Assembly: GCA_944387435.1 (NCBI GenBank)
Contig: CALXEW010000003.1
Span: 15,777-79,776, forward strand
Length of the DNA: 64,000 nt
DNA from: an uncultured Clostridia bacterium
GTDB taxonomy: Bacteria > Bacillota > Clostridia > TANB77 > CAG-508
Direction: 5' to 3'
Positions 1 to 64,000 of the stretch are shown piece after piece. The position numbers and the translations under genes are program-made. Within the stretch, counting starts at the first letter, position 1. Each line of letters opens with the position of its first letter. Below the pieces are notes generated by a model that was not told the origin of the DNA, searched no databases, and worked only from the letters and a program-made list of their open reading frames with translations.

Positions 1-2566
1 TTAATTCTGATACTAAAGGCACTCTTGGATTTGCAGTAGTACATTGGTCTTCAAAAGCTCTGTCAGCAAGCATATCCACCTTTGATAAGAATTCTTGTTC
101 TTCTATTCCTGCTTCTTTAAAAGATTTTGGAATATTCATATGTTCATTTAATTCTTTTATTTTCTCAATTAAACTATTAATTCCTTCTTCTTTTGTATCT
201 GCCTTTAATCCAACTTTCTTTGCTAATTCATAATATTTTTCATCTGCTATAAAATATTCATACTTAGGGAATGATACAAACTTTGTTGGCTTACTACTAT
301 TATATCTAATTACATATGGTAAAAGTATAGCATTTATTCTACCATGTGCCATATGAAATTCTGCACCTAATTTATGCGCCAAAGAGTGATTTATTCCTAA
401 GAAAGCATTTGTAAATGCCATACCTGCAATAGTACTTGCATTATGCATTTTTTCTCTTGCCTCTTTATCATCTCCATTATCATATGCTTTTTCTAGATAC
501 TTAAGTACTAATTCCGTCGCTTTTTCAGATAAACCATCTGTATAATCTGATGCCATATTAGATACATACGCTTCTATGCTATGAGTTAGAACATCCATTC
601 CTGTATCTGCTGTAACAGTTTTAGGAAGACTCATTACTAAATCTGGATCTACTATTGCAACATCTGGAGTTAATTCATAATCTGCAAGAGGATATTTCTT
701 ATTTAGTTTTTTATCTGTTATAACAGCAAATGATGTAACTTCAGAGCCTGTTCCTGATGTTGTAGGTATTGCTACCATTTTACATTTTGTTCCTAGTTTA
801 GGAAATTTATAAGTACGTTTCCTAATATCCATAAACTTTAATTTTAAACCTTCTGGGTCTGCATCTGGATGTTCATAAAATAACCACATGCCTTTTGCTG
901 CATCTATCGGGCTTCCTCCACCTAAAGCTATAATTACATCAGGTTTAAAACGTTCCATCGATTCTACACCTTTTTTTATAGTATCAAAAGATGGGTCTGA
1001 TTCTACATCTGAAAATATTTCTGAATGCACGTAATGTTCTCTTTTTCTTAAGTGATAAAGTATTCTATCTACATATCCTAATTTTACCATTGATTCATCT
1101 GTTACGACAAAAGCTCTTTCTATATCAGGCATTTTCTCTAAATATCCTATAGAACCTGCTTCAAAGTATATTTTTTCAGGTATTTTAAACCATTGCATAT
1201 TAACCCTCCTCTTACTTGTTCTTTTTATATTAATAAGATTTACTGAAGAAACATTTGCAGTTGTCGAATTTCCACCAAATGAGCCACATCCTAAGGTTAA
1301 TGATGGCATATTTGTGTTATAAATATCTCCAATCGCTCCATGTGTTGAAGGTGAATTTACAATGATTCTACCAGCTTTCATTGTCTTAGAAAATTTAAGT
1401 ATTGTTTCTTTATTTTCTGAATGTATAACTGCTGAATGCCCAAGTCCTCCAAATTCTAATAATTTTTCAGATTTTTCTATTCCTTCTTCTTCATTATCTA
1501 CAATATAATAAGTAAGCACTGGGCTTAATTTTTCTTTTGAAAATGGATATTCTATTCCTATTCCTTCTTCATATACTACTAATACTTTTGTATCTTCCGG
1601 AACTTCGAAACCTGCATCTTTTGCTATTTTATATGGTGATTGTCCAGGTATATGAGATTTTAATTTGTATCCTATATCATCTCTATATTCAAACATACTT
1701 TCTTGTAGTTTTTGTTTCTCCTCTGGACTTGCAAAATAGCATCCTGCTTTTCTCATTAATTCTTCAAATTCTTTATAAATATCTTTATCAACTAAAACAG
1801 CTTGCTCTGATGCACATATCATTCCATTATCAAATGCTTTTGACATTACTAAATCATTTACTGATGTTGGAAGTTTTGCTGTTTTATCAATATAACAAGG
1901 AACATTTCCAGGTCCTACCCCTAATGCTGGCTTTCCACAAGAATAAGCTGATTTTACCATTCCAGTCCCACCTGTTGCTAAGATCAAATTAACATCAGGA
2001 TGATTCATAAGTGTTCTAGTAGCCAATATACTTGGTTCTTCAATCCATAAAATACAATCTTCTGGTGCTCCTGCCTTCACAGCTGCATCTCTTAAAATTT
2101 CTGCCGCACGCGAGCTACATTTTTGAGCTGATGGATGAAATCCAAATATAATTACATTTCTAGTCTTAGCAGAAATTATTGATTTGAACATTGTTGTAGA
2201 AGTTGGATTTGTTACTGGTGTTACACCTGCTATTATTCCAACAGGTTCTGCAATTTCAACATATCCCTCTTCTTCATTTTTACTAATTACTCCAACTGTT
2301 TTTTCATATTTGATACTGTGATATACATATTCTGTTGCAAACATGTTCTTTGTAATTTTGTCTTCATAAATTCCTCTTCCAGTTTCTTCTACCGCCATTT
2401 TTGCAAGTTCCATATGGTGTTCTAATCCTGCCATCGACATTGCTTTCGTAATGTTGTCTACTGTTTCTTGGTCAAGTTTTAAATACTCTTCTGATGCTTT
2501 CTTAGCTCTTTTTACTAAATTATCAATCATCTCTTTTACCTTAGTTTCTTCTTGCACCTCAGACAT
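1..2566 (-). CDS. adhE: Bifunctional acetaldehyde-CoA/alcohol dehydrogenase AdhE (3' end runs off the left window edge)
   Basis: My reverse-strand translation from ATG 2566-2564 (GGAGGA upstream) gives MSEVQEETKVKEMIDNLVKRAKKA... It has an N-terminal aldehyde dehydrogenase part (FDNGMICASEQ) fused to an iron-type alcohol dehydrogenase part (GGGSPIDAAKGMW, HSLAHKLGAEFHMAHG). It is missing from the ORF track because it is open at the window edge. Confidence 0.93.
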   Translation of the reverse strand, partial: MSEVQEETKVKEMIDNLVKRAKKASEEYLKLDQETVDNITKAMSMAGLEHHMELAKMAVEETGRGIYEDKITKNMFATEYVYHSIKYEKTVGVISKNEEEGYVEIAEPVGIIAGVTPVTNPTSTTMFKSIISAKTRNVIIFGFHPSAQKCSSRAAEILRDAAVKAGAPEDCILWIEEPSILATRTLMNHPDVNLILATGGTGMVKSAYSCGKPALGVGPGNVPCYIDKTAKLPTSVNDLVMSKAFDNGMICASEQAVLVDKDIYKEFEELMRKAGCYFASPEEKQKLQESMFEYRDDIGYKLKSHIPGQSPYKIAKDAGFEVPEDTKVLVVYEEGIGIEYPFSKEKLSPVLTYYIVDNEEEGIEKSEKLLEFGGLGHSAVIHSENKETILKFSKTMKAGRIIVNSPSTHGAIGDIYNTNMPSLTLGCGSFGGNSTTANVSSVNLINIKRTSKRRVNMQWFKIPEKIYFEAGSIGYLEKMPDIERAFVVTDESMVKLGYVDRILYHLRKREHYVHSEIFSDVESDPSFDTIKKGVESMERFKPDVIIALGGGSPIDAAKGMWLFYEHPDADPEGLKLKFMDIRKRTYKFPKLGTKCKMVAIPTTSGTGSEVTSFAVITDKKLNKKYPLADYELTPDVAIVDPDLVMSLPKTVTADTGMDVLTHSIEAYVSNMASDYTDGLSEKATELVLKYLEKAYDNGDDKEAREKMHNASTIAGMAFTNAFLGINHSLAHKLGAEFHMAHGRINAILLPYVIRYNSSKPTKFVSFPKYEYFIADEKYYELAKKVGLKADTKEEGINSLIEKIKELNEHMNIPKSFKEAGIEEQEFLSKVDMLADRAFEDQCTTANPRVPLVSEL

Positions 2567-2825
2567 AATTATCCTCCTTTTTCTTTTGCTTATTTTAACC
2601 AATTTTATCCTTATAATACTTTTTCTTAAAATCTTCTATATATATAATTCTATAGATAGAAGATTAATTCCTTCTAAAATTCTTTTTAATTATATCATTA
2701 AAATAGAAAAAATACATCATAAAATTAATTTTTTATTTAAAAATCTGAAGATTTTTATCCTAATAATTGATTAAATAATTTCGTTTTGGTATAAATATTA
2801 ATATATGGATATTTAGGAGAATCCT

Positions 2826-3479
2826 ATGGAAGAAAAATATAAATTACAAGAATTACAAACAAATGATATTTTTACAAACAAAACATTAAAAAGAACATTA
2901 TTCATTATTTGGTTAATTGGTGTAATTATTATATCAATACTAAATATAACCGAACTTTTCCTTTGGTTCATATTTGCATTTGCATATAGCTGTATTTTTG
3001 GAATACTTGCATTAACTATTTACTTGTTTCCTAAGAACAATACAGAATACAAACAATTAAAAGATATTGGAAAAAAAGAACAAGCATATATTGTAGATAC
3101 AGGATTTAGTCGTCATGGTAATGCAAGAGGAATAATTTTTAAGCGAAGTGGCGTTTCTATTTTTGACTATGGTAAATTAATTAAAAGTGGTGACTTTTCT
3201 AAAACAGATAGCATGGGTGGCGATAGATACACTTACAAACTGTTTTATATTACTATCTTATATAATGGAAGTCTTAAAAACATATATAAATTTGATGGAA
3301 ATAGCATTTCATATAAGATATTACAAGTATTATTAGAAACTTATCCAACAAAAAAAGTAGAAAAAATTCCTATAGATGTCTATTGTTATAAAAATAAAAT
3401 ATATGCAGATTTCGAAAGTATAGATTTAACCAAAGTAGAAAGTTTTGAAGAAGCCAGAAAAATTGTTGAAAATACATGA
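2826..3479 (+). CDS. Hypothetical membrane protein (two N-terminal TM helices)
   Basis: 217-aa ORF with AGGAGA RBS before the ATG. Hydrophobic segments LFIIWLIGVIIISIL and FIFAFAYSCIFGILALTIYLF. A strong terminator follows directly. No family recognised. Confidence 0.6.
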   Translation: MEEKYKLQELQTNDIFTNKTLKRTLFIIWLIGVIIISILNITELFLWFIFAFAYSCIFGILALTIYLFPKNNTEYKQLKDIGKKEQAYIVDTGFSRHGNARGIIFKRSGVSIFDYGKLIKSGDFSKTDSMGGDRYTYKLFYITILYNGSLKNIYKFDGNSISYKILQVLLETYPTKKVEKIPIDVYCYKNKIYADFESIDLTKVESFEEARKIVENT

Positions 3480-3481
3480 TT

Positions 3482-3505
3482 AAAACCACCGATGTCGGTG
3501 GTTTT
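3482..3505. terminator. Bidirectional intrinsic terminator between convergent genes
   Basis: Perfect 10-bp stem AAAACCACCG/CGGTGGTTTT with a 4-nt loop. The A-run and T-run are built into the stem ends. Confidence 0.8.
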
Positions 3506-3512
3506 ATATATA

Positions 3513-4280
3513 TTATTTATATAGATATAATTGTGGGTTTACATGTTCCCCATTTATTCTAATTTCAAAATGTAAATGCGGTCCTGTCGAATTCCCTGTA
3601 GACCCAACTGCTGCAATTACATCTCCTGCTTTTACTTGTTCTCCTACTTTAACATACATTTTACTTGTATGTGCATACCAAGTTTCAACACCGTTTCCAT
3701 GGTCTACCTTTACTAAGTTACCATATGAACCATTATATTTAGCAAATGTAACTGTTCCATCTGATACTACTTTTATAGGTGTTCCTTTAGTCGCTGCAAT
3801 ATCTAAACCGGTATGTCTTGAACTTCTTATACTACTACTTACACCATATCTAGAAGTAATTCTTCCTGTAATTGGCGCTGTTGCTAACTTTATTCCGTTA
3901 ATATCAGGCATTGCATCTATTCTTTCTTGTTCTTCTTGTTTTTCTATTACTTCTGTTACTTTTGTCTGAATTTCAGCTTTTGCAACTTCTACATCTTGTG
4001 TATTTACTTCTTCTTCATTTTGCGTATATTTTTCTAAAATCGTTAAATCTAAATCATTTTCATTATTTTCTTCTTTAATATGATTTACTATTTCCTCAGC
4101 ATCTTCAATAGTATTTACTTTTTCTAATTCTTCATCATTAAGCGCTATTTCATAATATTTATAAGTAACAACTAAATTTTCTTCTAATTTGCTCGCCACT
4201 TCATCTTCATTTATCTCTAAATTCCTATCTACAAATTTTAACTCATATTCAGGAGACTCTTTTAAGTCTACTGTGTCCAC
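3513..4280 (-). CDS. M23/LytM-family metallopeptidase (true start probably upstream, see findings)
   Basis: C-terminal M23 signature HTGLDIAA ... GSTGNSTGPHLHFEIRINGEHVNP. The track start is a GTG. The frame stays open upstream through a TM helix. Confidence 0.85.
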   Translation of the reverse strand: MDTVDLKESPEYELKFVDRNLEINEDEVASKLEENLVVTYKYYEIALNDEELEKVNTIEDAEEIVNHIKEENNENDLDLTILEKYTQNEEEVNTQDVEVAKAEIQTKVTEVIEKQEEQERIDAMPDINGIKLATAPITGRITSRYGVSSSIRSSRHTGLDIAATKGTPIKVVSDGTVTFAKYNGSYGNLVKVDHGNGVETWYAHTSKMYVKVGEQVKAGDVIAAVGSTGNSTGPHLHFEIRINGEHVNPQLYLYK

Positions 4281-4940
4281 ATTTTCTTGTTCTTCTACAT
4301 TTTGTTTAAAAGATTCTTCAAATGCTTCTTTATTTTGTACATATCCTATTTCTTCTCCTGATATATTTACTTTATAGATTGGTTTGTATTTTATTAATAT
4401 AATCGCGATAATAAAACCAAATCCTATAACAGCTATGTTAAAATACTTAAAAATTTCTTTTGTATAGTATTTTAATTTTTTATTTATAATATATCTTCAC
4501 GCTCCTTTTTATTGCAAGTTTTTTTACGCGACCATTTTCTATTATACTATATATTCTTGCCAAAATCAAATTATGTATACATTTTTAATCGTAATTTGTC
4601 AATTTTAGTAAAACTCTTTACTTTATTTTTCTTGTTTTTATATCTTTTTCTTTAACATCCTCCATTTTTCTCCATTTTTCTCGCTTTTTCTTGTTGTTGA
4701 ATTTCAAAAATAGTAAAAAATAATTCTTTATTCTTTTATATTTAAATATTCAATCAAATTACTTCCTTCTTATTATGCATATATGTTTTTATTAAATACC
4801 ATTTAACATTACATAGAATTAATATGTGCTAAAGTTTTATCAACTTTACTTATATGTTCTATTTAGATTTTTTAGTTACTGTAAATTTAAACCATAAAAT
4901 GCTATTATATGCCTATAAGAAAAATAGGAGTGTGATAAAA

Positions 4941-5282
4941 ATGGCTTTAGATTACAACGTAATTGGACAAAGAATAAAACAAGCAAGATTAGCAAAAAAT
5001 TTAACTCAAGAAGATTTAGCTGAACAAATTGATATTTCTGTTGCTTTCTTAAGTAGAGTAGAAAGAGGAAATTCTCACATCAACTTAAAGAGATTAAATC
5101 AATTATGTCGTCTATTAGATGTTTCAGAAGGATATATTTTAAATGGTGCTTCTAGTAATTCTGAAAATTATTTAACAAAAGAGTTTTCAGAATTATTAAA
5201 AAGTTGTTCACCAGAGACACAAAGACTTATATATAATGTAGCAAAAGTAATTGCTGAAGATGATCCACATGAACCATTATAA
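4941..5282 (+). CDS. XRE-family helix-turn-helix transcriptional regulator
   Basis: HTH_3-like segment IGQRIKQARLAKNLTQEDLAEQIDISVAFLSRVERG. I prefer ATG 4941 (MALDYNV, AGGAG 9 nt upstream) over the longer track ORF. Confidence 0.8.
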   Translation: MALDYNVIGQRIKQARLAKNLTQEDLAEQIDISVAFLSRVERGNSHINLKRLNQLCRLLDVSEGYILNGASSNSENYLTKEFSELLKSCSPETQRLIYNVAKVIAEDDPHEPL

Positions 5283-5302
5283 AATAAAATATAAAACTAA
5301 CC

Positions 5303-5334
5303 AAAAAACCAATATTAGAAATATTGGTTTTTTG
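5303..5334 (+). terminator. Intrinsic terminator
   Basis: Stem AACCAATAT/ATATTGGTT followed by TTTTTTG. Confidence 0.75.
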
Positions 5335-5489
5335 TTGTTTTTGCAACAGTTTTATTTTTAAATAAACTATATATTATTTGCATAAATATATTAAAAACAA
5401 TTGCTTATATTTTTCTAATATGGTATTATAATATATGGCAAATTGTTTATACTAATAGAATAATATAAGAAATTTAAAGGAGGTAAAAA

Positions 5490-7727
5490 ATGGATTTTGA
5501 ACAATGGAAAAATTTTAAAAAAGGTGATTGGCAATCAGAAATAAATGTTAGAGATTTTATACAACATAATTACACACCTTATGAGGGAGATGACAATTTT
5601 TTAGCTGGTCCAACTGAAAAAACTAAAAAGCTTTGGGATGAAGTTTTAGACCTTTACAAAAAAGAACATGATGCAAAAGGTGGAGTATTAGATATAGATA
5701 CAAAAACAATATCTACAATAACTGCTCATGATGCAGGTTATATTGATAAAGATTTAGAAGATATAGTAGGACTTCAAACTGATGCCCCTTTAAAAAGAGC
5801 TATCATGCCATTTGGTGGTATAAGAATAGTTGAAAAGGCTTGCGCTGCTTATGATAGAAAAGTAGATGATGAAGTAGAAAACATATTCCATAAATATAGA
5901 AAAACTCATAATGATGGAGTATTTAGCGTATATACACCAGATATCAGGCTAGCTAGAAGTTCACACTTAATTACAGGTCTTCCTGATGGATATGGACGTG
6001 GAAGAATAATTGGAGATTACAGAAGGGTTGCTCTATATGGAGTAGATGTTCTAATTACTGAAAAGCAATCTGAATTAGATGTTTTAAATACAGATGAATT
6101 AACTGAAGAAGTTATAAGATCAAGAGAAGAAATTAGTGAACAAATCAATGCATTAAATGAATTAAAAGAAATGGCTGCAAAATATGGATTTGATATTTCA
6201 AAACCAGCTTCAAATGCTAGAGAAGCAGTTCAATGGTTATATTTCGGATATTTAGGAGCTATAAAATCACAAGATGGTGCTGCAATGAGCTTAGGTAGAA
6301 CTTCTACATTCTTAGATATTTATTTTGAAAGAGACTTACAAAATGGTACTTTAACAGAAGAAGAAGCTCAAGAAATCATGGACCACTTTGTTATGAAATT
6401 AAGATTAGTTCGTTTCTTAAGAACACCTGAATATAATGAATTATTCAGCGGAGACCCTGTATGGGTAACAGAAAGTATTGGTGGTATGGGAATAGATGGT
6501 AGAACTTTAGTTACTAAAAACTCTTTCAGATTACTTCATACTCTTCAAAACTTAGGACCTGCGCCAGAACCAAACATGACAGTTCTATGGTCTACAAGAT
6601 TACCTGAAGGATTTAAGAGATTTACAACTAACTTATCTATCAAAACATCATCTATCCAATATGAAAATGACGATTTAATGAGAATTACTTTAGGTGATGA
6701 TTATGGTATTGCATGTTGTGTATCTCCAATGAAAATAGGTAAACAAATGCAATTTTTCGGTGCAAGAGCTAACCTTGCTAAAACTCTACTTTATGCAATT
6801 AATGGTGGTAGAGACGAAGTTTCAGGAAAACAAGTTACGCCTAAATATGCACCAATTACTTCTGAATACTTAGACTATGATGAAGTTATGGAAAAATTTA
6901 ATCAAATGATGGATTATGTAGCAAAAATCTATATAAAAGCTTTAAATGCTATTCATTATATGCATGATAAATATTGCTATGAAGCTATCGAGATGGCATT
7001 ACATGATAGAGAAATTATTCGTACAATGGCTTGTGGTATTGCAGGACTTTCAGTTGTAGCAGACTCATTATCAGCTATAAAGTATGCTAAAGTAAAAGTT
7101 ATTCGTGATGAAACAGGACTTGCTGTTGATTACAAAGTTGAAGGAGATTTTCCTAAATTCGGAAATGATGATGACAGAGTTGACAAAATAGCCGTTGATA
7201 TTACTAAAAACTTTATGAATAAATTAAGAAAACATCAAACTTATAGACATTCAAAACATACATTATCTATTTTAACAATTACTTCAAATGTAGTATATGG
7301 AAAAGCTACAGGAAATACTCCTGATGGAAGAAGAGCTGGAGAACCATTCGGACCTGGAGCTAACCCACTACATGGAAGAGATACAAATGGAGCATTAGCA
7401 GTTATGAACTCTATTGCAAAACTTCCATTTGATAGTGCAGAAGATGGTATTTCATACACATTCTCAATTACACCTGGAACATTAGGTAAAACAGACAATG
7501 AAAAAATAGATAACTTAGTTAATATGCTTGATGGTTACTTTACACAAACAGGTCATCATATTAATGTTAATGTATTTGATAGAAGCTTACTTGAAGACGC
7601 TATGGAACACCCAGAAAATTACCCACAACTTACAATTCGTGTTTCTGGATATGCTGTTCACTTTACAAAACTAACAAGAGAACAACAATTAGATGTAATC
7701 CATAGAACAATTCATGAAAGAATATAA
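5490..7727 (+). CDS. pflB: Pyruvate formate-lyase (glycyl radical enzyme)
   Basis: Glycyl-radical motif [11 protein letters not shown] near the C-terminus, catalytic Cys pair GIACCVSPM, 745 aa, good RBS AAGGAGG. Confidence 0.95.
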
Positions 7728-7778
7728 CTGATATAAACTAAAAGAGAGATAAATAAAGAATAGAAAGTTTAAAAGTAC

Positions 7779-7799
7779 AAGGGGAATTTATTTCCCCTT
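7779..7799 (+). terminator. Hairpin between pflB and pflA (partial terminator or processing site)
   Basis: Stem AAGGGGAA/TTCCCCTT with a 5-nt loop and only a short T-run. Confidence 0.5.
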
Positions 7800-7819
7800 T
7801 AATACTGTAAGGAGCAATT

Positions 7820-8557
7820 ATGAATAACGAAGAAAAAGATTTAAGATATTATGCAAAAGTTCACTCAGTAGAATCACTTGGAACAGTTGACGGACCAGGT
7901 ATTCGTTTCGTATTATTTTTACAAGGATGCCATTTAGAGTGTAAATACTGTCATAACAGGGACACTTGGGATATTAACTCTGGTAGTTATCAATCACTTG
8001 ATGAAATTTTTGATAAAATTATGAGATATAAAAATTATATATATCCAAGAGGTGGTGTTACTATCAGCGGTGGCGAACCATTACTTCAACATAAGTTTAT
8101 TTTTGAATTATTTACTAAATTAAAGAAAGAAAATATTCACACTTGTATAGATACTTCAGGTATGGTCGCACTAACTGATGATATTAAAAAATTGATAAAT
8201 ATAACTGATTTATTTTTATTAGACATCAAACATATTGATGATGAAAAGTGTAAAGACCTAGTCGGAAAATCAAATAAATTAGAACTTAACTTCGCTAGAT
8301 ATTTAAGTGATAATAACATTCCTATATGGATTAGACAAGTATTAGTTCCAGGATATACAGATGACGAACAAGATTTATTAAAACTAAAAGACTTTATCAA
8401 TTCTCTTAAAACTGTAGAAAGAGTAGAAATTTTACCATATCATAGTGTTGGAGAATTTAAGTGGAAAGAGCTTGGTTTAACTTATCCTCTAGAAGGTGTT
8501 AGACAAGCAGATAATAATGATGTAAAAAGAGCAAAAGAAATATTAGGGATTAATTAA
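7820..8557 (+). CDS. pflA: Pyruvate formate-lyase activating enzyme (radical SAM)
   Basis: CxxxCxxC cluster motif GCHLECKYCHN. 245 aa, directly downstream of pflB. Confidence 0.93.
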   Translation: MNNEEKDLRYYAKVHSVESLGTVDGPGIRFVLFLQGCHLECKYCHNRDTWDINSGSYQSLDEIFDKIMRYKNYIYPRGGVTISGGEPLLQHKFIFELFTKLKKENIHTCIDTSGMVALTDDIKKLINITDLFLLDIKHIDDEKCKDLVGKSNKLELNFARYLSDNNIPIWIRQVLVPGYTDDEQDLLKLKDFINSLKTVERVEILPYHSVGEFKWKELGLTYPLEGVRQADNNDVKRAKEILGIN

Positions 8558-8559
8558 CA

Positions 8560-8590
8560 GATGTTTTTTGGGACGGGGTCAAAAAACATC
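8560..8590 (+). repeat. REP-like palindromic 3'-end element, copy A
   Basis: GATGTTTTTTGGGACGGGGTCAAAAAACATC, 3 nt after the pflA stop. Same core as the copies at 10866, 13491 and 56336. Confidence 0.85.
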
Positions 8591-8621
8591 AGAAGCATTT
8601 TATAAAAATTATTAATAAATA

Positions 8622-8650
8622 TTGACTTTTACGTTTTAAAATATTATAAT
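8622..8650 (+). promoter_or_regulatory. Consensus sigma-A type promoter (TTGACT-17-TATAAT)
   Basis: TTGACT at 8622-8627, 17-nt spacer, TATAAT at 8645-8650. It points toward the 3' end of the minus-strand small ORF. Confidence 0.6.
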
Positions 8651-8656
8651 TAATTT

Positions 8657-8722
8657 GTAAGATAAATATTATTTGTTTTTAAACATATAATATAAAAAGT
8701 AAGGCAAAGCCTTACTCTTTAG
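8657..8722 (+). ncRNA. Candidate short antisense RNA (possible type I antitoxin)
   Basis: Bounded by the promoter at 8622-8650 and the hairpin at 8699-8715. No ORF. It overlaps the last codons and terminator of the convergent small ORF. Confidence 0.35.
8699..8715. terminator. Bidirectional terminator hairpin shared by convergent transcripts
   Basis: GTAAGGC-AAA-GCCTTAC. On the minus strand it is followed by TTTTTATATT, on the plus strand by TCTTTAG. Confidence 0.7.
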
Positions 8723-8879
8723 TTAAAACATTTTCGGATTTATTGTTAATATCAGTCTTGGTAGGGCTGATATTAACTTTTTCTTTGTCTATATAGAATT
8801 GATATCTTACAATTCCAATTATGCCAACCAATACAGCTAAACAAAGAATAATAAATCCTATTCCTATGTACTTTTCCAT
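8712..8879 (-). CDS. 55-aa single-TM small protein (candidate type I toxin)
   Basis: My translation: MEKYIGIGFIILCLAVLVGIIGIVRYQFYIDKEKVNISPTKTDINNKSENVLTKE. SD GGGAGG lies 8 nt before the ATG. The ORF is below the apparent size cut-off of the ORF track. Confidence 0.6.
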   Translation of the reverse strand: MEKYIGIGFIILCLAVLVGIIGIVRYQFYIDKEKVNISPTKTDINNKSENVLTKE

Positions 8880-8925
8880 AGGATTAACCTCCCTCTTTAG
8901 TAAATTTGCTCCTAACGTATAGTCA

Positions 8926-8974
8926 GGTGCATAAACTAATATTTAGTTGGATACAAAATACTAATTTATGCACC
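8926..8974 (-). promoter_or_regulatory. Long 5'-leader hairpin upstream of the small ORF
   Basis: GGTGCATAAA...TTTATGCACC outer stem, which can extend to about 19 bp when G-U pairs are allowed. Confidence 0.5.
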
Positions 8975-9006
8975 CAACTTCAAGAGAGTTGCTTCAACCG
9001 ATTAAT

Positions 9007-9035
9007 AATATATCAAAATTCAATTTAATTGTCAA
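9007..9035 (-). promoter_or_regulatory. Promoter for the small-ORF transcript (TTGACA-17-TATATT)
   Basis: On the minus strand, TTGACA (9035-9030), 17-nt spacer, TATATT (9012-9007). Confidence 0.5.
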
Positions 9036-9062
9036 TATTTATATAAAGTTTTACAAATAAAT

Positions 9063-9299
9063 TTAGTCTTGCTCTGCCGTGTCAAACATTTCATCTGAAA
9101 AAAATTCTTTTAATGTTATATTAAAGCCTTCACAAATATGAAGTAAAGTATCTATTTTTAATAATTCCGTTTTTCCACTCATAAAAGTTGAAATTGTTGA
9201 ACAAGGTATTCCTGACATTTTACAAAGTTTCCAAACATTCATATTTTTTTCTTCCAAATAATATTTTATTCTTTTTCTAATAGCATCTGATAATCTCAT
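9063..9299 (-). CDS. XRE-family HTH regulator, divergent from a pilin-like gene
   Basis: MRLSDAIRKRIKYYLEEKNMNVWKLCKMSGIPCSTISTFMSGK... Start chosen at ATG 9299 with GGAGGAG upstream. The longer track ORF begins in AT-rich spacer. Confidence 0.8.
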   Translation of the reverse strand: MRLSDAIRKRIKYYLEEKNMNVWKLCKMSGIPCSTISTFMSGKTELLKIDTLLHICEGFNITLKEFFSDEMFDTAEQD

Positions 9300-9402
9300 T
9301 CTTCTCCTCCAAAAACCTTTAAATTCTAATGAAATTATATATAAATGCTTATCTTTTATACTTTGGCTAATTGAAAAAAGTAAAAATATTTTCAATTTAT
9401 CG

Positions 9403-9468
9403 AACTAGTTTGTTGCATTGAAGTTTTTGTTGTGTTATACTAAAAGTACTTCAATTTGCCAAACTAAT
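9403..9468. promoter_or_regulatory. Long imperfect inverted repeat in the divergent promoter region (likely operator)
   Basis: AACTAGTTTGTTGCATTGAAGT ... ACTTCAATTTGCCAAACTAATT, enclosing a TATACT -10-like box. Confidence 0.45.
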
Positions 9469-9493
9469 TTTTAAAAAGAAAGGATTTGATAAA

Positions 9494-10786
9494 ATGAATT
9501 ATTCAAAAGAAAAAAATAGAGGAATTACATTAATTGCATTAGTGATAACTATAATTGTTCTACTAATTTTAGTTGGAGTTTCAATTGTAATGCTAACAGG
9601 AGAAAACAGAATACTTACACAAGTACAAAAAGCAAAAGAAGAAACAGATTTATCAACCGCAAAGGAAATAATTGAAATATCAATAATTGGAAGTTATGAT
9701 AATTCTGGTAAACTAAGTTTAGATAAATTTAAAACAGAAATACAAAACCAAGGTGGAACTGTAACTGGTAATACATTTCCAGTAATAGTAAATATAAAAG
9801 ATTATGAAACTGCTGTAAATGCTAACGGAAACACAATGGAAATTAAAGAAATTGACAAAATAACAGGAAATGAAGATAATAATATATTAACAGAAGATAG
9901 TTTAGGAAATCAAATAATTGTACCTTCAGGATTTAAGGTATTAAATCCTAGTGATAATGTAACAGATGGAATAATAATTCAAGATGTAAGTCATACTGAA
10001 ACAATAGGTAGTGAATTTGTATGGATTCCACTTGGAGATATAAAAATAGATAAAGAAGGAAATACTAAAACAGTAACATTAAATAGGTATACATTTGATG
10101 AGAACGGAAAAGAAACAGCTAGAAATAACGAACCAATTATACAACCAGAAGAAAATGCTGTTTCAGAAGGGATTTATAATAATCAAGAATTAGAAAAATC
10201 AGATAAAGGAAATATAACTGCAATAAATATAGAAGATTTTAAAAATGATAGTACAATTAACAAAGGGTATTATATAGGAAGATATGAAGCCAGAACATCA
10301 GTTGAACGAAAAAATGGAAATGACATTTTAACATCGTTAACAATAAAACCTAGTGAATATATTTATAATTATATAACTCAGTCTCAAGCTGCAACATTAA
10401 GTAGAAATATGTATAATGATAATAATTTCACAAGTGATTTAATAAATAGTTATGCGTGGGATACTTCAATAGTATTTTTCCAAACATTTGATAATAGAGA
10501 AAATAATGTAATACCATATTCAAGGCAAAAGAGTTTAAATAATGACATTTTAGCACCCAAAGGAACTAATGATTTAGTTACAAAAGATGTTATATGTAAT
10601 GTATATGATATAGCAAGTAATTGCTTTGAATGGACAACAGAAACTTGTTACAAGCCAGATAGTCCTTGTGTTCGTAGAGGAGGTAATTTTAGAAAAAGTT
10701 ATTTCTATGCTTCTGTACGTGGTGATTGGGGAATTACAAATAATAGTGATGTTTATTCATTCCGTCCTATTTTATATTTAAAATAA
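9494..10786 (+). CDS. Pilin-like (class III signal) N-terminus fused to an FGE-sulfatase/SUMF1-like domain
   Basis: N-terminus KNRGITLIALVITIIVLLILVGVSIVMLTGENRILTQVQKAKEE. C-terminus NVYDIASNCFEWTTE...RRGGNF...SFRPILY resembles the FGE-sulfatase motifs (GNVWEWT, RGGS, GFR). Confidence 0.8.
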   Translation: MNYSKEKNRGITLIALVITIIVLLILVGVSIVMLTGENRILTQVQKAKEETDLSTAKEIIEISIIGSYDNSGKLSLDKFKTEIQNQGGTVTGNTFPVIVNIKDYETAVNANGNTMEIKEIDKITGNEDNNILTEDSLGNQIIVPSGFKVLNPSDNVTDGIIIQDVSHTETIGSEFVWIPLGDIKIDKEGNTKTVTLNRYTFDENGKETARNNEPIIQPEENAVSEGIYNNQELEKSDKGNITAINIEDFKNDSTINKGYYIGRYEARTSVERKNGNDILTSLTIKPSEYIYNYITQSQAATLSRNMYNDNNFTSDLINSYAWDTSIVFFQTFDNRENNVIPYSRQKSLNNDILAPKGTNDLVTKDVICNVYDIASNCFEWTTETCYKPDSPCVRRGGNFRKSYFYASVRGDWGITNNSDVYSFRPILYLK

Positions 10787-10865
10787 AATACCAAAAACTT
10801 AACATAGAAAAAGATGTATAAATTATATATTTAAAATTTATACATCTTTTTATTTATATATCTGC

Positions 10866-10892
10866 TGTTTTTTGACCCCGTCCCAAAAAACA
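10866..10892 (-). repeat. REP-like palindromic 3'-end element, copy B
   Basis: Plus strand reads TGTTTTTTGACCCCGTCCCAAAAAACA, 3 nt after the cadA-like stop. On the gene sense strand it reads T6-GGGACGGGGTC-A6. Confidence 0.85.
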
Positions 10893-10895
10893 ACA

Positions 10896-12734
10896 TTATT
10901 TTACTTTCAATGCTCTTAATGAATTTATTATTGCAAGTACTGATACTCCCACATCTGCAAAAACTGCTTCCCACATAGTTCCTATTCCAAATGCTGTTAA
11001 TATTAAAACTAATACTTTAACTGCTATTGCAAATATGATATTTTGTTTTACTATTCTCATTGTCTTTTTAGAAATCTTGATTGCAGTTCCTATTTTTGAT
11101 GGTTCATCTGTCATAATGACTACATCTGCTGCTTCTATTGCTGCATCTGAACCAAGTCCTCCCATTGCAACACCAATATCTGAAATTGCTAAGACTGGAG
11201 CATCATTTATACCATCTCCTACAAATACTAACTTCCCTTTTTCAGATTTATCTTTCATTAACTCTTCTACTTTTTCGACTTTTCCATCTGGTAATAATTC
11301 TGTATATACCTTATCTAAACCTAATTCATTTGCAACACTTTCTCCTACTTGCTTTTTATCTCCTGTAAGCATTACTGTTTCTTTAATGTTATTTGCCTTT
11401 AATTCTTTTATAGCTTTAAAAGAATCTTCCTTTATCTTATCTGCAATTAATATATATCCTGCATATTTATTATCAATTGCAACATAGAGAATTGTTCCTA
11501 TTTCATTACAAGGAGTATAAGAAATATTCTTTTCTTCCATTAATTTATCATTTCCAATCAAAACTTCTCTTCCTTCTACATTTGAAGATACTCCCCTACC
11601 TGCTAATTCCTCTGTTTTTAAAATACTACTTTGATTTATTTCCTTATTATATGCTTTTCTTAATGATAGTGAAATTGGATGATTTGAGTTACTTTCAGCA
11701 TATGCTGCATATTTTAATAATTCTTCTTTAGATATTCCATTTGCTTCTACTTTTTGTACTTCAAAAACACCTTCTGTTAATGTACCTGTTTTATCAAAAA
11801 CAACTATTTCTGTATTCGCTAAAGCTTCTAAATAATTACTTCCTTTAACTAAAATTCCTGTTTTAGATGCTCCTCCAATTCCTCCAAAGAATCCTAGTGG
11901 TATTGATATTACTAAAGCACAAGGGCAAGACACAACTAAGAATGTTAAAGCACGATATAACCATTCTGTAAATTCTCCTAAGTTTAGTACAAATGGTGGG
12001 ATAATTGCAAGAAGTACTGCTATTATAACTACAATTGGTGTATAATATTTTGCAAATTTAGTTATAAAGTTTTCTGATTTAGATTTTTTACTACTTGCAT
12101 TTTCTACTAAGTCTAATATTTTGCTTACAGTAGATTCTCCAAATTCTTTTTCTACTTTTATAGTAAGTAATCCATTTTCGTTAATACAACCACTTAGTAC
12201 TTCATCTCCAACAGTTACTTCTTTAGGAATTGACTCTCCTGTTAATGCTGATGTATCTATCATGGAACTACCTTCTACTATCATTCCATCTAAAGGTATC
12301 TTTTCACCTGGTTTTACAACTATGTTTTCCCCAACTTTTACATCTTCTGGGGATATTTTTTCTACTTTTCCATTACGTTTTACAAAAGCTATATCTGGTC
12401 TTATATCCATAAGGCTTGTAATTGATTTTCTTGATTTATCTACTGCATAATCTTGGAATAATTCTCCTACTTGGTAAAATAACATAACAGCAACAGCTTC
12501 TGGAAATTCTCCAATAACAAAAGCACCAATTGTCGCTATCGCCATTAAAAAATGCTCATCAAATACCTTTCCTCTAAATATATTTCTAATAGCCTTCCAT
12601 ACAATTTCTAATCCAACTATTAAATAAGCAATTATATAAAGTCCTTTATTTATTAAATCGTTTTCAAAAGGAACGGCCATTGCTACTAAGAAAAGAATAA
12701 ATGAAATTATTATTTGTATTAAGCTCTTCTTCAT
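10896..12734 (-). CDS. cadA: Heavy-metal (Cd/Zn/Co-type) P1B-type ATPase without a fused metal-binding domain
   Basis: CPC motif VSCPCALVISIPL, phosphorylation site DKTGTLT, hinge GDGINDAP. Start set at MKKSLIQII (ATG 12734) behind a perfect TAAGGAGGA RBS. Confidence 0.9.
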   Translation of the reverse strand: MKKSLIQIIISFILFLVAMAVPFENDLINKGLYIIAYLIVGLEIVWKAIRNIFRGKVFDEHFLMAIATIGAFVIGEFPEAVAVMLFYQVGELFQDYAVDKSRKSITSLMDIRPDIAFVKRNGKVEKISPEDVKVGENIVVKPGEKIPLDGMIVEGSSMIDTSALTGESIPKEVTVGDEVLSGCINENGLLTIKVEKEFGESTVSKILDLVENASSKKSKSENFITKFAKYYTPIVVIIAVLLAIIPPFVLNLGEFTEWLYRALTFLVVSCPCALVISIPLGFFGGIGGASKTGILVKGSNYLEALANTEIVVFDKTGTLTEGVFEVQKVEANGISKEELLKYAAYAESNSNHPISLSLRKAYNKEINQSSILKTEELAGRGVSSNVEGREVLIGNDKLMEEKNISYTPCNEIGTILYVAIDNKYAGYILIADKIKEDSFKAIKELKANNIKETVMLTGDKKQVGESVANELGLDKVYTELLPDGKVEKVEELMKDKSEKGKLVFVGDGINDAPVLAISDIGVAMGGLGSDAAIEAADVVIMTDEPSKIGTAIKISKKTMRIVKQNIIFAIAVKVLVLILTAFGIGTMWEAVFADVGVSVLAIINSLRALKVK

Positions 12735-12744
12735 AATATCCTCC

Positions 12745-12963
12745 TTAATTTTCATCAACCTTAACATCTGGTTCTTCTCTTTTTACTACCTTTTTTATTT
12801 TCTTAAATATTTCTTCATCTTCACTACTAATTTCCACAGTCATCTTCTGTGTCATAAAACTAACAGATACATCTTCTACTCCATCTATCTTTTTTACATG
12901 TTCTTCTATTTTAGCTGCACAATTTGCACAGTCTAATCCTTTTAATTTAAAACTTTTTTTCAT
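12745..12963 (-). CDS. Stand-alone heavy-metal-associated (HMA) domain protein / metallochaperone
   Basis: GLDCANCAAKIE metal-binding motif. 72 aa. Its stop lies inside the RBS of the ATPase gene. Confidence 0.85.
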   Translation of the reverse strand: MKKSFKLKGLDCANCAAKIEEHVKKIDGVEDVSVSFMTQKMTVEISSEDEEIFKKIKKVVKREEPDVKVDEN

Positions 12964-12975
12964 AAAATCACCTTC

Positions 12976-13335
12976 CTATTTATGTTCTATATGTTCAATT
13001 CCTAATTCAAATAAGCCTCTTACGTGGTCATCATCAATTGTATAATATACTTCTTTTCCCTGTCTTCTACATTTTACGATACTCATTCTTCTTAATGTTC
13101 CAAGTTGATGTGATATAGATGATTTACTCATACCTAATACATTTGCAATATCACATACACACATTTCATTTTGGTCTAATGCAAATAATATTTTTGCTCT
13201 TGTTGTATCACCTAAAATCTTAAAGAACTCTGCTAATTTATTAAATAAATCATCTTCTGGCATTTTGCTTAATGTATCTTTTACAATATCTTCATGGATT
13301 ATATTACAATCACATATAAATTCATTTTTTGACAT
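12976..13335 (-). CDS. ArsR/SmtB-family metalloregulator (CadC-like)
   Basis: EMCVCDIANVLGMSKSSISHQLGTLRRMSIV (wHTH with a CVC metal site). Start at MSKNEF with AAAGGAGA RBS. Confidence 0.88.
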   Translation of the reverse strand: MSKNEFICDCNIIHEDIVKDTLSKMPEDDLFNKLAEFFKILGDTTRAKILFALDQNEMCVCDIANVLGMSKSSISHQLGTLRRMSIVKCRRQGKEVYYTIDDDHVRGLFELGIEHIEHK

Positions 13336-13402
13336 AACTTTTTTCTCCTTTCTAATCAATTATATGTATAGATAATTGAATAAATGTTCAACTGTTACTT
13401 AT

Positions 13403-13432
13403 ATTATAGTTGAGTACTTACTCAATTGTCAA
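13403..13432 (-). promoter_or_regulatory. cad operon promoter with operator palindrome between -35 and -10
   Basis: Minus strand: TTGACA (13432-13427), 18-nt spacer, TATAAT (13408-13403). The spacer holds the 7-2-7 palindrome TTGAGTA-CT-TACTCAA (13410-13425). A second palindrome, TTGAA-N6-TTCAA, is at 13376-13391. Confidence 0.65.
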
Positions 13433-13460
13433 TAGTTTTTATAAAAATTCACACAAAAAA

Positions 13461-13480
13461 TACATCTCTTTCAAGATGCA
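13461..13480 (-). terminator. Intrinsic terminator
   Basis: Minus strand: TGCATCT-TGAAAG-AGATGTA followed by TTTTTTG. Confidence 0.7.
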
Positions 13481-13490
13481 TTTCTTTTAT

Positions 13491-13521
13491 GATGCTTTTT
13501 GACCCCGTCCCAAAAAACATC
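13491..13521 (-). repeat. REP-like palindromic 3'-end element, copy C
   Basis: GATGCTTTTTGACCCCGTCCCAAAAAACATC, between the stop codon (13531) and the terminator. Confidence 0.85.
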
Positions 13522-13530
13522 AACACATAT

Positions 13531-14466
13531 TTACATACCTAATAATTTTAATTCAACATTTCCCATTTTGTATTTACCATCTACTAATTTAAATTCTACT
13601 AGAGTATTTTCAAGAGTTTCCTCATTTTGTCTTAAATCAGTTGTAAAATATAATTTTATTTGAGGTATTTCTACTTGATTTGTTACAATTTCCTTGAAAG
13701 TCTCTGCCATATGTCTTTCATCTTCACAAACAAGTATTAACTGTGGCATACCTGAAAATCCAGAATCACCTGGAACAAAGTTTTCATAAAAATCTTTATA
13801 TAATTTCATCTTTTCAACTAATTTTTTTTCCCAGTCAAGTTCTCTTCTAATAACTTCAAATACAAATTGAATAGATTTTTTATTTTTAGTAAGTTTTACA
13901 CTACCACCAGACGCTTTAAATACTTTACCTACAACTTTTGCTGTTAATGTTGGTTTTACAGTAAATTCATCAAATGCCTTTACTTTTCTTAAATAAGCAA
14001 TTAGAATTTGGTTTCCTGCTAGTCTTTTCTTAATCATAGCTACTGGTTTTGTGTTATCAGATGGTTGCCACTTACATTCTTTTTCTTGAGAAGTTAATAG
14101 GTATTTACCCATTTTTTCCATACAATAAATACGATAAATCCCTTTACCTTCTTCTGAATTAAAGTAATATCTAGTTAAAATTTTTGATTTTACTAGTTGC
14201 TCTAATTTATTATTTAATTTATCTTGAGTTTTAATTTCAACGCCTTTTATCTCTAACATTTGAAAAATTTGTCTTGATGTTATAAATTCAAATTCATTAA
14301 CTAAATCCAAAATAGCAAAATGAATCTCATTAATATGCCCAATATTTATTTTGTGTACAATTTGATTCATTGAGACATATCCATCTTTACCATCAAATGT
14401 TTTTATTTCTCCTTCTCTAATCGCAAATGGTGATACTTTAGTTTTTATTTCTTGATCTTCTACCAT
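13531..14466 (-). CDS. Hypothetical protein with an N-terminal winged-helix segment, resembling replication-relaxation family proteins
   Basis: INEIHFAILDLVNEFEFITSRQIFQML...KLEQLVKSKILTRYYF...GIYRIYCMEKMGKYLL matches the general pattern of that family. Start set at MVEDQEI behind GAGGAGGAAGG. Confidence 0.45.
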   Translation of the reverse strand: MVEDQEIKTKVSPFAIREGEIKTFDGKDGYVSMNQIVHKINIGHINEIHFAILDLVNEFEFITSRQIFQMLEIKGVEIKTQDKLNNKLEQLVKSKILTRYYFNSEEGKGIYRIYCMEKMGKYLLTSQEKECKWQPSDNTKPVAMIKKRLAGNQILIAYLRKVKAFDEFTVKPTLTAKVVGKVFKASGGSVKLTKNKKSIQFVFEVIRRELDWEKKLVEKMKLYKDFYENFVPGDSGFSGMPQLILVCEDERHMAETFKEIVTNQVEIPQIKLYFTTDLRQNEETLENTLVEFKLVDGKYKMGNVELKLLGM

Positions 14467-14485
14467 TTTCCTTCCTCCTCTTGTT

Positions 14486-15286
14486 CTATACAATAAGTAA
14501 TTTTACTTTTTTTCTATTATAATCTATCTTCTTTATATAAACATCTACATCTTGTCCATATTCCAAACCGTCTTCATATTCTGCCATTCCAACTAAGTTA
14601 GGTGTAAGTTCTATAAAAATACCGTTTTTATTTTTCTCTGTTTCTCTTACTTTTCCTCTAACTTTACTTCCTGTTTTAAACTTTGAAGCATTTTCTTCCC
14701 ATGAACCCAATAATTCTTTATATGATAAAATTACTTTTCCTTGCTCTCTATTTATAGATTTTACCACAACTTCAAGCTTTTGTCCAATTTTCAATCTTTC
14801 ATAGGGTGATTTTATCCTTGCGATAGATAAATCTTCAATGTGAACTAACCCAACAATTCCTCCACCTATTTCAATAAAAGCTCCATATGGTTTTATGTTT
14901 TTTACTATTCCATCTACCTTTTGTCCTATTTTTAAATCATTTTTAACCCAGTTGATTGCTTCTTTTTGAACTTGTTTTCTAGACAATATTAATTCATTAT
15001 CTTCTATATCTTTTATTTTGAACTGTACAAATTTGTGCACCTTTCCTATACATAAATTTTCCCTTGGAAGCCCGTCTTCTTCTGTCTTTATAGCCTCTAC
15101 CTCTTCACGTGGTATTTTACCTACTAATCCATTTTCAAAGTTCACATATAAATTATAATCATCATCACAACTTTTTACTAATCCTTGTATAGTTTTATTA
15201 TTTTCCATATAAATTTTAAAATTATCTCTATCTAATTTTGTAATCTCATTATTCCATCCTTCTGGCTCAAATTTTAATGTATTCAT
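14486..15286 (-). CDS. S1 RNA-binding domain protein (multiple S1/OB repeats)
   Basis: GQKVDGIVKNIKPYGAFIEIGGGIVGLVHIEDLS...KIGQKLEVVVKSINREQGKVILSYK is a canonical S1 motif. Further S1-like repeats flank it. Confidence 0.85.
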   Translation of the reverse strand: MNTLKFEPEGWNNEITKLDRDNFKIYMENNKTIQGLVKSCDDDYNLYVNFENGLVGKIPREEVEAIKTEEDGLPRENLCIGKVHKFVQFKIKDIEDNELILSRKQVQKEAINWVKNDLKIGQKVDGIVKNIKPYGAFIEIGGGIVGLVHIEDLSIARIKSPYERLKIGQKLEVVVKSINREQGKVILSYKELLGSWEENASKFKTGSKVRGKVRETEKNKNGIFIELTPNLVGMAEYEDGLEYGQDVDVYIKKIDYNRKKVKLLIV

Positions 15287-15337
15287 TTGTTAATTCTCCT
15301 TTTATCTTATGTTTATCTTATTATATATATAATATAT

Positions 15338-16069
15338 TTATTTTTCAACATTTTGATTTAAAATTTTATTTACTTCTTCTTTGCTCAAGTATCTCCATTT
15401 TCCTAAACTTAAATCTTTTACTCCTATCCCTGCAATCTTACTTCTATGTAATGCTAAAACTTTATGTCCAATTGCTTCACACATTTTTCTTACTTGTCTA
15501 TTTTTTCCTTCATGAATTGTTATTTCTAATCTTGATTGACTTTTTTCTTCATCTGTTTTTAAGATTTTTACTTTGGCTTCTTTAGTTATATAATCATCAA
15601 TCCTAATACCTTTTCTTAATCTTTCTACTTCTTTATCTGTTACAATTCCTTTTATTGTAACTGTATAAGTTTTTTCAATCTCATGTTTTGGGTGTGTTAC
15701 TTGGTATACAAAGTCCCCATCATTTGTTAGAATTAACACTCCTGAAGTATACATATCAAGTCTTCCTACCGGAACTACTCTTTCTTTTACTTTTACTAAA
15801 TCCATTACAGAATCTCTATCAAATTGGTCTTTTGCTGTTGTTACATATCCTATTGGTTTATTTAAAAGAATATAAACATGCTCCTCTTCTACTTTTACCT
15901 CTTTCCCATTATATACAACTTTATCTTTACTTGGATTTATTTTTGTTCCAAGTTCTGCAATAACTTCTCCATTTACACTAATTTTTCCACTTGTAATTAA
16001 CTCTTCTGCTTTTCGTCTTGAAGCTATCCCACAATTTGCTAAATATTTTTGTAATCTTACTTCTTCCAT
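15338..16069 (-). CDS. rluB: rRNA pseudouridine synthase, RsuA/RluB family
   Basis: S4 domain RLQKYLANCGIASRRKAEELI and catalytic GRLDMYTSGVLILTNDG. Confidence 0.88.
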   Translation of the reverse strand: MEEVRLQKYLANCGIASRRKAEELITSGKISVNGEVIAELGTKINPSKDKVVYNGKEVKVEEEHVYILLNKPIGYVTTAKDQFDRDSVMDLVKVKERVVPVGRLDMYTSGVLILTNDGDFVYQVTHPKHEIEKTYTVTIKGIVTDKEVERLRKGIRIDDYITKEAKVKILKTDEEKSQSRLEITIHEGKNRQVRKMCEAIGHKVLALHRSKIAGIGVKDLSLGKWRYLSKEEVNKILNQNVEK

Positions 16070-16079
16070 TTTCCCTCCA

Positions 16080-17009
16080 TTAGTGAGACAAAAAAGGCCC
16101 GTCCCCCAACTGTCTCAAAATCTCTTTAAAATAGTCTGGTAATTCTGCTTCTATGGTCATTTCTTTTCCTGTTGTCGGGTGTTTAAACTTTAACCTTTTT
16201 GCATGAAGACATTGTCCAACTACTCCCCATTTATTTTTTCCATTAGAATACGTAGTATCTCCAATTACAGGATAACCAATATGAGCTAAATGTACTCTTA
16301 TTTGATGTGTTCTTCCTGTTTCTATTTTTACTTCTAATAAAGTACAATTATTCCTTGGAAATCTTTCTAATACTTTAAAGTTTGTTATTGCAATTTTACC
16401 ATCCTTTTCAACAGCCATCTTTTTTCTGTCATTCTTATTTCTTCCTATTGGCATATTAATTGTTGCTTCATTTTCTTTTACTATTCCTCTAACTAATGCA
16501 ATATAAGTTTTTTCTACTTCGTGATTTTTTATTTGTTCACTTAAATTTATATGTGCTTTATCATTTTTAGCAACAACAATTACCCCTGATGTATCTTTAT
16601 CTAATCTATGAACAATTCCTGGTCTTATTTCTCCTCCTATTCCTGATAAAGAATCTTTGCAAATATTCATTAAGGAATTTACTAAAGTTCCATCTGGATT
16701 TCCGTTTCCAGGGTGTACAACTAATCCTTTTGGTTTATTTACAACTATTATATCGCTATCTTCATAAAGTATTTCAATTGGTATATTTTGTGCTTTCAAC
16801 TCTACCTCTTTAGGTTCTTCTTTCTCTAATGTTACTTTATCATTTTCTTGTACTTTATAAGATGCTTTTATTTTTTTACCATTTACTAATATTTTTTCTT
16901 CTTTTATTAATCTTTGAATTGTAACTCTAGATAGTTCTTCATCTTTTTTTGCTAAATAACTATCTATTCTATTTCCTTCATATTCTTTTTCTACTATAAA
17001 TATTTTCAA
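16080..17009 (-). CDS. rluD: 23S rRNA pseudouridine synthase, RluA/RluD family
   Basis: HRLDKDTSGVIVVAKN catalytic motif, N-terminal S4-like domain, GRTHQIRVHLA. Confidence 0.9.
   Translation of the reverse strand: MKIFIVEKEYEGNRIDSYLAKKDEELSRVTIQRLIKEEKILVNGKKIKASYKVQENDKVTLEKEEPKEVELKAQNIPIEILYEDSDIIVVNKPKGLVVHPGNGNPDGTLVNSLMNICKDSLSGIGGEIRPGIVHRLDKDTSGVIVVAKNDKAHINLSEQIKNHEVEKTYIALVRGIVKENEATINMPIGRNKNDRKKMAVEKDGKIAITNFKVLERFPRNNCTLLEVKIETGRTHQIRVHLAHIGYPVIGDTTYSNGKNKWGVVGQCLHAKRLKFKHPTTGKEMTIEAELPDYFKEILRQLGDGPFLSH
16084..16117 (-). repeat. Variant GGGACGGG-containing palindromic element embedded in the rluD 3' end
   Basis: TGAGACA-AAAAAGGCCCGTCCCCCAAC-TGTCTCA, with 7-bp perfect outer arms. 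It encodes the last residues, LGDGPFLSH. Confidence 0.55.
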
Positions 17010-17036
17010 TGTTTTTGCCTCTTTCTATTAAAGTTT

Positions 17037-18728
17037 TTAATCTCCTACATCTTGAAGTCTTTCATAAACAACAAAATATCTATCACTGTATAATTCTTTA
17101 TAATTTGAATCATTAGTCTTTGTTATTATCATATTCATCTTTGAATTTTTATAAGTAATTACATGTGTTATATCATATTTCTCAAAAGTATCTTCATAAA
17201 AAGTTCCTATATTTGAAGTATTTATAAAATCCATAAATATATCATCTTTTTTTCCGCTAAATTCCGGGGCATATAAATCTGCTCTAGAATCTATAAATAC
17301 TGGTATTCCTCTAAAGAGCATATAACTTCCATAATTATATTCATTATAGAATCTTGCTTTTCCTAAATCTATATTTTCTATTATATAATCACATGCCTGT
17401 ACTGGATATGCTGTTTCGTCTATATAGTTATCATCAAACTTATCTTTTGCCATATAATAACTAAATCCTATCATTACTACTGAAATTGCCACTATTCCAA
17501 AGGCTTTTGTTATCTTTTCTACTGCCTTTTCTATGCTCTCTTTAGTATATATTCTAGTCAACTCTACTAACATCCTATTTAATATTATTGAACAAATCAA
17601 AGCAAACATTGTAACTTGTCTTTTAGTAGCAAGCATTAAATAACATAATCCTCCAATCATAAATAAATCACATAGTCTTACTTTTACTTTTGTGAATATC
17701 ATTATTGCCAAGAATAATATAAGTGTACAAATTACGTCTGTATCATCTGCAAGTGTCATTGGTAAATGTTCATTTATATTTTGGGTAGTATTTCCCTCCA
17801 TTGTTTTAAATAGATACGTATATGGAGCATTTCCTATTGGCGTTAATAATCCTGTAAACAAACATATTATAAATATCAAAATTAGCCATTTTGTCGCATC
17901 CTTTTTTGCTAATTTCAATTTATATGGATTTTGTAATTCCTTTGTCCTTTTTACTTTTACCTTATCAATATTTTCTAATAATACTTTTAGCTCTTTATTT
18001 AATTTGTCTACTTTTTCCTTGTTCTCATTTTTCTTAGACAATAACTTAATTTTAAATTTTAATATTTTTACTTCTGATTTTCTATATATAATATTTTCAG
18101 ATATGCTTGCAATTATATATTCAGCTATATATGGTAAATATAATACAAAATAGAATGGAAATACCGCTGTATGTAAATTTGCAATAAGTATAGGAATTAT
18201 TATTAATCCAATTACATATCTCTTCTTTTTTGTATCTAAGAATTTTTCAATAAAATATATTGTCCATACAAATAATATAAATGTAACTAATTGGGCCCTT
18301 GCTGTAATATATCCTCTTATTAAATACATTACACCTATTGTTAATAAAAACGAAAATAACTGATTTTTGCAAAGTTTCTTATTTACAGTATAAATAGATA
18401 ATCCTAATATTATAGACAATACACAAGTCACAATATATATACCCGTCATTCCAAATGTATTGTATATTAAATATGTGAGTAAATCATATAGCCAATGTGG
18501 GTATGTATATGATAAATTCTCATGCCAAGAAAATGGGTCTTGCATATCTATACCATCATTTGCAATATGTTCTCCTATTTTTATTGTATAAAATGTATCA
18601 TTTTGCAATGTTACTGGTGTAAGAGCAACACAAAAAATAGCAATTAACACTACTGCTATTATTGTAAATTTAGTAGTTGACTTCATCTTTTCTTTTTTAT
18701 CTTTATTTCTAATTAGCTGTTTTTCCAT
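17037..18728 (-). CDS. Large polytopic membrane protein (possible GT-C type glycosyltransferase)
   Basis: 563 aa with many hydrophobic helices and a soluble C-terminal region. No diagnostic motif recognised. Confidence 0.6.
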   Translation of the reverse strand: MEKQLIRNKDKKEKMKSTTKFTIIAVVLIAIFCVALTPVTLQNDTFYTIKIGEHIANDGIDMQDPFSWHENLSYTYPHWLYDLLTYLIYNTFGMTGIYIVTCVLSIILGLSIYTVNKKLCKNQLFSFLLTIGVMYLIRGYITARAQLVTFILFVWTIYFIEKFLDTKKKRYVIGLIIIPILIANLHTAVFPFYFVLYLPYIAEYIIASISENIIYRKSEVKILKFKIKLLSKKNENKEKVDKLNKELKVLLENIDKVKVKRTKELQNPYKLKLAKKDATKWLILIFIICLFTGLLTPIGNAPYTYLFKTMEGNTTQNINEHLPMTLADDTDVICTLILFLAIMIFTKVKVRLCDLFMIGGLCYLMLATKRQVTMFALICSIILNRMLVELTRIYTKESIEKAVEKITKAFGIVAISVVMIGFSYYMAKDKFDDNYIDETAYPVQACDYIIENIDLGKARFYNEYNYGSYMLFRGIPVFIDSRADLYAPEFSGKKDDIFMDFINTSNIGTFYEDTFEKYDITHVITYKNSKMNMIITKTNDSNYKELYSDRYFVVYERLQDVGD

Positions 18729-18820
18729 AAATGTCTCCTTTTAATAAAAATTCTGATTTTTATTATAACATAAAAAAGTTCCAAAAGACTAGCTTTTTGA
18801 AACTTTTTTGAATTTTTATA

Positions 18821-19522
18821 TTAAACAGCTTCTTGATTTTCTGTATCTATTTCTTTTTCATCATTTTTTTCTTCTATTACTTCTAGACTTCCAATAGAAA
18901 CTTCATATGCCACTCTTGTTTCTACACTTCCGTCCTCATGTTTTTTCTCATAATTTCTTGATTGAACTCTTCCTACTACTTTTACTTCTGTTCCGACTTC
19001 TAAGTTTTGACAAAATCTAGCATTTCTTCCCCATGCTATACATGGGATATAATCAGATTTGTTATATGCTCTATTTACTGCAAGTAATAGGTCTGATATT
19101 TCGCGTCCAAATGGTGTTTGTCTATATATTGGCTTTTTACAAATGTAACCAACTAACACTACTTCGTTTGTTATAGTATCTTTTTTTACCATTTCATTTT
19201 CTTCGTCTTCTTCATTTTCTTCTACTTCTACTATGTCTTTTGCAAAAACAGTAAGGATTAATCTGTTTTTCTCATTTTCGTAACTATTATAAGATCTAAA
19301 TTGACCCTTTATTAATAATTTTTTTCCTTCAGTCAATGTATCTTCTTTAATTAATCTTTCTGAAACAGTTATTGGAATTATGTCACTATTTCCACTTAAA
19401 CGTGGTATTTCTAAATTAAATACATAGAAACTTTCTCCGTAAATTTCATGACTAAATTTTTTTTCTCCTGTAACTTTTCCAACTAATGTTAAATAGTTGT
19501 TTTCTAAATAATTTGTATTCAA
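18821..19522 (-). CDS. OB-fold single-stranded DNA-binding-like protein (two OB-like halves, acidic linker)
   Basis: LTLVGKVTG...FVFNLEIPR and IAWGRNARFCQNLEVGTEVKVVGRVQSRNYEKK...VAYEVSI resemble SSB OB-fold strands. Confidence 0.5.
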   Translation of the reverse strand: MNTNYLENNYLTLVGKVTGEKKFSHEIYGESFYVFNLEIPRLSGNSDIIPITVSERLIKEDTLTEGKKLLIKGQFRSYNSYENEKNRLILTVFAKDIVEVEENEEDEENEMVKKDTITNEVVLVGYICKKPIYRQTPFGREISDLLLAVNRAYNKSDYIPCIAWGRNARFCQNLEVGTEVKVVGRVQSRNYEKKHEDGSVETRVAYEVSIGSLEVIEEKNDEKEIDTENQEAV

Positions 19523-19636
19523 CTTCTTTTCCTCCTATTTTTATAATTTATCAATTGTATATTTTTCCTTACGCGCTTAACTTACATTTTCTATTATACA
19601 CCATTTTTTTGGTTTTGTCTACATAAAAAGTTAATT

Positions 19637-20176
19637 TTATTCAAAAAAGTTAGATTTTTCCTGTATTTGCTCAATTATGGGTTTGGATTCTATTAAAAAA
19701 ATTATATATATTATTAAAACTTCATATGTTTTTAATTTATTTTCTTCATTTATTTTTATTCTTTTTTCCCCTATATCTACAGTCTTTCCTTTTACATTTC
19801 TTAATCTTTTTTGTAGATATATTAAAATACTATTTTCTGTTATACTAGATATTGTTACTATTGCTTTTTGATTTAAGCCATATGTGATAACATGCGCTTT
19901 GGACTTTTTTATGTTATCAGGAATTTTTATATTTATATCTGTATTTATAGCTATATATTTCGCATGTAAGCATAAATTTTCTATTAGTAATATTTCTTCT
20001 TTAAAGTCATTTAATGAGGAATCTATAATTATAGTTTCAAACCTTATATTTTTCATGTTGCCAATACTCTTTTTCCCTACATGGATTAAATTAATATCAT
20101 TTTTTGAATTTTTCTTTAATATTTCTTTGATGTTTTCAAAACTTTTATAATCTGAAATTATTCCAATAAAAGTCAT
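19637..20176 (-). CDS. Hypothetical protein
   Basis: 179-aa ORF with AAGGGG RBS. No recognised motif. Confidence 0.5.
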   Translation of the reverse strand: MTFIGIISDYKSFENIKEILKKNSKNDINLIHVGKKSIGNMKNIRFETIIIDSSLNDFKEEILLIENLCLHAKYIAINTDINIKIPDNIKKSKAHVITYGLNQKAIVTISSITENSILIYLQKRLRNVKGKTVDIGEKRIKINEENKLKTYEVLIIYIIFLIESKPIIEQIQEKSNFFE

Positions 20177-20233
20177 TTTCTAACCCCTTAATTTCTTTAT
20201 AATTTTATACTTCCCTATTTTTCCCAATTTATA

Positions 20234-21007
20234 CTATTTATTTTTTATTTGTGTTCCGTTTATATCAATTTTATAATTATCCTGATATATCAAATCTGAC
20301 ACTTTTACTATTTCAAAGCCTCTTTCTTTTATATTTTTTATTAACATTTCTAATGAATCTGCTGTATGTTTTGTTCCATTATGACTAAGTATTATATCTC
20401 CTTCTTTTATTTTTGCTTCTATTCTATTCCACATTTCTTCTCCTGTTATTCCTGTATAGTCAATAGTATCTAAACTCCATTGAATCGGTATGTATCCATT
20501 TTCCTTTGCTGCTTTTATTACTGTATTATTATATTCTCCATATGGTGCTCTATAAAGTTTGTTTTCTACTCCTGTTATATTTTTAATTTTTTCATTTGCT
20601 GATTTTATTTCCTTTACATTATCTTCATAACTTAAATTATTTACATGTTTATGTGTATCACTATGGTTTGCTATTTCGTGTCCTGCATTATATATTTTTT
20701 CTACTGCCTCTGGGTATTTATCTATCCATTCTCCTACCATAAAGAAAGTTATTTTTACATTTTCATTTTCCAATGTTTCTAATATACTATCAATATCATC
20801 AGCATTCCAAGCACAGTTCATCGTAAAAGCTACCTTTTTTTCATCTGTTTCTACATTATATATTGGTAATAATCTCTCTCCAGATGCCGACGTTTCTACA
20901 GTTTCACTTTCTTTATTTAACGTACTTGCAACAAAGAACAAAAAGACAACTGTAAGCACTGATATAAAATATGTTACTATTTTTTGTTTGTTAAATACTA
21001 AAAACAT
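20234..21007 (-). CDS. Polysaccharide deacetylase (NodB domain), PdaB-like with N-terminal TM anchor
   Basis: FTMNCAW...ITFFMVGEW...GHEIANHSDTHKH...YRAPYGEY are NodB homology motifs. Confidence 0.85.
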   Translation of the reverse strand: MFLVFNKQKIVTYFISVLTVVFLFFVASTLNKESETVETSASGERLLPIYNVETDEKKVAFTMNCAWNADDIDSILETLENENVKITFFMVGEWIDKYPEAVEKIYNAGHEIANHSDTHKHVNNLSYEDNVKEIKSANEKIKNITGVENKLYRAPYGEYNNTVIKAAKENGYIPIQWSLDTIDYTGITGEEMWNRIEAKIKEGDIILSHNGTKHTADSLEMLIKNIKERGFEIVKVSDLIYQDNYKIDINGTQIKNK

Positions 21008-21040
21008 AAAAAACCTCCAAGTTCAAGCTACTTTAATTGT

Positions 21041-21067
21041 ATGCTTGTTCTTGGAGAAAAATACTTA
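21041..21067. repeat. 27-bp direct repeat, copy 1 (flanks the ATPase cassette)
   Basis: ATGCTTGTTCTTGGAGAAAAATACTTA is identical to 22444-22470. It forms one arm of a hairpin with CTCCAAGTTCAAGC (21015-21028). Confidence 0.9.
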
Positions 21068-21091
21068 TTTATTGTTTTTTACTTTTATTTT

Positions 21092-22309
21092 CTATATTTG
21101 GGCTCTTCCTAGTAGAAAATCTATAGCACTTATTTGTTTTATTCCATTATAATTATTTGTATCATAATCTAATGTTATTAAATATTTTTTGTAATGATCT
21201 GGTATTGTCTCTAATGGTTTTAATTCTCTTCTTAACGTTTGTTCTTCTCTAACAGATAACGCCACTTGAATATAAATATACTCTTCATTGGTTTCCACTA
21301 CAAAATCAACTTCATTGGAATCATTTTTTCCTATATAAATTCTATAGCCTTTTCTTTTTAACTCTAAAAATATTATATTCTCTAAAATATGTCCTAAATC
21401 TCTATTATAATTTCTTCCAAGTAAATATGTTCTTAATCCTAAATCTGATAAATAATATTTTTCTTGTGTCTTTAATAACTGTTTACCTTTTATATCAAAC
21501 CTATTTACTTTATACAATATATAACTTTCTAATAAACTACTCAAATATTCTTCTATTGTATGCACTGAATTTTTTCTTCCATTCGAAGCCAATGTATCAC
21601 TTATTTTTTTTGTAGATACATTTGAACCTATATTATCAAATAAAAACCTGCATATACTCTCTAAAATCATTACATCTTTTACTTTTTTTCTGTTTATTAT
21701 ATCTTTTATTATTACTGTACTATAAATACTATCTAGATACTCTAGTTTCTCATTTGGATTTTCTAAGTTTATTAAATATGGAAATCCTCCATACATACTA
21801 TATTCATTATATTTTTTTAGTTCGTCCCCTTCGCCGTAATAACTTATGTATTCCTTAAATGATAAAGGTAATACGTGTATTTGTATATATCTACCTGTTA
21901 AATGTGTAGCAAGTTCTCCTGATAACATATAAGAATTAGATCCTGTTATATATATATCTAAATATTCTCTTAAAAACAAACTATCTATACATTTTTGAAA
22001 TTCATTTACATTTTGTATTTCATCTAAAAAAATATAATTCATACATTTTTTATCTGTATTCTTTATTATATAATCATGTAATTTTTGGTAATCTAATAAT
22101 TCTTTATTATCATTATCTTCAAAGTTTATGGATATTATATTTTTTTCTAAAACTCCGCTATCTATTAATTCTTTTTTAAATTCATTTAAAATTGTTGATT
22201 TTCCTGAGCGTCTTATTCCTGTCAAAACTTTTATTATTTTCTTATCTTTATATGAATTAAGTTTATTCATATAATTTTCTCTATATATAATTTTTGATTT
22301 CAATTTCAT
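21092..22309 (-). CDS. AAA-type ATPase of the AAA_14/DUF4143 kind
   Basis: Walker A in KVLTGIRRSGKST, Walker B IFLDEIQ, C-terminal region typical of DUF4143 proteins. Start set at MKLKSKIIYRENY because a consensus promoter lies inside the longer track ORF. Confidence 0.8.
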   Translation of the reverse strand: MKLKSKIIYRENYMNKLNSYKDKKIIKVLTGIRRSGKSTILNEFKKELIDSGVLEKNIISINFEDNDNKELLDYQKLHDYIIKNTDKKCMNYIFLDEIQNVNEFQKCIDSLFLREYLDIYITGSNSYMLSGELATHLTGRYIQIHVLPLSFKEYISYYGEGDELKKYNEYSMYGGFPYLINLENPNEKLEYLDSIYSTVIIKDIINRKKVKDVMILESICRFLFDNIGSNVSTKKISDTLASNGRKNSVHTIEEYLSSLLESYILYKVNRFDIKGKQLLKTQEKYYLSDLGLRTYLLGRNYNRDLGHILENIIFLELKRKGYRIYIGKNDSNEVDFVVETNEEYIYIQVALSVREEQTLRRELKPLETIPDHYKKYLITLDYDTNNYNGIKQISAIDFLLGRAQI

Positions 22310-22319
22310 CACCACATTT

Positions 22320-22348
22320 ATTATAAAATAACAATTTTGTTTTGTCAA
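22320..22348 (-). promoter_or_regulatory. Consensus promoter TTGACA-17-TATAAT for the ATPase gene (very short leader)
   Basis: Minus strand: TTGACA (22348-22343), 17-nt spacer, TATAAT (22325-22320). The ATG is only 10 nt after the -10 box. Confidence 0.6.
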
Positions 22349-22443
22349 GTTTTTGCTCTTTATGGCAAAAACTTACATTTTCAACTAAGTTTTTGCTACC
22401 TATTTGTTTGTTAAAAAATTCCAAGAACAATCCTATAATATAT

Positions 22444-22470
22444 ATGCTTGTTCTTGGAGAAAAATACTTA
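22444..22470. repeat. 27-bp direct repeat, copy 2
   Basis: Identical to 21041-21067. It is part of the terminator hairpin directly after the ATP-grasp gene stop. Confidence 0.9.
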
Positions 22471-22471
22471 C

Positions 22472-23464
22472 TTATTTAAAAATATATATCAATGCTTTCT
22501 TATATATCTCTTTAGTTAATTCTTTTCCGTGTTCTACTACTCTTGAAAATATACTTGCTGCAACACCTGAATTTATTTCTAATACATATAATTCATCATT
22601 TTTAGTTTTTATAATATCAATAGTCGCAAATGTCATATCAAGTGCTTTTCCACTTTCAATTGCTAAGCTCTCTATTTTTTTATAATATTCATTCTCTTTT
22701 TCTATTACTTTAGCAGTAGCACCACCATATAGATTATGCTTCCAAGAAAGTTCTATTTTTTCATTTTCTTTTGGTATATAGTTCATATCTATTTTCTTTA
22801 AATTATTTTTCACTACATCATTATTTGGAAGATTTAATTTCTCTGTTAAAGTTCTAACATTATCTTTACCGTTTCCAATAACAAAAGGCTTTTCCTTCTC
22901 ATAAATCAATAGAATTTTACCATTTAAATAAAAAGCTCTGTACTCTTTTTTAATATCATAAAAAGGGCATACACTAATAGAACTGTTTCTATTTAATAAA
23001 AACTTAACTGCTTCTTCTGCCTCATCAATACTATTACAACAAAACACACCTTTTCCTTCAAATCCATAATTAGGCTTTACAACTATCTTTTTTTCTTTAT
23101 CAAGCTCCTTATAAACAATATCCCAAACTTCCTCTTCTTTTACATACTCTTTTCTTTCCTCTGGATTAAAAACCATTGTATGTTTTATTACTGGAATATT
23201 TTGTGACTTTAACACCTCATATGTTGCATATTTGTCACTAGCAATTTTACTTGATGCTGCTTTATTTATATCGAAATTACCTGTGATATATCTTATTTTA
23301 TCATTTTTAGAAAGTTTAAAAATCCATCCATAAGACAGATTTTTTATTTCTATATTCATTTCCTTGCATATTTGTTGTAGCATTTCAATACTTTGTTTTT
23401 TCACTATATTGCTCCCCTTATATTTTATATTGTAAATAATACATTCATTTAAGATTTTTGTCAA
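22472..23464 (-). CDS. ATP-grasp fold ligase (substrate unknown)
   Basis: KKIVVKPNYGFEGKGVF and ELYVLEINSGVA are typical ATP-grasp nucleotide-binding elements. Confidence 0.7.
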   Translation of the reverse strand: MTKILNECIIYNIKYKGSNIVKKQSIEMLQQICKEMNIEIKNLSYGWIFKLSKNDKIRYITGNFDINKAASSKIASDKYATYEVLKSQNIPVIKHTMVFNPEERKEYVKEEEVWDIVYKELDKEKKIVVKPNYGFEGKGVFCCNSIDEAEEAVKFLLNRNSSISVCPFYDIKKEYRAFYLNGKILLIYEKEKPFVIGNGKDNVRTLTEKLNLPNNDVVKNNLKKIDMNYIPKENEKIELSWKHNLYGGATAKVIEKENEYYKKIESLAIESGKALDMTFATIDIIKTKNDELYVLEINSGVAASIFSRVVEHGKELTKEIYKKALIYIFK

Positions 23465-23465
23465 A

Positions 23466-24230
23466 TTAGTTTGTCTCTAAAAATTCTATATATTCTTCTA
23501 AACACATATTTAATTCTTCCATTTTATAGCTATGTTCTTTTCCAACATACCTCCAATGCCATGGTTCATATTCTACTCCTGTTATTTCAGATTTTTCTTC
23601 CGGATATCTCATTATAAACCCATAGTTCTTTGCATTCTCATTTAACCATGTATATGCTTTGGTGTTTTCAAAATCATTGTCTACATTATTAAAATCTACT
23701 GCTAGTCCTAAGTTGTGTTCACTTTCTCCTGGTTTATTTATATATTCTGATGTTAATATCTCAGCTTCTTCTATTGTAGCTCCTTTGCTTAAATAATCAT
23801 TTATTTTATTATCATATAATGTTTTTTGATATTCTGTACTTCTATACGCTGACTGAACCCAAATATTATTTACCCCGGATTTTTTCATTTCTTGTATCAT
23901 TTGTTTTAATTCTCCAATTGCCCTTTTATCAAACTGTTTTGTTGAATCTATATTTTCAAGTTCTATTGTAAAGTTTTCTGGTAATGGATTTTCTTTATTT
24001 ACTAACACTAATTTCCAATCTTCTATTTTCTTTTTATTTGGTAATACAACTTCTATTACATTGTTTTTTTCAATATAATTATTATTACTAAATGTTTCTT
24101 CTATATTACTCTTATTTTCTTTAAATTTTTTATACAAAAGAATCATTAAAATAATACTTATACTTAAAATAAGTATAAGTATTATTTTAATATTATTTTT
24201 TCCCCTTTTATTTTTTATATTATTTTTCAT
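23466..24230 (-). CDS. D-alanyl-D-alanine carboxypeptidase, VanY/M15B family, membrane anchored
   Basis: SAYRSTEYQ, SEHNLGLAVDF and EPWHWRYVG are Zn-binding and catalytic motifs of VanY-type peptidases. Confidence 0.88.
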   Translation of the reverse strand: MKNNIKNKRGKNNIKIILILILSISIILMILLYKKFKENKSNIEETFSNNNYIEKNNVIEVVLPNKKKIEDWKLVLVNKENPLPENFTIELENIDSTKQFDKRAIGELKQMIQEMKKSGVNNIWVQSAYRSTEYQKTLYDNKINDYLSKGATIEEAEILTSEYINKPGESEHNLGLAVDFNNVDNDFENTKAYTWLNENAKNYGFIMRYPEEKSEITGVEYEPWHWRYVGKEHSYKMEELNMCLEEYIEFLETN

Positions 24231-24253
24231 TCTACTTTTTCTATTCCCTCATT

Positions 24254-25372
24254 CTATGCAAAATTATTTGGATCATTTTTTAAATTTTCTATAGTATCTA
24301 ATGGATTATACATTGCACCTCCAATTATTTCCCCTGTTGTGCAATCCACAAAATAACTATAAGAATCTATTTTATTTTCTTCTTCCTCATATTTTATATT
24401 TACAATCCACACTCTTCTTACTCTATCTTCTGTTACATAATATCCATCTTTTAATGATATTTTTCCACTTTCATATGCATCTTTTTGTGTTTCCCTCAAA
24501 TATACTTCTGGATTCATTCTTTCTATTGATTCTTCTACTGTTACATTTTCTATTTTTCTATTTTTTTCTATTTCTTTATCTTTATTTTTTGCAATTTCAA
24601 TTGCTTCTTCTTTTGTTTTCACTATCTCATTATTTTCAAAAGTATCTCTTTCTATATTTAATTGATATATTCCATTTATTGTAGGAACCCAGCCAATGAA
24701 TACTTTTTCATGGAAATTTATTTCTTCTCCATATTTTCTATAAAATTCTGCATACCAAATATATGATGCTTCGTCCGTTTCCATATTTCTTGTTAGCTTA
24801 AATAATTCATAATCGCCTTCTATATCAGGCAAATATTTTTTAAACAATTCATTTGCCACCACTTTTGCTTCTTCTCTTGTTATTCCATAATTGTATGGTA
24901 TTTTATAATTCCATGTAGGAACCTGTATTGAATTTAAATTTCCCGTTTCTGCATCTATTGTAATTGTAGCTTTTTTAGATGCCATACTCCATTCGTTTTT
25001 ATCAGATAAAAACTCTTTATTTAGATTTTGGTTTAAAATCTCTTCATTCTCTAACCCTACTAATTTTAAATACTTATTTCCTAGTTCATTTGCTTCTTCT
25101 GCTGATATACATTTTTCTTTTTCTTCTTCAGATACTTCTTGATTTATAGTATATTTCTTAGGTTCATTCCAAATATTCTGATAAGCTACTGTTCCACAAT
25201 ATCCCACTCCAACAGTTAAGCTTAATGCTAATATAAATGTGGATGCTATTCTTAAAGGACTTTTCTTTTGTTTCTTAAATCTTATGCTGTAAAACTCATC
25301 TTTTTCTTTAGATTCTAATACTTCTATTTTTTTATCATAAATATCTTCTAAATATTTTTTATTAGACTTCAT
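24254..25372 (-). CDS. Putative anti-sigma factor / membrane protein with extracytoplasmic domain
   Basis: Overlaps the stop of the ECF sigma gene by 11 nt. Single TM helix (LRIASTFILALSLTVGVGYCG) with a large external domain. Confidence 0.6.
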   Translation of the reverse strand: MKSNKKYLEDIYDKKIEVLESKEKDEFYSIRFKKQKKSPLRIASTFILALSLTVGVGYCGTVAYQNIWNEPKKYTINQEVSEEEKEKCISAEEANELGNKYLKLVGLENEEILNQNLNKEFLSDKNEWSMASKKATITIDAETGNLNSIQVPTWNYKIPYNYGITREEAKVVANELFKKYLPDIEGDYELFKLTRNMETDEASYIWYAEFYRKYGEEINFHEKVFIGWVPTINGIYQLNIERDTFENNEIVKTKEEAIEIAKNKDKEIEKNRKIENVTVEESIERMNPEVYLRETQKDAYESGKISLKDGYYVTEDRVRRVWIVNIKYEEEENKIDSYSYFVDCTTGEIIGGAMYNPLDTIENLKNDPNNFA

Positions 25373-25913
25373 AAGAAAATCCCTCCTTTTCTAAAGCTTC
25401 TTTTAATTTTCTTTTAGCTCTATTTAACATTACCTTAACTTGTCCTACATTTTTGTCCATAATTTTTGCAACTTCTTTATATTTAAAACCTTCTAAAGAT
25501 GTGAGACATATAACAGCTTGATAATCTGGTTTTAATCTATTTATTACTTTTCTTATATTTTGAGAAGTCTCATTTTTATAAACAATTTCTTCTAAATCAT
25601 TATCTTCTATATATAAGTTATTGTAATCTAACCCAGATATAGCTCTTTTTTCTTTTTTCAAATAATTTATTGCCCTACATTTTGCTATCATATATAGATA
25701 AGTTTTAAATGAATATTTAAAATCATATTGGTCTTTATGAAGAAGTAAATATACAAATACATCTTGAGATATATCTTCTGCAATATCTGTATTTTTTGTA
25801 TATCTTGCAATAAAATATATTATATGCTCTTTATATCTTTTTACTATTTCTTCAAAAGCCACCTTATCCCCTGCAAGATACTTCTGGTACAATTCTTTGT
25901 CGCTTATTTCCAT
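25362..25913 (-). CDS. ECF-type sigma-70 family RNA polymerase sigma factor
   Basis: Region 2 (AEDISQDVFVYLL) and region 4 HTH (YKEVAKIMDKNVGQVKVMLNRAKRKL). 183 aa. Confidence 0.88.
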   Translation of the reverse strand: MEISDKELYQKYLAGDKVAFEEIVKRYKEHIIYFIARYTKNTDIAEDISQDVFVYLLLHKDQYDFKYSFKTYLYMIAKCRAINYLKKEKRAISGLDYNNLYIEDNDLEEIVYKNETSQNIRKVINRLKPDYQAVICLTSLEGFKYKEVAKIMDKNVGQVKVMLNRAKRKLKEALEKEGFSYEV

Positions 25914-26061
25914 GTGCTCCTCCTTTTATTTCTTTATACATTAGTTATACAAACTTTCCTAAAGAAATGTTACACTAATATGCAAAAAGAATTACTTTTT
26001 AAAATATGATATTTATTATATCATAAAATAAAGCCTAGATAAACTCTAGACTTTTAAATAA

Positions 26062-26970
26062 CTATTTTATTTCTGTTCCTCCCCATTCAACTGCCACAAA
26101 TCCTTTTCTTTCTGTTGTTTCTAATTTTTGTTCTTCTACTTCAATAGGTTTATCTAACCCTTTGAACACCATTAACACTCTTATGGTTGTATCTGGTTTT
26201 GGACTTATTTCTAATGGCATATTTTCATTTATCTCCTCTTCACTTGCAAATCTTATATAATTATATTTATTACTTTCTAATTTTGGTAACCAGTATATAA
26301 TAAACTCTTCTGCTTCTCTTTCATTAAGTCCTAATACTGCTAACTTTTCTTCTAAAAACTTTGCTGAATCTTCTCCTTTTACTACAAAGCCTTCATCTTC
26401 TACTTTAAAATCAATTGCACTTTTGCTCTCATAATACAATGAATATAAGTTTCTTCCTGTATCTAAATCTACCAAATCTCCATTTTCTTTTGCAAGTACT
26501 TTCCATCTATCTACATATTTAGGATATGAAACAATTAATCTATCACTATATGGTAATTCTACTGAAACTTCAGTTTCTTCTTCTGGATATAAATATATTA
26601 TTGGTTTTTTATCTATTGAAAAGACTCCTTCTTGTTGATAATCTCTATACATATTATTAGCATTTATAGTATTTGATATTTGATTATGTATCATAACTCC
26701 TAGTAAAAATATATAAACAATCGATGATATAACAACTATTATTATACTTGCTATTGCAATTTTTCTTTTTGTAGATTTTAATGACTCCACTCCTAATACT
26801 ATAGTTAAAACTATACATATTATTGGAATAATAAATAACAATAAAAATGTATCAAATAAAAAACCTAACAATATTGATATTATTGACATTATCGCTAATA
26901 TTAATGATGCTATCGATAACCCCTGTTTATCCTTTTTTTCTACTTTATTTTTTTCTTTTGCTTCTTCCAT
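26062..26970 (-). CDS. Membrane protein with DUF4190-like N-terminal helices and an uncharacterised C-terminal domain
   Basis: GLSIASLILAIMSIISILLGF followed by further TM helices. C-terminal 190 aa has no recognised motif. Confidence 0.6.
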   Translation of the reverse strand: MEEAKEKNKVEKKDKQGLSIASLILAIMSIISILLGFLFDTFLLLFIIPIICIVLTIVLGVESLKSTKRKIAIASIIIVVISSIVYIFLLGVMIHNQISNTINANNMYRDYQQEGVFSIDKKPIIYLYPEEETEVSVELPYSDRLIVSYPKYVDRWKVLAKENGDLVDLDTGRNLYSLYYESKSAIDFKVEDEGFVVKGEDSAKFLEEKLAVLGLNEREAEEFIIYWLPKLESNKYNYIRFASEEEINENMPLEISPKPDTTIRVLMVFKGLDKPIEVEEQKLETTERKGFVAVEWGGTEIK

Positions 26971-27125
26971 TTCATCCCCTCCTAGAATTATATTACAATA
27001 TATAGATTATTTTTTCAATAAAACTTTTAATTTTTCTAATATTTTTGTTATTATATTACTTTTTTTTACAATTATATCAAAAAATAGTAAAAGGATATTC
27101 TTTTTTGAATATCCTTTTTACTACT

Positions 27126-27602
27126 TTAAAACCATTTAGTGTTATTATAATCATAATAGTCATAATCATCAAATGAGTCATAAAAGTAATTATTATCATA
27201 CTCTTCGTAGTATTCTATTGCATCTTTTATTCCTGAAAATGTTCCTACTCCTATTACAAAAAATATAAATACATAAAGTAGAATCATTAGTACAAACCCT
27301 ACAGCACCTGTTGAAATACCTGCAATAGCCATTCCTCTTTTGCTAGATTTTAATGATAATATACCAAAAACTAAAGATAAAATTGCACAAGGTATTGATA
27401 TATACCATATACAAAATAGTACTAGTGCAATAATTCCTAATACCATTGATGCAATTGCTAATCCTTTTTTATCTTTTACTGGTTCTTTAGTTTCAACTTT
27501 TGGTTCTTCTTGTTTCTTCTCGGCTACTGGTATTTCTGGTGTTACATTTTCTTGTTTAACTTCGTTTATTTCTAATTCTTCTTTTTTATTATTATCATCC
27601 AT
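27126..27602 (-). CDS. DUF4190-like small membrane protein
   Basis: GLAIASMVLGIIALVLFCIWYISIPCAILSLVFGILSLK...GMAIAGISTGAVGFVLMILL. Start at MDDNNKK behind GGAGGAG. Confidence 0.65.
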   Translation of the reverse strand: MDDNNKKEELEINEVKQENVTPEIPVAEKKQEEPKVETKEPVKDKKGLAIASMVLGIIALVLFCIWYISIPCAILSLVFGILSLKSSKRGMAIAGISTGAVGFVLMILLYVFIFFVIGVGTFSGIKDAIEYYEEYDNNYFYDSFDDYDYYDYNNTKWF

Positions 27603-27760
27603 ATTATCTCCTCCAATCATAATTCTATTATACTATATTTATGACATTTTTACAAGAAATATCTATTTAAAATCTGACAAAAGTTGTCAAATTTATTGTT
27701 TTTTCTTCATATTATATATAAACAGCATATATGTTGTTTATTTAGAAAGGATTGATAATT

Positions 27761-28243
27761 ATGGAAAAAGAAGATTGCAAAAAACCTTATTGTCCAATTT
27801 TAGATGTTGATGGCGTTATATCAGGTGGAAAACAATTTGATTTAGACATCACTTTACCAGAAGATAATCGTGATGTCATATATGGTGTTGTTAAAGACTG
27901 TTTTAAAGAGCCAGTTGACAATGCTGTCATAAAATTAGTAGAAATTGTTTGTGAAAACGGAAAAGAAGAAAGAAGACCAATAGGTCATACTTTCACAGAT
28001 GAAGAAGGAGAATTTGTATTTGGTCCTTTATGTCCTGGTAAAGAATATGCTATCCAAATATGGGTAAATAATACAAAAAAAATAAAAATATGTGCTAAAT
28101 GTCATCATGAAGGAAAATGTTTAAAAGGTGATAAACACGATAAATGTGATTGCTATATAGATGATAGAAAAGAAAACTGTCACTGTAAAAAAGATAAAGA
28201 AACATTTTTAAAAGAAGAAGATTTTAAAGACTTAAACTTCTAA
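27761..28243 (+). CDS. Small protein with a carboxypeptidase-regulatory-like beta-sandwich and a Cys/His/Lys-rich tail (possibly spore-coat associated)
   Basis: VIYGVVKD...PVDNAVIKLVE...TDEEGEFVFGPLCPGKEYAIQIW, then CAKCHHEGKCLKGDKHDKCDCY...CHCKK. Confidence 0.5.
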   Translation: MEKEDCKKPYCPILDVDGVISGGKQFDLDITLPEDNRDVIYGVVKDCFKEPVDNAVIKLVEIVCENGKEERRPIGHTFTDEEGEFVFGPLCPGKEYAIQIWVNNTKKIKICAKCHHEGKCLKGDKHDKCDCYIDDRKENCHCKKDKETFLKEEDFKDLNF

Positions 28244-28249
28244 CCTAAT

Positions 28250-28278
28250 TTGACAAAAGTATTTATTTGTAGTATTAT
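28250..28278 (+). promoter_or_regulatory. Promoter TTGACA-17-TATTAT for a non-coding transcript
   Basis: TTGACA 28250-28255, 17-nt spacer, TATTAT 28273-28278. Confidence 0.55.
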
Positions 28279-28284
28279 AGATTT

Positions 28285-28461
28285 CTAGGTTGCTAATTGC
28301 AACTTTGTATTTACCGATTTTTGGAGAATTAGATTGGCATCTCTCCTCTTTGACCACCTTACGTACAGCTAGTTAATTCTCCTTATCGGATACCTGAAAG
28401 TATATTCACTTTTAGGTATTGGAGGCACTTTGGCGAAAGTGTCTCCTTAATTTTATATTTT
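28285..28461 (+). ncRNA. Candidate structured sRNA 1 (class unknown)
   Basis: No ORF. Nested helices: AGGTTGC/GCAACTT (28287-28305), CCGAT/ATCGG (28314/28385), GGAGAATTA/TAATTCTCC (28323/28374), ATACCTGAAAGT/ACTTTTAGGTAT (28390-28419). Terminator GGAGGCACTTT-GGCG-AAAGTGTCTCC plus a U-rich tail (28421-28461). Confidence 0.5.
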
Positions 28462-28499
28462 AGTAATATTTATTTTTAAATTTTTTATGTATACTATTG

Positions 28500-28759
28500 G
28501 CAGTAATGTCATTTTATGTTATCATTTTATATGTAAGGGTTGCACACGTTTGCAACCGAAGTCAAAAAGACTTTTAAAGCTAGGTTGAGGAAGTGAGATT
28601 ATTGGTTGTAGCCTAACTCGGCATTTTATTTAAAAGTTGGTTATTATAACCAGCACCTCCAATAATCAATAGAAGAAGAAGTTTCTTCAATATACCTAGA
28701 CAGAAGAAGGACATAATGTCCTGGGAGGTAGCATGACGTCACTACCTCCTTTCTGTTTT
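28500..28759 (+). ncRNA. Candidate structured RNA 2 (class unknown; 5' end uncertain)
   Basis: GC-enriched and free of ORFs. Helices: GGTTGCA/TGCAACC (28538-28557), long-range CTAGGT/ACCTAG and GATTATTGG/CCAATAATC, GTTGGTTAT/ATAACCAGC, AGGACAT/ATGTCCT. Terminator GGAGGTAG-N10-CTACCTCC plus TTTCTGTTTT (28724-28759). Confidence 0.45.
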
Positions 28760-28788
28760 ATTATGTGCTTATTTATACATTATATTTT

Positions 28789-28929
28789 TTATATAATCCC
28801 AATCTTTTTAGCCATCTTTTTACCTTGTTTCATAACTGTTTTTTTATTCATTTTACCACTTTCGGCATACATCATAACTAAACCTGTTGTAATTAATCCG
28901 CCTATCATAACACCTTTAATAAATTTCAT
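28789..28929 (-). CDS. 46-aa small membrane protein (YtxH-like pattern)
   Basis: My translation: MKFIKGVMIGGLITTGLVMMYAESGKMNKKTVMKQGKKMAKKIGII. SD AGAGGTG lies before the ATG at 28929. Confidence 0.5.
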   Translation of the reverse strand: MKFIKGVMIGGLITTGLVMMYAESGKMNKKTVMKQGKKMAKKIGII

Positions 28930-28953
28930 AAAATCACCTCTCTTTTTTATTTA

Positions 28954-29340
28954 TTATTCTTTATTTTTTACTTTTTTATACTGTTTTGTTATGGAATATA
29001 TTTCATTTATAGCAATTATGCTAAGAAAAATCCCAAAACATTTTCTTAAAATCTTCACATCCATATTAATTGCTAAATTTGCTCCTATAATTGCACCAAA
29101 TATTCCAAAAACCGAAATTATAACTCCTGCTTTTACATCCAAATTTTTATTTTTCAAATTCACAATAATTGCAATTAAAGATGTTGGTATGAAAAAAATT
29201 AAATTTGTAGCTTGTGCTACTCTTTGTTCAACTCCCATAATAAATGTGAGAAGAAATATAAGTATAGTTCCTCCTCCCATTCCGGTTCCTGAAACTATTC
29301 CAGAAACAACACCAATTAATACTTCAAGCATAATAATCAT
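28954..29340 (-). CDS. TauE/SafE-family anion exporter, C-terminal half-size subunit
   Basis: GIVSGTGMGGGTILIFLL, four TM helices, 128 aa. Confidence 0.75.
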   Translation of the reverse strand: MIIMLEVLIGVVSGIVSGTGMGGGTILIFLLTFIMGVEQRVAQATNLIFFIPTSLIAIIVNLKNKNLDVKAGVIISVFGIFGAIIGANLAINMDVKILRKCFGIFLSIIAINEIYSITKQYKKVKNKE

Positions 29341-29347
29341 CCTTCAT

Positions 29348-29695
29348 TTAACTTGTTATCATTCTAAAAGACACATAAACTAAGAAAACAGTAAACGCAA
29401 TTTTTAATATTTTTTCTGGTAATTTTTTTAATAATTTAGCTCCAAAATATCCGCCAATAGTTCCTCCAATCGCACAGAGTAGTGCTGTATTCCAATTAAT
29501 ATAATTTCCCTGATAATAAAAAATACTACTTGTTACTACCATTGGTAAAATACAAAAAACTGATGTTCCTCTAGCTTTAGTATCTTCCATATTTAATAAA
29601 TAAATAAATGCAGGAACTATTATCATTCCTCCACCAGTTGAAAATAATCCACTAATTATTCCTGCAATTATTCCAATTAATCCTTTTCTCAACAT
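29348..29695 (-). CDS. TauE/SafE-family anion exporter, N-terminal half-size subunit
   Basis: GIISGLFSTGGGMIIVPAFIYLL, 115 aa, 7 nt upstream of its partner. Confidence 0.75.
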   Translation of the reverse strand: MLRKGLIGIIAGIISGLFSTGGGMIIVPAFIYLLNMEDTKARGTSVFCILPMVVTSSIFYYQGNYINWNTALLCAIGGTIGGYFGAKLLKKLPEKILKIAFTVFLVYVSFRMITS

Positions 29696-29753
29696 AATAA
29701 AAACCTACTTTATAGTAGGTTTTCCAATTTTTATTTTTTTATTAATCTTTATT

Positions 29754-31047
29754 TTATTTTTCTTCTTTTTTTACTTTTCTTGGGCTTTTTATTTGTTTTT
29801 CTATTTTTTCTGGTATATCACTGTCATCATAATACTTAGTTCCCACCATCTCATCTGGAAGATACTGTTGCTCTACATAGTGCCCTGGAAAATTGTGAGG
29901 ATATAAATACCCTTCGTGATACCCTAAATTTTTCATCTGCTCTATTGGTGCATTTCTAATATGCATTGGAACTTCTCCTGTGTCTTTATTTTTTACATCT
30001 TCTAATGCTTTATTAATTGCCATATATGATGCATTTGACTTTGGAGATGTTGCAACATATATTGCTGCTTCAGCAAGTAATATTCTTGCTTCTGGCATAC
30101 CTATCATATGTACTGCTTGCATTGTGCTATTAGCTACAACTAAAGCATTTGGATTTGCCATACCTACATCTTCAGATGCACATATTGTAATTCTTCTTGC
30201 TAAAAACATTGGATCTTCTCCACCGATTTAAAGCTCTTGCTAAATAAAATACTGCAGCATCTGGGTCTGAGCCTCTCATTGATTTAATAAAAGCACTTAT
30301 ATTATCATAATGTTGTTCTCCATTTTTATCAAATACAGCTTTTCTTTCTTGCACACTATTTTTTATTATATCATCTGTCAAATGAATATATCCATCCTCA
30401 TTCATAGCTGTTGTAAGTGTCGCAACCTCTAAACCATTTAAAGCTGTTCTTACATCTCCATTACTAATTATAGCTAGTTTTCTCAACGTTTCATCTTCTA
30501 TTTTTATATTATATTCTCCAAGACCTTCTTTTTTTGTTAGTGCATTTTTTAATATTTGGTATATATTTTCTTCTGTTAATGGATTTAATTTAATTACCAT
30601 TGACCTCGAAATTAGAGCCTTATTTACTTCAAAATAAGGATTTTCAGTTGTTGCTCCAATTAAAATAATTGTTCCATTTTCCACATATGGAAGAAGTGCA
30701 TCTTGTTGTAATTTATTAAATCTATGTATCTCATCTATAAATAATATACTTTTCCCTGCAGGATTCAGCATAAAGTTTTTAGTGTCTTCAATTACTCTTT
30801 TAATATCTGCAACTCCTGCTGTAACTGCATTTATTTTGTAAAATTTATATTTAGTTGTTTCACTAATCACTCTTGCAAGCGATGTTTTTCCACAACCAGG
30901 AGGTCCAAATAATATGATACTTGATAATCTATCTGCTTTTATAGTTCTATATAATACTTTATCTTTTGCCAAAACATGTTCTTGACCAACATACTCATCT
31001 AATGTTTTTGGTCTCATACGAAAAGCCAAAGGCTCATTTGCATCCAT
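29754..31047 (-). CDS. rarA: Replication-associated recombination protein RarA/MgsA (AAA+), interrupted by a +1 frameshift at an in-frame CGG
   Basis: N-terminal ORF: LFGPPGCGKTSLA (Walker A), ILFIDEIHRFNK (Walker B/sensor). C-terminal ORF: MFLARRITICASEDVGMANP, SPKSNA. The two join as ARALN-GGEDPMFLARR if the C at plus-strand 30225 is skipped. Start at MDANEPL behind AGGAGG. Confidence 0.85.
30223..30225 (-). other. In-frame CGG codon at a +1 shift site (AAT-C-GGT-GGA)
   Basis: It is codon 282 of the upstream ORF. The zero frame stops 16 codons later. The +1 frame is continuous with ORF 29754..30209. Confidence 0.8.
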
Positions 31048-31081
31048 TACTTTTCCTCCTAACCCCAATGTTTTTTCTTTC

Positions 31082-31711
31082 TTATCTACTCAATAAACTT
31101 AGTCCTTTTCTAATTAATTCTTCTGTTGATAATTCTTTATAATCTAGTTTTTCAAATACTTTTTCAATTTCTTTTTTATTATATCCTAAAACTTGAAGTG
31201 CTGCCATTGCTTCATTTACCTTTTCTCTTATCTCAATTGCTTCATTGAATTTATTATCATCTTTTTGTTTTTTATCGATTTGTTCTCTTATTGCTTCTAC
31301 TTCTTGTTCTTTCTTTATTTTATCTTTCAATTCCAATATTATTCTTTTTGCTGATTTTGGTCCTATTCCTGGTATAGACGTTAGCGCTTTTACATCTTCT
31401 GATACTACAGCTAAAGCAAATTCTGATGGGCTACATGTTGCAAGCATTGTTAGAGCTGTTCTTGCTCCTACTCCACTTACTCCTAATAATAATTCAAACA
31501 TTTTAAGTTCTTCTAATGTATTAAAACCATATATACTAATATCATCTTCTCTTACCCTATAATAAGTATGAACTTTTACTGTATCTCCAATATTACCTAA
31601 ATTTTCAATTCCTACTTCTGACATAAATACCTTGTAACCAAGACCTCCTACATCAATTACAACATATCCTGTCATCTTCATTTCTAATTTTCCTTTAATA
31701 TATGCTAACAT
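31082..31711 (-). CDS. ruvA: Holliday junction branch-migration complex subunit RuvA
   Basis: MLAYIKGKL...VIDVGGLGYKV N-terminus, HhH motifs GVSGVGARTAL and IPGIGPKSAKRI. Confidence 0.92.
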   Translation of the reverse strand: MLAYIKGKLEMKMTGYVVIDVGGLGYKVFMSEVGIENLGNIGDTVKVHTYYRVREDDISIYGFNTLEELKMFELLLGVSGVGARTALTMLATCSPSEFALAVVSEDVKALTSIPGIGPKSAKRIILELKDKIKKEQEVEAIREQIDKKQKDDNKFNEAIEIREKVNEAMAALQVLGYNKKEIEKVFEKLDYKELSTEELIRKGLSLLSR

Positions 31712-31739
31712 TTACATTCTCTCTTTCTTATTTACTTTC

Positions 31740-32294
31740 TTATGTATCATAAAAATAAGTTGCTTCTAAATCTGCCTCATGTGTTAATAATGCTATTGGA
31801 TATTTAGTATAACTTGCTCCAATTGCATTATAGTTTTCTTTTGGTTCTGTATATCCCATATGCCATCTAATTGAGTATTTTTCTTCTGGAGTTAATTTCA
31901 TGTATTCTGTTATCATCATAACAGATTTTTCTCCATGTCCATATGGTATAGTGTCTTCAATTGTATAATAAGGAACTTTCTCCCACACTCCTAATGCATT
32001 TTTGGCATTTCTATAGTCTATTTTGTAAAAGTTTGTTTTACAAATATCATGTAATAGTCCAATAATTATTATGGACTCTTCTGGAATATCTATATCCATT
32101 ATACAATTTGCTACTTTATGTTTTAGTATTTCATAAACTTTTAAGCTATGTTCTACAAGTCCTCCTTCATGGTTTCCATGAAATCTAGTACTTGCTGGAG
32201 CCATAAAAAAATCTGATTTTTCTAAAAAATTTATTACATCTTCTATTCCATCTCTTTTTACTTGTCTTAATAAATTCAAAAATTCCTCTTTCAT
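31740..32294 (-). CDS. HD-domain phosphohydrolase
   Basis: RFHGNHEGGLVEHSL...GLLHDICK, an H...HD...D pattern. Confidence 0.8.
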   Translation of the reverse strand: MKEEFLNLLRQVKRDGIEDVINFLEKSDFFMAPASTRFHGNHEGGLVEHSLKVYEILKHKVANCIMDIDIPEESIIIIGLLHDICKTNFYKIDYRNAKNALGVWEKVPYYTIEDTIPYGHGEKSVMMITEYMKLTPEEKYSIRWHMGYTEPKENYNAIGASYTKYPIALLTHEADLEATYFYDT

Positions 32295-32392
32295 TTTATC
32301 ACCTCATATTTTCCTCTTCTAACTTTGCTAATTATATATATTTAATCGTAAAAAGTCAATAGACATACAAAACAAATTTTTGTATGTCCATT

Positions 32393-33403
32393 TTATCTTT
32401 CAATCTCCATTTTTTCTCTTAACTCTTTCCCCATTCTTGCATCTTTCATATATTTTCTTAACTTTCTTCTACCAATAGAAAATTCTGAATTTCCTAAATG
32501 CAATCCATCTTTTTGTAACTCTTCTAATTTATCCAAATCGCAAACAAGCATTCTTCCATACTTGCTGGAATACAAATAAGGTACTAGAGTTTTATAATTT
32601 CCTGTATCTGTAAACATACAAAATGTAGAATATATAGGTTCTCTATTTTCATCTTTCGTATAACATGGAAAGCGATATATTTTCTGAGATTTCTTCATAC
32701 CTAATATTTGAGAGATTGTTTCTTTATAATATATATAAGCTTCTGCAACATCTACACCTTCAATTCCTTTATATACTTCATCACTTCCTACTATACTTGC
32801 TAAAGCTTCTTTTACTGGTAAAAACTTTACTCTTCTTTTTACTTTCTCAATTCTATTTTCTCTATATCCTTCTCTATCAAATATATATCCAACATTCATT
32901 AAGTAATGAGTTAATGTATCATCATTTAAAAAATCTTCTTTTCCTATTGCTTTAAAGCATTCCAATCTTCTTTTAGTCTTTATATTATATAAATCTAATT
33001 GCAAATCTGCAAATATCTTTTTCCCACTTTTTAGAATAATAACATTATCCAAATGTACATCTGGGGGCTCTCCTCTTCTTGTTTCACATTCAATTCCTAA
33101 TCTATTAAGTACTTTCTTATACAAATTTGCTATTGATATGCATATAAGTTTTCTTTTTTTTGCTAGCTTTTCTATGTCTTTACTATCTTCTCTTGATTGC
33201 TGTACTAATTTATAAGCTATATTTCCATTTGCCCAATATATTTTTTCGTCAATAGATTTCATCTTTCCTAGTTGTATATAAACATACAAAGCTAGTTTTA
33301 TTTCAATCTCCTCTGGTGTTCCTGTATATACACTTTCGGGGATTCCATCTATTATTTTGTCCATCATTTCTTTTGCCGTCATATTATCTTGTTTCATCTC
33401 CAC
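32393..33403 (-). CDS. Hypothetical protein, possible transglutaminase-like Cys-His-Asp fold (paralogue 2)
   Basis: Paralogous to the upstream gene over its full length. Conserved KRKLICISIANLYK (Cys), VHLDNVIIL (His), FADLQLD (Asp). Start uncertain (GTG 33403 or ATG 33382). Confidence 0.55.
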   Translation of the reverse strand: MEMKQDNMTAKEMMDKIIDGIPESVYTGTPEEIEIKLALYVYIQLGKMKSIDEKIYWANGNIAYKLVQQSREDSKDIEKLAKKRKLICISIANLYKKVLNRLGIECETRRGEPPDVHLDNVIILKSGKKIFADLQLDLYNIKTKRRLECFKAIGKEDFLNDDTLTHYLMNVGYIFDREGYRENRIEKVKRRVKFLPVKEALASIVGSDEVYKGIEGVDVAEAYIYYKETISQILGMKKSQKIYRFPCYTKDENREPIYSTFCMFTDTGNYKTLVPYLYSSKYGRMLVCDLDKLEELQKDGLHLGNSEFSIGRRKLRKYMKDARMGKELREKMEIER

Positions 33404-34370
33404 TTTCTTTTTGTTTCGTTCTAAAAGCTTTCATTGCTTTCTTTAATGTTTTCACTGGTCTTTCAACATCGTTTTTTCCTATCTTTAATCCTTGATCTTC
33501 TAATTCTACTAATTTGTCTAAATCACATCTCAAAAGTCTACCTTCTTTTTTTGAATATAAGTACGTATGTATTTCTCCTTCTCTTCTTCTATCAGTAGTA
33601 TATAAACCAAATGAATAATCTGGTACCTCTTTTTCTTTCTTGCTACATATAAATTGACAAACATTTTTTCTAAATTCTCCTGGTATTAAAGTCTTTAATG
33701 TAGAATAGTAATATTTATAAGCTTCTACTCCTGATAGTTTAGCACCTTCATAAATTTCTGGTGAATTTAAAATAATTTCTACTGCTTCATTTACACTTAA
33801 TCCTTGAATTCTTTTTCTTACTTCTTCTACTTTTTTATCTCTATAATCATCTTTACTATTTATATACCCTAATTCAATTAACATCCTCGTTAACTCTTCA
33901 GGGGCTATAACCTCTGTATCATACTCACTTTCACAACCAAAGTGAGCTAATGATAATCCTGTTTGGACTCTATACATATCTAATTGAGCATCTGCTAATA
34001 TTCTTTTTCCATTTTTCAATTCAATTATATTTGTCATATGATCGATAGTATTTCTTTCTGTCATTTCTGTAATTATTTCACTCTCTATACCAAAGTCAGC
34101 AAGTATAGCTTTATATAAATGTGTCATTGTTATACAAAGTATTTTCCTTTTTCCTGCAATTTTATCAGGATTACTACTATCTGATAAAGCTTCTTTTTCT
34201 GCCTGTCTTACCATTTTACTATTTCCAAAATAATAACGTTCATCAAAAGATTTCATTTTTCCAAGCTCAATATATATGTATAATGCTGTTTTTATTTCTT
34301 TTTCTTCTTCTGTTCCTGAAAACTCTGGCATTTCATTCTTAAATTTTTCTACTAATTCTTTTTTTGTCAT
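33384..34370 (-). CDS. Hypothetical protein, possible transglutaminase-like Cys-His-Asp fold (paralogue 1)
   Basis: KRKILCITMTHLYK, IDHMTNIIEL and LADAQLD line up with the paralogue. Confidence 0.55.
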   Translation of the reverse strand: MTKKELVEKFKNEMPEFSGTEEEKEIKTALYIYIELGKMKSFDERYYFGNSKMVRQAEKEALSDSSNPDKIAGKRKILCITMTHLYKAILADFGIESEIITEMTERNTIDHMTNIIELKNGKRILADAQLDMYRVQTGLSLAHFGCESEYDTEVIAPEELTRMLIELGYINSKDDYRDKKVEEVRKRIQGLSVNEAVEIILNSPEIYEGAKLSGVEAYKYYYSTLKTLIPGEFRKNVCQFICSKKEKEVPDYSFGLYTTDRRREGEIHTYLYSKKEGRLLRCDLDKLVELEDQGLKIGKNDVERPVKTLKKAMKAFRTKQKESGDETR

Positions 34371-34418
34371 AATATCATCCCTTAAAATTTTATCTAATTT
34401 ATTTTAACACAAAATGAA

Positions 34419-34455
34419 AAAATATAAAAGTGAGAGCCCTAAGACCACAGGGCTC
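34419..34455 (-). terminator. GC-rich intrinsic terminator of the GC-rich gene
   Basis: Minus strand: GAGCCCT-GTGGTCTT-AGGGCTC followed by TCACTTTTATATTTTTT. Confidence 0.75.
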
Positions 34456-34479
34456 CCAATAAAAGTGCTTTAAAAAGGC

Positions 34480-35115
34480 TTAATTCCACAATCCCCTTGC
34501 TTTTTCACTTTTGTCTCTTATCTGAATATTAAGAGACACTGCCGCTAGGATTCCACAGCCAGTGTTACCTCCATACTCTTCTCCGTCCTGACGATATAGG
34601 TCGCATGTACCAATTCGGCCGTTATTCATATACCTCATTAGGAAATGAGTTCGACCATTTGTGTCGTTCGAGAAAGTAGGGGATGGAAGCCAAAACCTAC
34701 CATTAGGTACTTCTATAAATTCAAAGTCAGACTCCTCAGCACACCTGATGTTTGCTATCCCCTTTTGTGACAGCAGTTTTCTAGGAATTTTACTGAACTC
34801 CTTCCAGACAAACCAGCCAGCCCTACCGTAAATTTCAAAGGGCTTTGTGATTATCGGAATCACAAAAAGTGGGTGTTTCTCCCCGTTTCCGGGATCCTCT
34901 TCCATCTTTCCTGTATAGATTACAGGAATTTTCTCCGGATACTCATTGCTCGTAAACAGTTGTTCTTTCCAACCGTTTGCAACCTCCTTGCTAACGTATT
35001 CTCTACGTTCTCCTTCCTCTTTTGCTGGATTCGGAATCGAGATTCCATTCTGAATCTCGTCTGGTGTTACAACCCTTGGAATACCCTTAAGAGTTGCAGT
35101 CCTCTTTTCGTCCAT
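34480..35115 (-). CDS. Hypothetical protein encoded by a compositionally foreign (GC-richer) gene
   Basis: 211-aa ORF. G+C is clearly higher than in the neighbours, and it uses codons rare elsewhere here (CGA, GGC, GCC, CCG, AGG). No motif recognised. Confidence 0.65.
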   Translation of the reverse strand: MDEKRTATLKGIPRVVTPDEIQNGISIPNPAKEEGERREYVSKEVANGWKEQLFTSNEYPEKIPVIYTGKMEEDPGNGEKHPLFVIPIITKPFEIYGRAGWFVWKEFSKIPRKLLSQKGIANIRCAEESDFEFIEVPNGRFWLPSPTFSNDTNGRTHFLMRYMNNGRIGTCDLYRQDGEEYGGNTGCGILAAVSLNIQIRDKSEKARGLWN

Positions 35116-35317
35116 ACACTTCCTTTCTCTAGCACCTTTGCCTACATAGCCACATAAGTGACCATCCTACTTATTATACTCCATTTTATGTGAATTAGCA
35201 AGAGAATGTTAAAATCAACATAAAATTCTATTTTTTATAGTTATTTAGATATATCTAATTTTGATGTATAAAATTTAACCTGTATTATTTCTATTAATAT
35301 AAATTAATAATTTTATA

Positions 35318-36592
35318 TTAATACATTGCAATCCTAAAACCAGCACAGAATAAATTATGCTCAAAAACATATGGATTATAACTTCTATAGTTTGCTGTAG
35401 CATTTTTTCCTGAATGGTAAAATCCACCTCCTCTTATTGAACATGGATTATCCGGGTCACCTGAATATTCTAAAGTCCATTCCCAAACATTTCCGGCCAA
35501 ATCATAAATATTTTGTTTGCAATTTTGTTCTGTAATACCTGTCGTGCATAAAACAGAATAATTATCCCTATTAGTTGTTGACAATTTTATTTTATTTTTT
35601 ACGCATCCTTCTAAGTTGTCAGTATATATATTCCAAATGTCAAGATTATTTATTTGTGTATACTTACCATTATTCATCATAAAAGTAGAGTCATAATAAT
35701 TTCCCCAACTTGTACTGTCTTCTTTTAAGTATTCTTGAATTATGCTCGAATTAGAAGTTTCCCACTCTGCGTTTTTTTCTAAATAAACTAATACTAAATC
35801 CCATTGAACCCCAAACATTATATTGCTTGAATATCCTTCGACATTATTTCTTGCCGCAATTTCCTCAGCTTCATTACAATATACGTATGTTAATGGATAC
35901 AAACCTTTCTGTGATAATGGTACCAGATTCGAAATATCCGAATGGCTAGTTCTTTTTTCTAAAACTCCTATTTCATACCTGCTTATCCAAAATCCAGCAT
36001 TTTGGTAAACACTCCTTAACATTTTTTTCTTTAATGAATTATAATCTGTCTCTGTTAACCCTGTTGTTTCAGTTGAGTAATACTTATCACTATACTTTGT
36101 TCCATTACGATATAAATATGTATATGCATGTAAATCATTTTCTATTTTTTCGTAATCGCTCTCGGTGAAATCTACTATATCTGTTCCAGCAGTATTATAT
36201 ATCTCTGTTGTTTTTGGAACTTCTATCCATACATATTCATTCCCTTTAGAATCTATTATTACTAATCCATTTTCTATTGTATTTTCTCCCTCTACTTTTG
36301 ATACCGCAAATCCAGCGGGTATAATTACTGTTTTTTCCTCTTCAACACTACTGTATATCGTATTTTCTAAATTTGTTGCTGCTTCTAATGATGTTAATCT
36401 CCTTAATTCCTCTTCTCCTTTTTGCTCTGTTTCATTCTTTGCTCTTCGTGCTTGCGAAAGTATTCCATTTTCTCCTGTTAGCATTGCAACAGATACTCCT
36501 GCAAGTATTAGAAGTACAATTATAGTTATTACTAATGCTATAAGTGTTATACCTTTTTCCTTTCTTTTTAATATTTTTTTGTTTTCTTTCAT
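35318..36592 (-). CDS. Pilin-like (class III signal) N-terminus fused to an FGE-sulfatase/SUMF1-like domain
   Basis: KEKGITLIALVITIIVLLILAGVSVAMLTGENGILSQARRAKNE. C-terminus NIYDLAGNVWEWTLE...IRGGGF...AGFRIAMY. Confidence 0.85.
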   Translation of the reverse strand: MKENKKILKRKEKGITLIALVITIIVLLILAGVSVAMLTGENGILSQARRAKNETEQKGEEELRRLTSLEAATNLENTIYSSVEEEKTVIIPAGFAVSKVEGENTIENGLVIIDSKGNEYVWIEVPKTTEIYNTAGTDIVDFTESDYEKIENDLHAYTYLYRNGTKYSDKYYSTETTGLTETDYNSLKKKMLRSVYQNAGFWISRYEIGVLEKRTSHSDISNLVPLSQKGLYPLTYVYCNEAEEIAARNNVEGYSSNIMFGVQWDLVLVYLEKNAEWETSNSSIIQEYLKEDSTSWGNYYDSTFMMNNGKYTQINNLDIWNIYTDNLEGCVKNKIKLSTTNRDNYSVLCTTGITEQNCKQNIYDLAGNVWEWTLEYSGDPDNPCSIRGGGFYHSGKNATANYRSYNPYVFEHNLFCAGFRIAMY

Positions 36593-36744
36593 TATTTCTT
36601 CCTCCTTTAATTTTATTTATATATTTCAAAACTTAATAACTATTTTAAAAACACAAAAAAGACAGCGACAAAGCCTATATTTTAGGTTTCATCACTATCT
36701 TTTCTATTTATATTTATTCTATTTTTATTTTCTAATAACCTACT

Positions 36745-36766
36745 TGTGTGTGTGTGTGTGTGTGTG
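36745..36766. repeat. (TG)11 dinucleotide microsatellite
   Basis: 11 uninterrupted TG units in the 300-bp spacer upstream of the pilin-like gene (start 36592) and downstream of the glucan synthase stop (36894). Confidence 0.95.
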
Positions 36767-36893
36767 TACAGCCTCAAGGCTTACATGTTCTACTTTTTTC
36801 ATTTTTGTTTTCCTTTCTCTTTTGTCTTTCTTATATAGTTATTTTATCAATTAATATGCTTTTGTAAATAACTTTAGCATTTTTTATTAATTT

Positions 36894-39800
36894 TTATAGT
36901 ATCACTTCTATATGATAAATCTTTCTTGAACCATCTAATTTTATTTTATTTTCTACTTCATTGTTATCCAAAATTACCTTTTCTACTCCTCTATTTTTTC
37001 CATTTGGATTTTTTACATTTATATGATATATGCTATCTTTCCACTTATATTGTATTTGGTATTCTTTCCAATCTTTTGGAATACAAGGGTCAATCGTAAG
37101 ATAACCATTTTCAACCTTTAACCCCAAAATATATTCAATTCCAGCTTTATAATACCAACTACTAGAACCTGTATACCAAGTCCATCCACCGCGACCCACA
37201 AGATTTCCTTGTCCATAAATATCTGCTGCTATAACATATGGTTCTACTTTATATTTATTAGAAGCATCTTTAGTTCTTGAATGTTCTATTGGATTTATCA
37301 TTCTATGAAACTCTAAAGCCTTGTCTCCAAAACCAAGCATGCTTTCTGCAATAACAACCCAGATAGCTGCATGAGTATATTGACCCCCATTTTCTCTTAC
37401 TCCTGGCAAATACGCTTTAATATAACCTGGCTCTAGTTTTCCTTTTTCAAAAGGGGGATCTAATAATTTAATAATTCCATTTTCCCTGTCTACTAAATGA
37501 TTTTCTAAACTTTCCATAGAAATATATTTTTTATCATTATCACCTGCGTTTGAAATAATACTCCAACTTTGTGCAATACTGTCTATTCTACATTCTTCAT
37601 TTGCCATACTTCCTAATATACTTCCATCATCCATATATGCTCTTTTATACCATCTTCCATCCCATCCTTTTGTATTTAAAGCTCTTTTTAGTTCTTGTTT
37701 TATTTTTTCATATTTATTTGCTAATTCTTCGTCTCCTTTATTTTTACATATAGGAATGAAATTATCCAAGATATTATATAAGAAAAATCCAAGCCAAATA
37801 CTTTCACCTTTACCTTTATTCCCTACAGTACTAAATCCATCATTCCAGTCTCCAGAACCAATCTTCGGAAGTCCATTTTCTCCAAAATTTAATGACCTTT
37901 CAATTGCTCTTATGCAGTGACTATATATACTTCCTAATTCTTCACTTTCCAGATATTTATCATATTTTTCATCTTCTCCTTCTTTTAAATTTTCCCCTTT
38001 TAGGAAATGTGTTTCAATGTCTAATATACTCTTATCACCTGTAAATCTAATATATTCAATTGTTAAAAATACAAGCCATAATAAATCATCTGAAAATCTT
38101 GTCCTAATACCTCTTCCTGTTTCTTCATGCCACCAATGTTCTACATCTCCTTCTATAAATTGATGTTTACTGTGTTTTATTATTTGATTTTTCATAATAT
38201 TACTATCCAAATATTTCAAACCCAAAGTATCTTGAAGTTGATCTCTAAAACCAAAAGCTCCTCCTGATTGGTAATATCCGCTTCTTCCAAGAAGCCTACT
38301 TACAATTGTTTGATACATAACCCAACCATTTAATAATATATTAGTAGATTCTATAGGAGTATAAACTTGTAATCTTTCTAAAATATCTTTCCAATTGTTT
38401 TTAGATGATAGCAATTCTTGTTTACAATTATTCAACTTACTATATTTATAAGCAATATTTTTACAATCAATTAAATTTTCATCTGCACCTAATACAAATG
38501 CAATTTCCTTATTTGAGAAGCTTTCAATCTCTACATCAACTTCAATCACCATACAAGATTTTTTGCCTAAACCACTATCATTATTTAACCTTACTTTTTT
38601 TATTCCTTGTGGATTCGAAAGTCCACCTATACCTAAAAATGAATTTTTATCTCCAGTAAAAGATTCTATTTTTTCACTACAAGACAAATATATAAAATAA
38701 TCTTCTTCTCTTTTATAAAGATTTTTACTATATAAAATATTGTTGTTCCTATCTAACTTTGTTTCTAAATATCCATCTGTTTTTATTTCATCTTCTCCTG
38801 CTACTTGTTTTATATAATAATATAATTTTAATTTCTTTCTATTTGGAGTCGTATTCTTTAAATTTAAAATACTTACCTTACAAGAATCTTCTTTTGGAAC
38901 AAACATCTCTAACTCTTGTTCTATTCCTGAACTTTTGTGTATATATTTTACATATCCAAATCCATATATTACATTATAATTTCTATTGTCTGGCATCGGA
39001 TTTAAGCCTAATGACCAAGCTTTTCCATTTTCTTCTTTTACATAGATAATCTCACTTGGTATATCTAAACTAGGATTATTATCCCATGCTGTTACTCTAT
39101 TTAATCTACTATTTTTAAACCAAGTATAGCCACCCATATTTTCTGTTACAACTGTTCCAAACTTTTCATTTGCTAGAATATTGCACCAAACAGTTGGAAG
39201 CCTATTTTCCTTATTAACTCTTATTAAATACTCTTTTCCGTCTTCAGAAAATCCTCCATATTCGTTAAAATATTTTAACTTTTCTTTGTTTTCTAAAATA
39301 TCAATATCGTCATTTTCTTCTTCATAAATTACTAAATTAGTTTCGTTGTCATTCACTAACTTATATTTATCTAAATATTCCTCTTCTAAATCTCTTATAT
39401 TATTTTCTAATCCACCTCTTGTTCCGTCAACTGTCACAGTCGCAATTAATTCCAACAAACAAATATCTTTTTTATCCACTTCTCCTTTTATAAGCGTAAA
39501 AATTCCACCTTTTATATTTTTTAAATATGACATATGATGGTTTAATATTTCATTTTCTATTTCTTCTCTCACATAATTTTCATAACTGTGTTTTTCTTCG
39601 TCTAAAATAACTATTTCTGTATCTACGTTCTTTGTTCTAAAAAACTCATATGCTTTTAACACATCTTTTATAATATAACTATCATTCACATCTTTAATTT
39701 TTACTAATATAATAGGCAAATCTCCTGATATTCCATATTTCCAAAGATTACTTTGTTTATACTCTCCTGGATTTATCTTTTTCAACTTTTCAGATTTTAC

Positions 39801-42800
39801 AGGATTATCAAATATTATATAAGAAAGTATTTTTTGATATATGGCGATTTCTTTTCCCTTTACTCTTAAATATCTACTTTCTGCTTCTACTCTTGCTTTT
39901 GATAATTCAAATTCATTTTTCACATTTTCATATACTTTATATTTTTCCAAGTTTTGTTTTACTTTTTCTATTTTTTCTCCTACACTTAGTATAAAATCAA
40001 CATATACTTTATCTTGAGCTTTTATTTTAACAGTCCTTTTCAAAGCAACAATCGGCTCTGTAACTAATCCTATATTTTTAGATAATGGAATTCCCTTTTC
40101 TATCATTTTAGGAACTCCAAGATTTCCTCTTCCAATGAACTTCGATTCGCTAATTTCATACTCTAAATACCCAATTGTTTGACTATTTGTGGATAACGTA
40201 GCTTCTAAATATATTTCTTTTGCATTTTGTTCTCTTCTTTTTCTTTTTATTATTAATCCATTTGTTTCCTCGTCATATTTCGTTATTAAAAATAAATTAT
40301 TAAATACAGGATGTGCATAATCCTCTTCTTTTTTTGATAATACAGGTTCAAAATACACAGTTATTTCTACTATTTCTTCTTCATTTCCCTGATTTTCTAA
40401 TATTACTCTTCTTAATTCTACCGGTTCATTTGAGCTAATTGTCGTTTTTATTTTAGTTTTTATATTTCCATCTAATATTTCTTGTTCATCCTTATCTGGC
40501 ATGAAACTTATTTGATAACTACTTTTATCGTTAAACGAATAATTGGAACTCCATAATCTTTTCGTCTTAATATTTTTCATAACAAAAAATATTCCTTGTG
40601 AATAATCTTCCGTTGGCTTATAACGGTTTATATAAATATCTTTATATTTACTTACTCCTTCACCTTTTTGGTTCATTGCTATTACATAATCTTCACTTGA
40701 TATAATATTTCCTGCAATCAATCTGCCATCTATTTTGTTATAAGTTGTTTTAATATAATTTTCATAATCTTTATACTTTAATTTTTCTATTTTTTCTTTC
40801 TTTTCTTTAGTTATAATTGCTGTTTCTGGCATTGTTTCTTGTAATAATATACTTACTGCAACTAACTCTGGGTTTTCCATAAATCTCTTTGCCATTATTT
40901 TGTTATTAAATAGATTATTAATTGAAACAAGAATCAATCCCTGATGGTGTGCCATATAAGTTTTCACAACACTAGATGTTTTTCCTTTTTCTACTCTTTC
41001 TGGTGTATAATCTATTGATTCATAAAACCCAAATTTATCGTACATACCTTCTTGCTCTAACTTTTTCAAGTTTTCTACTTCTTCTTTTGGGCAATCCGAA
41101 ATTGCTAAAATACTTCCATAGCTAGATACAACAAGCTCGTCTCCCAATCCTCTTTTTAATCCTAACCACGGTATACCAAAAGCTTTATATTGATAGTTTG
41201 ATTTTAAATCTTTTACATTAAAAGCTGCTTCAGATATCCCCCATGGTATGTTTAGCTTTTTAGCATATTCTTTTTGACTCATAATCATAAATTTACAAGA
41301 CTCATCAAGAAGACTTCCTTGGTACCTTGGTATGTTTATATCTGGCATCAAATATTCAAAAGCTGTACCTGACCAAGAAATTAGTCCTTTATATTTTCCT
41401 AAAGTTGTTAACGTTCTACTTAGGCTATTCCAATGTTTAGAAGGTACATCTTTTTTAGCAATTGCGATTAAGCTTGCTTGTCTTGCTTCTGATGCTAATA
41501 AATCATAATATGAATCTGTCAGTTTATTTTCTTCTACATTAAATCCAATAGAAAACATTTGTAATTCATTATTATATAATACTGAAAAATCTGTATTTTT
41601 AATTAAATTATCTATTAACATAATTAAATTTTTTAATTCTTCTTGTTCTTTATTTTTCTCTATCTCTTCGTTCTTTATCTCTTGTTCATTTTCCTCTTTT
41701 TTTGTTTCTAACATTTCTTTAAAAAATGACTTAACAACAAAAAGATATCCTACGAAATTACCACTATCTACGGTTGATATATATCTTGGTATTAATGGTT
41801 CTTTTGTTCTAATTTGATACCAATTATATAGATGTCCATTCCATTTAGGAAGACTCTCTATTGTTAATAATATCTCATGTAGTAATTCCAAAGCCCTTTT
41901 TCTATCAATATACCCTAAGTCATTTGCTGATATAACTGCAAGAAGTGACAAACCAATATTTGTAGAAGAAGTTCTTGGAACAACCTTTTCTTTTCTATCT
42001 TCTTGATAATTATCTGTAATTAGATAATTATTTTCTTTAGTTAAATAACCAGCAAAGAAATCCCAAGTTCTTCGTCCTATTTCTTTTACATATTCTTTTT
42101 CATTATTATCCAATTTTTCTACAGCTTTTTCTTCTTTTTTTCCTCTACTTATATACCACATTAAACAAGGTATAATTATCCAAAAGATTCCTAAACAAAT
42201 ACTAAAGATATTTCCAACAAATATACAAATCAATCCTATAATAATATTTATTATCATTTGCTTAATATATGAGAACACATCTTCTTTTGCCTGTTTTTCT
42301 GCTTCTTCTGATGTCATCCATTCTAATAAATGCTTATGTGAAAAAGCTATTCTATAAATACTTATAAAAATAGATTTTAATGATACATATGCCTTATATG
42401 GAAGACAACCTAAAGTTAATATTCCTCTAAAAAAAGAACCCTTTATTCCTGATATCTTTGGAGTAAATGTTTTTTGCTTTTGTTCTCCATTTTTCTTAAA
42501 TACTAAATAATTTGTGAGCTCCAATACAAATGGAAGTATAACTACTAAAATCAATCCTAAGATTATTCCAACTATATTTTTATTATAAATTGTTCCTATT
42601 GACCATGTAAAAATTAGAGAAAACATTATACTTATCTCTAATAAACTTCTTCTAATATTATCTAAAATTTTATATCTAGAAAGTAAATTTAAGTGTTTTT
42701 TAGAAGATACCCATTTTACAATTTGAACGTCTCCTCTTATCCATCTAGAAAGCCTATTCATAAAACTATTATATTTTGTAGGATATCCATCCATAAGCAT

Positions 42801-45045
42801 TATGTCAGAAACTAAAGCACATCTTAAATAACATCCTTCTAGTAAATCATGACTAAGAACAGTATTTTCTGGTATCTGGTCTTTTAATACTTTAGAATAT
42901 ACTTTTAAATCATAAATTCCTTTTCCTGTAAATATTCCCTCTTTAAAATTATCTTGATATAAATCAGATATCGCATTTGTATATGAGTCAATTCCTCCTG
43001 CTCCTGCAAATATTTTTGTAAACAAATTATAATTACTTACATCTAAATTTATTCCAACTCTTGGTTGCATAATTCCATATCCACTAGTTACAACATTTGT
43101 TTTTTCGTCTATTTCTGGCTTGTTTAAAATATGTGCCATGGCGCCTATTAATCCGAAAGCTGAATCTAATATTAAATCTGTATCAGCATCTAACGTAATT
43201 ATATATTTAATATTTTTTAATTCATTTTTTATCTCTTCTTTATCTTCGTAATTTTCTATTGTATTTTCTCTAAAAGGATTGTTAATATTTCCGAGTAAAT
43301 ACTCACCAAACTGCATAAGCATTCCTCTTTTTCTTTCCCAGCCTAAATATGAACCTTCATTTTCATTCCATTCTCTTTTCCTATATATAAAATTAAATAT
43401 AGGTATATTGCTATTTGTTTTATATTTTTCATTTAATATCTTTACTTGTTTTCTTCCTTCTTCTATTACATCTAAATCAAACTCTTCTTCTTTTTTACTA
43501 CTTTCCGTACAATCACCAAGTAAACAAAAATATATATTATCAGATTTATTTGCCAAATAAAATATTTCTAATTTTTTTATTAATCCTTCTACTTTTTCTT
43601 TTGAATTTACAATGGTAGGTATTACTACCATTGTACTATTTTCTTTATCTATTCCGTTTAGAAAAATCTAATTTTGGAACTAATTTGGGTTTAATAATTC
43701 TACTTAATACATAAGATATAATTTGATTTACAACTTCTGATGCTGGTATAAAAAATAATATCCAAGAAACAATTAATATAACTACATTATTTATATTAGC
43801 ATTTAGAACTTTTGCTAAATAAAAAGAAATTACTAAACTAAATACTAATATCACACTAATATAAATTTTAGTTTTCTCTTTTATAGTATTAGAACTCCTT
43901 TTTTTATGTCCTAAAATCTTATATAATTCTTCTATTCCTTCATCTATTAAATAATATCCTATATGACTTTTTTTACCTTTTTCTTTATCCTTATTTGCTA
44001 ATTCTAATAATTTTCTTGTTATATATATCTCTGATATTTTAGTTTTCTTTGATATTTCCTTTATTTTGTTTCTATAGTATTCTTTTGTTTTATTATCCAT
44101 TTTTTCATAAACAGAACAAGGATCTTGTTTTAATAAATCTTCCACTCCATTTATTTTTTCAAATATTTCTAAGAAATTAATCCTTTGTATCTTTTTTATA
44201 CTCGTTATACTATTTCCTATTGATACTTTCCTTACTGCAATATCAAAATGTTCTTTTTTTATAATTTCTGATACTGTAGTTCCTGTAAGCTCTATTGTTT
44301 CTTCTAGCACTTTTAAATAGCTATATCCTTTTTTTCCATATCTTTTTAGTATATAAGACATATATTCCACAAATGAATATTGCATATCATTTAATACATT
44401 CTTTTCTATTTTTTTGAAAGTATTATTTTTAAAAGTCTGTTCCTGCTTTGTTTTATTTTCTATTAATCTTTCTACTATATTTTCTGCTTTATATTTTTCC
44501 ATTTGTGATATATAAATTTTTTCACAAACTTCTCTAATATTTTCAATTATTGCAATTTCTAAGAATATTCCTATATTCCATATTTCTTCCATACTAAGTG
44601 TTTTTTTAGTTTGATAGCTAGCAAGGTAATTTTCTAGATCTTTTCTTTCTATTCTATTGTCTGTATATGCTATTATTTCAGATGCTAAAACATATATTCT
44701 TGCAAATCCTTTATATGATCCATTTGCAATCCCTAAAAAACTTGTATATTTTTTTAGAGTTAACTCCTTTTCAATCTGTTTTACACACTCTTCTATAACA
44801 TATAAATTGTCCAAAAGCCATTCTCCAGCTGGATGTATACTTATACCTAATTTCAAGTGTTCATTTAACAAATTATATACATCTTGTATAACCTTAAAAC
44901 TCTCCAATAGATGTGGTACAGGATAAGTGCTTTTTTCTGATTTACCAACCAAGTTATGACTTGAAGCAATTTTTTGTAAGTGACTTTCCAATTGTTTCTT
45001 ATCCAAAGGCGTTCCATTTATTTTTAATATTTTATCTACTCTCAA
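36894..45045 (-). CDS. Cyclic beta-1,2-glucan synthase-like giant protein (membrane GT domain plus GH94/cellobiose-phosphorylase-like domain), split by a +1 frameshift at an in-frame CGG
   Basis: GT motifs IITLDADTDL and LSRWIRGDVQ, multiple TM helices, C-terminal GH94-like GGWTWYTGSSSWYY. The 466-aa and 2245-aa ORFs join as KLDFSK-GIDKENSTMVVIPT if the C at plus-strand 43656 is skipped. Confidence 0.8.
43654..43656 (-). other. In-frame CGG codon at a +1 shift site (AAA-C-GGA-ATA)
   Basis: It is codon 464 of ORF 43645..45045. The zero frame stops 2 codons later. The +1 frame is continuous with ORF 36894..43631. Confidence 0.8.
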
Positions 45046-45119
45046 AAAAATTCCACTCCTTGTAAATATGTTTTATACATATTGTTTACAAAGAGTGGTA
45101 ATTTTATGCATTTATTAAC

Positions 45120-46148
45120 TTATCTTTCTTCTTCATCGTTTGATATTTCACGATTAATTTGTTCTTCTAATTCTTTTTGAGTCGTTTGCTCAATTTCTAT
45201 AGTTCCATCATCATTACGTACCATTATCCCTGCTGCAAATTCAGATGTTAATGTAAGAGTTTGTCTATATCTTTCTATTACATCTTCTTTATTGAAATCT
45301 CCATCCTTTACATTTCTCTCATTTACTTGTGTATTTACAACAGTTTGTATATATTCTTCTATTGTATTAGAAATTGTTCCATCTCTATTGGCCGAATAGC
45401 TTTCATCTCCATATACAAGTTCTTCGTCCTCTTGATTAATTCTTATAGACTCAACTGTAGGTTCATCGTCACTTGTCCAATTTGATCTAATAGTAACATC
45501 TTCTATATCTACTCCTAAAGTATTAGCTACTTTTGACTTTATAATGTCTAATTGTAAATTTTCTAAATCTTCTCCAATACTTACTAATTCTTCAACATTT
45601 ATATCTCCTTCTAGTCTTTGTTCAAGATTTGTTATTCTTTCTAATGTATCACTATCAATTCCTAGTTCTGCAATATTTTTTCCTGAATTTACTACTTGCT
45701 CTAATGTTATTGGTTGATTTTCTTGGCTTGCATTACTCATATTTGCTCCAATTGCTAATGAACCAGCACCTATTGCAACTACTATTGCTCCTATTATTGC
45801 TAATCTTGAACCTTTAAATTTTTTAGGCTCTCTTCTTAACGTTGGTTTTCTTACTGTTCTTCTTTGAGTTCCCCTTCTTTCGTCTTCAAATACTGCTTGT
45901 ATCTCTCTCAAGTCTGCTGCTCTTTGTTCTGGAGATTTTGAATAATATTTTCTTTCCGCTTCTGCTCTTAATCTTTCATGATTTCGTCTTTGCTGAGGAG
46001 TTCCCGGAGCTATTCTATGACCTATATAACCTATTCTTTCATCAGTATGTCTTGATTGTCTTCTGTCATAATTACTTGTATCTACTTTTAATCCTTCTTT
46101 AAATTCATTTCTTTTTCTTCTATTATTAAAATCTATAACTTCTCCCAT
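45120..46148 (-). CDS. Hypothetical single-pass membrane protein (Arg-rich cytoplasmic N-terminus, acidic external domain)
   Basis: 342 aa. TM helix LAIIGAIVVAIGAGSLAIGA. AGGAGGAAG RBS. Confidence 0.6.
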   Translation of the reverse strand: MGEVIDFNNRRKRNEFKEGLKVDTSNYDRRQSRHTDERIGYIGHRIAPGTPQQRRNHERLRAEAERKYYSKSPEQRAADLREIQAVFEDERRGTQRRTVRKPTLRREPKKFKGSRLAIIGAIVVAIGAGSLAIGANMSNASQENQPITLEQVVNSGKNIAELGIDSDTLERITNLEQRLEGDINVEELVSIGEDLENLQLDIIKSKVANTLGVDIEDVTIRSNWTSDDEPTVESIRINQEDEELVYGDESYSANRDGTISNTIEEYIQTVVNTQVNERNVKDGDFNKEDVIERYRQTLTLTSEFAAGIMVRNDDGTIEIEQTTQKELEEQINREISNDEEER

Positions 46149-46239
46149 AACCGCTTCCTCCTTTGCATATTACTACACTTCTATTATACCACTTTTAACA
46201 AAAAAAAGCAAAATTTGTGTACTCTTGCACTTATTTTGC

Positions 46240-46977
46240 TTAAAGTTCATAAAAATATTCTATTATTCCATTGTAAATTCCCCAAGCTAATCTTTCTTGA
46301 TAATTATCTTCTAAAAGTTGTTTTTCTTCTTCTGGATTTGATAAAAATCCACATTCTACAATAGATATAGGTATCTCAACATTTTTCATAATGTATACAC
46401 TATTTAGCTTCATTTCAACTCTATTGTTTTCTTTTTCTATTGCTTCATTTAGGCTTTCTTGAATACTTTTAGCTAAATCAATACTTTTTTCATTTTTAGT
46501 ATTATAAAAACATTGCCACCCATAATATTGTGACTGAGATATTTTATTTAAATGAATAGATACAAATATATCTGCCGAAGATTCATTTCCTATTTTTACT
46601 CTATTTTTAATATCAGATACTTTCTTCTGTCTTAATGTTTTACTATCTAAATCATAAATAGCATTATTATCTGAACGAGTTAAAATAACATTACATCCAC
46701 TTTGTTCTAATAACTTTTGCACTTTTAATGTTATTTTCAAATTTGTTTCCGCCTCTGTTGTCCCATCTTTTGCTTCTGCTCCTTCATCTGGTGTTCCATG
46801 TCCTGCATCTAATATAACAGTTTTTCCTGATACCGGCGTTGCCGTTGTTTCTACTGTTTCATTTTTTATATTATTATTCTGATTTTTTACAACACTACAA
46901 GAAAATGCAAATAAAGAAATTAGCAAAAATCCCAATATTATTTTTATTCTTTTTTGACTTATAATAAGCATATACAT
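46240..46977 (-). CDS. cwlD: N-acetylmuramoyl-L-alanine amidase, CwlD-like (Amidase_3)
   Basis: ILDAGHGTPDEGA, FVSIHLN, ECGFLSNPEEE. Size and N-terminal anchor are typical of germination-specific CwlD. Confidence 0.8.
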   Translation of the reverse strand: MYMLIISQKRIKIILGFLLISLFAFSCSVVKNQNNNIKNETVETTATPVSGKTVILDAGHGTPDEGAEAKDGTTEAETNLKITLKVQKLLEQSGCNVILTRSDNNAIYDLDSKTLRQKKVSDIKNRVKIGNESSADIFVSIHLNKISQSQYYGWQCFYNTKNEKSIDLAKSIQESLNEAIEKENNRVEMKLNSVYIMKNVEIPISIVECGFLSNPEEEKQLLEDNYQERLAWGIYNGIIEYFYEL

Positions 46978-47033
46978 ACCTCTCTTATAATATGTATATT
47001 ATCTATTTACCCTTTTTAGAACTAATTTTGTAT

Positions 47034-48728
47034 TTATTCTAGCTCTACTATTTTTACATCTTTTATTTTCTTTATTTTCTCAATTATATATTTTAAATCT
47101 ATTTTTGATTTTGATTCAATCGTAAGTTTTATTTTGGCTTGTTTATCTAAAACATCTGCTTCTAAACTTTCTATATTTATTTTATTTTTCGTAAATATAT
47201 CTGTTATTTCTAAGGCTAAATTTTTTCTATCTTTTGCAAATATTTTAAAAATTTCTTTTTTCTTTACTCTTTCTTCATTTTTATTTAACAATTTAACCAT
47301 CATTGTTTTTGCCTTTGCTGTTTTTACTTCTTTTATCCACTCTTCTTGAAAATTTGTTTCTTTTTTTCCTACTTCTATTTCTACTATGTTTCCTGTTTTT
47401 AATTTAGTTATAAATGGCATAGATATACTGTCTATAATACATCTTTTTATATGGTCACCAATTTCTTGATGTATAGTATAGGCAAAGTCTATTGCTGTAG
47501 AACCTTTGGGAAGTACTTTAATATCACCTTTTGGAGTAAATACATAAATTTCGTCATCTAGCACTTCATCTTTTAAAGTTTCTAAAAATCTCTTTGGATT
47601 CTCAATTAAATTTCCTAATTCTAAACTATCTTTAATTCCTGATAAATTATTTTCAAATATTTCCTCTTTATTTTTATCCTTTTCATACATCATATAAGAA
47701 AAATAATTTGTAATCCCATATTTATTTATTTTATTCATTGTATAAGTACATATTTGTGCTTCAAATATTACTCCAGCTTCACCTAACAAAATTTCATGTA
47801 TTGATTGGTATAAATTTTTTCTTGGTAACGCTATATAGTCTTTAAACCCTCCTGGAATTATAGAATATATTGTATTTAAAATTCCTAATATTCTATAACA
47901 CTCTGCTTTTCCTTTTGCTACTATTTTTATAGAAAATAAATCTTTTAACTCACTCATTCCAAGATTTTTTTCTTTAAGCTTTTTATATATGTAGAACAAA
48001 TGCTTTGTTTCAATTTTTACATTTGCTGGTATTTTTTGTCTTCTTAATTCCGATATTATAATATCTTTTGTTTTCTCTAAAAAAACTATATTTTCTTTTA
48101 ATTTTTGTTCTAATTCTTTTGAGATTTTCTCATAATCTTCAGGATACAGGTATTTGAATGCTCCATCTTGTAATTTAATTTTCATATCATACATTCCAAG
48201 TTTATGTGCAATTGGTGCATAAAGTTCTATTGTTTCTTTACTTATAGCTATTTGTCTATCTCTTTTTAAATATTCTAAAGTTCTCACATTATGAAGTCTA
48301 TCAGCTAATTTTAGTATAATAACTCTAATATCTTTTTCCATCGCAATAAACATTTTTTTATAATTTTCTGCTTGTGCTTCTTCTACTGATTTGAATAGCT
48401 TGCTTAGTTTAGTTACTCCTTCTACCAAAGTTGCTACATCTTCTCCAAATGTCATTTTTATATCTTCATAAGTAGCAACCGTATCTTCCACAACATCATG
48501 AAGAAGTGCAGCACATATGGTCGTTGTATCTAATCCAAGTCCTGCTAATATATATGCTACATTTAAAGGATGAACTATATAAGGTTCTCCTGACTTTCTT
48601 TTTTGTTCTTTATGCATTTTATTTGCATATTCATATGCTTTTATTATTTTATTTTTGTCAATATTCCTATTTTTCAATTTTGCTCTATAAACAACATCCT
48701 TTATATTTATATCTTTTGTATTATTCAT
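47034..48728 (-). CDS. RelA/SpoT-homologue (long RSH): intact HD hydrolase, divergent synthetase, TGS and ACT domains
   Basis: HD: HPLNVAYILAGLGLDTTTICAALLHDVVEDT, LADRLHNVRTL. Synthetase-like: FKDYIALPRKNLYQSIHE, EAQICT. TGS: VFTPKGDIKVLPKGSTAIDFAYTIH. Confidence 0.85.
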   Translation of the reverse strand: MNNTKDINIKDVVYRAKLKNRNIDKNKIIKAYEYANKMHKEQKRKSGEPYIVHPLNVAYILAGLGLDTTTICAALLHDVVEDTVATYEDIKMTFGEDVATLVEGVTKLSKLFKSVEEAQAENYKKMFIAMEKDIRVIILKLADRLHNVRTLEYLKRDRQIAISKETIELYAPIAHKLGMYDMKIKLQDGAFKYLYPEDYEKISKELEQKLKENIVFLEKTKDIIISELRRQKIPANVKIETKHLFYIYKKLKEKNLGMSELKDLFSIKIVAKGKAECYRILGILNTIYSIIPGGFKDYIALPRKNLYQSIHEILLGEAGVIFEAQICTYTMNKINKYGITNYFSYMMYEKDKNKEEIFENNLSGIKDSLELGNLIENPKRFLETLKDEVLDDEIYVFTPKGDIKVLPKGSTAIDFAYTIHQEIGDHIKRCIIDSISMPFITKLKTGNIVEIEVGKKETNFQEEWIKEVKTAKAKTMMVKLLNKNEERVKKKEIFKIFAKDRKNLALEITDIFTKNKINIESLEADVLDKQAKIKLTIESKSKIDLKYIIEKIKKIKDVKIVELE

Positions 48729-48737
48729 ATTTTTCTC

Positions 48738-49790
48738 CTATCCATATCTTCTTTTTTCTGAATAGTATCTACATACATTATGTACCATTTGGTTATTTAA
48801 TAAAAATTCTCTTCCTTCTTTTTTTATAGACATATCCTTCACTTCATTATCTATACATTTACTACATACTGTACAATTATTTTTTTCATTATTTAAAATC
48901 TTTGGTTCTTCTTTTTCTAAATCAAATGTAAATTCTGTCATAACTTCTGATAAAACAGGACAAAATGTAGCTTTCAAACCATCTCCTTGCATCCATACTT
49001 GAAGTCCTCTTCCTCCATTTTGACAGTAAACTTTATTTTCTTTTTTGTACGTTTTCCATTCCTCATCATTCAAAAATATTTTAGGAGCTTTTATTTTTAA
49101 ATTTTTTCTTATAGCTAAACGATTTATCTCTTTTACAATTTCCATCCATTTTATTGGTGATACATGTTTTAGCGGAATATCTCTTCCTTGTAAAGCTTCA
49201 AAACTTCCAGCATGAAATGTAAACCATTCTATACCAAGTTTAGAATAGTAGTCTATTATTTCTTTATAATCATCTTGATTTATTTCCCATATAGTCGGCT
49301 GTATCTTCACTGTTATTCCTTTATCCAAACAATATTTAATTGCTTCATTTATTTCGTTTAGATTTATTTTTTTGTTTCCTTTTAAATATTGTAATTTTTT
49401 ATTATCCATTGTATCAACACTATAACTTATGTAGTTAATGCTTTGACTTTCAATTCCTTCTGTTAATTTTTTTATTACTTCTATTCCGTTAAATCCTGAT
49501 GTTGAAAACATTACTTTTTTTCCTGCTTTTATAAATTCCTTCGCGGCTTTGTTACAAAATCCTGTATCAACTGACACGTCTGGGTTTCCTAATATATATG
49601 CATTTTTTAAATTTGGTAATTTTTTTACTATAACATTTATCTTTTCTAAAGTTCCTTGATAATCTTTATGTCTTCTTCCATAACTTTCTTGAGTACATCC
49701 TATACAAGAACATGTACATCTTTTTCTTCCATAAGTTCCTGTATATAATGTTAGCTCTTCTACTTTTTCTAACAAACTAACCTTGTCCAT
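48738..49790 (-). CDS. Radical SAM domain protein with C-terminal Cys-rich region
   Basis: CSCIGC within RKRCTCSCIGCT fits CxxxCxxC. C-terminal CTVCSKC...VC. Located 9 nt upstream of the RSH gene. Confidence 0.6.
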   Translation of the reverse strand: MDKVSLLEKVEELTLYTGTYGRKRCTCSCIGCTQESYGRRHKDYQGTLEKINVIVKKLPNLKNAYILGNPDVSVDTGFCNKAAKEFIKAGKKVMFSTSGFNGIEVIKKLTEGIESQSINYISYSVDTMDNKKLQYLKGNKKINLNEINEAIKYCLDKGITVKIQPTIWEINQDDYKEIIDYYSKLGIEWFTFHAGSFEALQGRDIPLKHVSPIKWMEIVKEINRLAIRKNLKIKAPKIFLNDEEWKTYKKENKVYCQNGGRGLQVWMQGDGLKATFCPVLSEVMTEFTFDLEKEEPKILNNEKNNCTVCSKCIDNEVKDMSIKKEGREFLLNNQMVHNVCRYYSEKRRYG

Positions 49791-49898
49791 AAAAAGACCT
49801 CCTAAACTTTTTCTTATATTAGTTTATGAAGGTCTTTTTGATTTTAGAACAAAAAATAGAAAAGATTTTAGCTTTAACTAAAATCTTTCAGAGTTTTA

Positions 49899-50822
49899 TT
49901 ATCTTCTTTTATCTATTGCATAACTACTTCCCATAACTGATTTTGCTGCATGTTTTACTTGTGCTCCTATTTCTCCTATTTCTAATATATTGTGAAATCT
50001 TCCTACATCTGCAACAACTACACCTATTGATAAAGATGTTAATGGGAATTGTTCTATTATTCCTTTTCTATTTGCTACTTCTATATAACCTTTCTCAATA
50101 TCTTCTTCTGTAAAATATTTCACTACATTTGCATCAAAATGAGATATTATGTTTTGACATAATTTTTCACAATTTGTTCCAGGTACAATTGCCACAAAAT
50201 CATCTCCTCCAATATGTCCAACAAATGTATTTTCTAATTCATCACTATGAACTAAGCTTACTATTGTATCTGCTGTAAACTCTATTATTTGGTCTCCTTT
50301 TAAGAAACCATAAACATCATTATAAGCCTTGAAGTTGTCTAAGTCTAAATACAATACCGAAAAAGCTTCTCCTCTTACAATTCTCTTCTTTAACTCGGCA
50401 TGTATTTGTACATTTCCTGGAAGTCCAGTTAACGGACTTACTCTTCTGTTACTTGAAAGAAGTCTATTCAAATTCTTTACAGTATAATATAAATATTGCT
50501 CGTCTACTGGCTTTTTTATAAAATATTCTACAGACTCTCTTAAAATCCTTACTCTATGCTCTCTGCTCCTTTTTGATGATACTACAATTACTGGAGTTAT
50601 ATTGTTGTCTTCATCCTTTCTAATCTTTCTACACAAATCTATTACATCTCTATCTATCGCATCTTCATTTATTACTATTAAAGATGGAATATTTTTAAGT
50701 GCTATATCTATTTGTTCCGTCTTTACACTAATAAATTTATATTCTGGATCATTTCTAAATAGTTCTCTAAAAATTACAATTGAAGAATCATCATCGTCTA
50801 TAATATATATCTCTTGTACCAT
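49899..50822 (-). CDS. Response-regulator receiver domain fused to a GGDEF-type domain (site reads GGDDF)
   Basis: N-terminal IYIIDDDD...VIVVSS...FIKKP receiver pattern. C-terminal YGFLKGDQII...GHIGGDDFVAIV. Confidence 0.8.
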   Translation of the reverse strand: MVQEIYIIDDDDSSIVIFRELFRNDPEYKFISVKTEQIDIALKNIPSLIVINEDAIDRDVIDLCRKIRKDEDNNITPVIVVSSKRSREHRVRILRESVEYFIKKPVDEQYLYYTVKNLNRLLSSNRRVSPLTGLPGNVQIHAELKKRIVRGEAFSVLYLDLDNFKAYNDVYGFLKGDQIIEFTADTIVSLVHSDELENTFVGHIGGDDFVAIVPGTNCEKLCQNIISHFDANVVKYFTEEDIEKGYIEVANRKGIIEQFPLTSLSIGVVVADVGRFHNILEIGEIGAQVKHAAKSVMGSSYAIDKRR

Positions 50823-50887
50823 TTTTTTGCTCCTTTATTTTATTTGCCTTTATTATATACAAAGCTATTCATATTTTTCAAGTTTTT

Positions 50888-51679
50888 TTAATTTTTATTT
50901 TTCTTTATTTTTTTCAGTTCTATTTTTTTATTTAATATCTCTCTTATTTCTTTAGTATCTATGGCTGGAAATGCCTTTTTTAATCTATATACATTTTTGT
51001 ATAATCTAAAAATTATTTTGTTTCTCTTCTCATTTAAATCATCTACTATTTTTTGTATATTTTCAACTATATCCAATTTTTCTGTACTTTTTTCTGTTTC
51101 TTTTGCTATTTCCTTTAATTTTTCTTTTATTTCATTATTTAATTCTTCTATTCTTTCTAATGCTAATTTTATACTCTTAAGTTTAATAATACTTGTTATC
51201 ACATCAACAACAAATACCATGCTCAAAATAACCACCACAAAACGTATTATATCAATATCTATACTTCCTACAATCTCTTGCATAAACGGATGAATATACT
51301 TAGTAAATATCACTCCTAATATTCCCCAATATATTGAATTCGATAAACATACTCTTCCTTGAAAATTAATCTTGTGATCAGAATAATCCCAATATTTAGT
51401 ATGAAATAGCTTTTCTAATAGAACTCCTACAACATATTCCCAAAATGTTAGTATTATCATTGAACTAATAAATAATAGAATAATATTATTTGAAAGTTTA
51501 TTTAAAATAGTAAACATTATAATTGCACCAAAACCATATATTGGGCAAATTGGGCCTTTTAAAAAACCTGTATTTATAATTTTCTTTTCTATAATTGACC
51601 TAAATATTGATTCCATTACCCATCCTAAAAATGAATAAATTAAAAAATATGTTAAAATAAAAAATACTTCTTCTTCCAT
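50888..51679 (-). CDS. Polytopic membrane protein of the putative ABC-transporter type IV (DUF1113) kind with a C-terminal coiled coil
   Basis: YSFLGWVMESIF...GPICPIYGFGAI is characteristic of that family. Confidence 0.65.
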   Translation of the reverse strand: MEEEVFFILTYFLIYSFLGWVMESIFRSIIEKKIINTGFLKGPICPIYGFGAIIMFTILNKLSNNIILLFISSMIILTFWEYVVGVLLEKLFHTKYWDYSDHKINFQGRVCLSNSIYWGILGVIFTKYIHPFMQEIVGSIDIDIIRFVVVILSMVFVVDVITSIIKLKSIKLALERIEELNNEIKEKLKEIAKETEKSTEKLDIVENIQKIVDDLNEKRNKIIFRLYKNVYRLKKAFPAIDTKEIREILNKKIELKKIKKNKN

Positions 51680-51726
51680 ATCATCCTCTTTATAAAAACC
51701 TCCTACAAATTGTAGGAGGTTTAATC

Positions 51727-52701
51727 TTATTTATTTACCATAACTCTTGCAGTTTCACTTACTCCACTCTCATTATAAACTGTTACTTCTATTTTGTTTT
51801 CTCCATCGTGTAATGGAAATCCATTATATTCAAACTGTTTTCTTTCGTCTATAGAATATATTTGTTCTAAATCAAATGCATATTTTTGATTCTCATCTTC
51901 ATCTATAGTAACTTCTACTCTTGTAAGCCCCTCTTCATCAGATGCTCTAATAACAAAATTTGAAGATCCATCGGTTGTTACTTCTAGAGTTGGTCTCATA
52001 ACACCCCTTACCTCTTGTTGTTCTGTTTCTGTTGCATTATTAATGTCTACGACAGAAACTGTTAAAGTGTGTTGACCCACTGGAATTTCAATTGAATATT
52101 CTACTGCCATATCATTTATATCTACTCTTTGTTCTTCTTCATCATCCCATCTATATGTCATATAAGAAAGTTGATTTTTCCCATTTGCTGTAACTATTAA
52201 ATTACCTCCATCAACTTCAAAATCAACAGTTATGTCTCCTTGTCTTGTATATACTCTTGAATAATTTGTTTCTCTTCCTTCTTCATCAACAGCATATACA
52301 TTTAATGTATTTTCTCCAGTTGGAATTTCTATTGTCTCTATAACAGATTTTTTCCCTGAAGCATTTAATTCTGTTGGCGTTTCATTATTCCAATTATATG
52401 TTACTCTTTGTAATTGGCTACCATGACTTACTTCTAATTCTAATTGTGTTTCTGAAATTTCTTGAACTGAAATTGTAGGTTTTGCTTGACTGTTTCCTGT
52501 TTGTGTTCCTTGATACATAGAGTATGAACCACTACCTATCATTACTATGCCAAAAACTATTAGTACTATAGCAAAAAATCTAACAATTTTATCTATTTCT
52601 ATTGTTCCTCCGCTATTATATCCCATATTATTATTTTTTTGCTTTTTTTCTTTTTTAGGCTTTGGAGGTTCTACACTTAATATTTGATTCAAAATTTTCA
52701 C
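51727..52701 (-). CDS. Membrane-anchored protein with three tandem beta-sandwich-like repeats
   Basis: TM helix FAIVLIVFGIVMIGSG, then three repeats of about 85 aa, each ending in a motif like GENTLNVYAVDEEG / GQHTLTVSVVD / GENKIEVTVYNESG. Confidence 0.6.
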   Translation of the reverse strand: MKILNQILSVEPPKPKKEKKQKNNNMGYNSGGTIEIDKIVRFFAIVLIVFGIVMIGSGSYSMYQGTQTGNSQAKPTISVQEISETQLELEVSHGSQLQRVTYNWNNETPTELNASGKKSVIETIEIPTGENTLNVYAVDEEGRETNYSRVYTRQGDITVDFEVDGGNLIVTANGKNQLSYMTYRWDDEEEQRVDINDMAVEYSIEIPVGQHTLTVSVVDINNATETEQQEVRGVMRPTLEVTTDGSSNFVIRASDEEGLTRVEVTIDEDENQKYAFDLEQIYSIDERKQFEYNGFPLHDGENKIEVTVYNESGVSETARVMVNK

Positions 52702-52828
52702 CTCTTTTGTCTATTATGGAAAAATTATATCATAGGATTTTTTAAAAGTAAAGTGAAAAATATTCCTAAAAAAAAATAAAAACGCTTATAAAAATTATAT
52801 TTATAAACGTTTTATCTCTTCTTTCTTA

Positions 52829-53104
52829 TTAGTTTTGTGTATATGGTAATAAAGCAATATGTCTTGCTCTTTTTATTGCTTTTGTAATATCTCTTTGATG
52901 TTTACTACAAGCCCCTGTTGTTCTTCTTGGTAATATTTTTCCTTTATCATTAATAAATTTTCTTAATTGTTCAGGATTTTTATAATCTAATACAAAGTTT
53001 TTATCACTGCATAATAAACATACTTTTTTTCTTTGTTTTCTGAATCTTGGATTGTAGTCATCATCATAGTTTTTATTTCTTTTATTTTGCTTTTTATCTG
53101 ACAT
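52829..53104 (-). CDS. rpsR: 30S ribosomal protein S18
   Basis: [49 protein letters not shown]. Confidence 0.95.
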
Positions 53105-53127
53105 TTTATTATTCCCCCCTAATCTTA

Positions 53128-53556
53128 TTAGAATGGTAGGTCATCGCTTGAAGAAATTTCAAAATCTGATCCCATACTTCCTGGTTCAGTATTTCCAAAT
53201 GTATTTTCAAAAGTAGAACTTCCTGCTTCTTGTTCTCTTTTACTATCTGCAAAATAAGCTTCTTCAGCTACTACTTCTGTTACATAATGTTTTACACCCT
53301 GGTCATCATCCCAAGTTCTTGTTTGAATTCTTCCGATTATTCCTACTTGTTGACCTTTTTTAAAGTATTTACTACAAAATTCTCCTAGTTTACTCCAAGC
53401 AACAATATTTATAAAATCTGCTTGTCTTTCTTCTCCTTGTCTAACAAATCTTCTATTTACAGCTAAACTAAAAGAAGCAACTAGTGTATTATTTGTTTGT
53501 GTATATCTTACTTCTGGATCTCTTGTTAATCTTCCCATTAATATAACTTTGTTCAT
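53128..53556 (-). CDS. ssb: Single-stranded DNA-binding protein
   Basis: [19 protein letters not shown]... OB fold and C-terminal acidic tip DDLPF. Confidence 0.95.
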
Positions 53557-53604
53557 TTTTTATCACCTTTCCTACTTTAAAATAATAGGCCCTTATCTTT
53601 TTAA

Positions 53605-53889
53605 TTATTCATCTTTTTTTACAACAATGTGTTTTAAAATTTCATCTGTAATTCTGTAAATTCTTTCTATTTCAGCTATTGCTGATGGTTGTGATTCAAA
53701 ATTGAATAATAGGTATGTACCTTCATTAAATTTTTTAATTTCATAGGCTAATTTTTTCTTTCCCATGTTTTCAACTGATTCTACTTTACCATTTTCATTA
53801 ATTAATCCTGTAAATTTTTCTTCTAAAGCTTTTAAACCTTCTTCATCTACATTTGGATTAACAATGATAATACTTTCGTATTTGTTCAT
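53605..53889 (-). CDS. rpsF: 30S ribosomal protein S6
   Basis: MNKYESIIIVNP... Start moved to ATG 53889, 8 nt after GGGAGG. The track start is a GTG inside the RBS. Confidence 0.93.
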   Translation of the reverse strand: MNKYESIIIVNPNVDEEGLKALEEKFTGLINENGKVESVENMGKKKLAYEIKKFNEGTYLLFNFESQPSAIAEIERIYRITDEILKHIVVKKDE

Positions 53890-53976
53890 TATTTTCACCT
53901 CCCTTTGGATTTATAACCTACATTTACTGTAAGTAGAGATTTGAAAAATAGCTACACTAATTTTCAAAGCATAGCT

Positions 53977-54005
53977 ATTTTACCACATTTTTTAATTTTT
54001 TGCAA
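53977..54005 (-). promoter_or_regulatory. rpsF operon promoter (TTGCAA-17-TAAAAT with TGN extension)
   Basis: TTGCAA 54005-54000, 17-nt spacer, TAAAAT 53982-53977, followed by a roughly 80-nt hairpin-rich leader. Confidence 0.55.
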
Positions 54006-54159
54006 GCATTTCAATGTATTTTTTTGTTTCTTTTTACATAAAATATTTCTTTATAAAGTAGTTAAAAATCTTTAAAAATCAACCCTTACGACAGAAATGT
54101 CGTTCTATTTCAACTATAACTATAATATAATAATTAAAATCTTATGTTGGAGGTAAAAG

Positions 54160-54348
54160 ATGATAAAACAATATCGAAAAAGACATAGCCTATCACAAGA
54201 AGAACTTGCAGAAGAAATCGGTATAAGTTCAAGACATTTACAACGTCTAGAACGTAATGAAGAACACACAAGAGTTTCAACCTTCAAAAAGATTGTAAAA
54301 GCTTTAGATATACCAGACGATGAAATTATAAAATTTATAAAAAAGTAA
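54160..54348 (+). CDS. Small XRE-family HTH protein
   Basis: IKQYRKRHSLSQEELAEEIGISSRHLQRLERNE. GGAGG RBS. Confidence 0.8.
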   Translation: MIKQYRKRHSLSQEELAEEIGISSRHLQRLERNEEHTRVSTFKKIVKALDIPDDEIIKFIKK

Positions 54349-54380
54349 CAGATATTTAAATTAATTTTAAATATCTATTT

Positions 54381-54650
54381 TTATACTCCTTTTTCAAACT
54401 CTTTCTTTATATCTTTTAATAAATCATTAACATCTATTCCTAATGCATATGCCAATCCAAATAGTTCATAATCTTTTACTGTTCTTTTATTATTTTCTAT
54501 ATCATATAAACTTTGTTTGTGTATACTTATTCCCATTAATTCTAATTTTCCTGCTAATTTTTCATATGACATTTTTTCTTTTGTTCTATATTCTTTTAAT
54601 CTTTTTCCTATTACATTCATATTATTGTTGAACTTTGCAATTAAAGACAT
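54381..54650 (-). CDS. XRE-family HTH regulator, divergent from a pilin-like gene
   Basis: IGKRLKEYRTKEKMSYEKLAGKLELMGISIHKQSLYDIENNKR. Confidence 0.8.
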   Translation of the reverse strand: MSLIAKFNNNMNVIGKRLKEYRTKEKMSYEKLAGKLELMGISIHKQSLYDIENNKRTVKDYELFGLAYALGIDVNDLLKDIKKEFEKGV

Positions 54651-54749
54651 AATATCCTCTCCACTTTTTTATTTTTACATATTGATTTTATTATTTTTTT
54701 ATGCTATATTTATAAGTGTTAACGCTTAGTAGAAAAGGAGAAAAAAATT

Positions 54750-56199
54750 ATGAAATATTCAAAAGAAAAAGGAATCACTTTAATTGCATTAGTAATCACT
54801 ATCATTGTTTTACTAATTTTAGCGGGAGTTTCAATTGCTATGCTTACTGGACAAAACGGAATATTAACTCAAGCAACTAGTGCAAAGGAAAAGGCAAATA
54901 AAGCAACAGAGGAAGAAAAAATACAGATGGCAGTGTTAGGAAGCAGCTTAACTGATAGTGGCTATAATGCTATTTTAGATGAGACAAGTTTTAAGCAGGA
55001 GTTAGCAAACCAATTTGGAAGTCAAAGTTTAGATGTAGTGGCAAATGGAGATGGAAGTTTTATAATAACTATAGAAGATACACAAAGAAAATACTATGTT
55101 AATGATGATAAAACAGTTATAAATAGTGATAACATTATAGAAATAGGTACAGCAGAAGAATTAGCAAGTTTTAGAAATGATGTAAATAATGGAAACACTT
55201 ATGAAGAAAAAGCAATATTACTTACTAACAATATAGATTTACAAGGAGAAGAATGGGAACCAATTGGATATTATCCTCCAGAAAATGTTGATTCACCAAA
55301 TGCCAATACTAATAAACCATTTAAAGGAATTTTTGATGGTTGTGGATATGAAATAAATAATTTTTATATAGATACTACAGAAAAAGTTCAAGGATTATTC
55401 GGATTAGTAAATAATGCAAAAATTGCAAATTTGGGTGTAGGAGAAAACGTAAGCATTAATGGAGGTATTGGAACAGCAGGAGTTGTTAGTTATATTTATA
55501 ACAGAACTAAAGTATATAATTGTTATAATAAAGCAAGAATCAAAGGAAATGATAATCATACAGGAGGAGTTGTTGGTATTAGTCATGAAAACAATCAAGT
55601 TTCAAATTGCTATAATTTAGGTAAAATTGATGGGACAATAAATGTTGGAGGTATTGTAGGATATTTAAATACTTCATCAGTGCTTAGTAATTGTTACAAC
55701 AACGGTAATATAACAGCAAGTCAAAGCTGGGTTGGTGGAATAGTAGGTCAAGCACAAAATTCATCAATAATAGAGACATCTTATAATAGAGGTTCTATAT
55801 ATGGAGAATCTGATGATACAGGAGGAATAGCTGGAAAACTTTTTACTAATTGTATAGTAAGAAATTGCTATAATATTGGCGAAGTGACAGGAAATGGAGA
55901 TTATATTGGTGGTTTAGTGGGTCTAATTCAAAACAGTAGTGCTGAAAACTGTTATAATATTGGAATAATTAATGGTGACAATGCGACCGGGATAAATTCA
56001 GCAATAGGATTCATTAATGTATCAACTGTAAATAATTGTTATGTTCTTGAGCGGTGGAAATTATAGTAATGCAGTAAGTGGAATAAAAGTATTAAGTAGT
56101 GATGAATTAAAAAATGCATATAGTTTATTAGGAAATAAATTTAAAGAAAACACAAAAGGTATAAATAATAATTATTATCCTATTTTATATTGGCAATAA
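54750..56199 (+). CDS. Pilin-like N-terminus fused to a GLUG-motif repeat domain, interrupted by a +1 frameshift at an in-frame CGG
   Basis: KEKGITLIALVITIIVLLILAGVSIAMLTGQNGILTQA. Repeated GG(I/V/L)VG units (GGVVGIS, GGIVGYL, GGIVGQA, GGIAGKL, GGLVGLI). Skipping c56052 extends the protein by GGNYSNAVSGIKVLSSDELKNAYSLLGNKFKENTKGINNNYYPILYWQ to the TAA at 56197-56199. Confidence 0.8.
56052..56054 (+). other. In-frame CGG codon at a +1 shift site (GAG-C-GGT-GGA)
   Basis: It is codon 435 of ORF 54750..56066. The zero frame stops 3 codons later. The +1 frame stays open for 48 more codons. Confidence 0.8.
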
Positions 56200-56265
56200 A
56201 TGATAATGAAGTGGTAGAGATCTTCTTCCACTTTATTTATAATAATTATTATTATAAAAATATTT

Positions 56266-56307
56266 CCATTACGAATTTTTCCGTTTATGGAACTTTTTTC
56301 GTAATGG
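56266..56307. terminator. Long hairpin between convergent genes (probable terminator of the ATPase gene)
   Basis: Perfect 10-bp arms CCATTACGAA/TTCGTAATGG with an inner TTCC/GGAA stem. The minus strand is followed by an A/T-rich run. Confidence 0.55.
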
Positions 56308-56327
56308 ACCTTAAATAATTATATATA

Positions 56328-58937
56328 TTAAATGTTGTTTTTTGACCCCGTCCCAAAAAACAGTACCTTTCCAAACTTATTCTTATTTATTTTCTTTTGT
56401 AATTCCATAATTGGTATTGGAAGTATTGATATAATAGCTACTATTAGCCATTGAATGCTATTTAGTGGAACTAAACTAAATATATTTGCAAAAACTGGAA
56501 CTATAACTACAATAGTTTGTATAATAACACCTAATATAAAACTTCCTATTAAAAATTTATTTTCCAAAATTCCTACTTTAAAAATAGATTCTTCACTTTT
56601 TATATTAAAGCTGTGGACAAGTTCTAATACACCTAAAGCAATAAATGCCATTGTTCTTCCAACTTCTAGCCCATAATATTTGTTTCCTATACTAAATGCT
56701 ATTAGAGTTAGCATTCCAAGCATTATTCCTTCTACTATAATCTTATTCCACAAACCATCTGTAAAAATTCCTTTTTTACTATCTACAGGTTTTCTAGTCA
56801 TAATATTTTTTTCTGGTGGTTCTAATCCTATTGCAATTGCTGGGAATGAGTCTGTTACTAAATTAACCCATAGTAATTGTATTGCAAGAAGTGGTGACTT
56901 AAACCCTAGAACTAATCCCATAAAAATTGTTACTATTTCTCCTATATTTGTTGCAATTAAAAAGTGAATTGCTTTTTTTATATTATCATATATATTTCTT
57001 CCTTGTTTTACAGCTTTTACAATTGTTACAAAATTATCGTCTGTAAGTATCATATCAGATGCACTTTTGGCTACATCAGTCCCGTTCTTTCCCATAGCAA
57101 TTCCTATATCTGCATTTTTAAGTGCTGGACTATCATTTACTCCATCACCTGTCATAGCAACAACTGCCCCAGTGTTTTGCCAAGCTTTAACAATTCTTAC
57201 TTTATGTTCAGGTGTTACCCTTGCAAATACTGAATAATCTTTAATCTCCTTTTCTAACTTTTCTTGTGGTATTTTATCTAGCTCTTTACCTGTTATTGCT
57301 TTATCATATTTTCCTAAAATATTTAATTCTTTAGCAATGGCTTTTGCAGTAACTATATGGTCTCCTGTAATCATAACAGTCTTTATTCCTGCTCGTTTAC
57401 AAGTAGCTACCGCTTCTTTTACACCTTCTCTTAGTGGGTCTATCATTCCAATCAAACCTACAAATTTTAGTCCTGTTTCTACAAAACTAGATTCTATTCT
57501 TTTTGGTAATACAGATATATCTTTATATCCAACAGCAATTACCCTTAAAGCTTTTCCTGCCATCATTTCATTTTGACGTTCTATATTATTCTTTTCTCCA
57601 ATAGATAAATTACATTTATTTATCAAAACATCTGGAGCTCCTTTTGTTATTATTCTATAACCTTTATCAAGTTTATGTATTGTTGTCATCATTTTTCTAT
57701 TTGAGTCAAATGATATTTCATTCACTCTTGGCATCATGTGATATAATTCTATTTTATTCTTATTACATTTTTGAGCTCCTTCTACAATAGCAACTTCTGT
57801 CGGTTCTCCTTTTACTTCTGTTTTTCCTTTTTCATATACAATATCACAATCTGTACACATACTTGCAAGTTCTAATGCAAAATCGTCGTTATTTGATTTT
57901 ATCTCTACTACTGCCATTTTATTTTGTGTTAAAGTCCCTGTTTTATCTGAACAAATTACTCTACTACTTCCAAGTGTTTCAACAGCAGGTAATTTTCTAA
58001 TTATAGCATGGTTTTTAGCCATTTTAGTTACACCAATAGATAGTACAATTGTAACTATTGCAGGAAGCCCTTCTGGAATTGCCGCTACTGCTAGTCCTAC
58101 TGATGTCATAAACATTTCTATTGGATCTATTTTCTTTATCATTCCAATTAAAAATATTAATATACAAATTGCTAAACATACAAGTCCTAAAACTTTTCCT
58201 ACTTGTCCTAACTTCTTTTGTATTGGCGTTTCTGGTGTTTTATCTTCAATTATCATACCTGCAATTTTACCAACATTAGTATTCATTCCTATGTCTGTTA
58301 CCACTGCTTTTCCAGTTCCATTCACAACTATACTTGCCATAAAAGCCATATTTTTCATATCACCTAAAGCCACGTCTTTTTTAGCTATCATATCTGCATC
58401 TTTTAAAACAGCTTCTGTTTCTCCTGTTAAACTTGATTCTTCTATTTTTAAGTTATGGCTTTCTAATAATCTACAATCTGCTGGTACATAATTTCCTGAC
58501 TCTAAAATTATAATATCACCAGGTACTAATTCTTCAGCATTTATTTCTTTTACTATTCCATCTCTTACAACTTTTGCTCTAGGTGGTGTCATTTCTTTTA
58601 AAGCTTCAATTGACTTTTCAGCTTTTGCCTCTTGTACAACTCCCATAATTGCATTTAATATTACAATTGCAATTATAATTATTGAATCTATATAGTCATT
58701 TTCCCCTTGAAAGTATGAAATTCCCGCTGATACAATTGATGCTATTATTAAAATAATAATCATAAAGTCATTAAACTGTTTTAAAAATTTAACTAGTAAA
58801 CTCTCTTTAGGTTTATCATCTAATTTATTTTTTCCATATTTACTTCGCCTAAAAACTACCTCTTCTTCATTCAAACCACTTCTTATGTTTGTCTTAAGTT
58901 TCCTTACAACTTCTTCTTTTCTTAATGTTTCCCACAT
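56328..58937 (-). CDS. Calcium-type P2-type cation-transporting ATPase (PMCA/YloB-like)
   Basis: ICSDKTGTLTQN, TGDGVNDSPALK, N-terminal cation-ATPase-N segment, 10 TM pattern, 869 aa. Confidence 0.9.
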   Translation of the reverse strand: MWETLRKEEVVRKLKTNIRSGLNEEEVVFRRSKYGKNKLDDKPKESLLVKFLKQFNDFMIIILIIASIVSAGISYFQGENDYIDSIIIIAIVILNAIMGVVQEAKAEKSIEALKEMTPPRAKVVRDGIVKEINAEELVPGDIIILESGNYVPADCRLLESHNLKIEESSLTGETEAVLKDADMIAKKDVALGDMKNMAFMASIVVNGTGKAVVTDIGMNTNVGKIAGMIIEDKTPETPIQKKLGQVGKVLGLVCLAICILIFLIGMIKKIDPIEMFMTSVGLAVAAIPEGLPAIVTIVLSIGVTKMAKNHAIIRKLPAVETLGSSRVICSDKTGTLTQNKMAVVEIKSNNDDFALELASMCTDCDIVYEKGKTEVKGEPTEVAIVEGAQKCNKNKIELYHMMPRVNEISFDSNRKMMTTIHKLDKGYRIITKGAPDVLINKCNLSIGEKNNIERQNEMMAGKALRVIAVGYKDISVLPKRIESSFVETGLKFVGLIGMIDPLREGVKEAVATCKRAGIKTVMITGDHIVTAKAIAKELNILGKYDKAITGKELDKIPQEKLEKEIKDYSVFARVTPEHKVRIVKAWQNTGAVVAMTGDGVNDSPALKNADIGIAMGKNGTDVAKSASDMILTDDNFVTIVKAVKQGRNIYDNIKKAIHFLIATNIGEIVTIFMGLVLGFKSPLLAIQLLWVNLVTDSFPAIAIGLEPPEKNIMTRKPVDSKKGIFTDGLWNKIIVEGIMLGMLTLIAFSIGNKYYGLEVGRTMAFIALGVLELVHSFNIKSEESIFKVGILENKFLIGSFILGVIIQTIVVIVPVFANIFSLVPLNSIQWLIVAIISILPIPIMELQKKINKNKFGKVLFFGTGSKNNI
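56336..56362 (-). repeat. REP-like palindromic 3'-end element, copy D (inside the last codons of the ATPase ORF)
   Basis: TGTTTTTTGACCCCGTCCCAAAAAACA on the plus strand. On the sense strand it encodes LFFGTGSKN. Confidence 0.85.
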
Positions 58938-58954
58938 AAATATCCTCCTTGTCC

Positions 58955-59042
58955 ATTGGGGACGTTTCCTTTGCGCAAAAAATTTCGCATTTGGGACACT
59001 TCCTCAAATTTTCATTTGTTTCTTTTAATATCTATGTGGGAC
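58955..59042. promoter_or_regulatory. Three GGGAC-containing repeats in the ATPase upstream region
   Basis: ATTGGGGACGTTTCC (58955-58969), ATTTGGGACACTTCC (58989-59003), GGGACAT (59038-59044). Confidence 0.4.

Positions 59043-64000: not shown

Follow-up and report, generated by a model that had tools for sequence, protein, structure and literature searches.

Putative modular type IV pilins with an invariant N-terminal helix, exchangeable C-terminal domains and predicted gene-by-gene control in uncultured Clostridia

Modular pilins were already defined by Raynaud et al. (2021, PMC8179133); the examples from Streptococcus sanguinis are PilB, which carries a vWA module, and PilC, whose additional module is a lectin (Raynaud et al. 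2021; Shahin et al. 2023, PMC9934059). The view of the original prediction that the architecture treated here is not a described system can therefore not be upheld. Four genes in the window, i.e. the whole 64-kb stretch of DNA which was analysed, probably encode modular type IV pilins with an invariant alpha1 helix, swapped domains and a control exerted gene by gene. As in the S. sanguinis proteins, an N-terminal class III signal and pilin module is joined to a bulky module for ligand binding, there are many alternative C-terminal modules, and display on the type IV pilus of a Gram-positive bacterium is proposed. The proteins of the window differ from those of S. sanguinis in the residue at position 5, which is Ala and not Glu, in a PF07963 (N_methyl) score below the cut-off (18.0 and 16.6 bits vs. 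21.2), and in an alpha1N which is essentially identical to that of the major pilin. Furthermore, the genes of the family are scattered in the window outside of any pilus operon, at least eight copies are present per MAG, and each gene has its own predicted XRE repressor or repeat switch. In the published census, proteins were selected by the InterPro entry for the class III signal, IPR012902 (PMC8179133), and for this reason the family was probably missed.

With regard to the control of gene 2, the pil1 locus of Streptococcus gallolyticus is comparable. There, a repeat is located in a leader ORF in front of a premature terminator, and a change of frame puts the stop codon into the terminator, so that the ribosome blocks the hairpin and the pilus gene is ON (Danne et al. 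2014, PMC3894217). Here, too, a simple repeat in the ORF of a leader peptide is followed by a terminator, and from the sequence alone a change of frame is predicted to move the leader stop into it. However, the repeat unit is the dinucleotide (AC)n and not the pentanucleotide GCAGA, the targets are single putative genes of type IV modular pilins and not a sortase-pilus operon, and the arrangement occurs at hundreds of loci, with the leader also present as in-frame fusion or in front of RBS-sequestering hairpins. A lack of Glu5, a large size, extra domains and a proposed position at the tip are also known from tip pilins of the GspK/PilK type and from large minor pilins of the CofB/TcpB type. 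In those systems, only the capping subunit lacks Glu5, whereas here this applies to the presumed major pilin, too.

It had been predicted that the four genes (Table 1) share about 45 almost invariant residues at their N-termini, and this was confirmed for all of them. The near-invariant module common to the four has the form (K/R)G-ITLIALVITIIVLLILAGVSIAMLTG-x-NGIL; the C-termini beyond it are unrelated, as the four parts without the module showed no mutual similarity except for genes 1 and 2 (21% identity). GITLIALVITIIVLLILAGVSIAMLTG is present with zero to two substitutions in genes 1, 2 and 3 (in the latter in the frame 54750-56066, + strand). Concerning genes 3 and 4, the predicted coordinates silently read through frameshifts, and two of the four genes are actually broken. 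The frame of gene 3 is interrupted near the 3' end (54750-56066), and the conserved C-terminal end is carried by the +1 frame (56041-56199). Gene 4 (start at 60318, - strand) encodes the first 18 residues of the module before an extra C at ~60240 breaks the frame, and its long ORF picks up again at MLTGDNGIL (59091-60224); it is likely a pseudogene due to this 1-nt insertion. Both frameshifts are regarded as real, because identical truncated products of 438 aa (gene 3) and 377 aa (gene 4) were called in at least three independent metagenome assemblies.

Table 1. Position of the genes, putative regulatory elements and protein parts in the 64-kb window.
Feature	Position	Strand	Remarks
Gene 1	9494..10786	+	intact putative modular pilin, 430 aa
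Gene 1, parts of the protein	residues 1-66; ~67-120; ~130-430		class III-like signal and alpha1 helix; small alpha/beta module; C-type-lectin/FGE-fold domain
Gene 2	35318..36592	-	intact putative modular pilin, 424 aa, FGE/lectin-like C-terminus, behind the predicted repeat switch
Gene 3	54750..56199	+	putative modular pilin with GLUG repeats, frameshifted
Gene 4	59091..60318	-	putative modular pilin with BspA-type LRR, 1-nt insertion inside the module
XRE-family HTH gene	9063..9299	-	78 aa, divergent from gene 1; Pfam HTH_26, E=3.7e-10
XRE-family HTH gene	54381..54650	-	89 aa, divergent from gene 3; HTH_19 and HTH_3, E ~1e-6
Additional XRE HTH gene	54160..54348	+	62 aa, tail-to-tail with the XRE gene 54381..54650; HTH_3, E=6.2e-15
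XRE-family HTH gene	60464..60739	+	91 aa, divergent from gene 4; HTH_3, E=2.5e-9
Intergenic inverted repeats, candidate XRE operators	9359..9469	.	around the promoter region of gene 1
Conserved putative operator block TGATAAATTATCATTGACAATGATAA	60367..60392	.	overlaps the -35 box of gene 4
Sigma-70-like promoter TTTACA-16-TAAAAT, extended TG	36841..36868	-	upstream of the leader; consensus match only, 10/12
Leader ORF MKKVEHVSLEAVHTHTHTHK*	36740..36802	-	with RBS, ATG at 36802
(AC)11A repeat, (TG)11 on the + strand	36745..36767	-	encodes (His-Thr)n in the leader ORF
Intrinsic terminator (hairpin 36707-36653 and T-run)	36647..36707	-	between leader ORF and gene 2

At the DNA level, the copies of the module differ at many, largely synonymous positions, and the protein is invariant. 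This argues for selection on the protein, and a recent gene conversion as the cause of the identity was ruled out. In total, 12,645 cluster representatives of the family were obtained at E<=1e-10, and in all but one of the best 150 matches the module was located at the N-terminus. A possible phage origin was considered as well, and a tblastn search with gene 1 against 50,697 phage records gave no match. Literature searches with peptide strings of the module yielded no papers.

In related genomes, the module forms the N-terminus of small, tandemly repeated proteins of pilin size inside a complete type IV pilus operon. This operon comprises the genes for a PilM/N fusion, a PilO-like protein, pilins, PilD, two minor pilins, PilB, PilT and PilC; it is present in 12 related genomes (12 GTDB loci), the sister species included, and the same operon was found in every context of a PilB homologue that was examined. 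On contig L030 of the sister species, three tandem proteins of 131-143 aa start with ...KGITLIALVITIIVLLILAGVSIAMLTGDNGILTQ. They are flanked by the PilM/N and PilO-like genes on one side and by PilD (A24_N_bact, E=3.6e-29), two minor pilins, PilB (T2SSE, E=2.6e-92; TIGR02538, E=1.7e-105; MshEN), PilT (TIGR01420, 317 bits) and PilC (T2SSF) on the other. The same MAG contains contig L007, which is syntenic with positions 1-18341 of the window at 90-94% nucleotide identity (sister species ~91%). The operon resembles the pil operons of Clostridium perfringens and Clostridium difficile (PMC3244431, PMC6916266) in its set of PilD, PilB, PilC, PilM-N-O and PilT, in the N-terminal MshEN domain of PilB (c-di-GMP-binding type), and in its tandem pilin genes. 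In contrast to these operons, all major-type pilins possess I1 and A5 and show hardly any variation in alpha1N, PilM and PilN form a fusion, and PilD is divergent, showing neither a match to the Pfam Peptidase_A24 HMM nor the canonical GxGD motif; two Asp residues are invariant in the operon PilD.

Due to its size and its position in the operon, the small module-bearing protein is presumed to be the major pilin. An acidic residue at +5 is confined to a single minor pilin (GFTGID). Beyond approximately residue 60, no similarity in sequence could be detected between the large proteins and the small pilins of the operon, and because a BLASTP comparison of the post-helix part of gene 1 with an operon pilin gave no alignment, homology beyond this residue is not claimed. 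The operon was not found for the species of the window, of which the window covers 64 kb, and the five close PilB homologues (94-99% identical) through which it was sought in the species of the window are all located in the operon and all come from other samples. The original prediction had named the existence of a prepilin peptidase and of pilus machinery in the genome as its touchstone; this point is answered for the lineage and not for the window's own genome.

The predicted class III signal-like N-terminus with Ala instead of Glu at +5 was recovered in all four genes and in 131 relatives as a short basic leader ending in Gly and followed by the hydrophobic stretch (~20 or more residues) expected of type IV pilins, e.g. 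MKYSKEK-G-ITLIALVITIIVLLILAGVSIAML. In an alignment of 85 members, at least 90% have Ala at +5. Glu5 normally drives the docking of subunits into bacterial type IV filaments and is 'often, but not always' present in type IV pilins (PMC10191384). TIGR02532 matched neither the window proteins nor the operon pilins, and none of the NCBIfam pilin models matches proteins of the family. A structure prediction, which had been proposed as a check, was carried out for gene 1 with AlphaFold2 (pLDDT 83.8 overall) and yielded a long helix, a small sheet domain and a lectin-like domain. The N-terminal helix comprises 57 residues (10-66) and is followed by a second helix (76-85) and four strands (89-117), with pLDDT values >90 in this part; the model therefore contains the long alpha1 helix (~50 residues) on a beta-sheet head that is expected of a pilin.

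The C-terminal domain of gene 1 had no match in Pfam, and its assignment to the FGE/C-type-lectin fold is based on AlphaFold2 and Foldseek. The best structural matches were Mtd (1yu4), TvpA (2y3c) and TaqVP (5vf4), which belong to the DGR variable proteins, as well as FGE and PvdO, and the fold is that of a ligand-binding scaffold. These matches had a sequence identity of only 10-16%, and the resemblance to FGE is one at the level of the fold (TM ~0.25-0.4). The matches to Mtd and TvpA brought a DGR variable protein into consideration, which was rejected since neither a template repeat nor a reverse transcriptase occurs in the window. For the other genes, Pfam revealed FGE-sulfatase in gene 2 (weak, E=9e-4), Glug in gene 3 (E=1.4e-11) and LRR_5 in gene 4 (E=7.6e-7), so that the swapped FGE-like (twice), GLUG and BspA-type LRR domains of the original prediction were borne out. 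Among 85 members of the family, the C-terminal parts comprised LRR_5, FGE-sulfatase, Glug, LRR_8 and Dockerin. As in the definition of modular pilins, a pilin module is hence combined with functional modules which are not specific to pili. The C-terminal part of gene 2 is 77% identical in amino acids to the gene at locus 1 of the sister species, and a syntenic comparison showed different C-terminal cassettes at the same chromosomal position in related genomes; the conserved module appears to act as a site of homologous recombination. Repeat copies of the 3' ends of genes 1 and 2 were not found anywhere in the 64-kb window.

Beside the exchange of domains, the control of the single genes was considered. 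Genes 1, 3 and 4 are each accompanied by a divergently transcribed small XRE gene, as had been predicted, and Pfam HTH matches support the annotation. The XRE gene next to gene 1 was called with the same length in four independent assemblies. Likewise, palindromes in the shared intergenic regions were verified at 9403-9469 and 60367-60385. In the former region, the arms 9403-9433 and 9439-9469 are 71% complementary and the arms 9359-9375 and 9450-9466 are 88% complementary; the entire region 9359..9469 is 92% identical in the sister species, and a promoter scan of locus 1 revealed no consensus site for gene 1. Gene 4 possesses a promoter with TTGACA (60379-60374, -35) and TATAAA (60356-60351, -10), and a perfect 9+9 palindrome (60367-60385) lies over the -35 box. 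Across three genomes, the putative operator block hardly varies (L012 has one substitution), in comparison to ~65% identity in the remaining intergenic region. The pairing is also conserved and enriched beside module genes: a divergent XRE gene was present within 900 bp in 21 of 68 informative units with a large gene (approximately a third), 24 of the 39 XRE ORFs in 1.26 Mb adjoin module genes, and none of 12 operon pilin arrays has a divergent XRE neighbour. An HTH protein and a predicted palindromic operator over the gene 4 promoter correspond to an XRE/Cro-C1 repressor with a divergent target.

At the gene 2 locus, a (TG)11 tract had been described as taking the place of the XRE gene. The tract itself was confirmed (36745-36766, 153 nt upstream of the start of gene 2), but it is most probably not a mere stand-in, as it is predicted to form the core of a leader/terminator switch. 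With n=11, the leader ORF stops 2 nt past the tract (predicted OFF). When the window locus was simulated, the leader extended to a TAA (36684-36682) in the terminator loop at n=9 or 12, and the stop was placed 2-10 nt past the repeat at n=10, 11 or 13. The terminator hairpin has a dG of -25.5 kcal/mol in comparison to -7.0 +/- 2.3 for shuffled sequences and is kept in 11 GTDB-derived loci (55 type A sites in all); the position of the leader promoter is conserved in the alignment of 11 loci. Within 1.3 Mb of related loci, all (AC)n tracts of n>=6 are located upstream of a module gene, and 10 of the 11 lie ~120-190 nt away from the start of that gene. The order of promoter, leader, repeat and terminator is conserved across related loci, as is the leader peptide x-SL(E/A)(A/G)V(HT)n. 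Exactly one frame is open from the repeat to the terminator loop in 38 of 40 independent loci (23% expected), with totals of 2, 121 and 196 post-repeat stop codons in the three frames, and the stop of the long frame lies at most 3 nt from the terminator loop in 44 of 55 sites. The (AC)n leader is thus predicted to be a phase-variation switch consisting of leader peptide and terminator, of the kind known from S. gallolyticus pil1, with the window copy OFF. Such leaders occur at hundreds of loci in uncultured Clostridia in three structural variants, which include positions upstream of RBS-sequestering hairpins. Rfam gave no matches for the whole window at gathering thresholds, so that no known riboswitch (e.g. 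for c-di-GMP) precedes the module genes, and a literature search on dinucleotide repeats, phase variation, pilins and Clostridia retrieved nothing specific.

Three other explanations have to be weighed against an individually controlled, pilus-displayed protein family. The module might be an uncleaved signal-anchor of type II membrane proteins at the cell surface, its helix being shared with the pilins by descent and never entering a filament. The Ala in place of Glu5, the pilin HMM scores under threshold, the globular parts without similarity to the operon pilins and the scattered genes would fit this, as would the fact that the repeat-containing leader also precedes non-pilin, TM-anchored proteins. 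However, a plain anchor gives no reason why at least 27 residues of the module hardly vary, be it between paralogues or between species in which the DNA identity of housekeeping genes is only 70-80%; the presumed major pilin itself has these very residues, together with the basic leader and the Gly at -1, and the predicted 57-residue helix with its small sheet is pilin-like. We therefore consider an anchor unlikely. Alternatively, the proteins might be cut by PilD and act outside of a long pilus, either released or in a short pseudopilus or a bindosome-like layer, comparable to archaeal sugar-binding class III proteins. Class III signals on non-pilin proteins are known (PMC3047682), many cargo types occur per genome, and a missing Glu5 is also a feature of the archaeal substrates. 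Against this, true retractile T4aP typically possess what is also present in the operon, i.e. a retraction ATPase (PilT) and, in tandem, genes of pilin size that share the N-terminus, and the bacterial modular pilins studied so far (S. sanguinis PilB and PilC) are incorporated into pili (PMC8179133), which makes substrates outside of a pilus quite improbable.

The third explanation concerns the repeat, which might be a His/Thr tRNA-charging attenuator, or an element acting by promoter spacing or Z-DNA, instead of a switch. In the hisL and thrL leaders, runs of His or Thr codons precede a terminator, and the His and Thr codon runs found here resemble them. Moreover, the tract has n=11 throughout the three other samples of the window's species in which it is fully covered, another contig ending inside the tract, so that no switching was seen at this locus. 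An alternative antiterminator structure, however, was not evident, and in other species the length of this perfect dinucleotide array differs between nearly identical loci in 18 of 20 same-locus clusters. Preservation of exactly one post-repeat frame ending in the terminator loop likewise speaks against it, as do 34 other sites at which this repeat has become part of the main ORF through an in-frame fusion, where only the frame can matter. A function in promoter spacing is in conflict with the position of the tract inside an ORF downstream of the promoter and not between the -35 and -10 boxes. Taken together, a role of the repeat other than phase variation is very improbable.

According to the preferred reading, i.e. 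individually controlled modular pilins, the module (45-60 residues) would be a prepilin-type (class III) signal consisting of a basic leader ending in Gly and the hydrophobic alpha1 helix. The pilus whose presumed major pilin has this same sequence is T4aP-like (PilB, PilT, PilC, PilM/N, PilD) and conserved across a clade of uncultured low-GC gut Clostridia. From the sequences, we infer that PilD cuts after Gly and that the invariant helix admits each of the large proteins into the same filament as the major pilin. There, most likely at the tip or in a position of low abundance, the lectin-like, GLUG or LRR domain might be displayed as an adhesin. Genes 1, 3 and 4 would be controlled by the divergent XRE repressor via a palindromic operator over the pilin promoter. 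For gene 2, the putative order is promoter, short leader ORF with (CAC-ACA)n, intrinsic terminator and gene, and slippage of the dinucleotide would shift the frame of the leader. In two frames, the ribosome would halt just past the repeat, the terminator would form and the gene would be OFF. In the third frame, the ribosome would reach the stop codon in the terminator loop and mask the 5' arm, so that transcription could read through (ON). A gain of one repeat or a loss of two would turn the window copy, predicted to be OFF with n=11, to ON. As far as computation goes, the original prediction of modular, individually regulated, pilus-associated surface proteins is thereby supported, the module being the N-terminus of operon pilins.

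More tentatively, the clade might possess a pilus with a Glu5-less major pilin, into which more than 10,000 distinct cargo domains, missed by current pilin models, could be plugged by means of a universal, almost invariant alpha1 helix. Each cargo gene could be switched singly, either by an XRE repressor of its own or by the repeat-in-leader attenuator, which is also used in the form of an in-frame fusion and might act as a switch of translation as well. Such a system might provide each cell with a stochastic, combinatorial set of pilus adhesins and would imply a Glu5-independent filament assembly in bacteria. A lineage with a presumed major pilin lacking Glu5 challenges the usual account of subunit docking, and the invariant helix suggests a strict constraint by co-assembly.

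Attenuation by a repeat in the leader rested until now on one experimental example (Streptococcus); as three structural variants of it now appear at hundreds of loci, simple-repeat phase variation becomes visible and countable in gut metagenomes. The sequences suggest adhesins which are displayed on the pilus and can be exchanged for one another, each controlled by a repressor of its own or by an on/off switch depending on repeat length. The family is among the larger surface-protein families of low-GC gut Clostridia, yet of the more than 7000 homologues of gene 1, none of the best 120 has a name or precomputed Pfam domains. Recognition as modular pilins would provide tens of thousands of proteins with a testable function, i.e. 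adhesion to the host or to glycans on a retractile pilus. The low-GC gut Clostridia in which the family occurs come from humans, rodents, rabbits and chickens.

As read from the sequence, the system putatively joins modular type IV pilins to a leader-peptide repeat attenuator, each of them a known kind. The original prediction of modular, individually regulated and pilus-associated proteins holds in substance, as indicated by the predicted fold, the operon of relatives and the XRE and repeat elements. New here would be the Ala5 pilins missed by pilin models, the very large and diverse set of cargo domains and the gene-by-gene control by XRE proteins or repeats. Cleavage by PilD, incorporation into filaments, adhesin function and the regulatory effects are all putative.

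In a six-frame search of the window (GC content 27.5%), the peptide GITLIALVITIIVLLILAGVSIAMLTG was found once at each of the four loci named in the original prediction and nowhere else. Together with the Pfam matches, this confirms a four-gene family that shares an N-terminal module of about 45–60 residues and differs in the C-termini. Loci and module were placed correctly, but genes 3 and 4, which had been read as unbroken, are both frameshifted. In gene 3, the first ORF reaches only to 56066; the conserved C-terminal sequence (...YPILYWQ) is read in the +1 frame (56041–56199). Gene 4 carries one additional C at about 60240, by which the frame is lost after ...LLILA; a long ORF restarts at MLTGDNGIL (59091–60224). 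Since at least three independent assemblies yield the same shortened products (438 aa for gene 3, 377 aa for gene 4), these frameshifts are real lesions and not errors of the window assembly. Between the copies, the module DNA differs at many positions, largely at synonymous sites, and the protein is invariant, a pattern indicating purifying selection on the module peptide. In the C-terminal parts, Pfam identified Glug repeats (gene 3), LRR_5 (gene 4) and, as a weak match, FGE-sulfatase (gene 2); gene 1 gave no Pfam match, and its related fold was seen only by structure prediction. After removal of the module, detectable similarity among the four genes was restricted to genes 1 and 2 (21% identity).

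Features of the window and gene order of the type IV pilus operon in the sister species (contig L030)
Feature	Position	Strand	Remarks
Gene 1	9494–10786	+	module and whole coding sequence intact; divergent XRE gene; predicted state: possibly expressed
Gene 2	35318–36592	-	module and whole coding sequence intact; repeat switch, n = 11; predicted state: phase-OFF
Gene 3	from 54750	+	module intact; 3' frameshift; divergent XRE gene; predicted state: truncated
Gene 4	ATG 60318	-	frameshift within module; divergent XRE gene; predicted state: likely pseudogene
Sigma-70-like promoter	36868–36841	-	conserved layout
Leader ORF MKKVEHVSLEAVHTHTHTHK (stop) with RBS	36802–36740	-	His-Thr run = repeat
(AC)n repeat, (TG)11 on + strand	36767–36745	-	codes for His-Thr run of leader
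A-rich spacer	between leader ORF and hairpin	-	
Hairpin and T-run	36707–36647	-	-25.5 kcal/mol (-7.0 ± 2.3 in shuffles)
RBS of gene 2	after hairpin and T-run	-	
L030 operon, 1			PilM/PilN fusion, PilO-like protein, 150-aa protein
L030 operon, 2			three pilin-sized genes
L030 operon, 3	10500–11315		prepilin peptidase PilD; A24_N_bact, E = 3.6e-29; CxxC...CxxC motif; two invariant Asp
L030 operon, 4			minor pilin starting GFTGID; minor pilin starting GITLITL
L030 operon, 5			PilB; T2SSE, E = 2.6e-92; best NCBIfam match type IV-A PilB; MshEN domain
L030 operon, 6			PilT (PilT/PilU family, 317 bits); PilC (T2SSF)

The AlphaFold2 model of gene 1 (63 homologues, pLDDT 83.8) comprises an unbroken helix (10–66), a small sheet module of a helix and four strands (76–117) and a separate domain (about 130–430), for which the best PDB matches were the C-type-lectin-fold proteins Mtd, TvpA and PvdO and formylglycine-generating enzymes. 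The structure prediction thus supports the proposed pilin-like architecture. Its layout is the same as that of the modular pilins, in which by definition a ligand-binding module is grafted onto a pilin module (Raynaud et al., PMC8179133); the architecture, not recognised as a described system in the original prediction, is thus a known one. For the census in that study, proteins were selected via InterPro entry IPR012902 (class III signal). Its Pfam counterpart, the motif model PF07963 (N_methyl), reached 18.0 bits here, which is below the cut-off of 21.2, and TIGR02532 matched none of the window proteins or operon pilins; the module family has therefore probably escaped this census.

The pilin-like N-terminus with Ala at +5, noticed initially in the window genes, recurs in the small operon pilins of relatives, so that large module proteins and presumed major pilins alike possess this residue. 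Subunits of bacterial type IV filaments normally use Glu5 to pair with the N-terminal amine of their neighbour, the tip-capping subunit being the only one devoid of it (PMC10191384); here, in contrast, only one minor pilin of the operon has an acidic residue at +5. The module might alternatively be a plain membrane anchor. However, paralogues and species hardly differ in its hydrophobic helix, which is not expected of a plain anchor; one would expect such conservation if all these proteins had to pack into one filament core.

In L030, small module genes sit within a complete type IV pilus operon. This type of operon occurs in 12 loci of different species and also around every close PilB homologue looked up. 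L030 and L007 belong to one MAG (BRZ_HK__bin22), and L007 is collinear with positions 1–18341 of the window (90–94% nucleotide identity); therefore, the sister species has both the pilus machinery and scattered large module genes. Prepilin peptidase and assembly genes are thus present in the sister species and 11 other related genomes; the pilus operon of the window species itself was not located in the contexts of close PilB homologues examined. PilD of L030 and 10 orthologues showed neither a Pfam Peptidase_A24 match nor a GxGD motif; only the N-terminal A24_N_bact matches, and the second invariant Asp lies within LDTITLK. This divergence may relate to the unusual I1/A5 substrates. The N-terminal domain of PilB in this clade is of the c-di-GMP-binding-like MshEN type, and the window encodes a response regulator with a GGDEF domain (49899–50822, -; Pfam annotation), which makes a control of the pilus by c-di-GMP plausible.

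When a profile of the first 58 module positions was searched against 1.84 billion proteins, 12,645 cluster representatives were obtained at E ≤ 1e-10. The module was N-terminal in all but one of the best 150 matches (protein lengths 60 to about 700 aa), and none of the best 120 homologues of gene 1 carries a name. The back-translated motif occurred in more than 593 stretches of GTDB representative genomes. Nearly all of the best 80 were labelled "uncultured Clostridia bacterium" or "Clostridium sp." (e.g. CAG:440), besides one Eubacteriales and one Bacillota, and their record titles suggest gut samples of human, rabbit, mouse and chicken as sources. In 79 fetched loci, 131 module ORFs were found, either large (250–670 aa) or small (127–170 aa, in tandem sets of one to three).

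At locus 1, window and sister species can be aligned over the XRE gene, the region between the genes (92% identity) and the module as far as about 9656, and again from 10912 onwards. The C-terminal part of the sister species at this locus shares 77% of the amino acids with window gene 2 and 23% with gene 1. The two window loci that flank the Ca-ATPase gene are likewise conserved in position, together with their XRE genes, in L012, L082 and L039, which possess other C-terminal types there. Because the C-termini differ at conserved positions, the module marks one boundary of replaceable cassettes, and we infer recombination as the cause of their replacement. In a distant relative (L005, 1.05-Mb contig, 9295–16756), three gene 1-type paralogues behind one divergent XRE gene alternate with transposase genes (Y1 and DDE), a hint that mobile elements may have taken part in spreading the module family.

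A divergent XRE gene within 900 bp was detected in 21 of the 68 large-gene units with enough upstream sequence and in none of 12 operon pilin arrays; 24 of the 39 XRE-type ORFs in 1.26 Mb adjoin a module gene. The block TGATAAATTATCATTGACAATGATAA at locus 4 (60392–60367) harbours a perfect 9+9 palindrome together with the -35 hexamer TTGACA, which is followed after 17 nt by TATAAA. This block is nearly invariant in three genomes (one substitution in L012), whereas the rest of the intergenic region is about 65% identical. This fits a local XRE repressor that would occlude the pilin promoter. The three divergent XRE genes and palindromes of the original prediction are present; a fourth XRE HTH gene (54160–54348, +; 62 aa; HTH_3, E = 6e-15), located tail-to-tail with the XRE partner of gene 3, had been overlooked.

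The (TG)11 tract noted at the XRE-less locus of gene 2 is likewise present, and its predicted role is that of a leader-peptide repeat before a terminator. Related loci (1.3 Mb) have (AC)n tracts of n ≥ 6 exclusively upstream of module genes without an XRE gene, and 10 of these 11 tracts are about 120–190 nt away from the gene start; the repeat numbers range from 7 to 17. About 230 nt around the tract are conserved, with promoter, leader ORF and its RBS, spacer, hairpin with T-run and RBS of the gene as listed in the table. Past the repeat, two frames stop within 0–26 nt; the third is open and ends in the terminator loop. In simulations of the window locus, the leader stops 2 nt past the repeat at n = 11 (predicted OFF) and reaches the TAA at 36684–36682 in the loop at n = 9 or n = 12 (predicted ON). 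All three other samples of the window species spanning the tract also have n = 11. A metagenome contig of this species (L088) ends inside the tract, equivalent to about 36765 of the window, which could be due to read heterogeneity at the repeat or mere assembly difficulty. Immediately upstream of the switch, a 2245-aa protein with Glycoamylase, GH94 beta-supersandwich and Glyco_hydro_94 domains is encoded (36894–43631, -), which is cyclic beta-1,2-glucan or cellobiose-phosphorylase-like. Gene 2 is directly followed by a 211-aa ORF (34480–35115, -) without Pfam or NCBIfam match, which all four other samples have at this position.

Scanning metagenomes for the conserved leader pattern yielded at least 120 further stretches, and 117 sites with enough downstream sequence were analysed. 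The leader-plus-terminator layout was found at 55 of these, in 44 with the long-frame stop within 3 nt of the loop. One frame was open from repeat to loop in 38 of 40 independent loci (23% expected from shuffles), and the stop codons in the three frames totalled 2, 121 and 196. At 34 further sites the leader continues in frame into the main ORF, in many cases straight into the pilin leader (e.g. ...AV(HT)nDILKNKKGITLVAL...), and many of the remaining 28 have a hairpin pairing the downstream RBS. The repeat number differs in 18 of 20 clusters with flanks at least 95% identical (e.g. 6, 9, 12, 13, 15, 15); the assembled sequences show the ON frame at 17 of 52 attenuator-type and 15 of 34 fused loci. 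For S. gallolyticus, experiments have shown that GCAGA repeats in the leader ORF of the pil1 sortase-pilus operon shift the stop of this ORF into a premature terminator (PMC3894217); the (AC)n leader is predicted to act by the same mechanism.

In the RBS-hairpin layout (L205, L091, L149, L154, L159; L206, L112, L164), no terminator follows the (AC)n leader, the hairpin is of the type GAGGTGT...ATACCTC, and the start codon coincides with, or is close to, the stop of the long leader frame, which suggests that the same repeat may exert translational rather than transcriptional control. The SL(E/A)(A/G)V(His-Thr)n leader occurs in pilin fusions (L092, L123, L170, L196, L133), but also fused in frame to a non-pilin family of membrane-anchored (TM) proteins (L204, L106, L128, L167). 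With a terminator, it also precedes a signal-peptidase-like gene (L101, L122), which we read from its motifs (...SGSMETQIKTGDLV...) as a putative type I signal peptidase. This leader thus looks like a general, presumably phase-variable expression cassette in these Clostridia.
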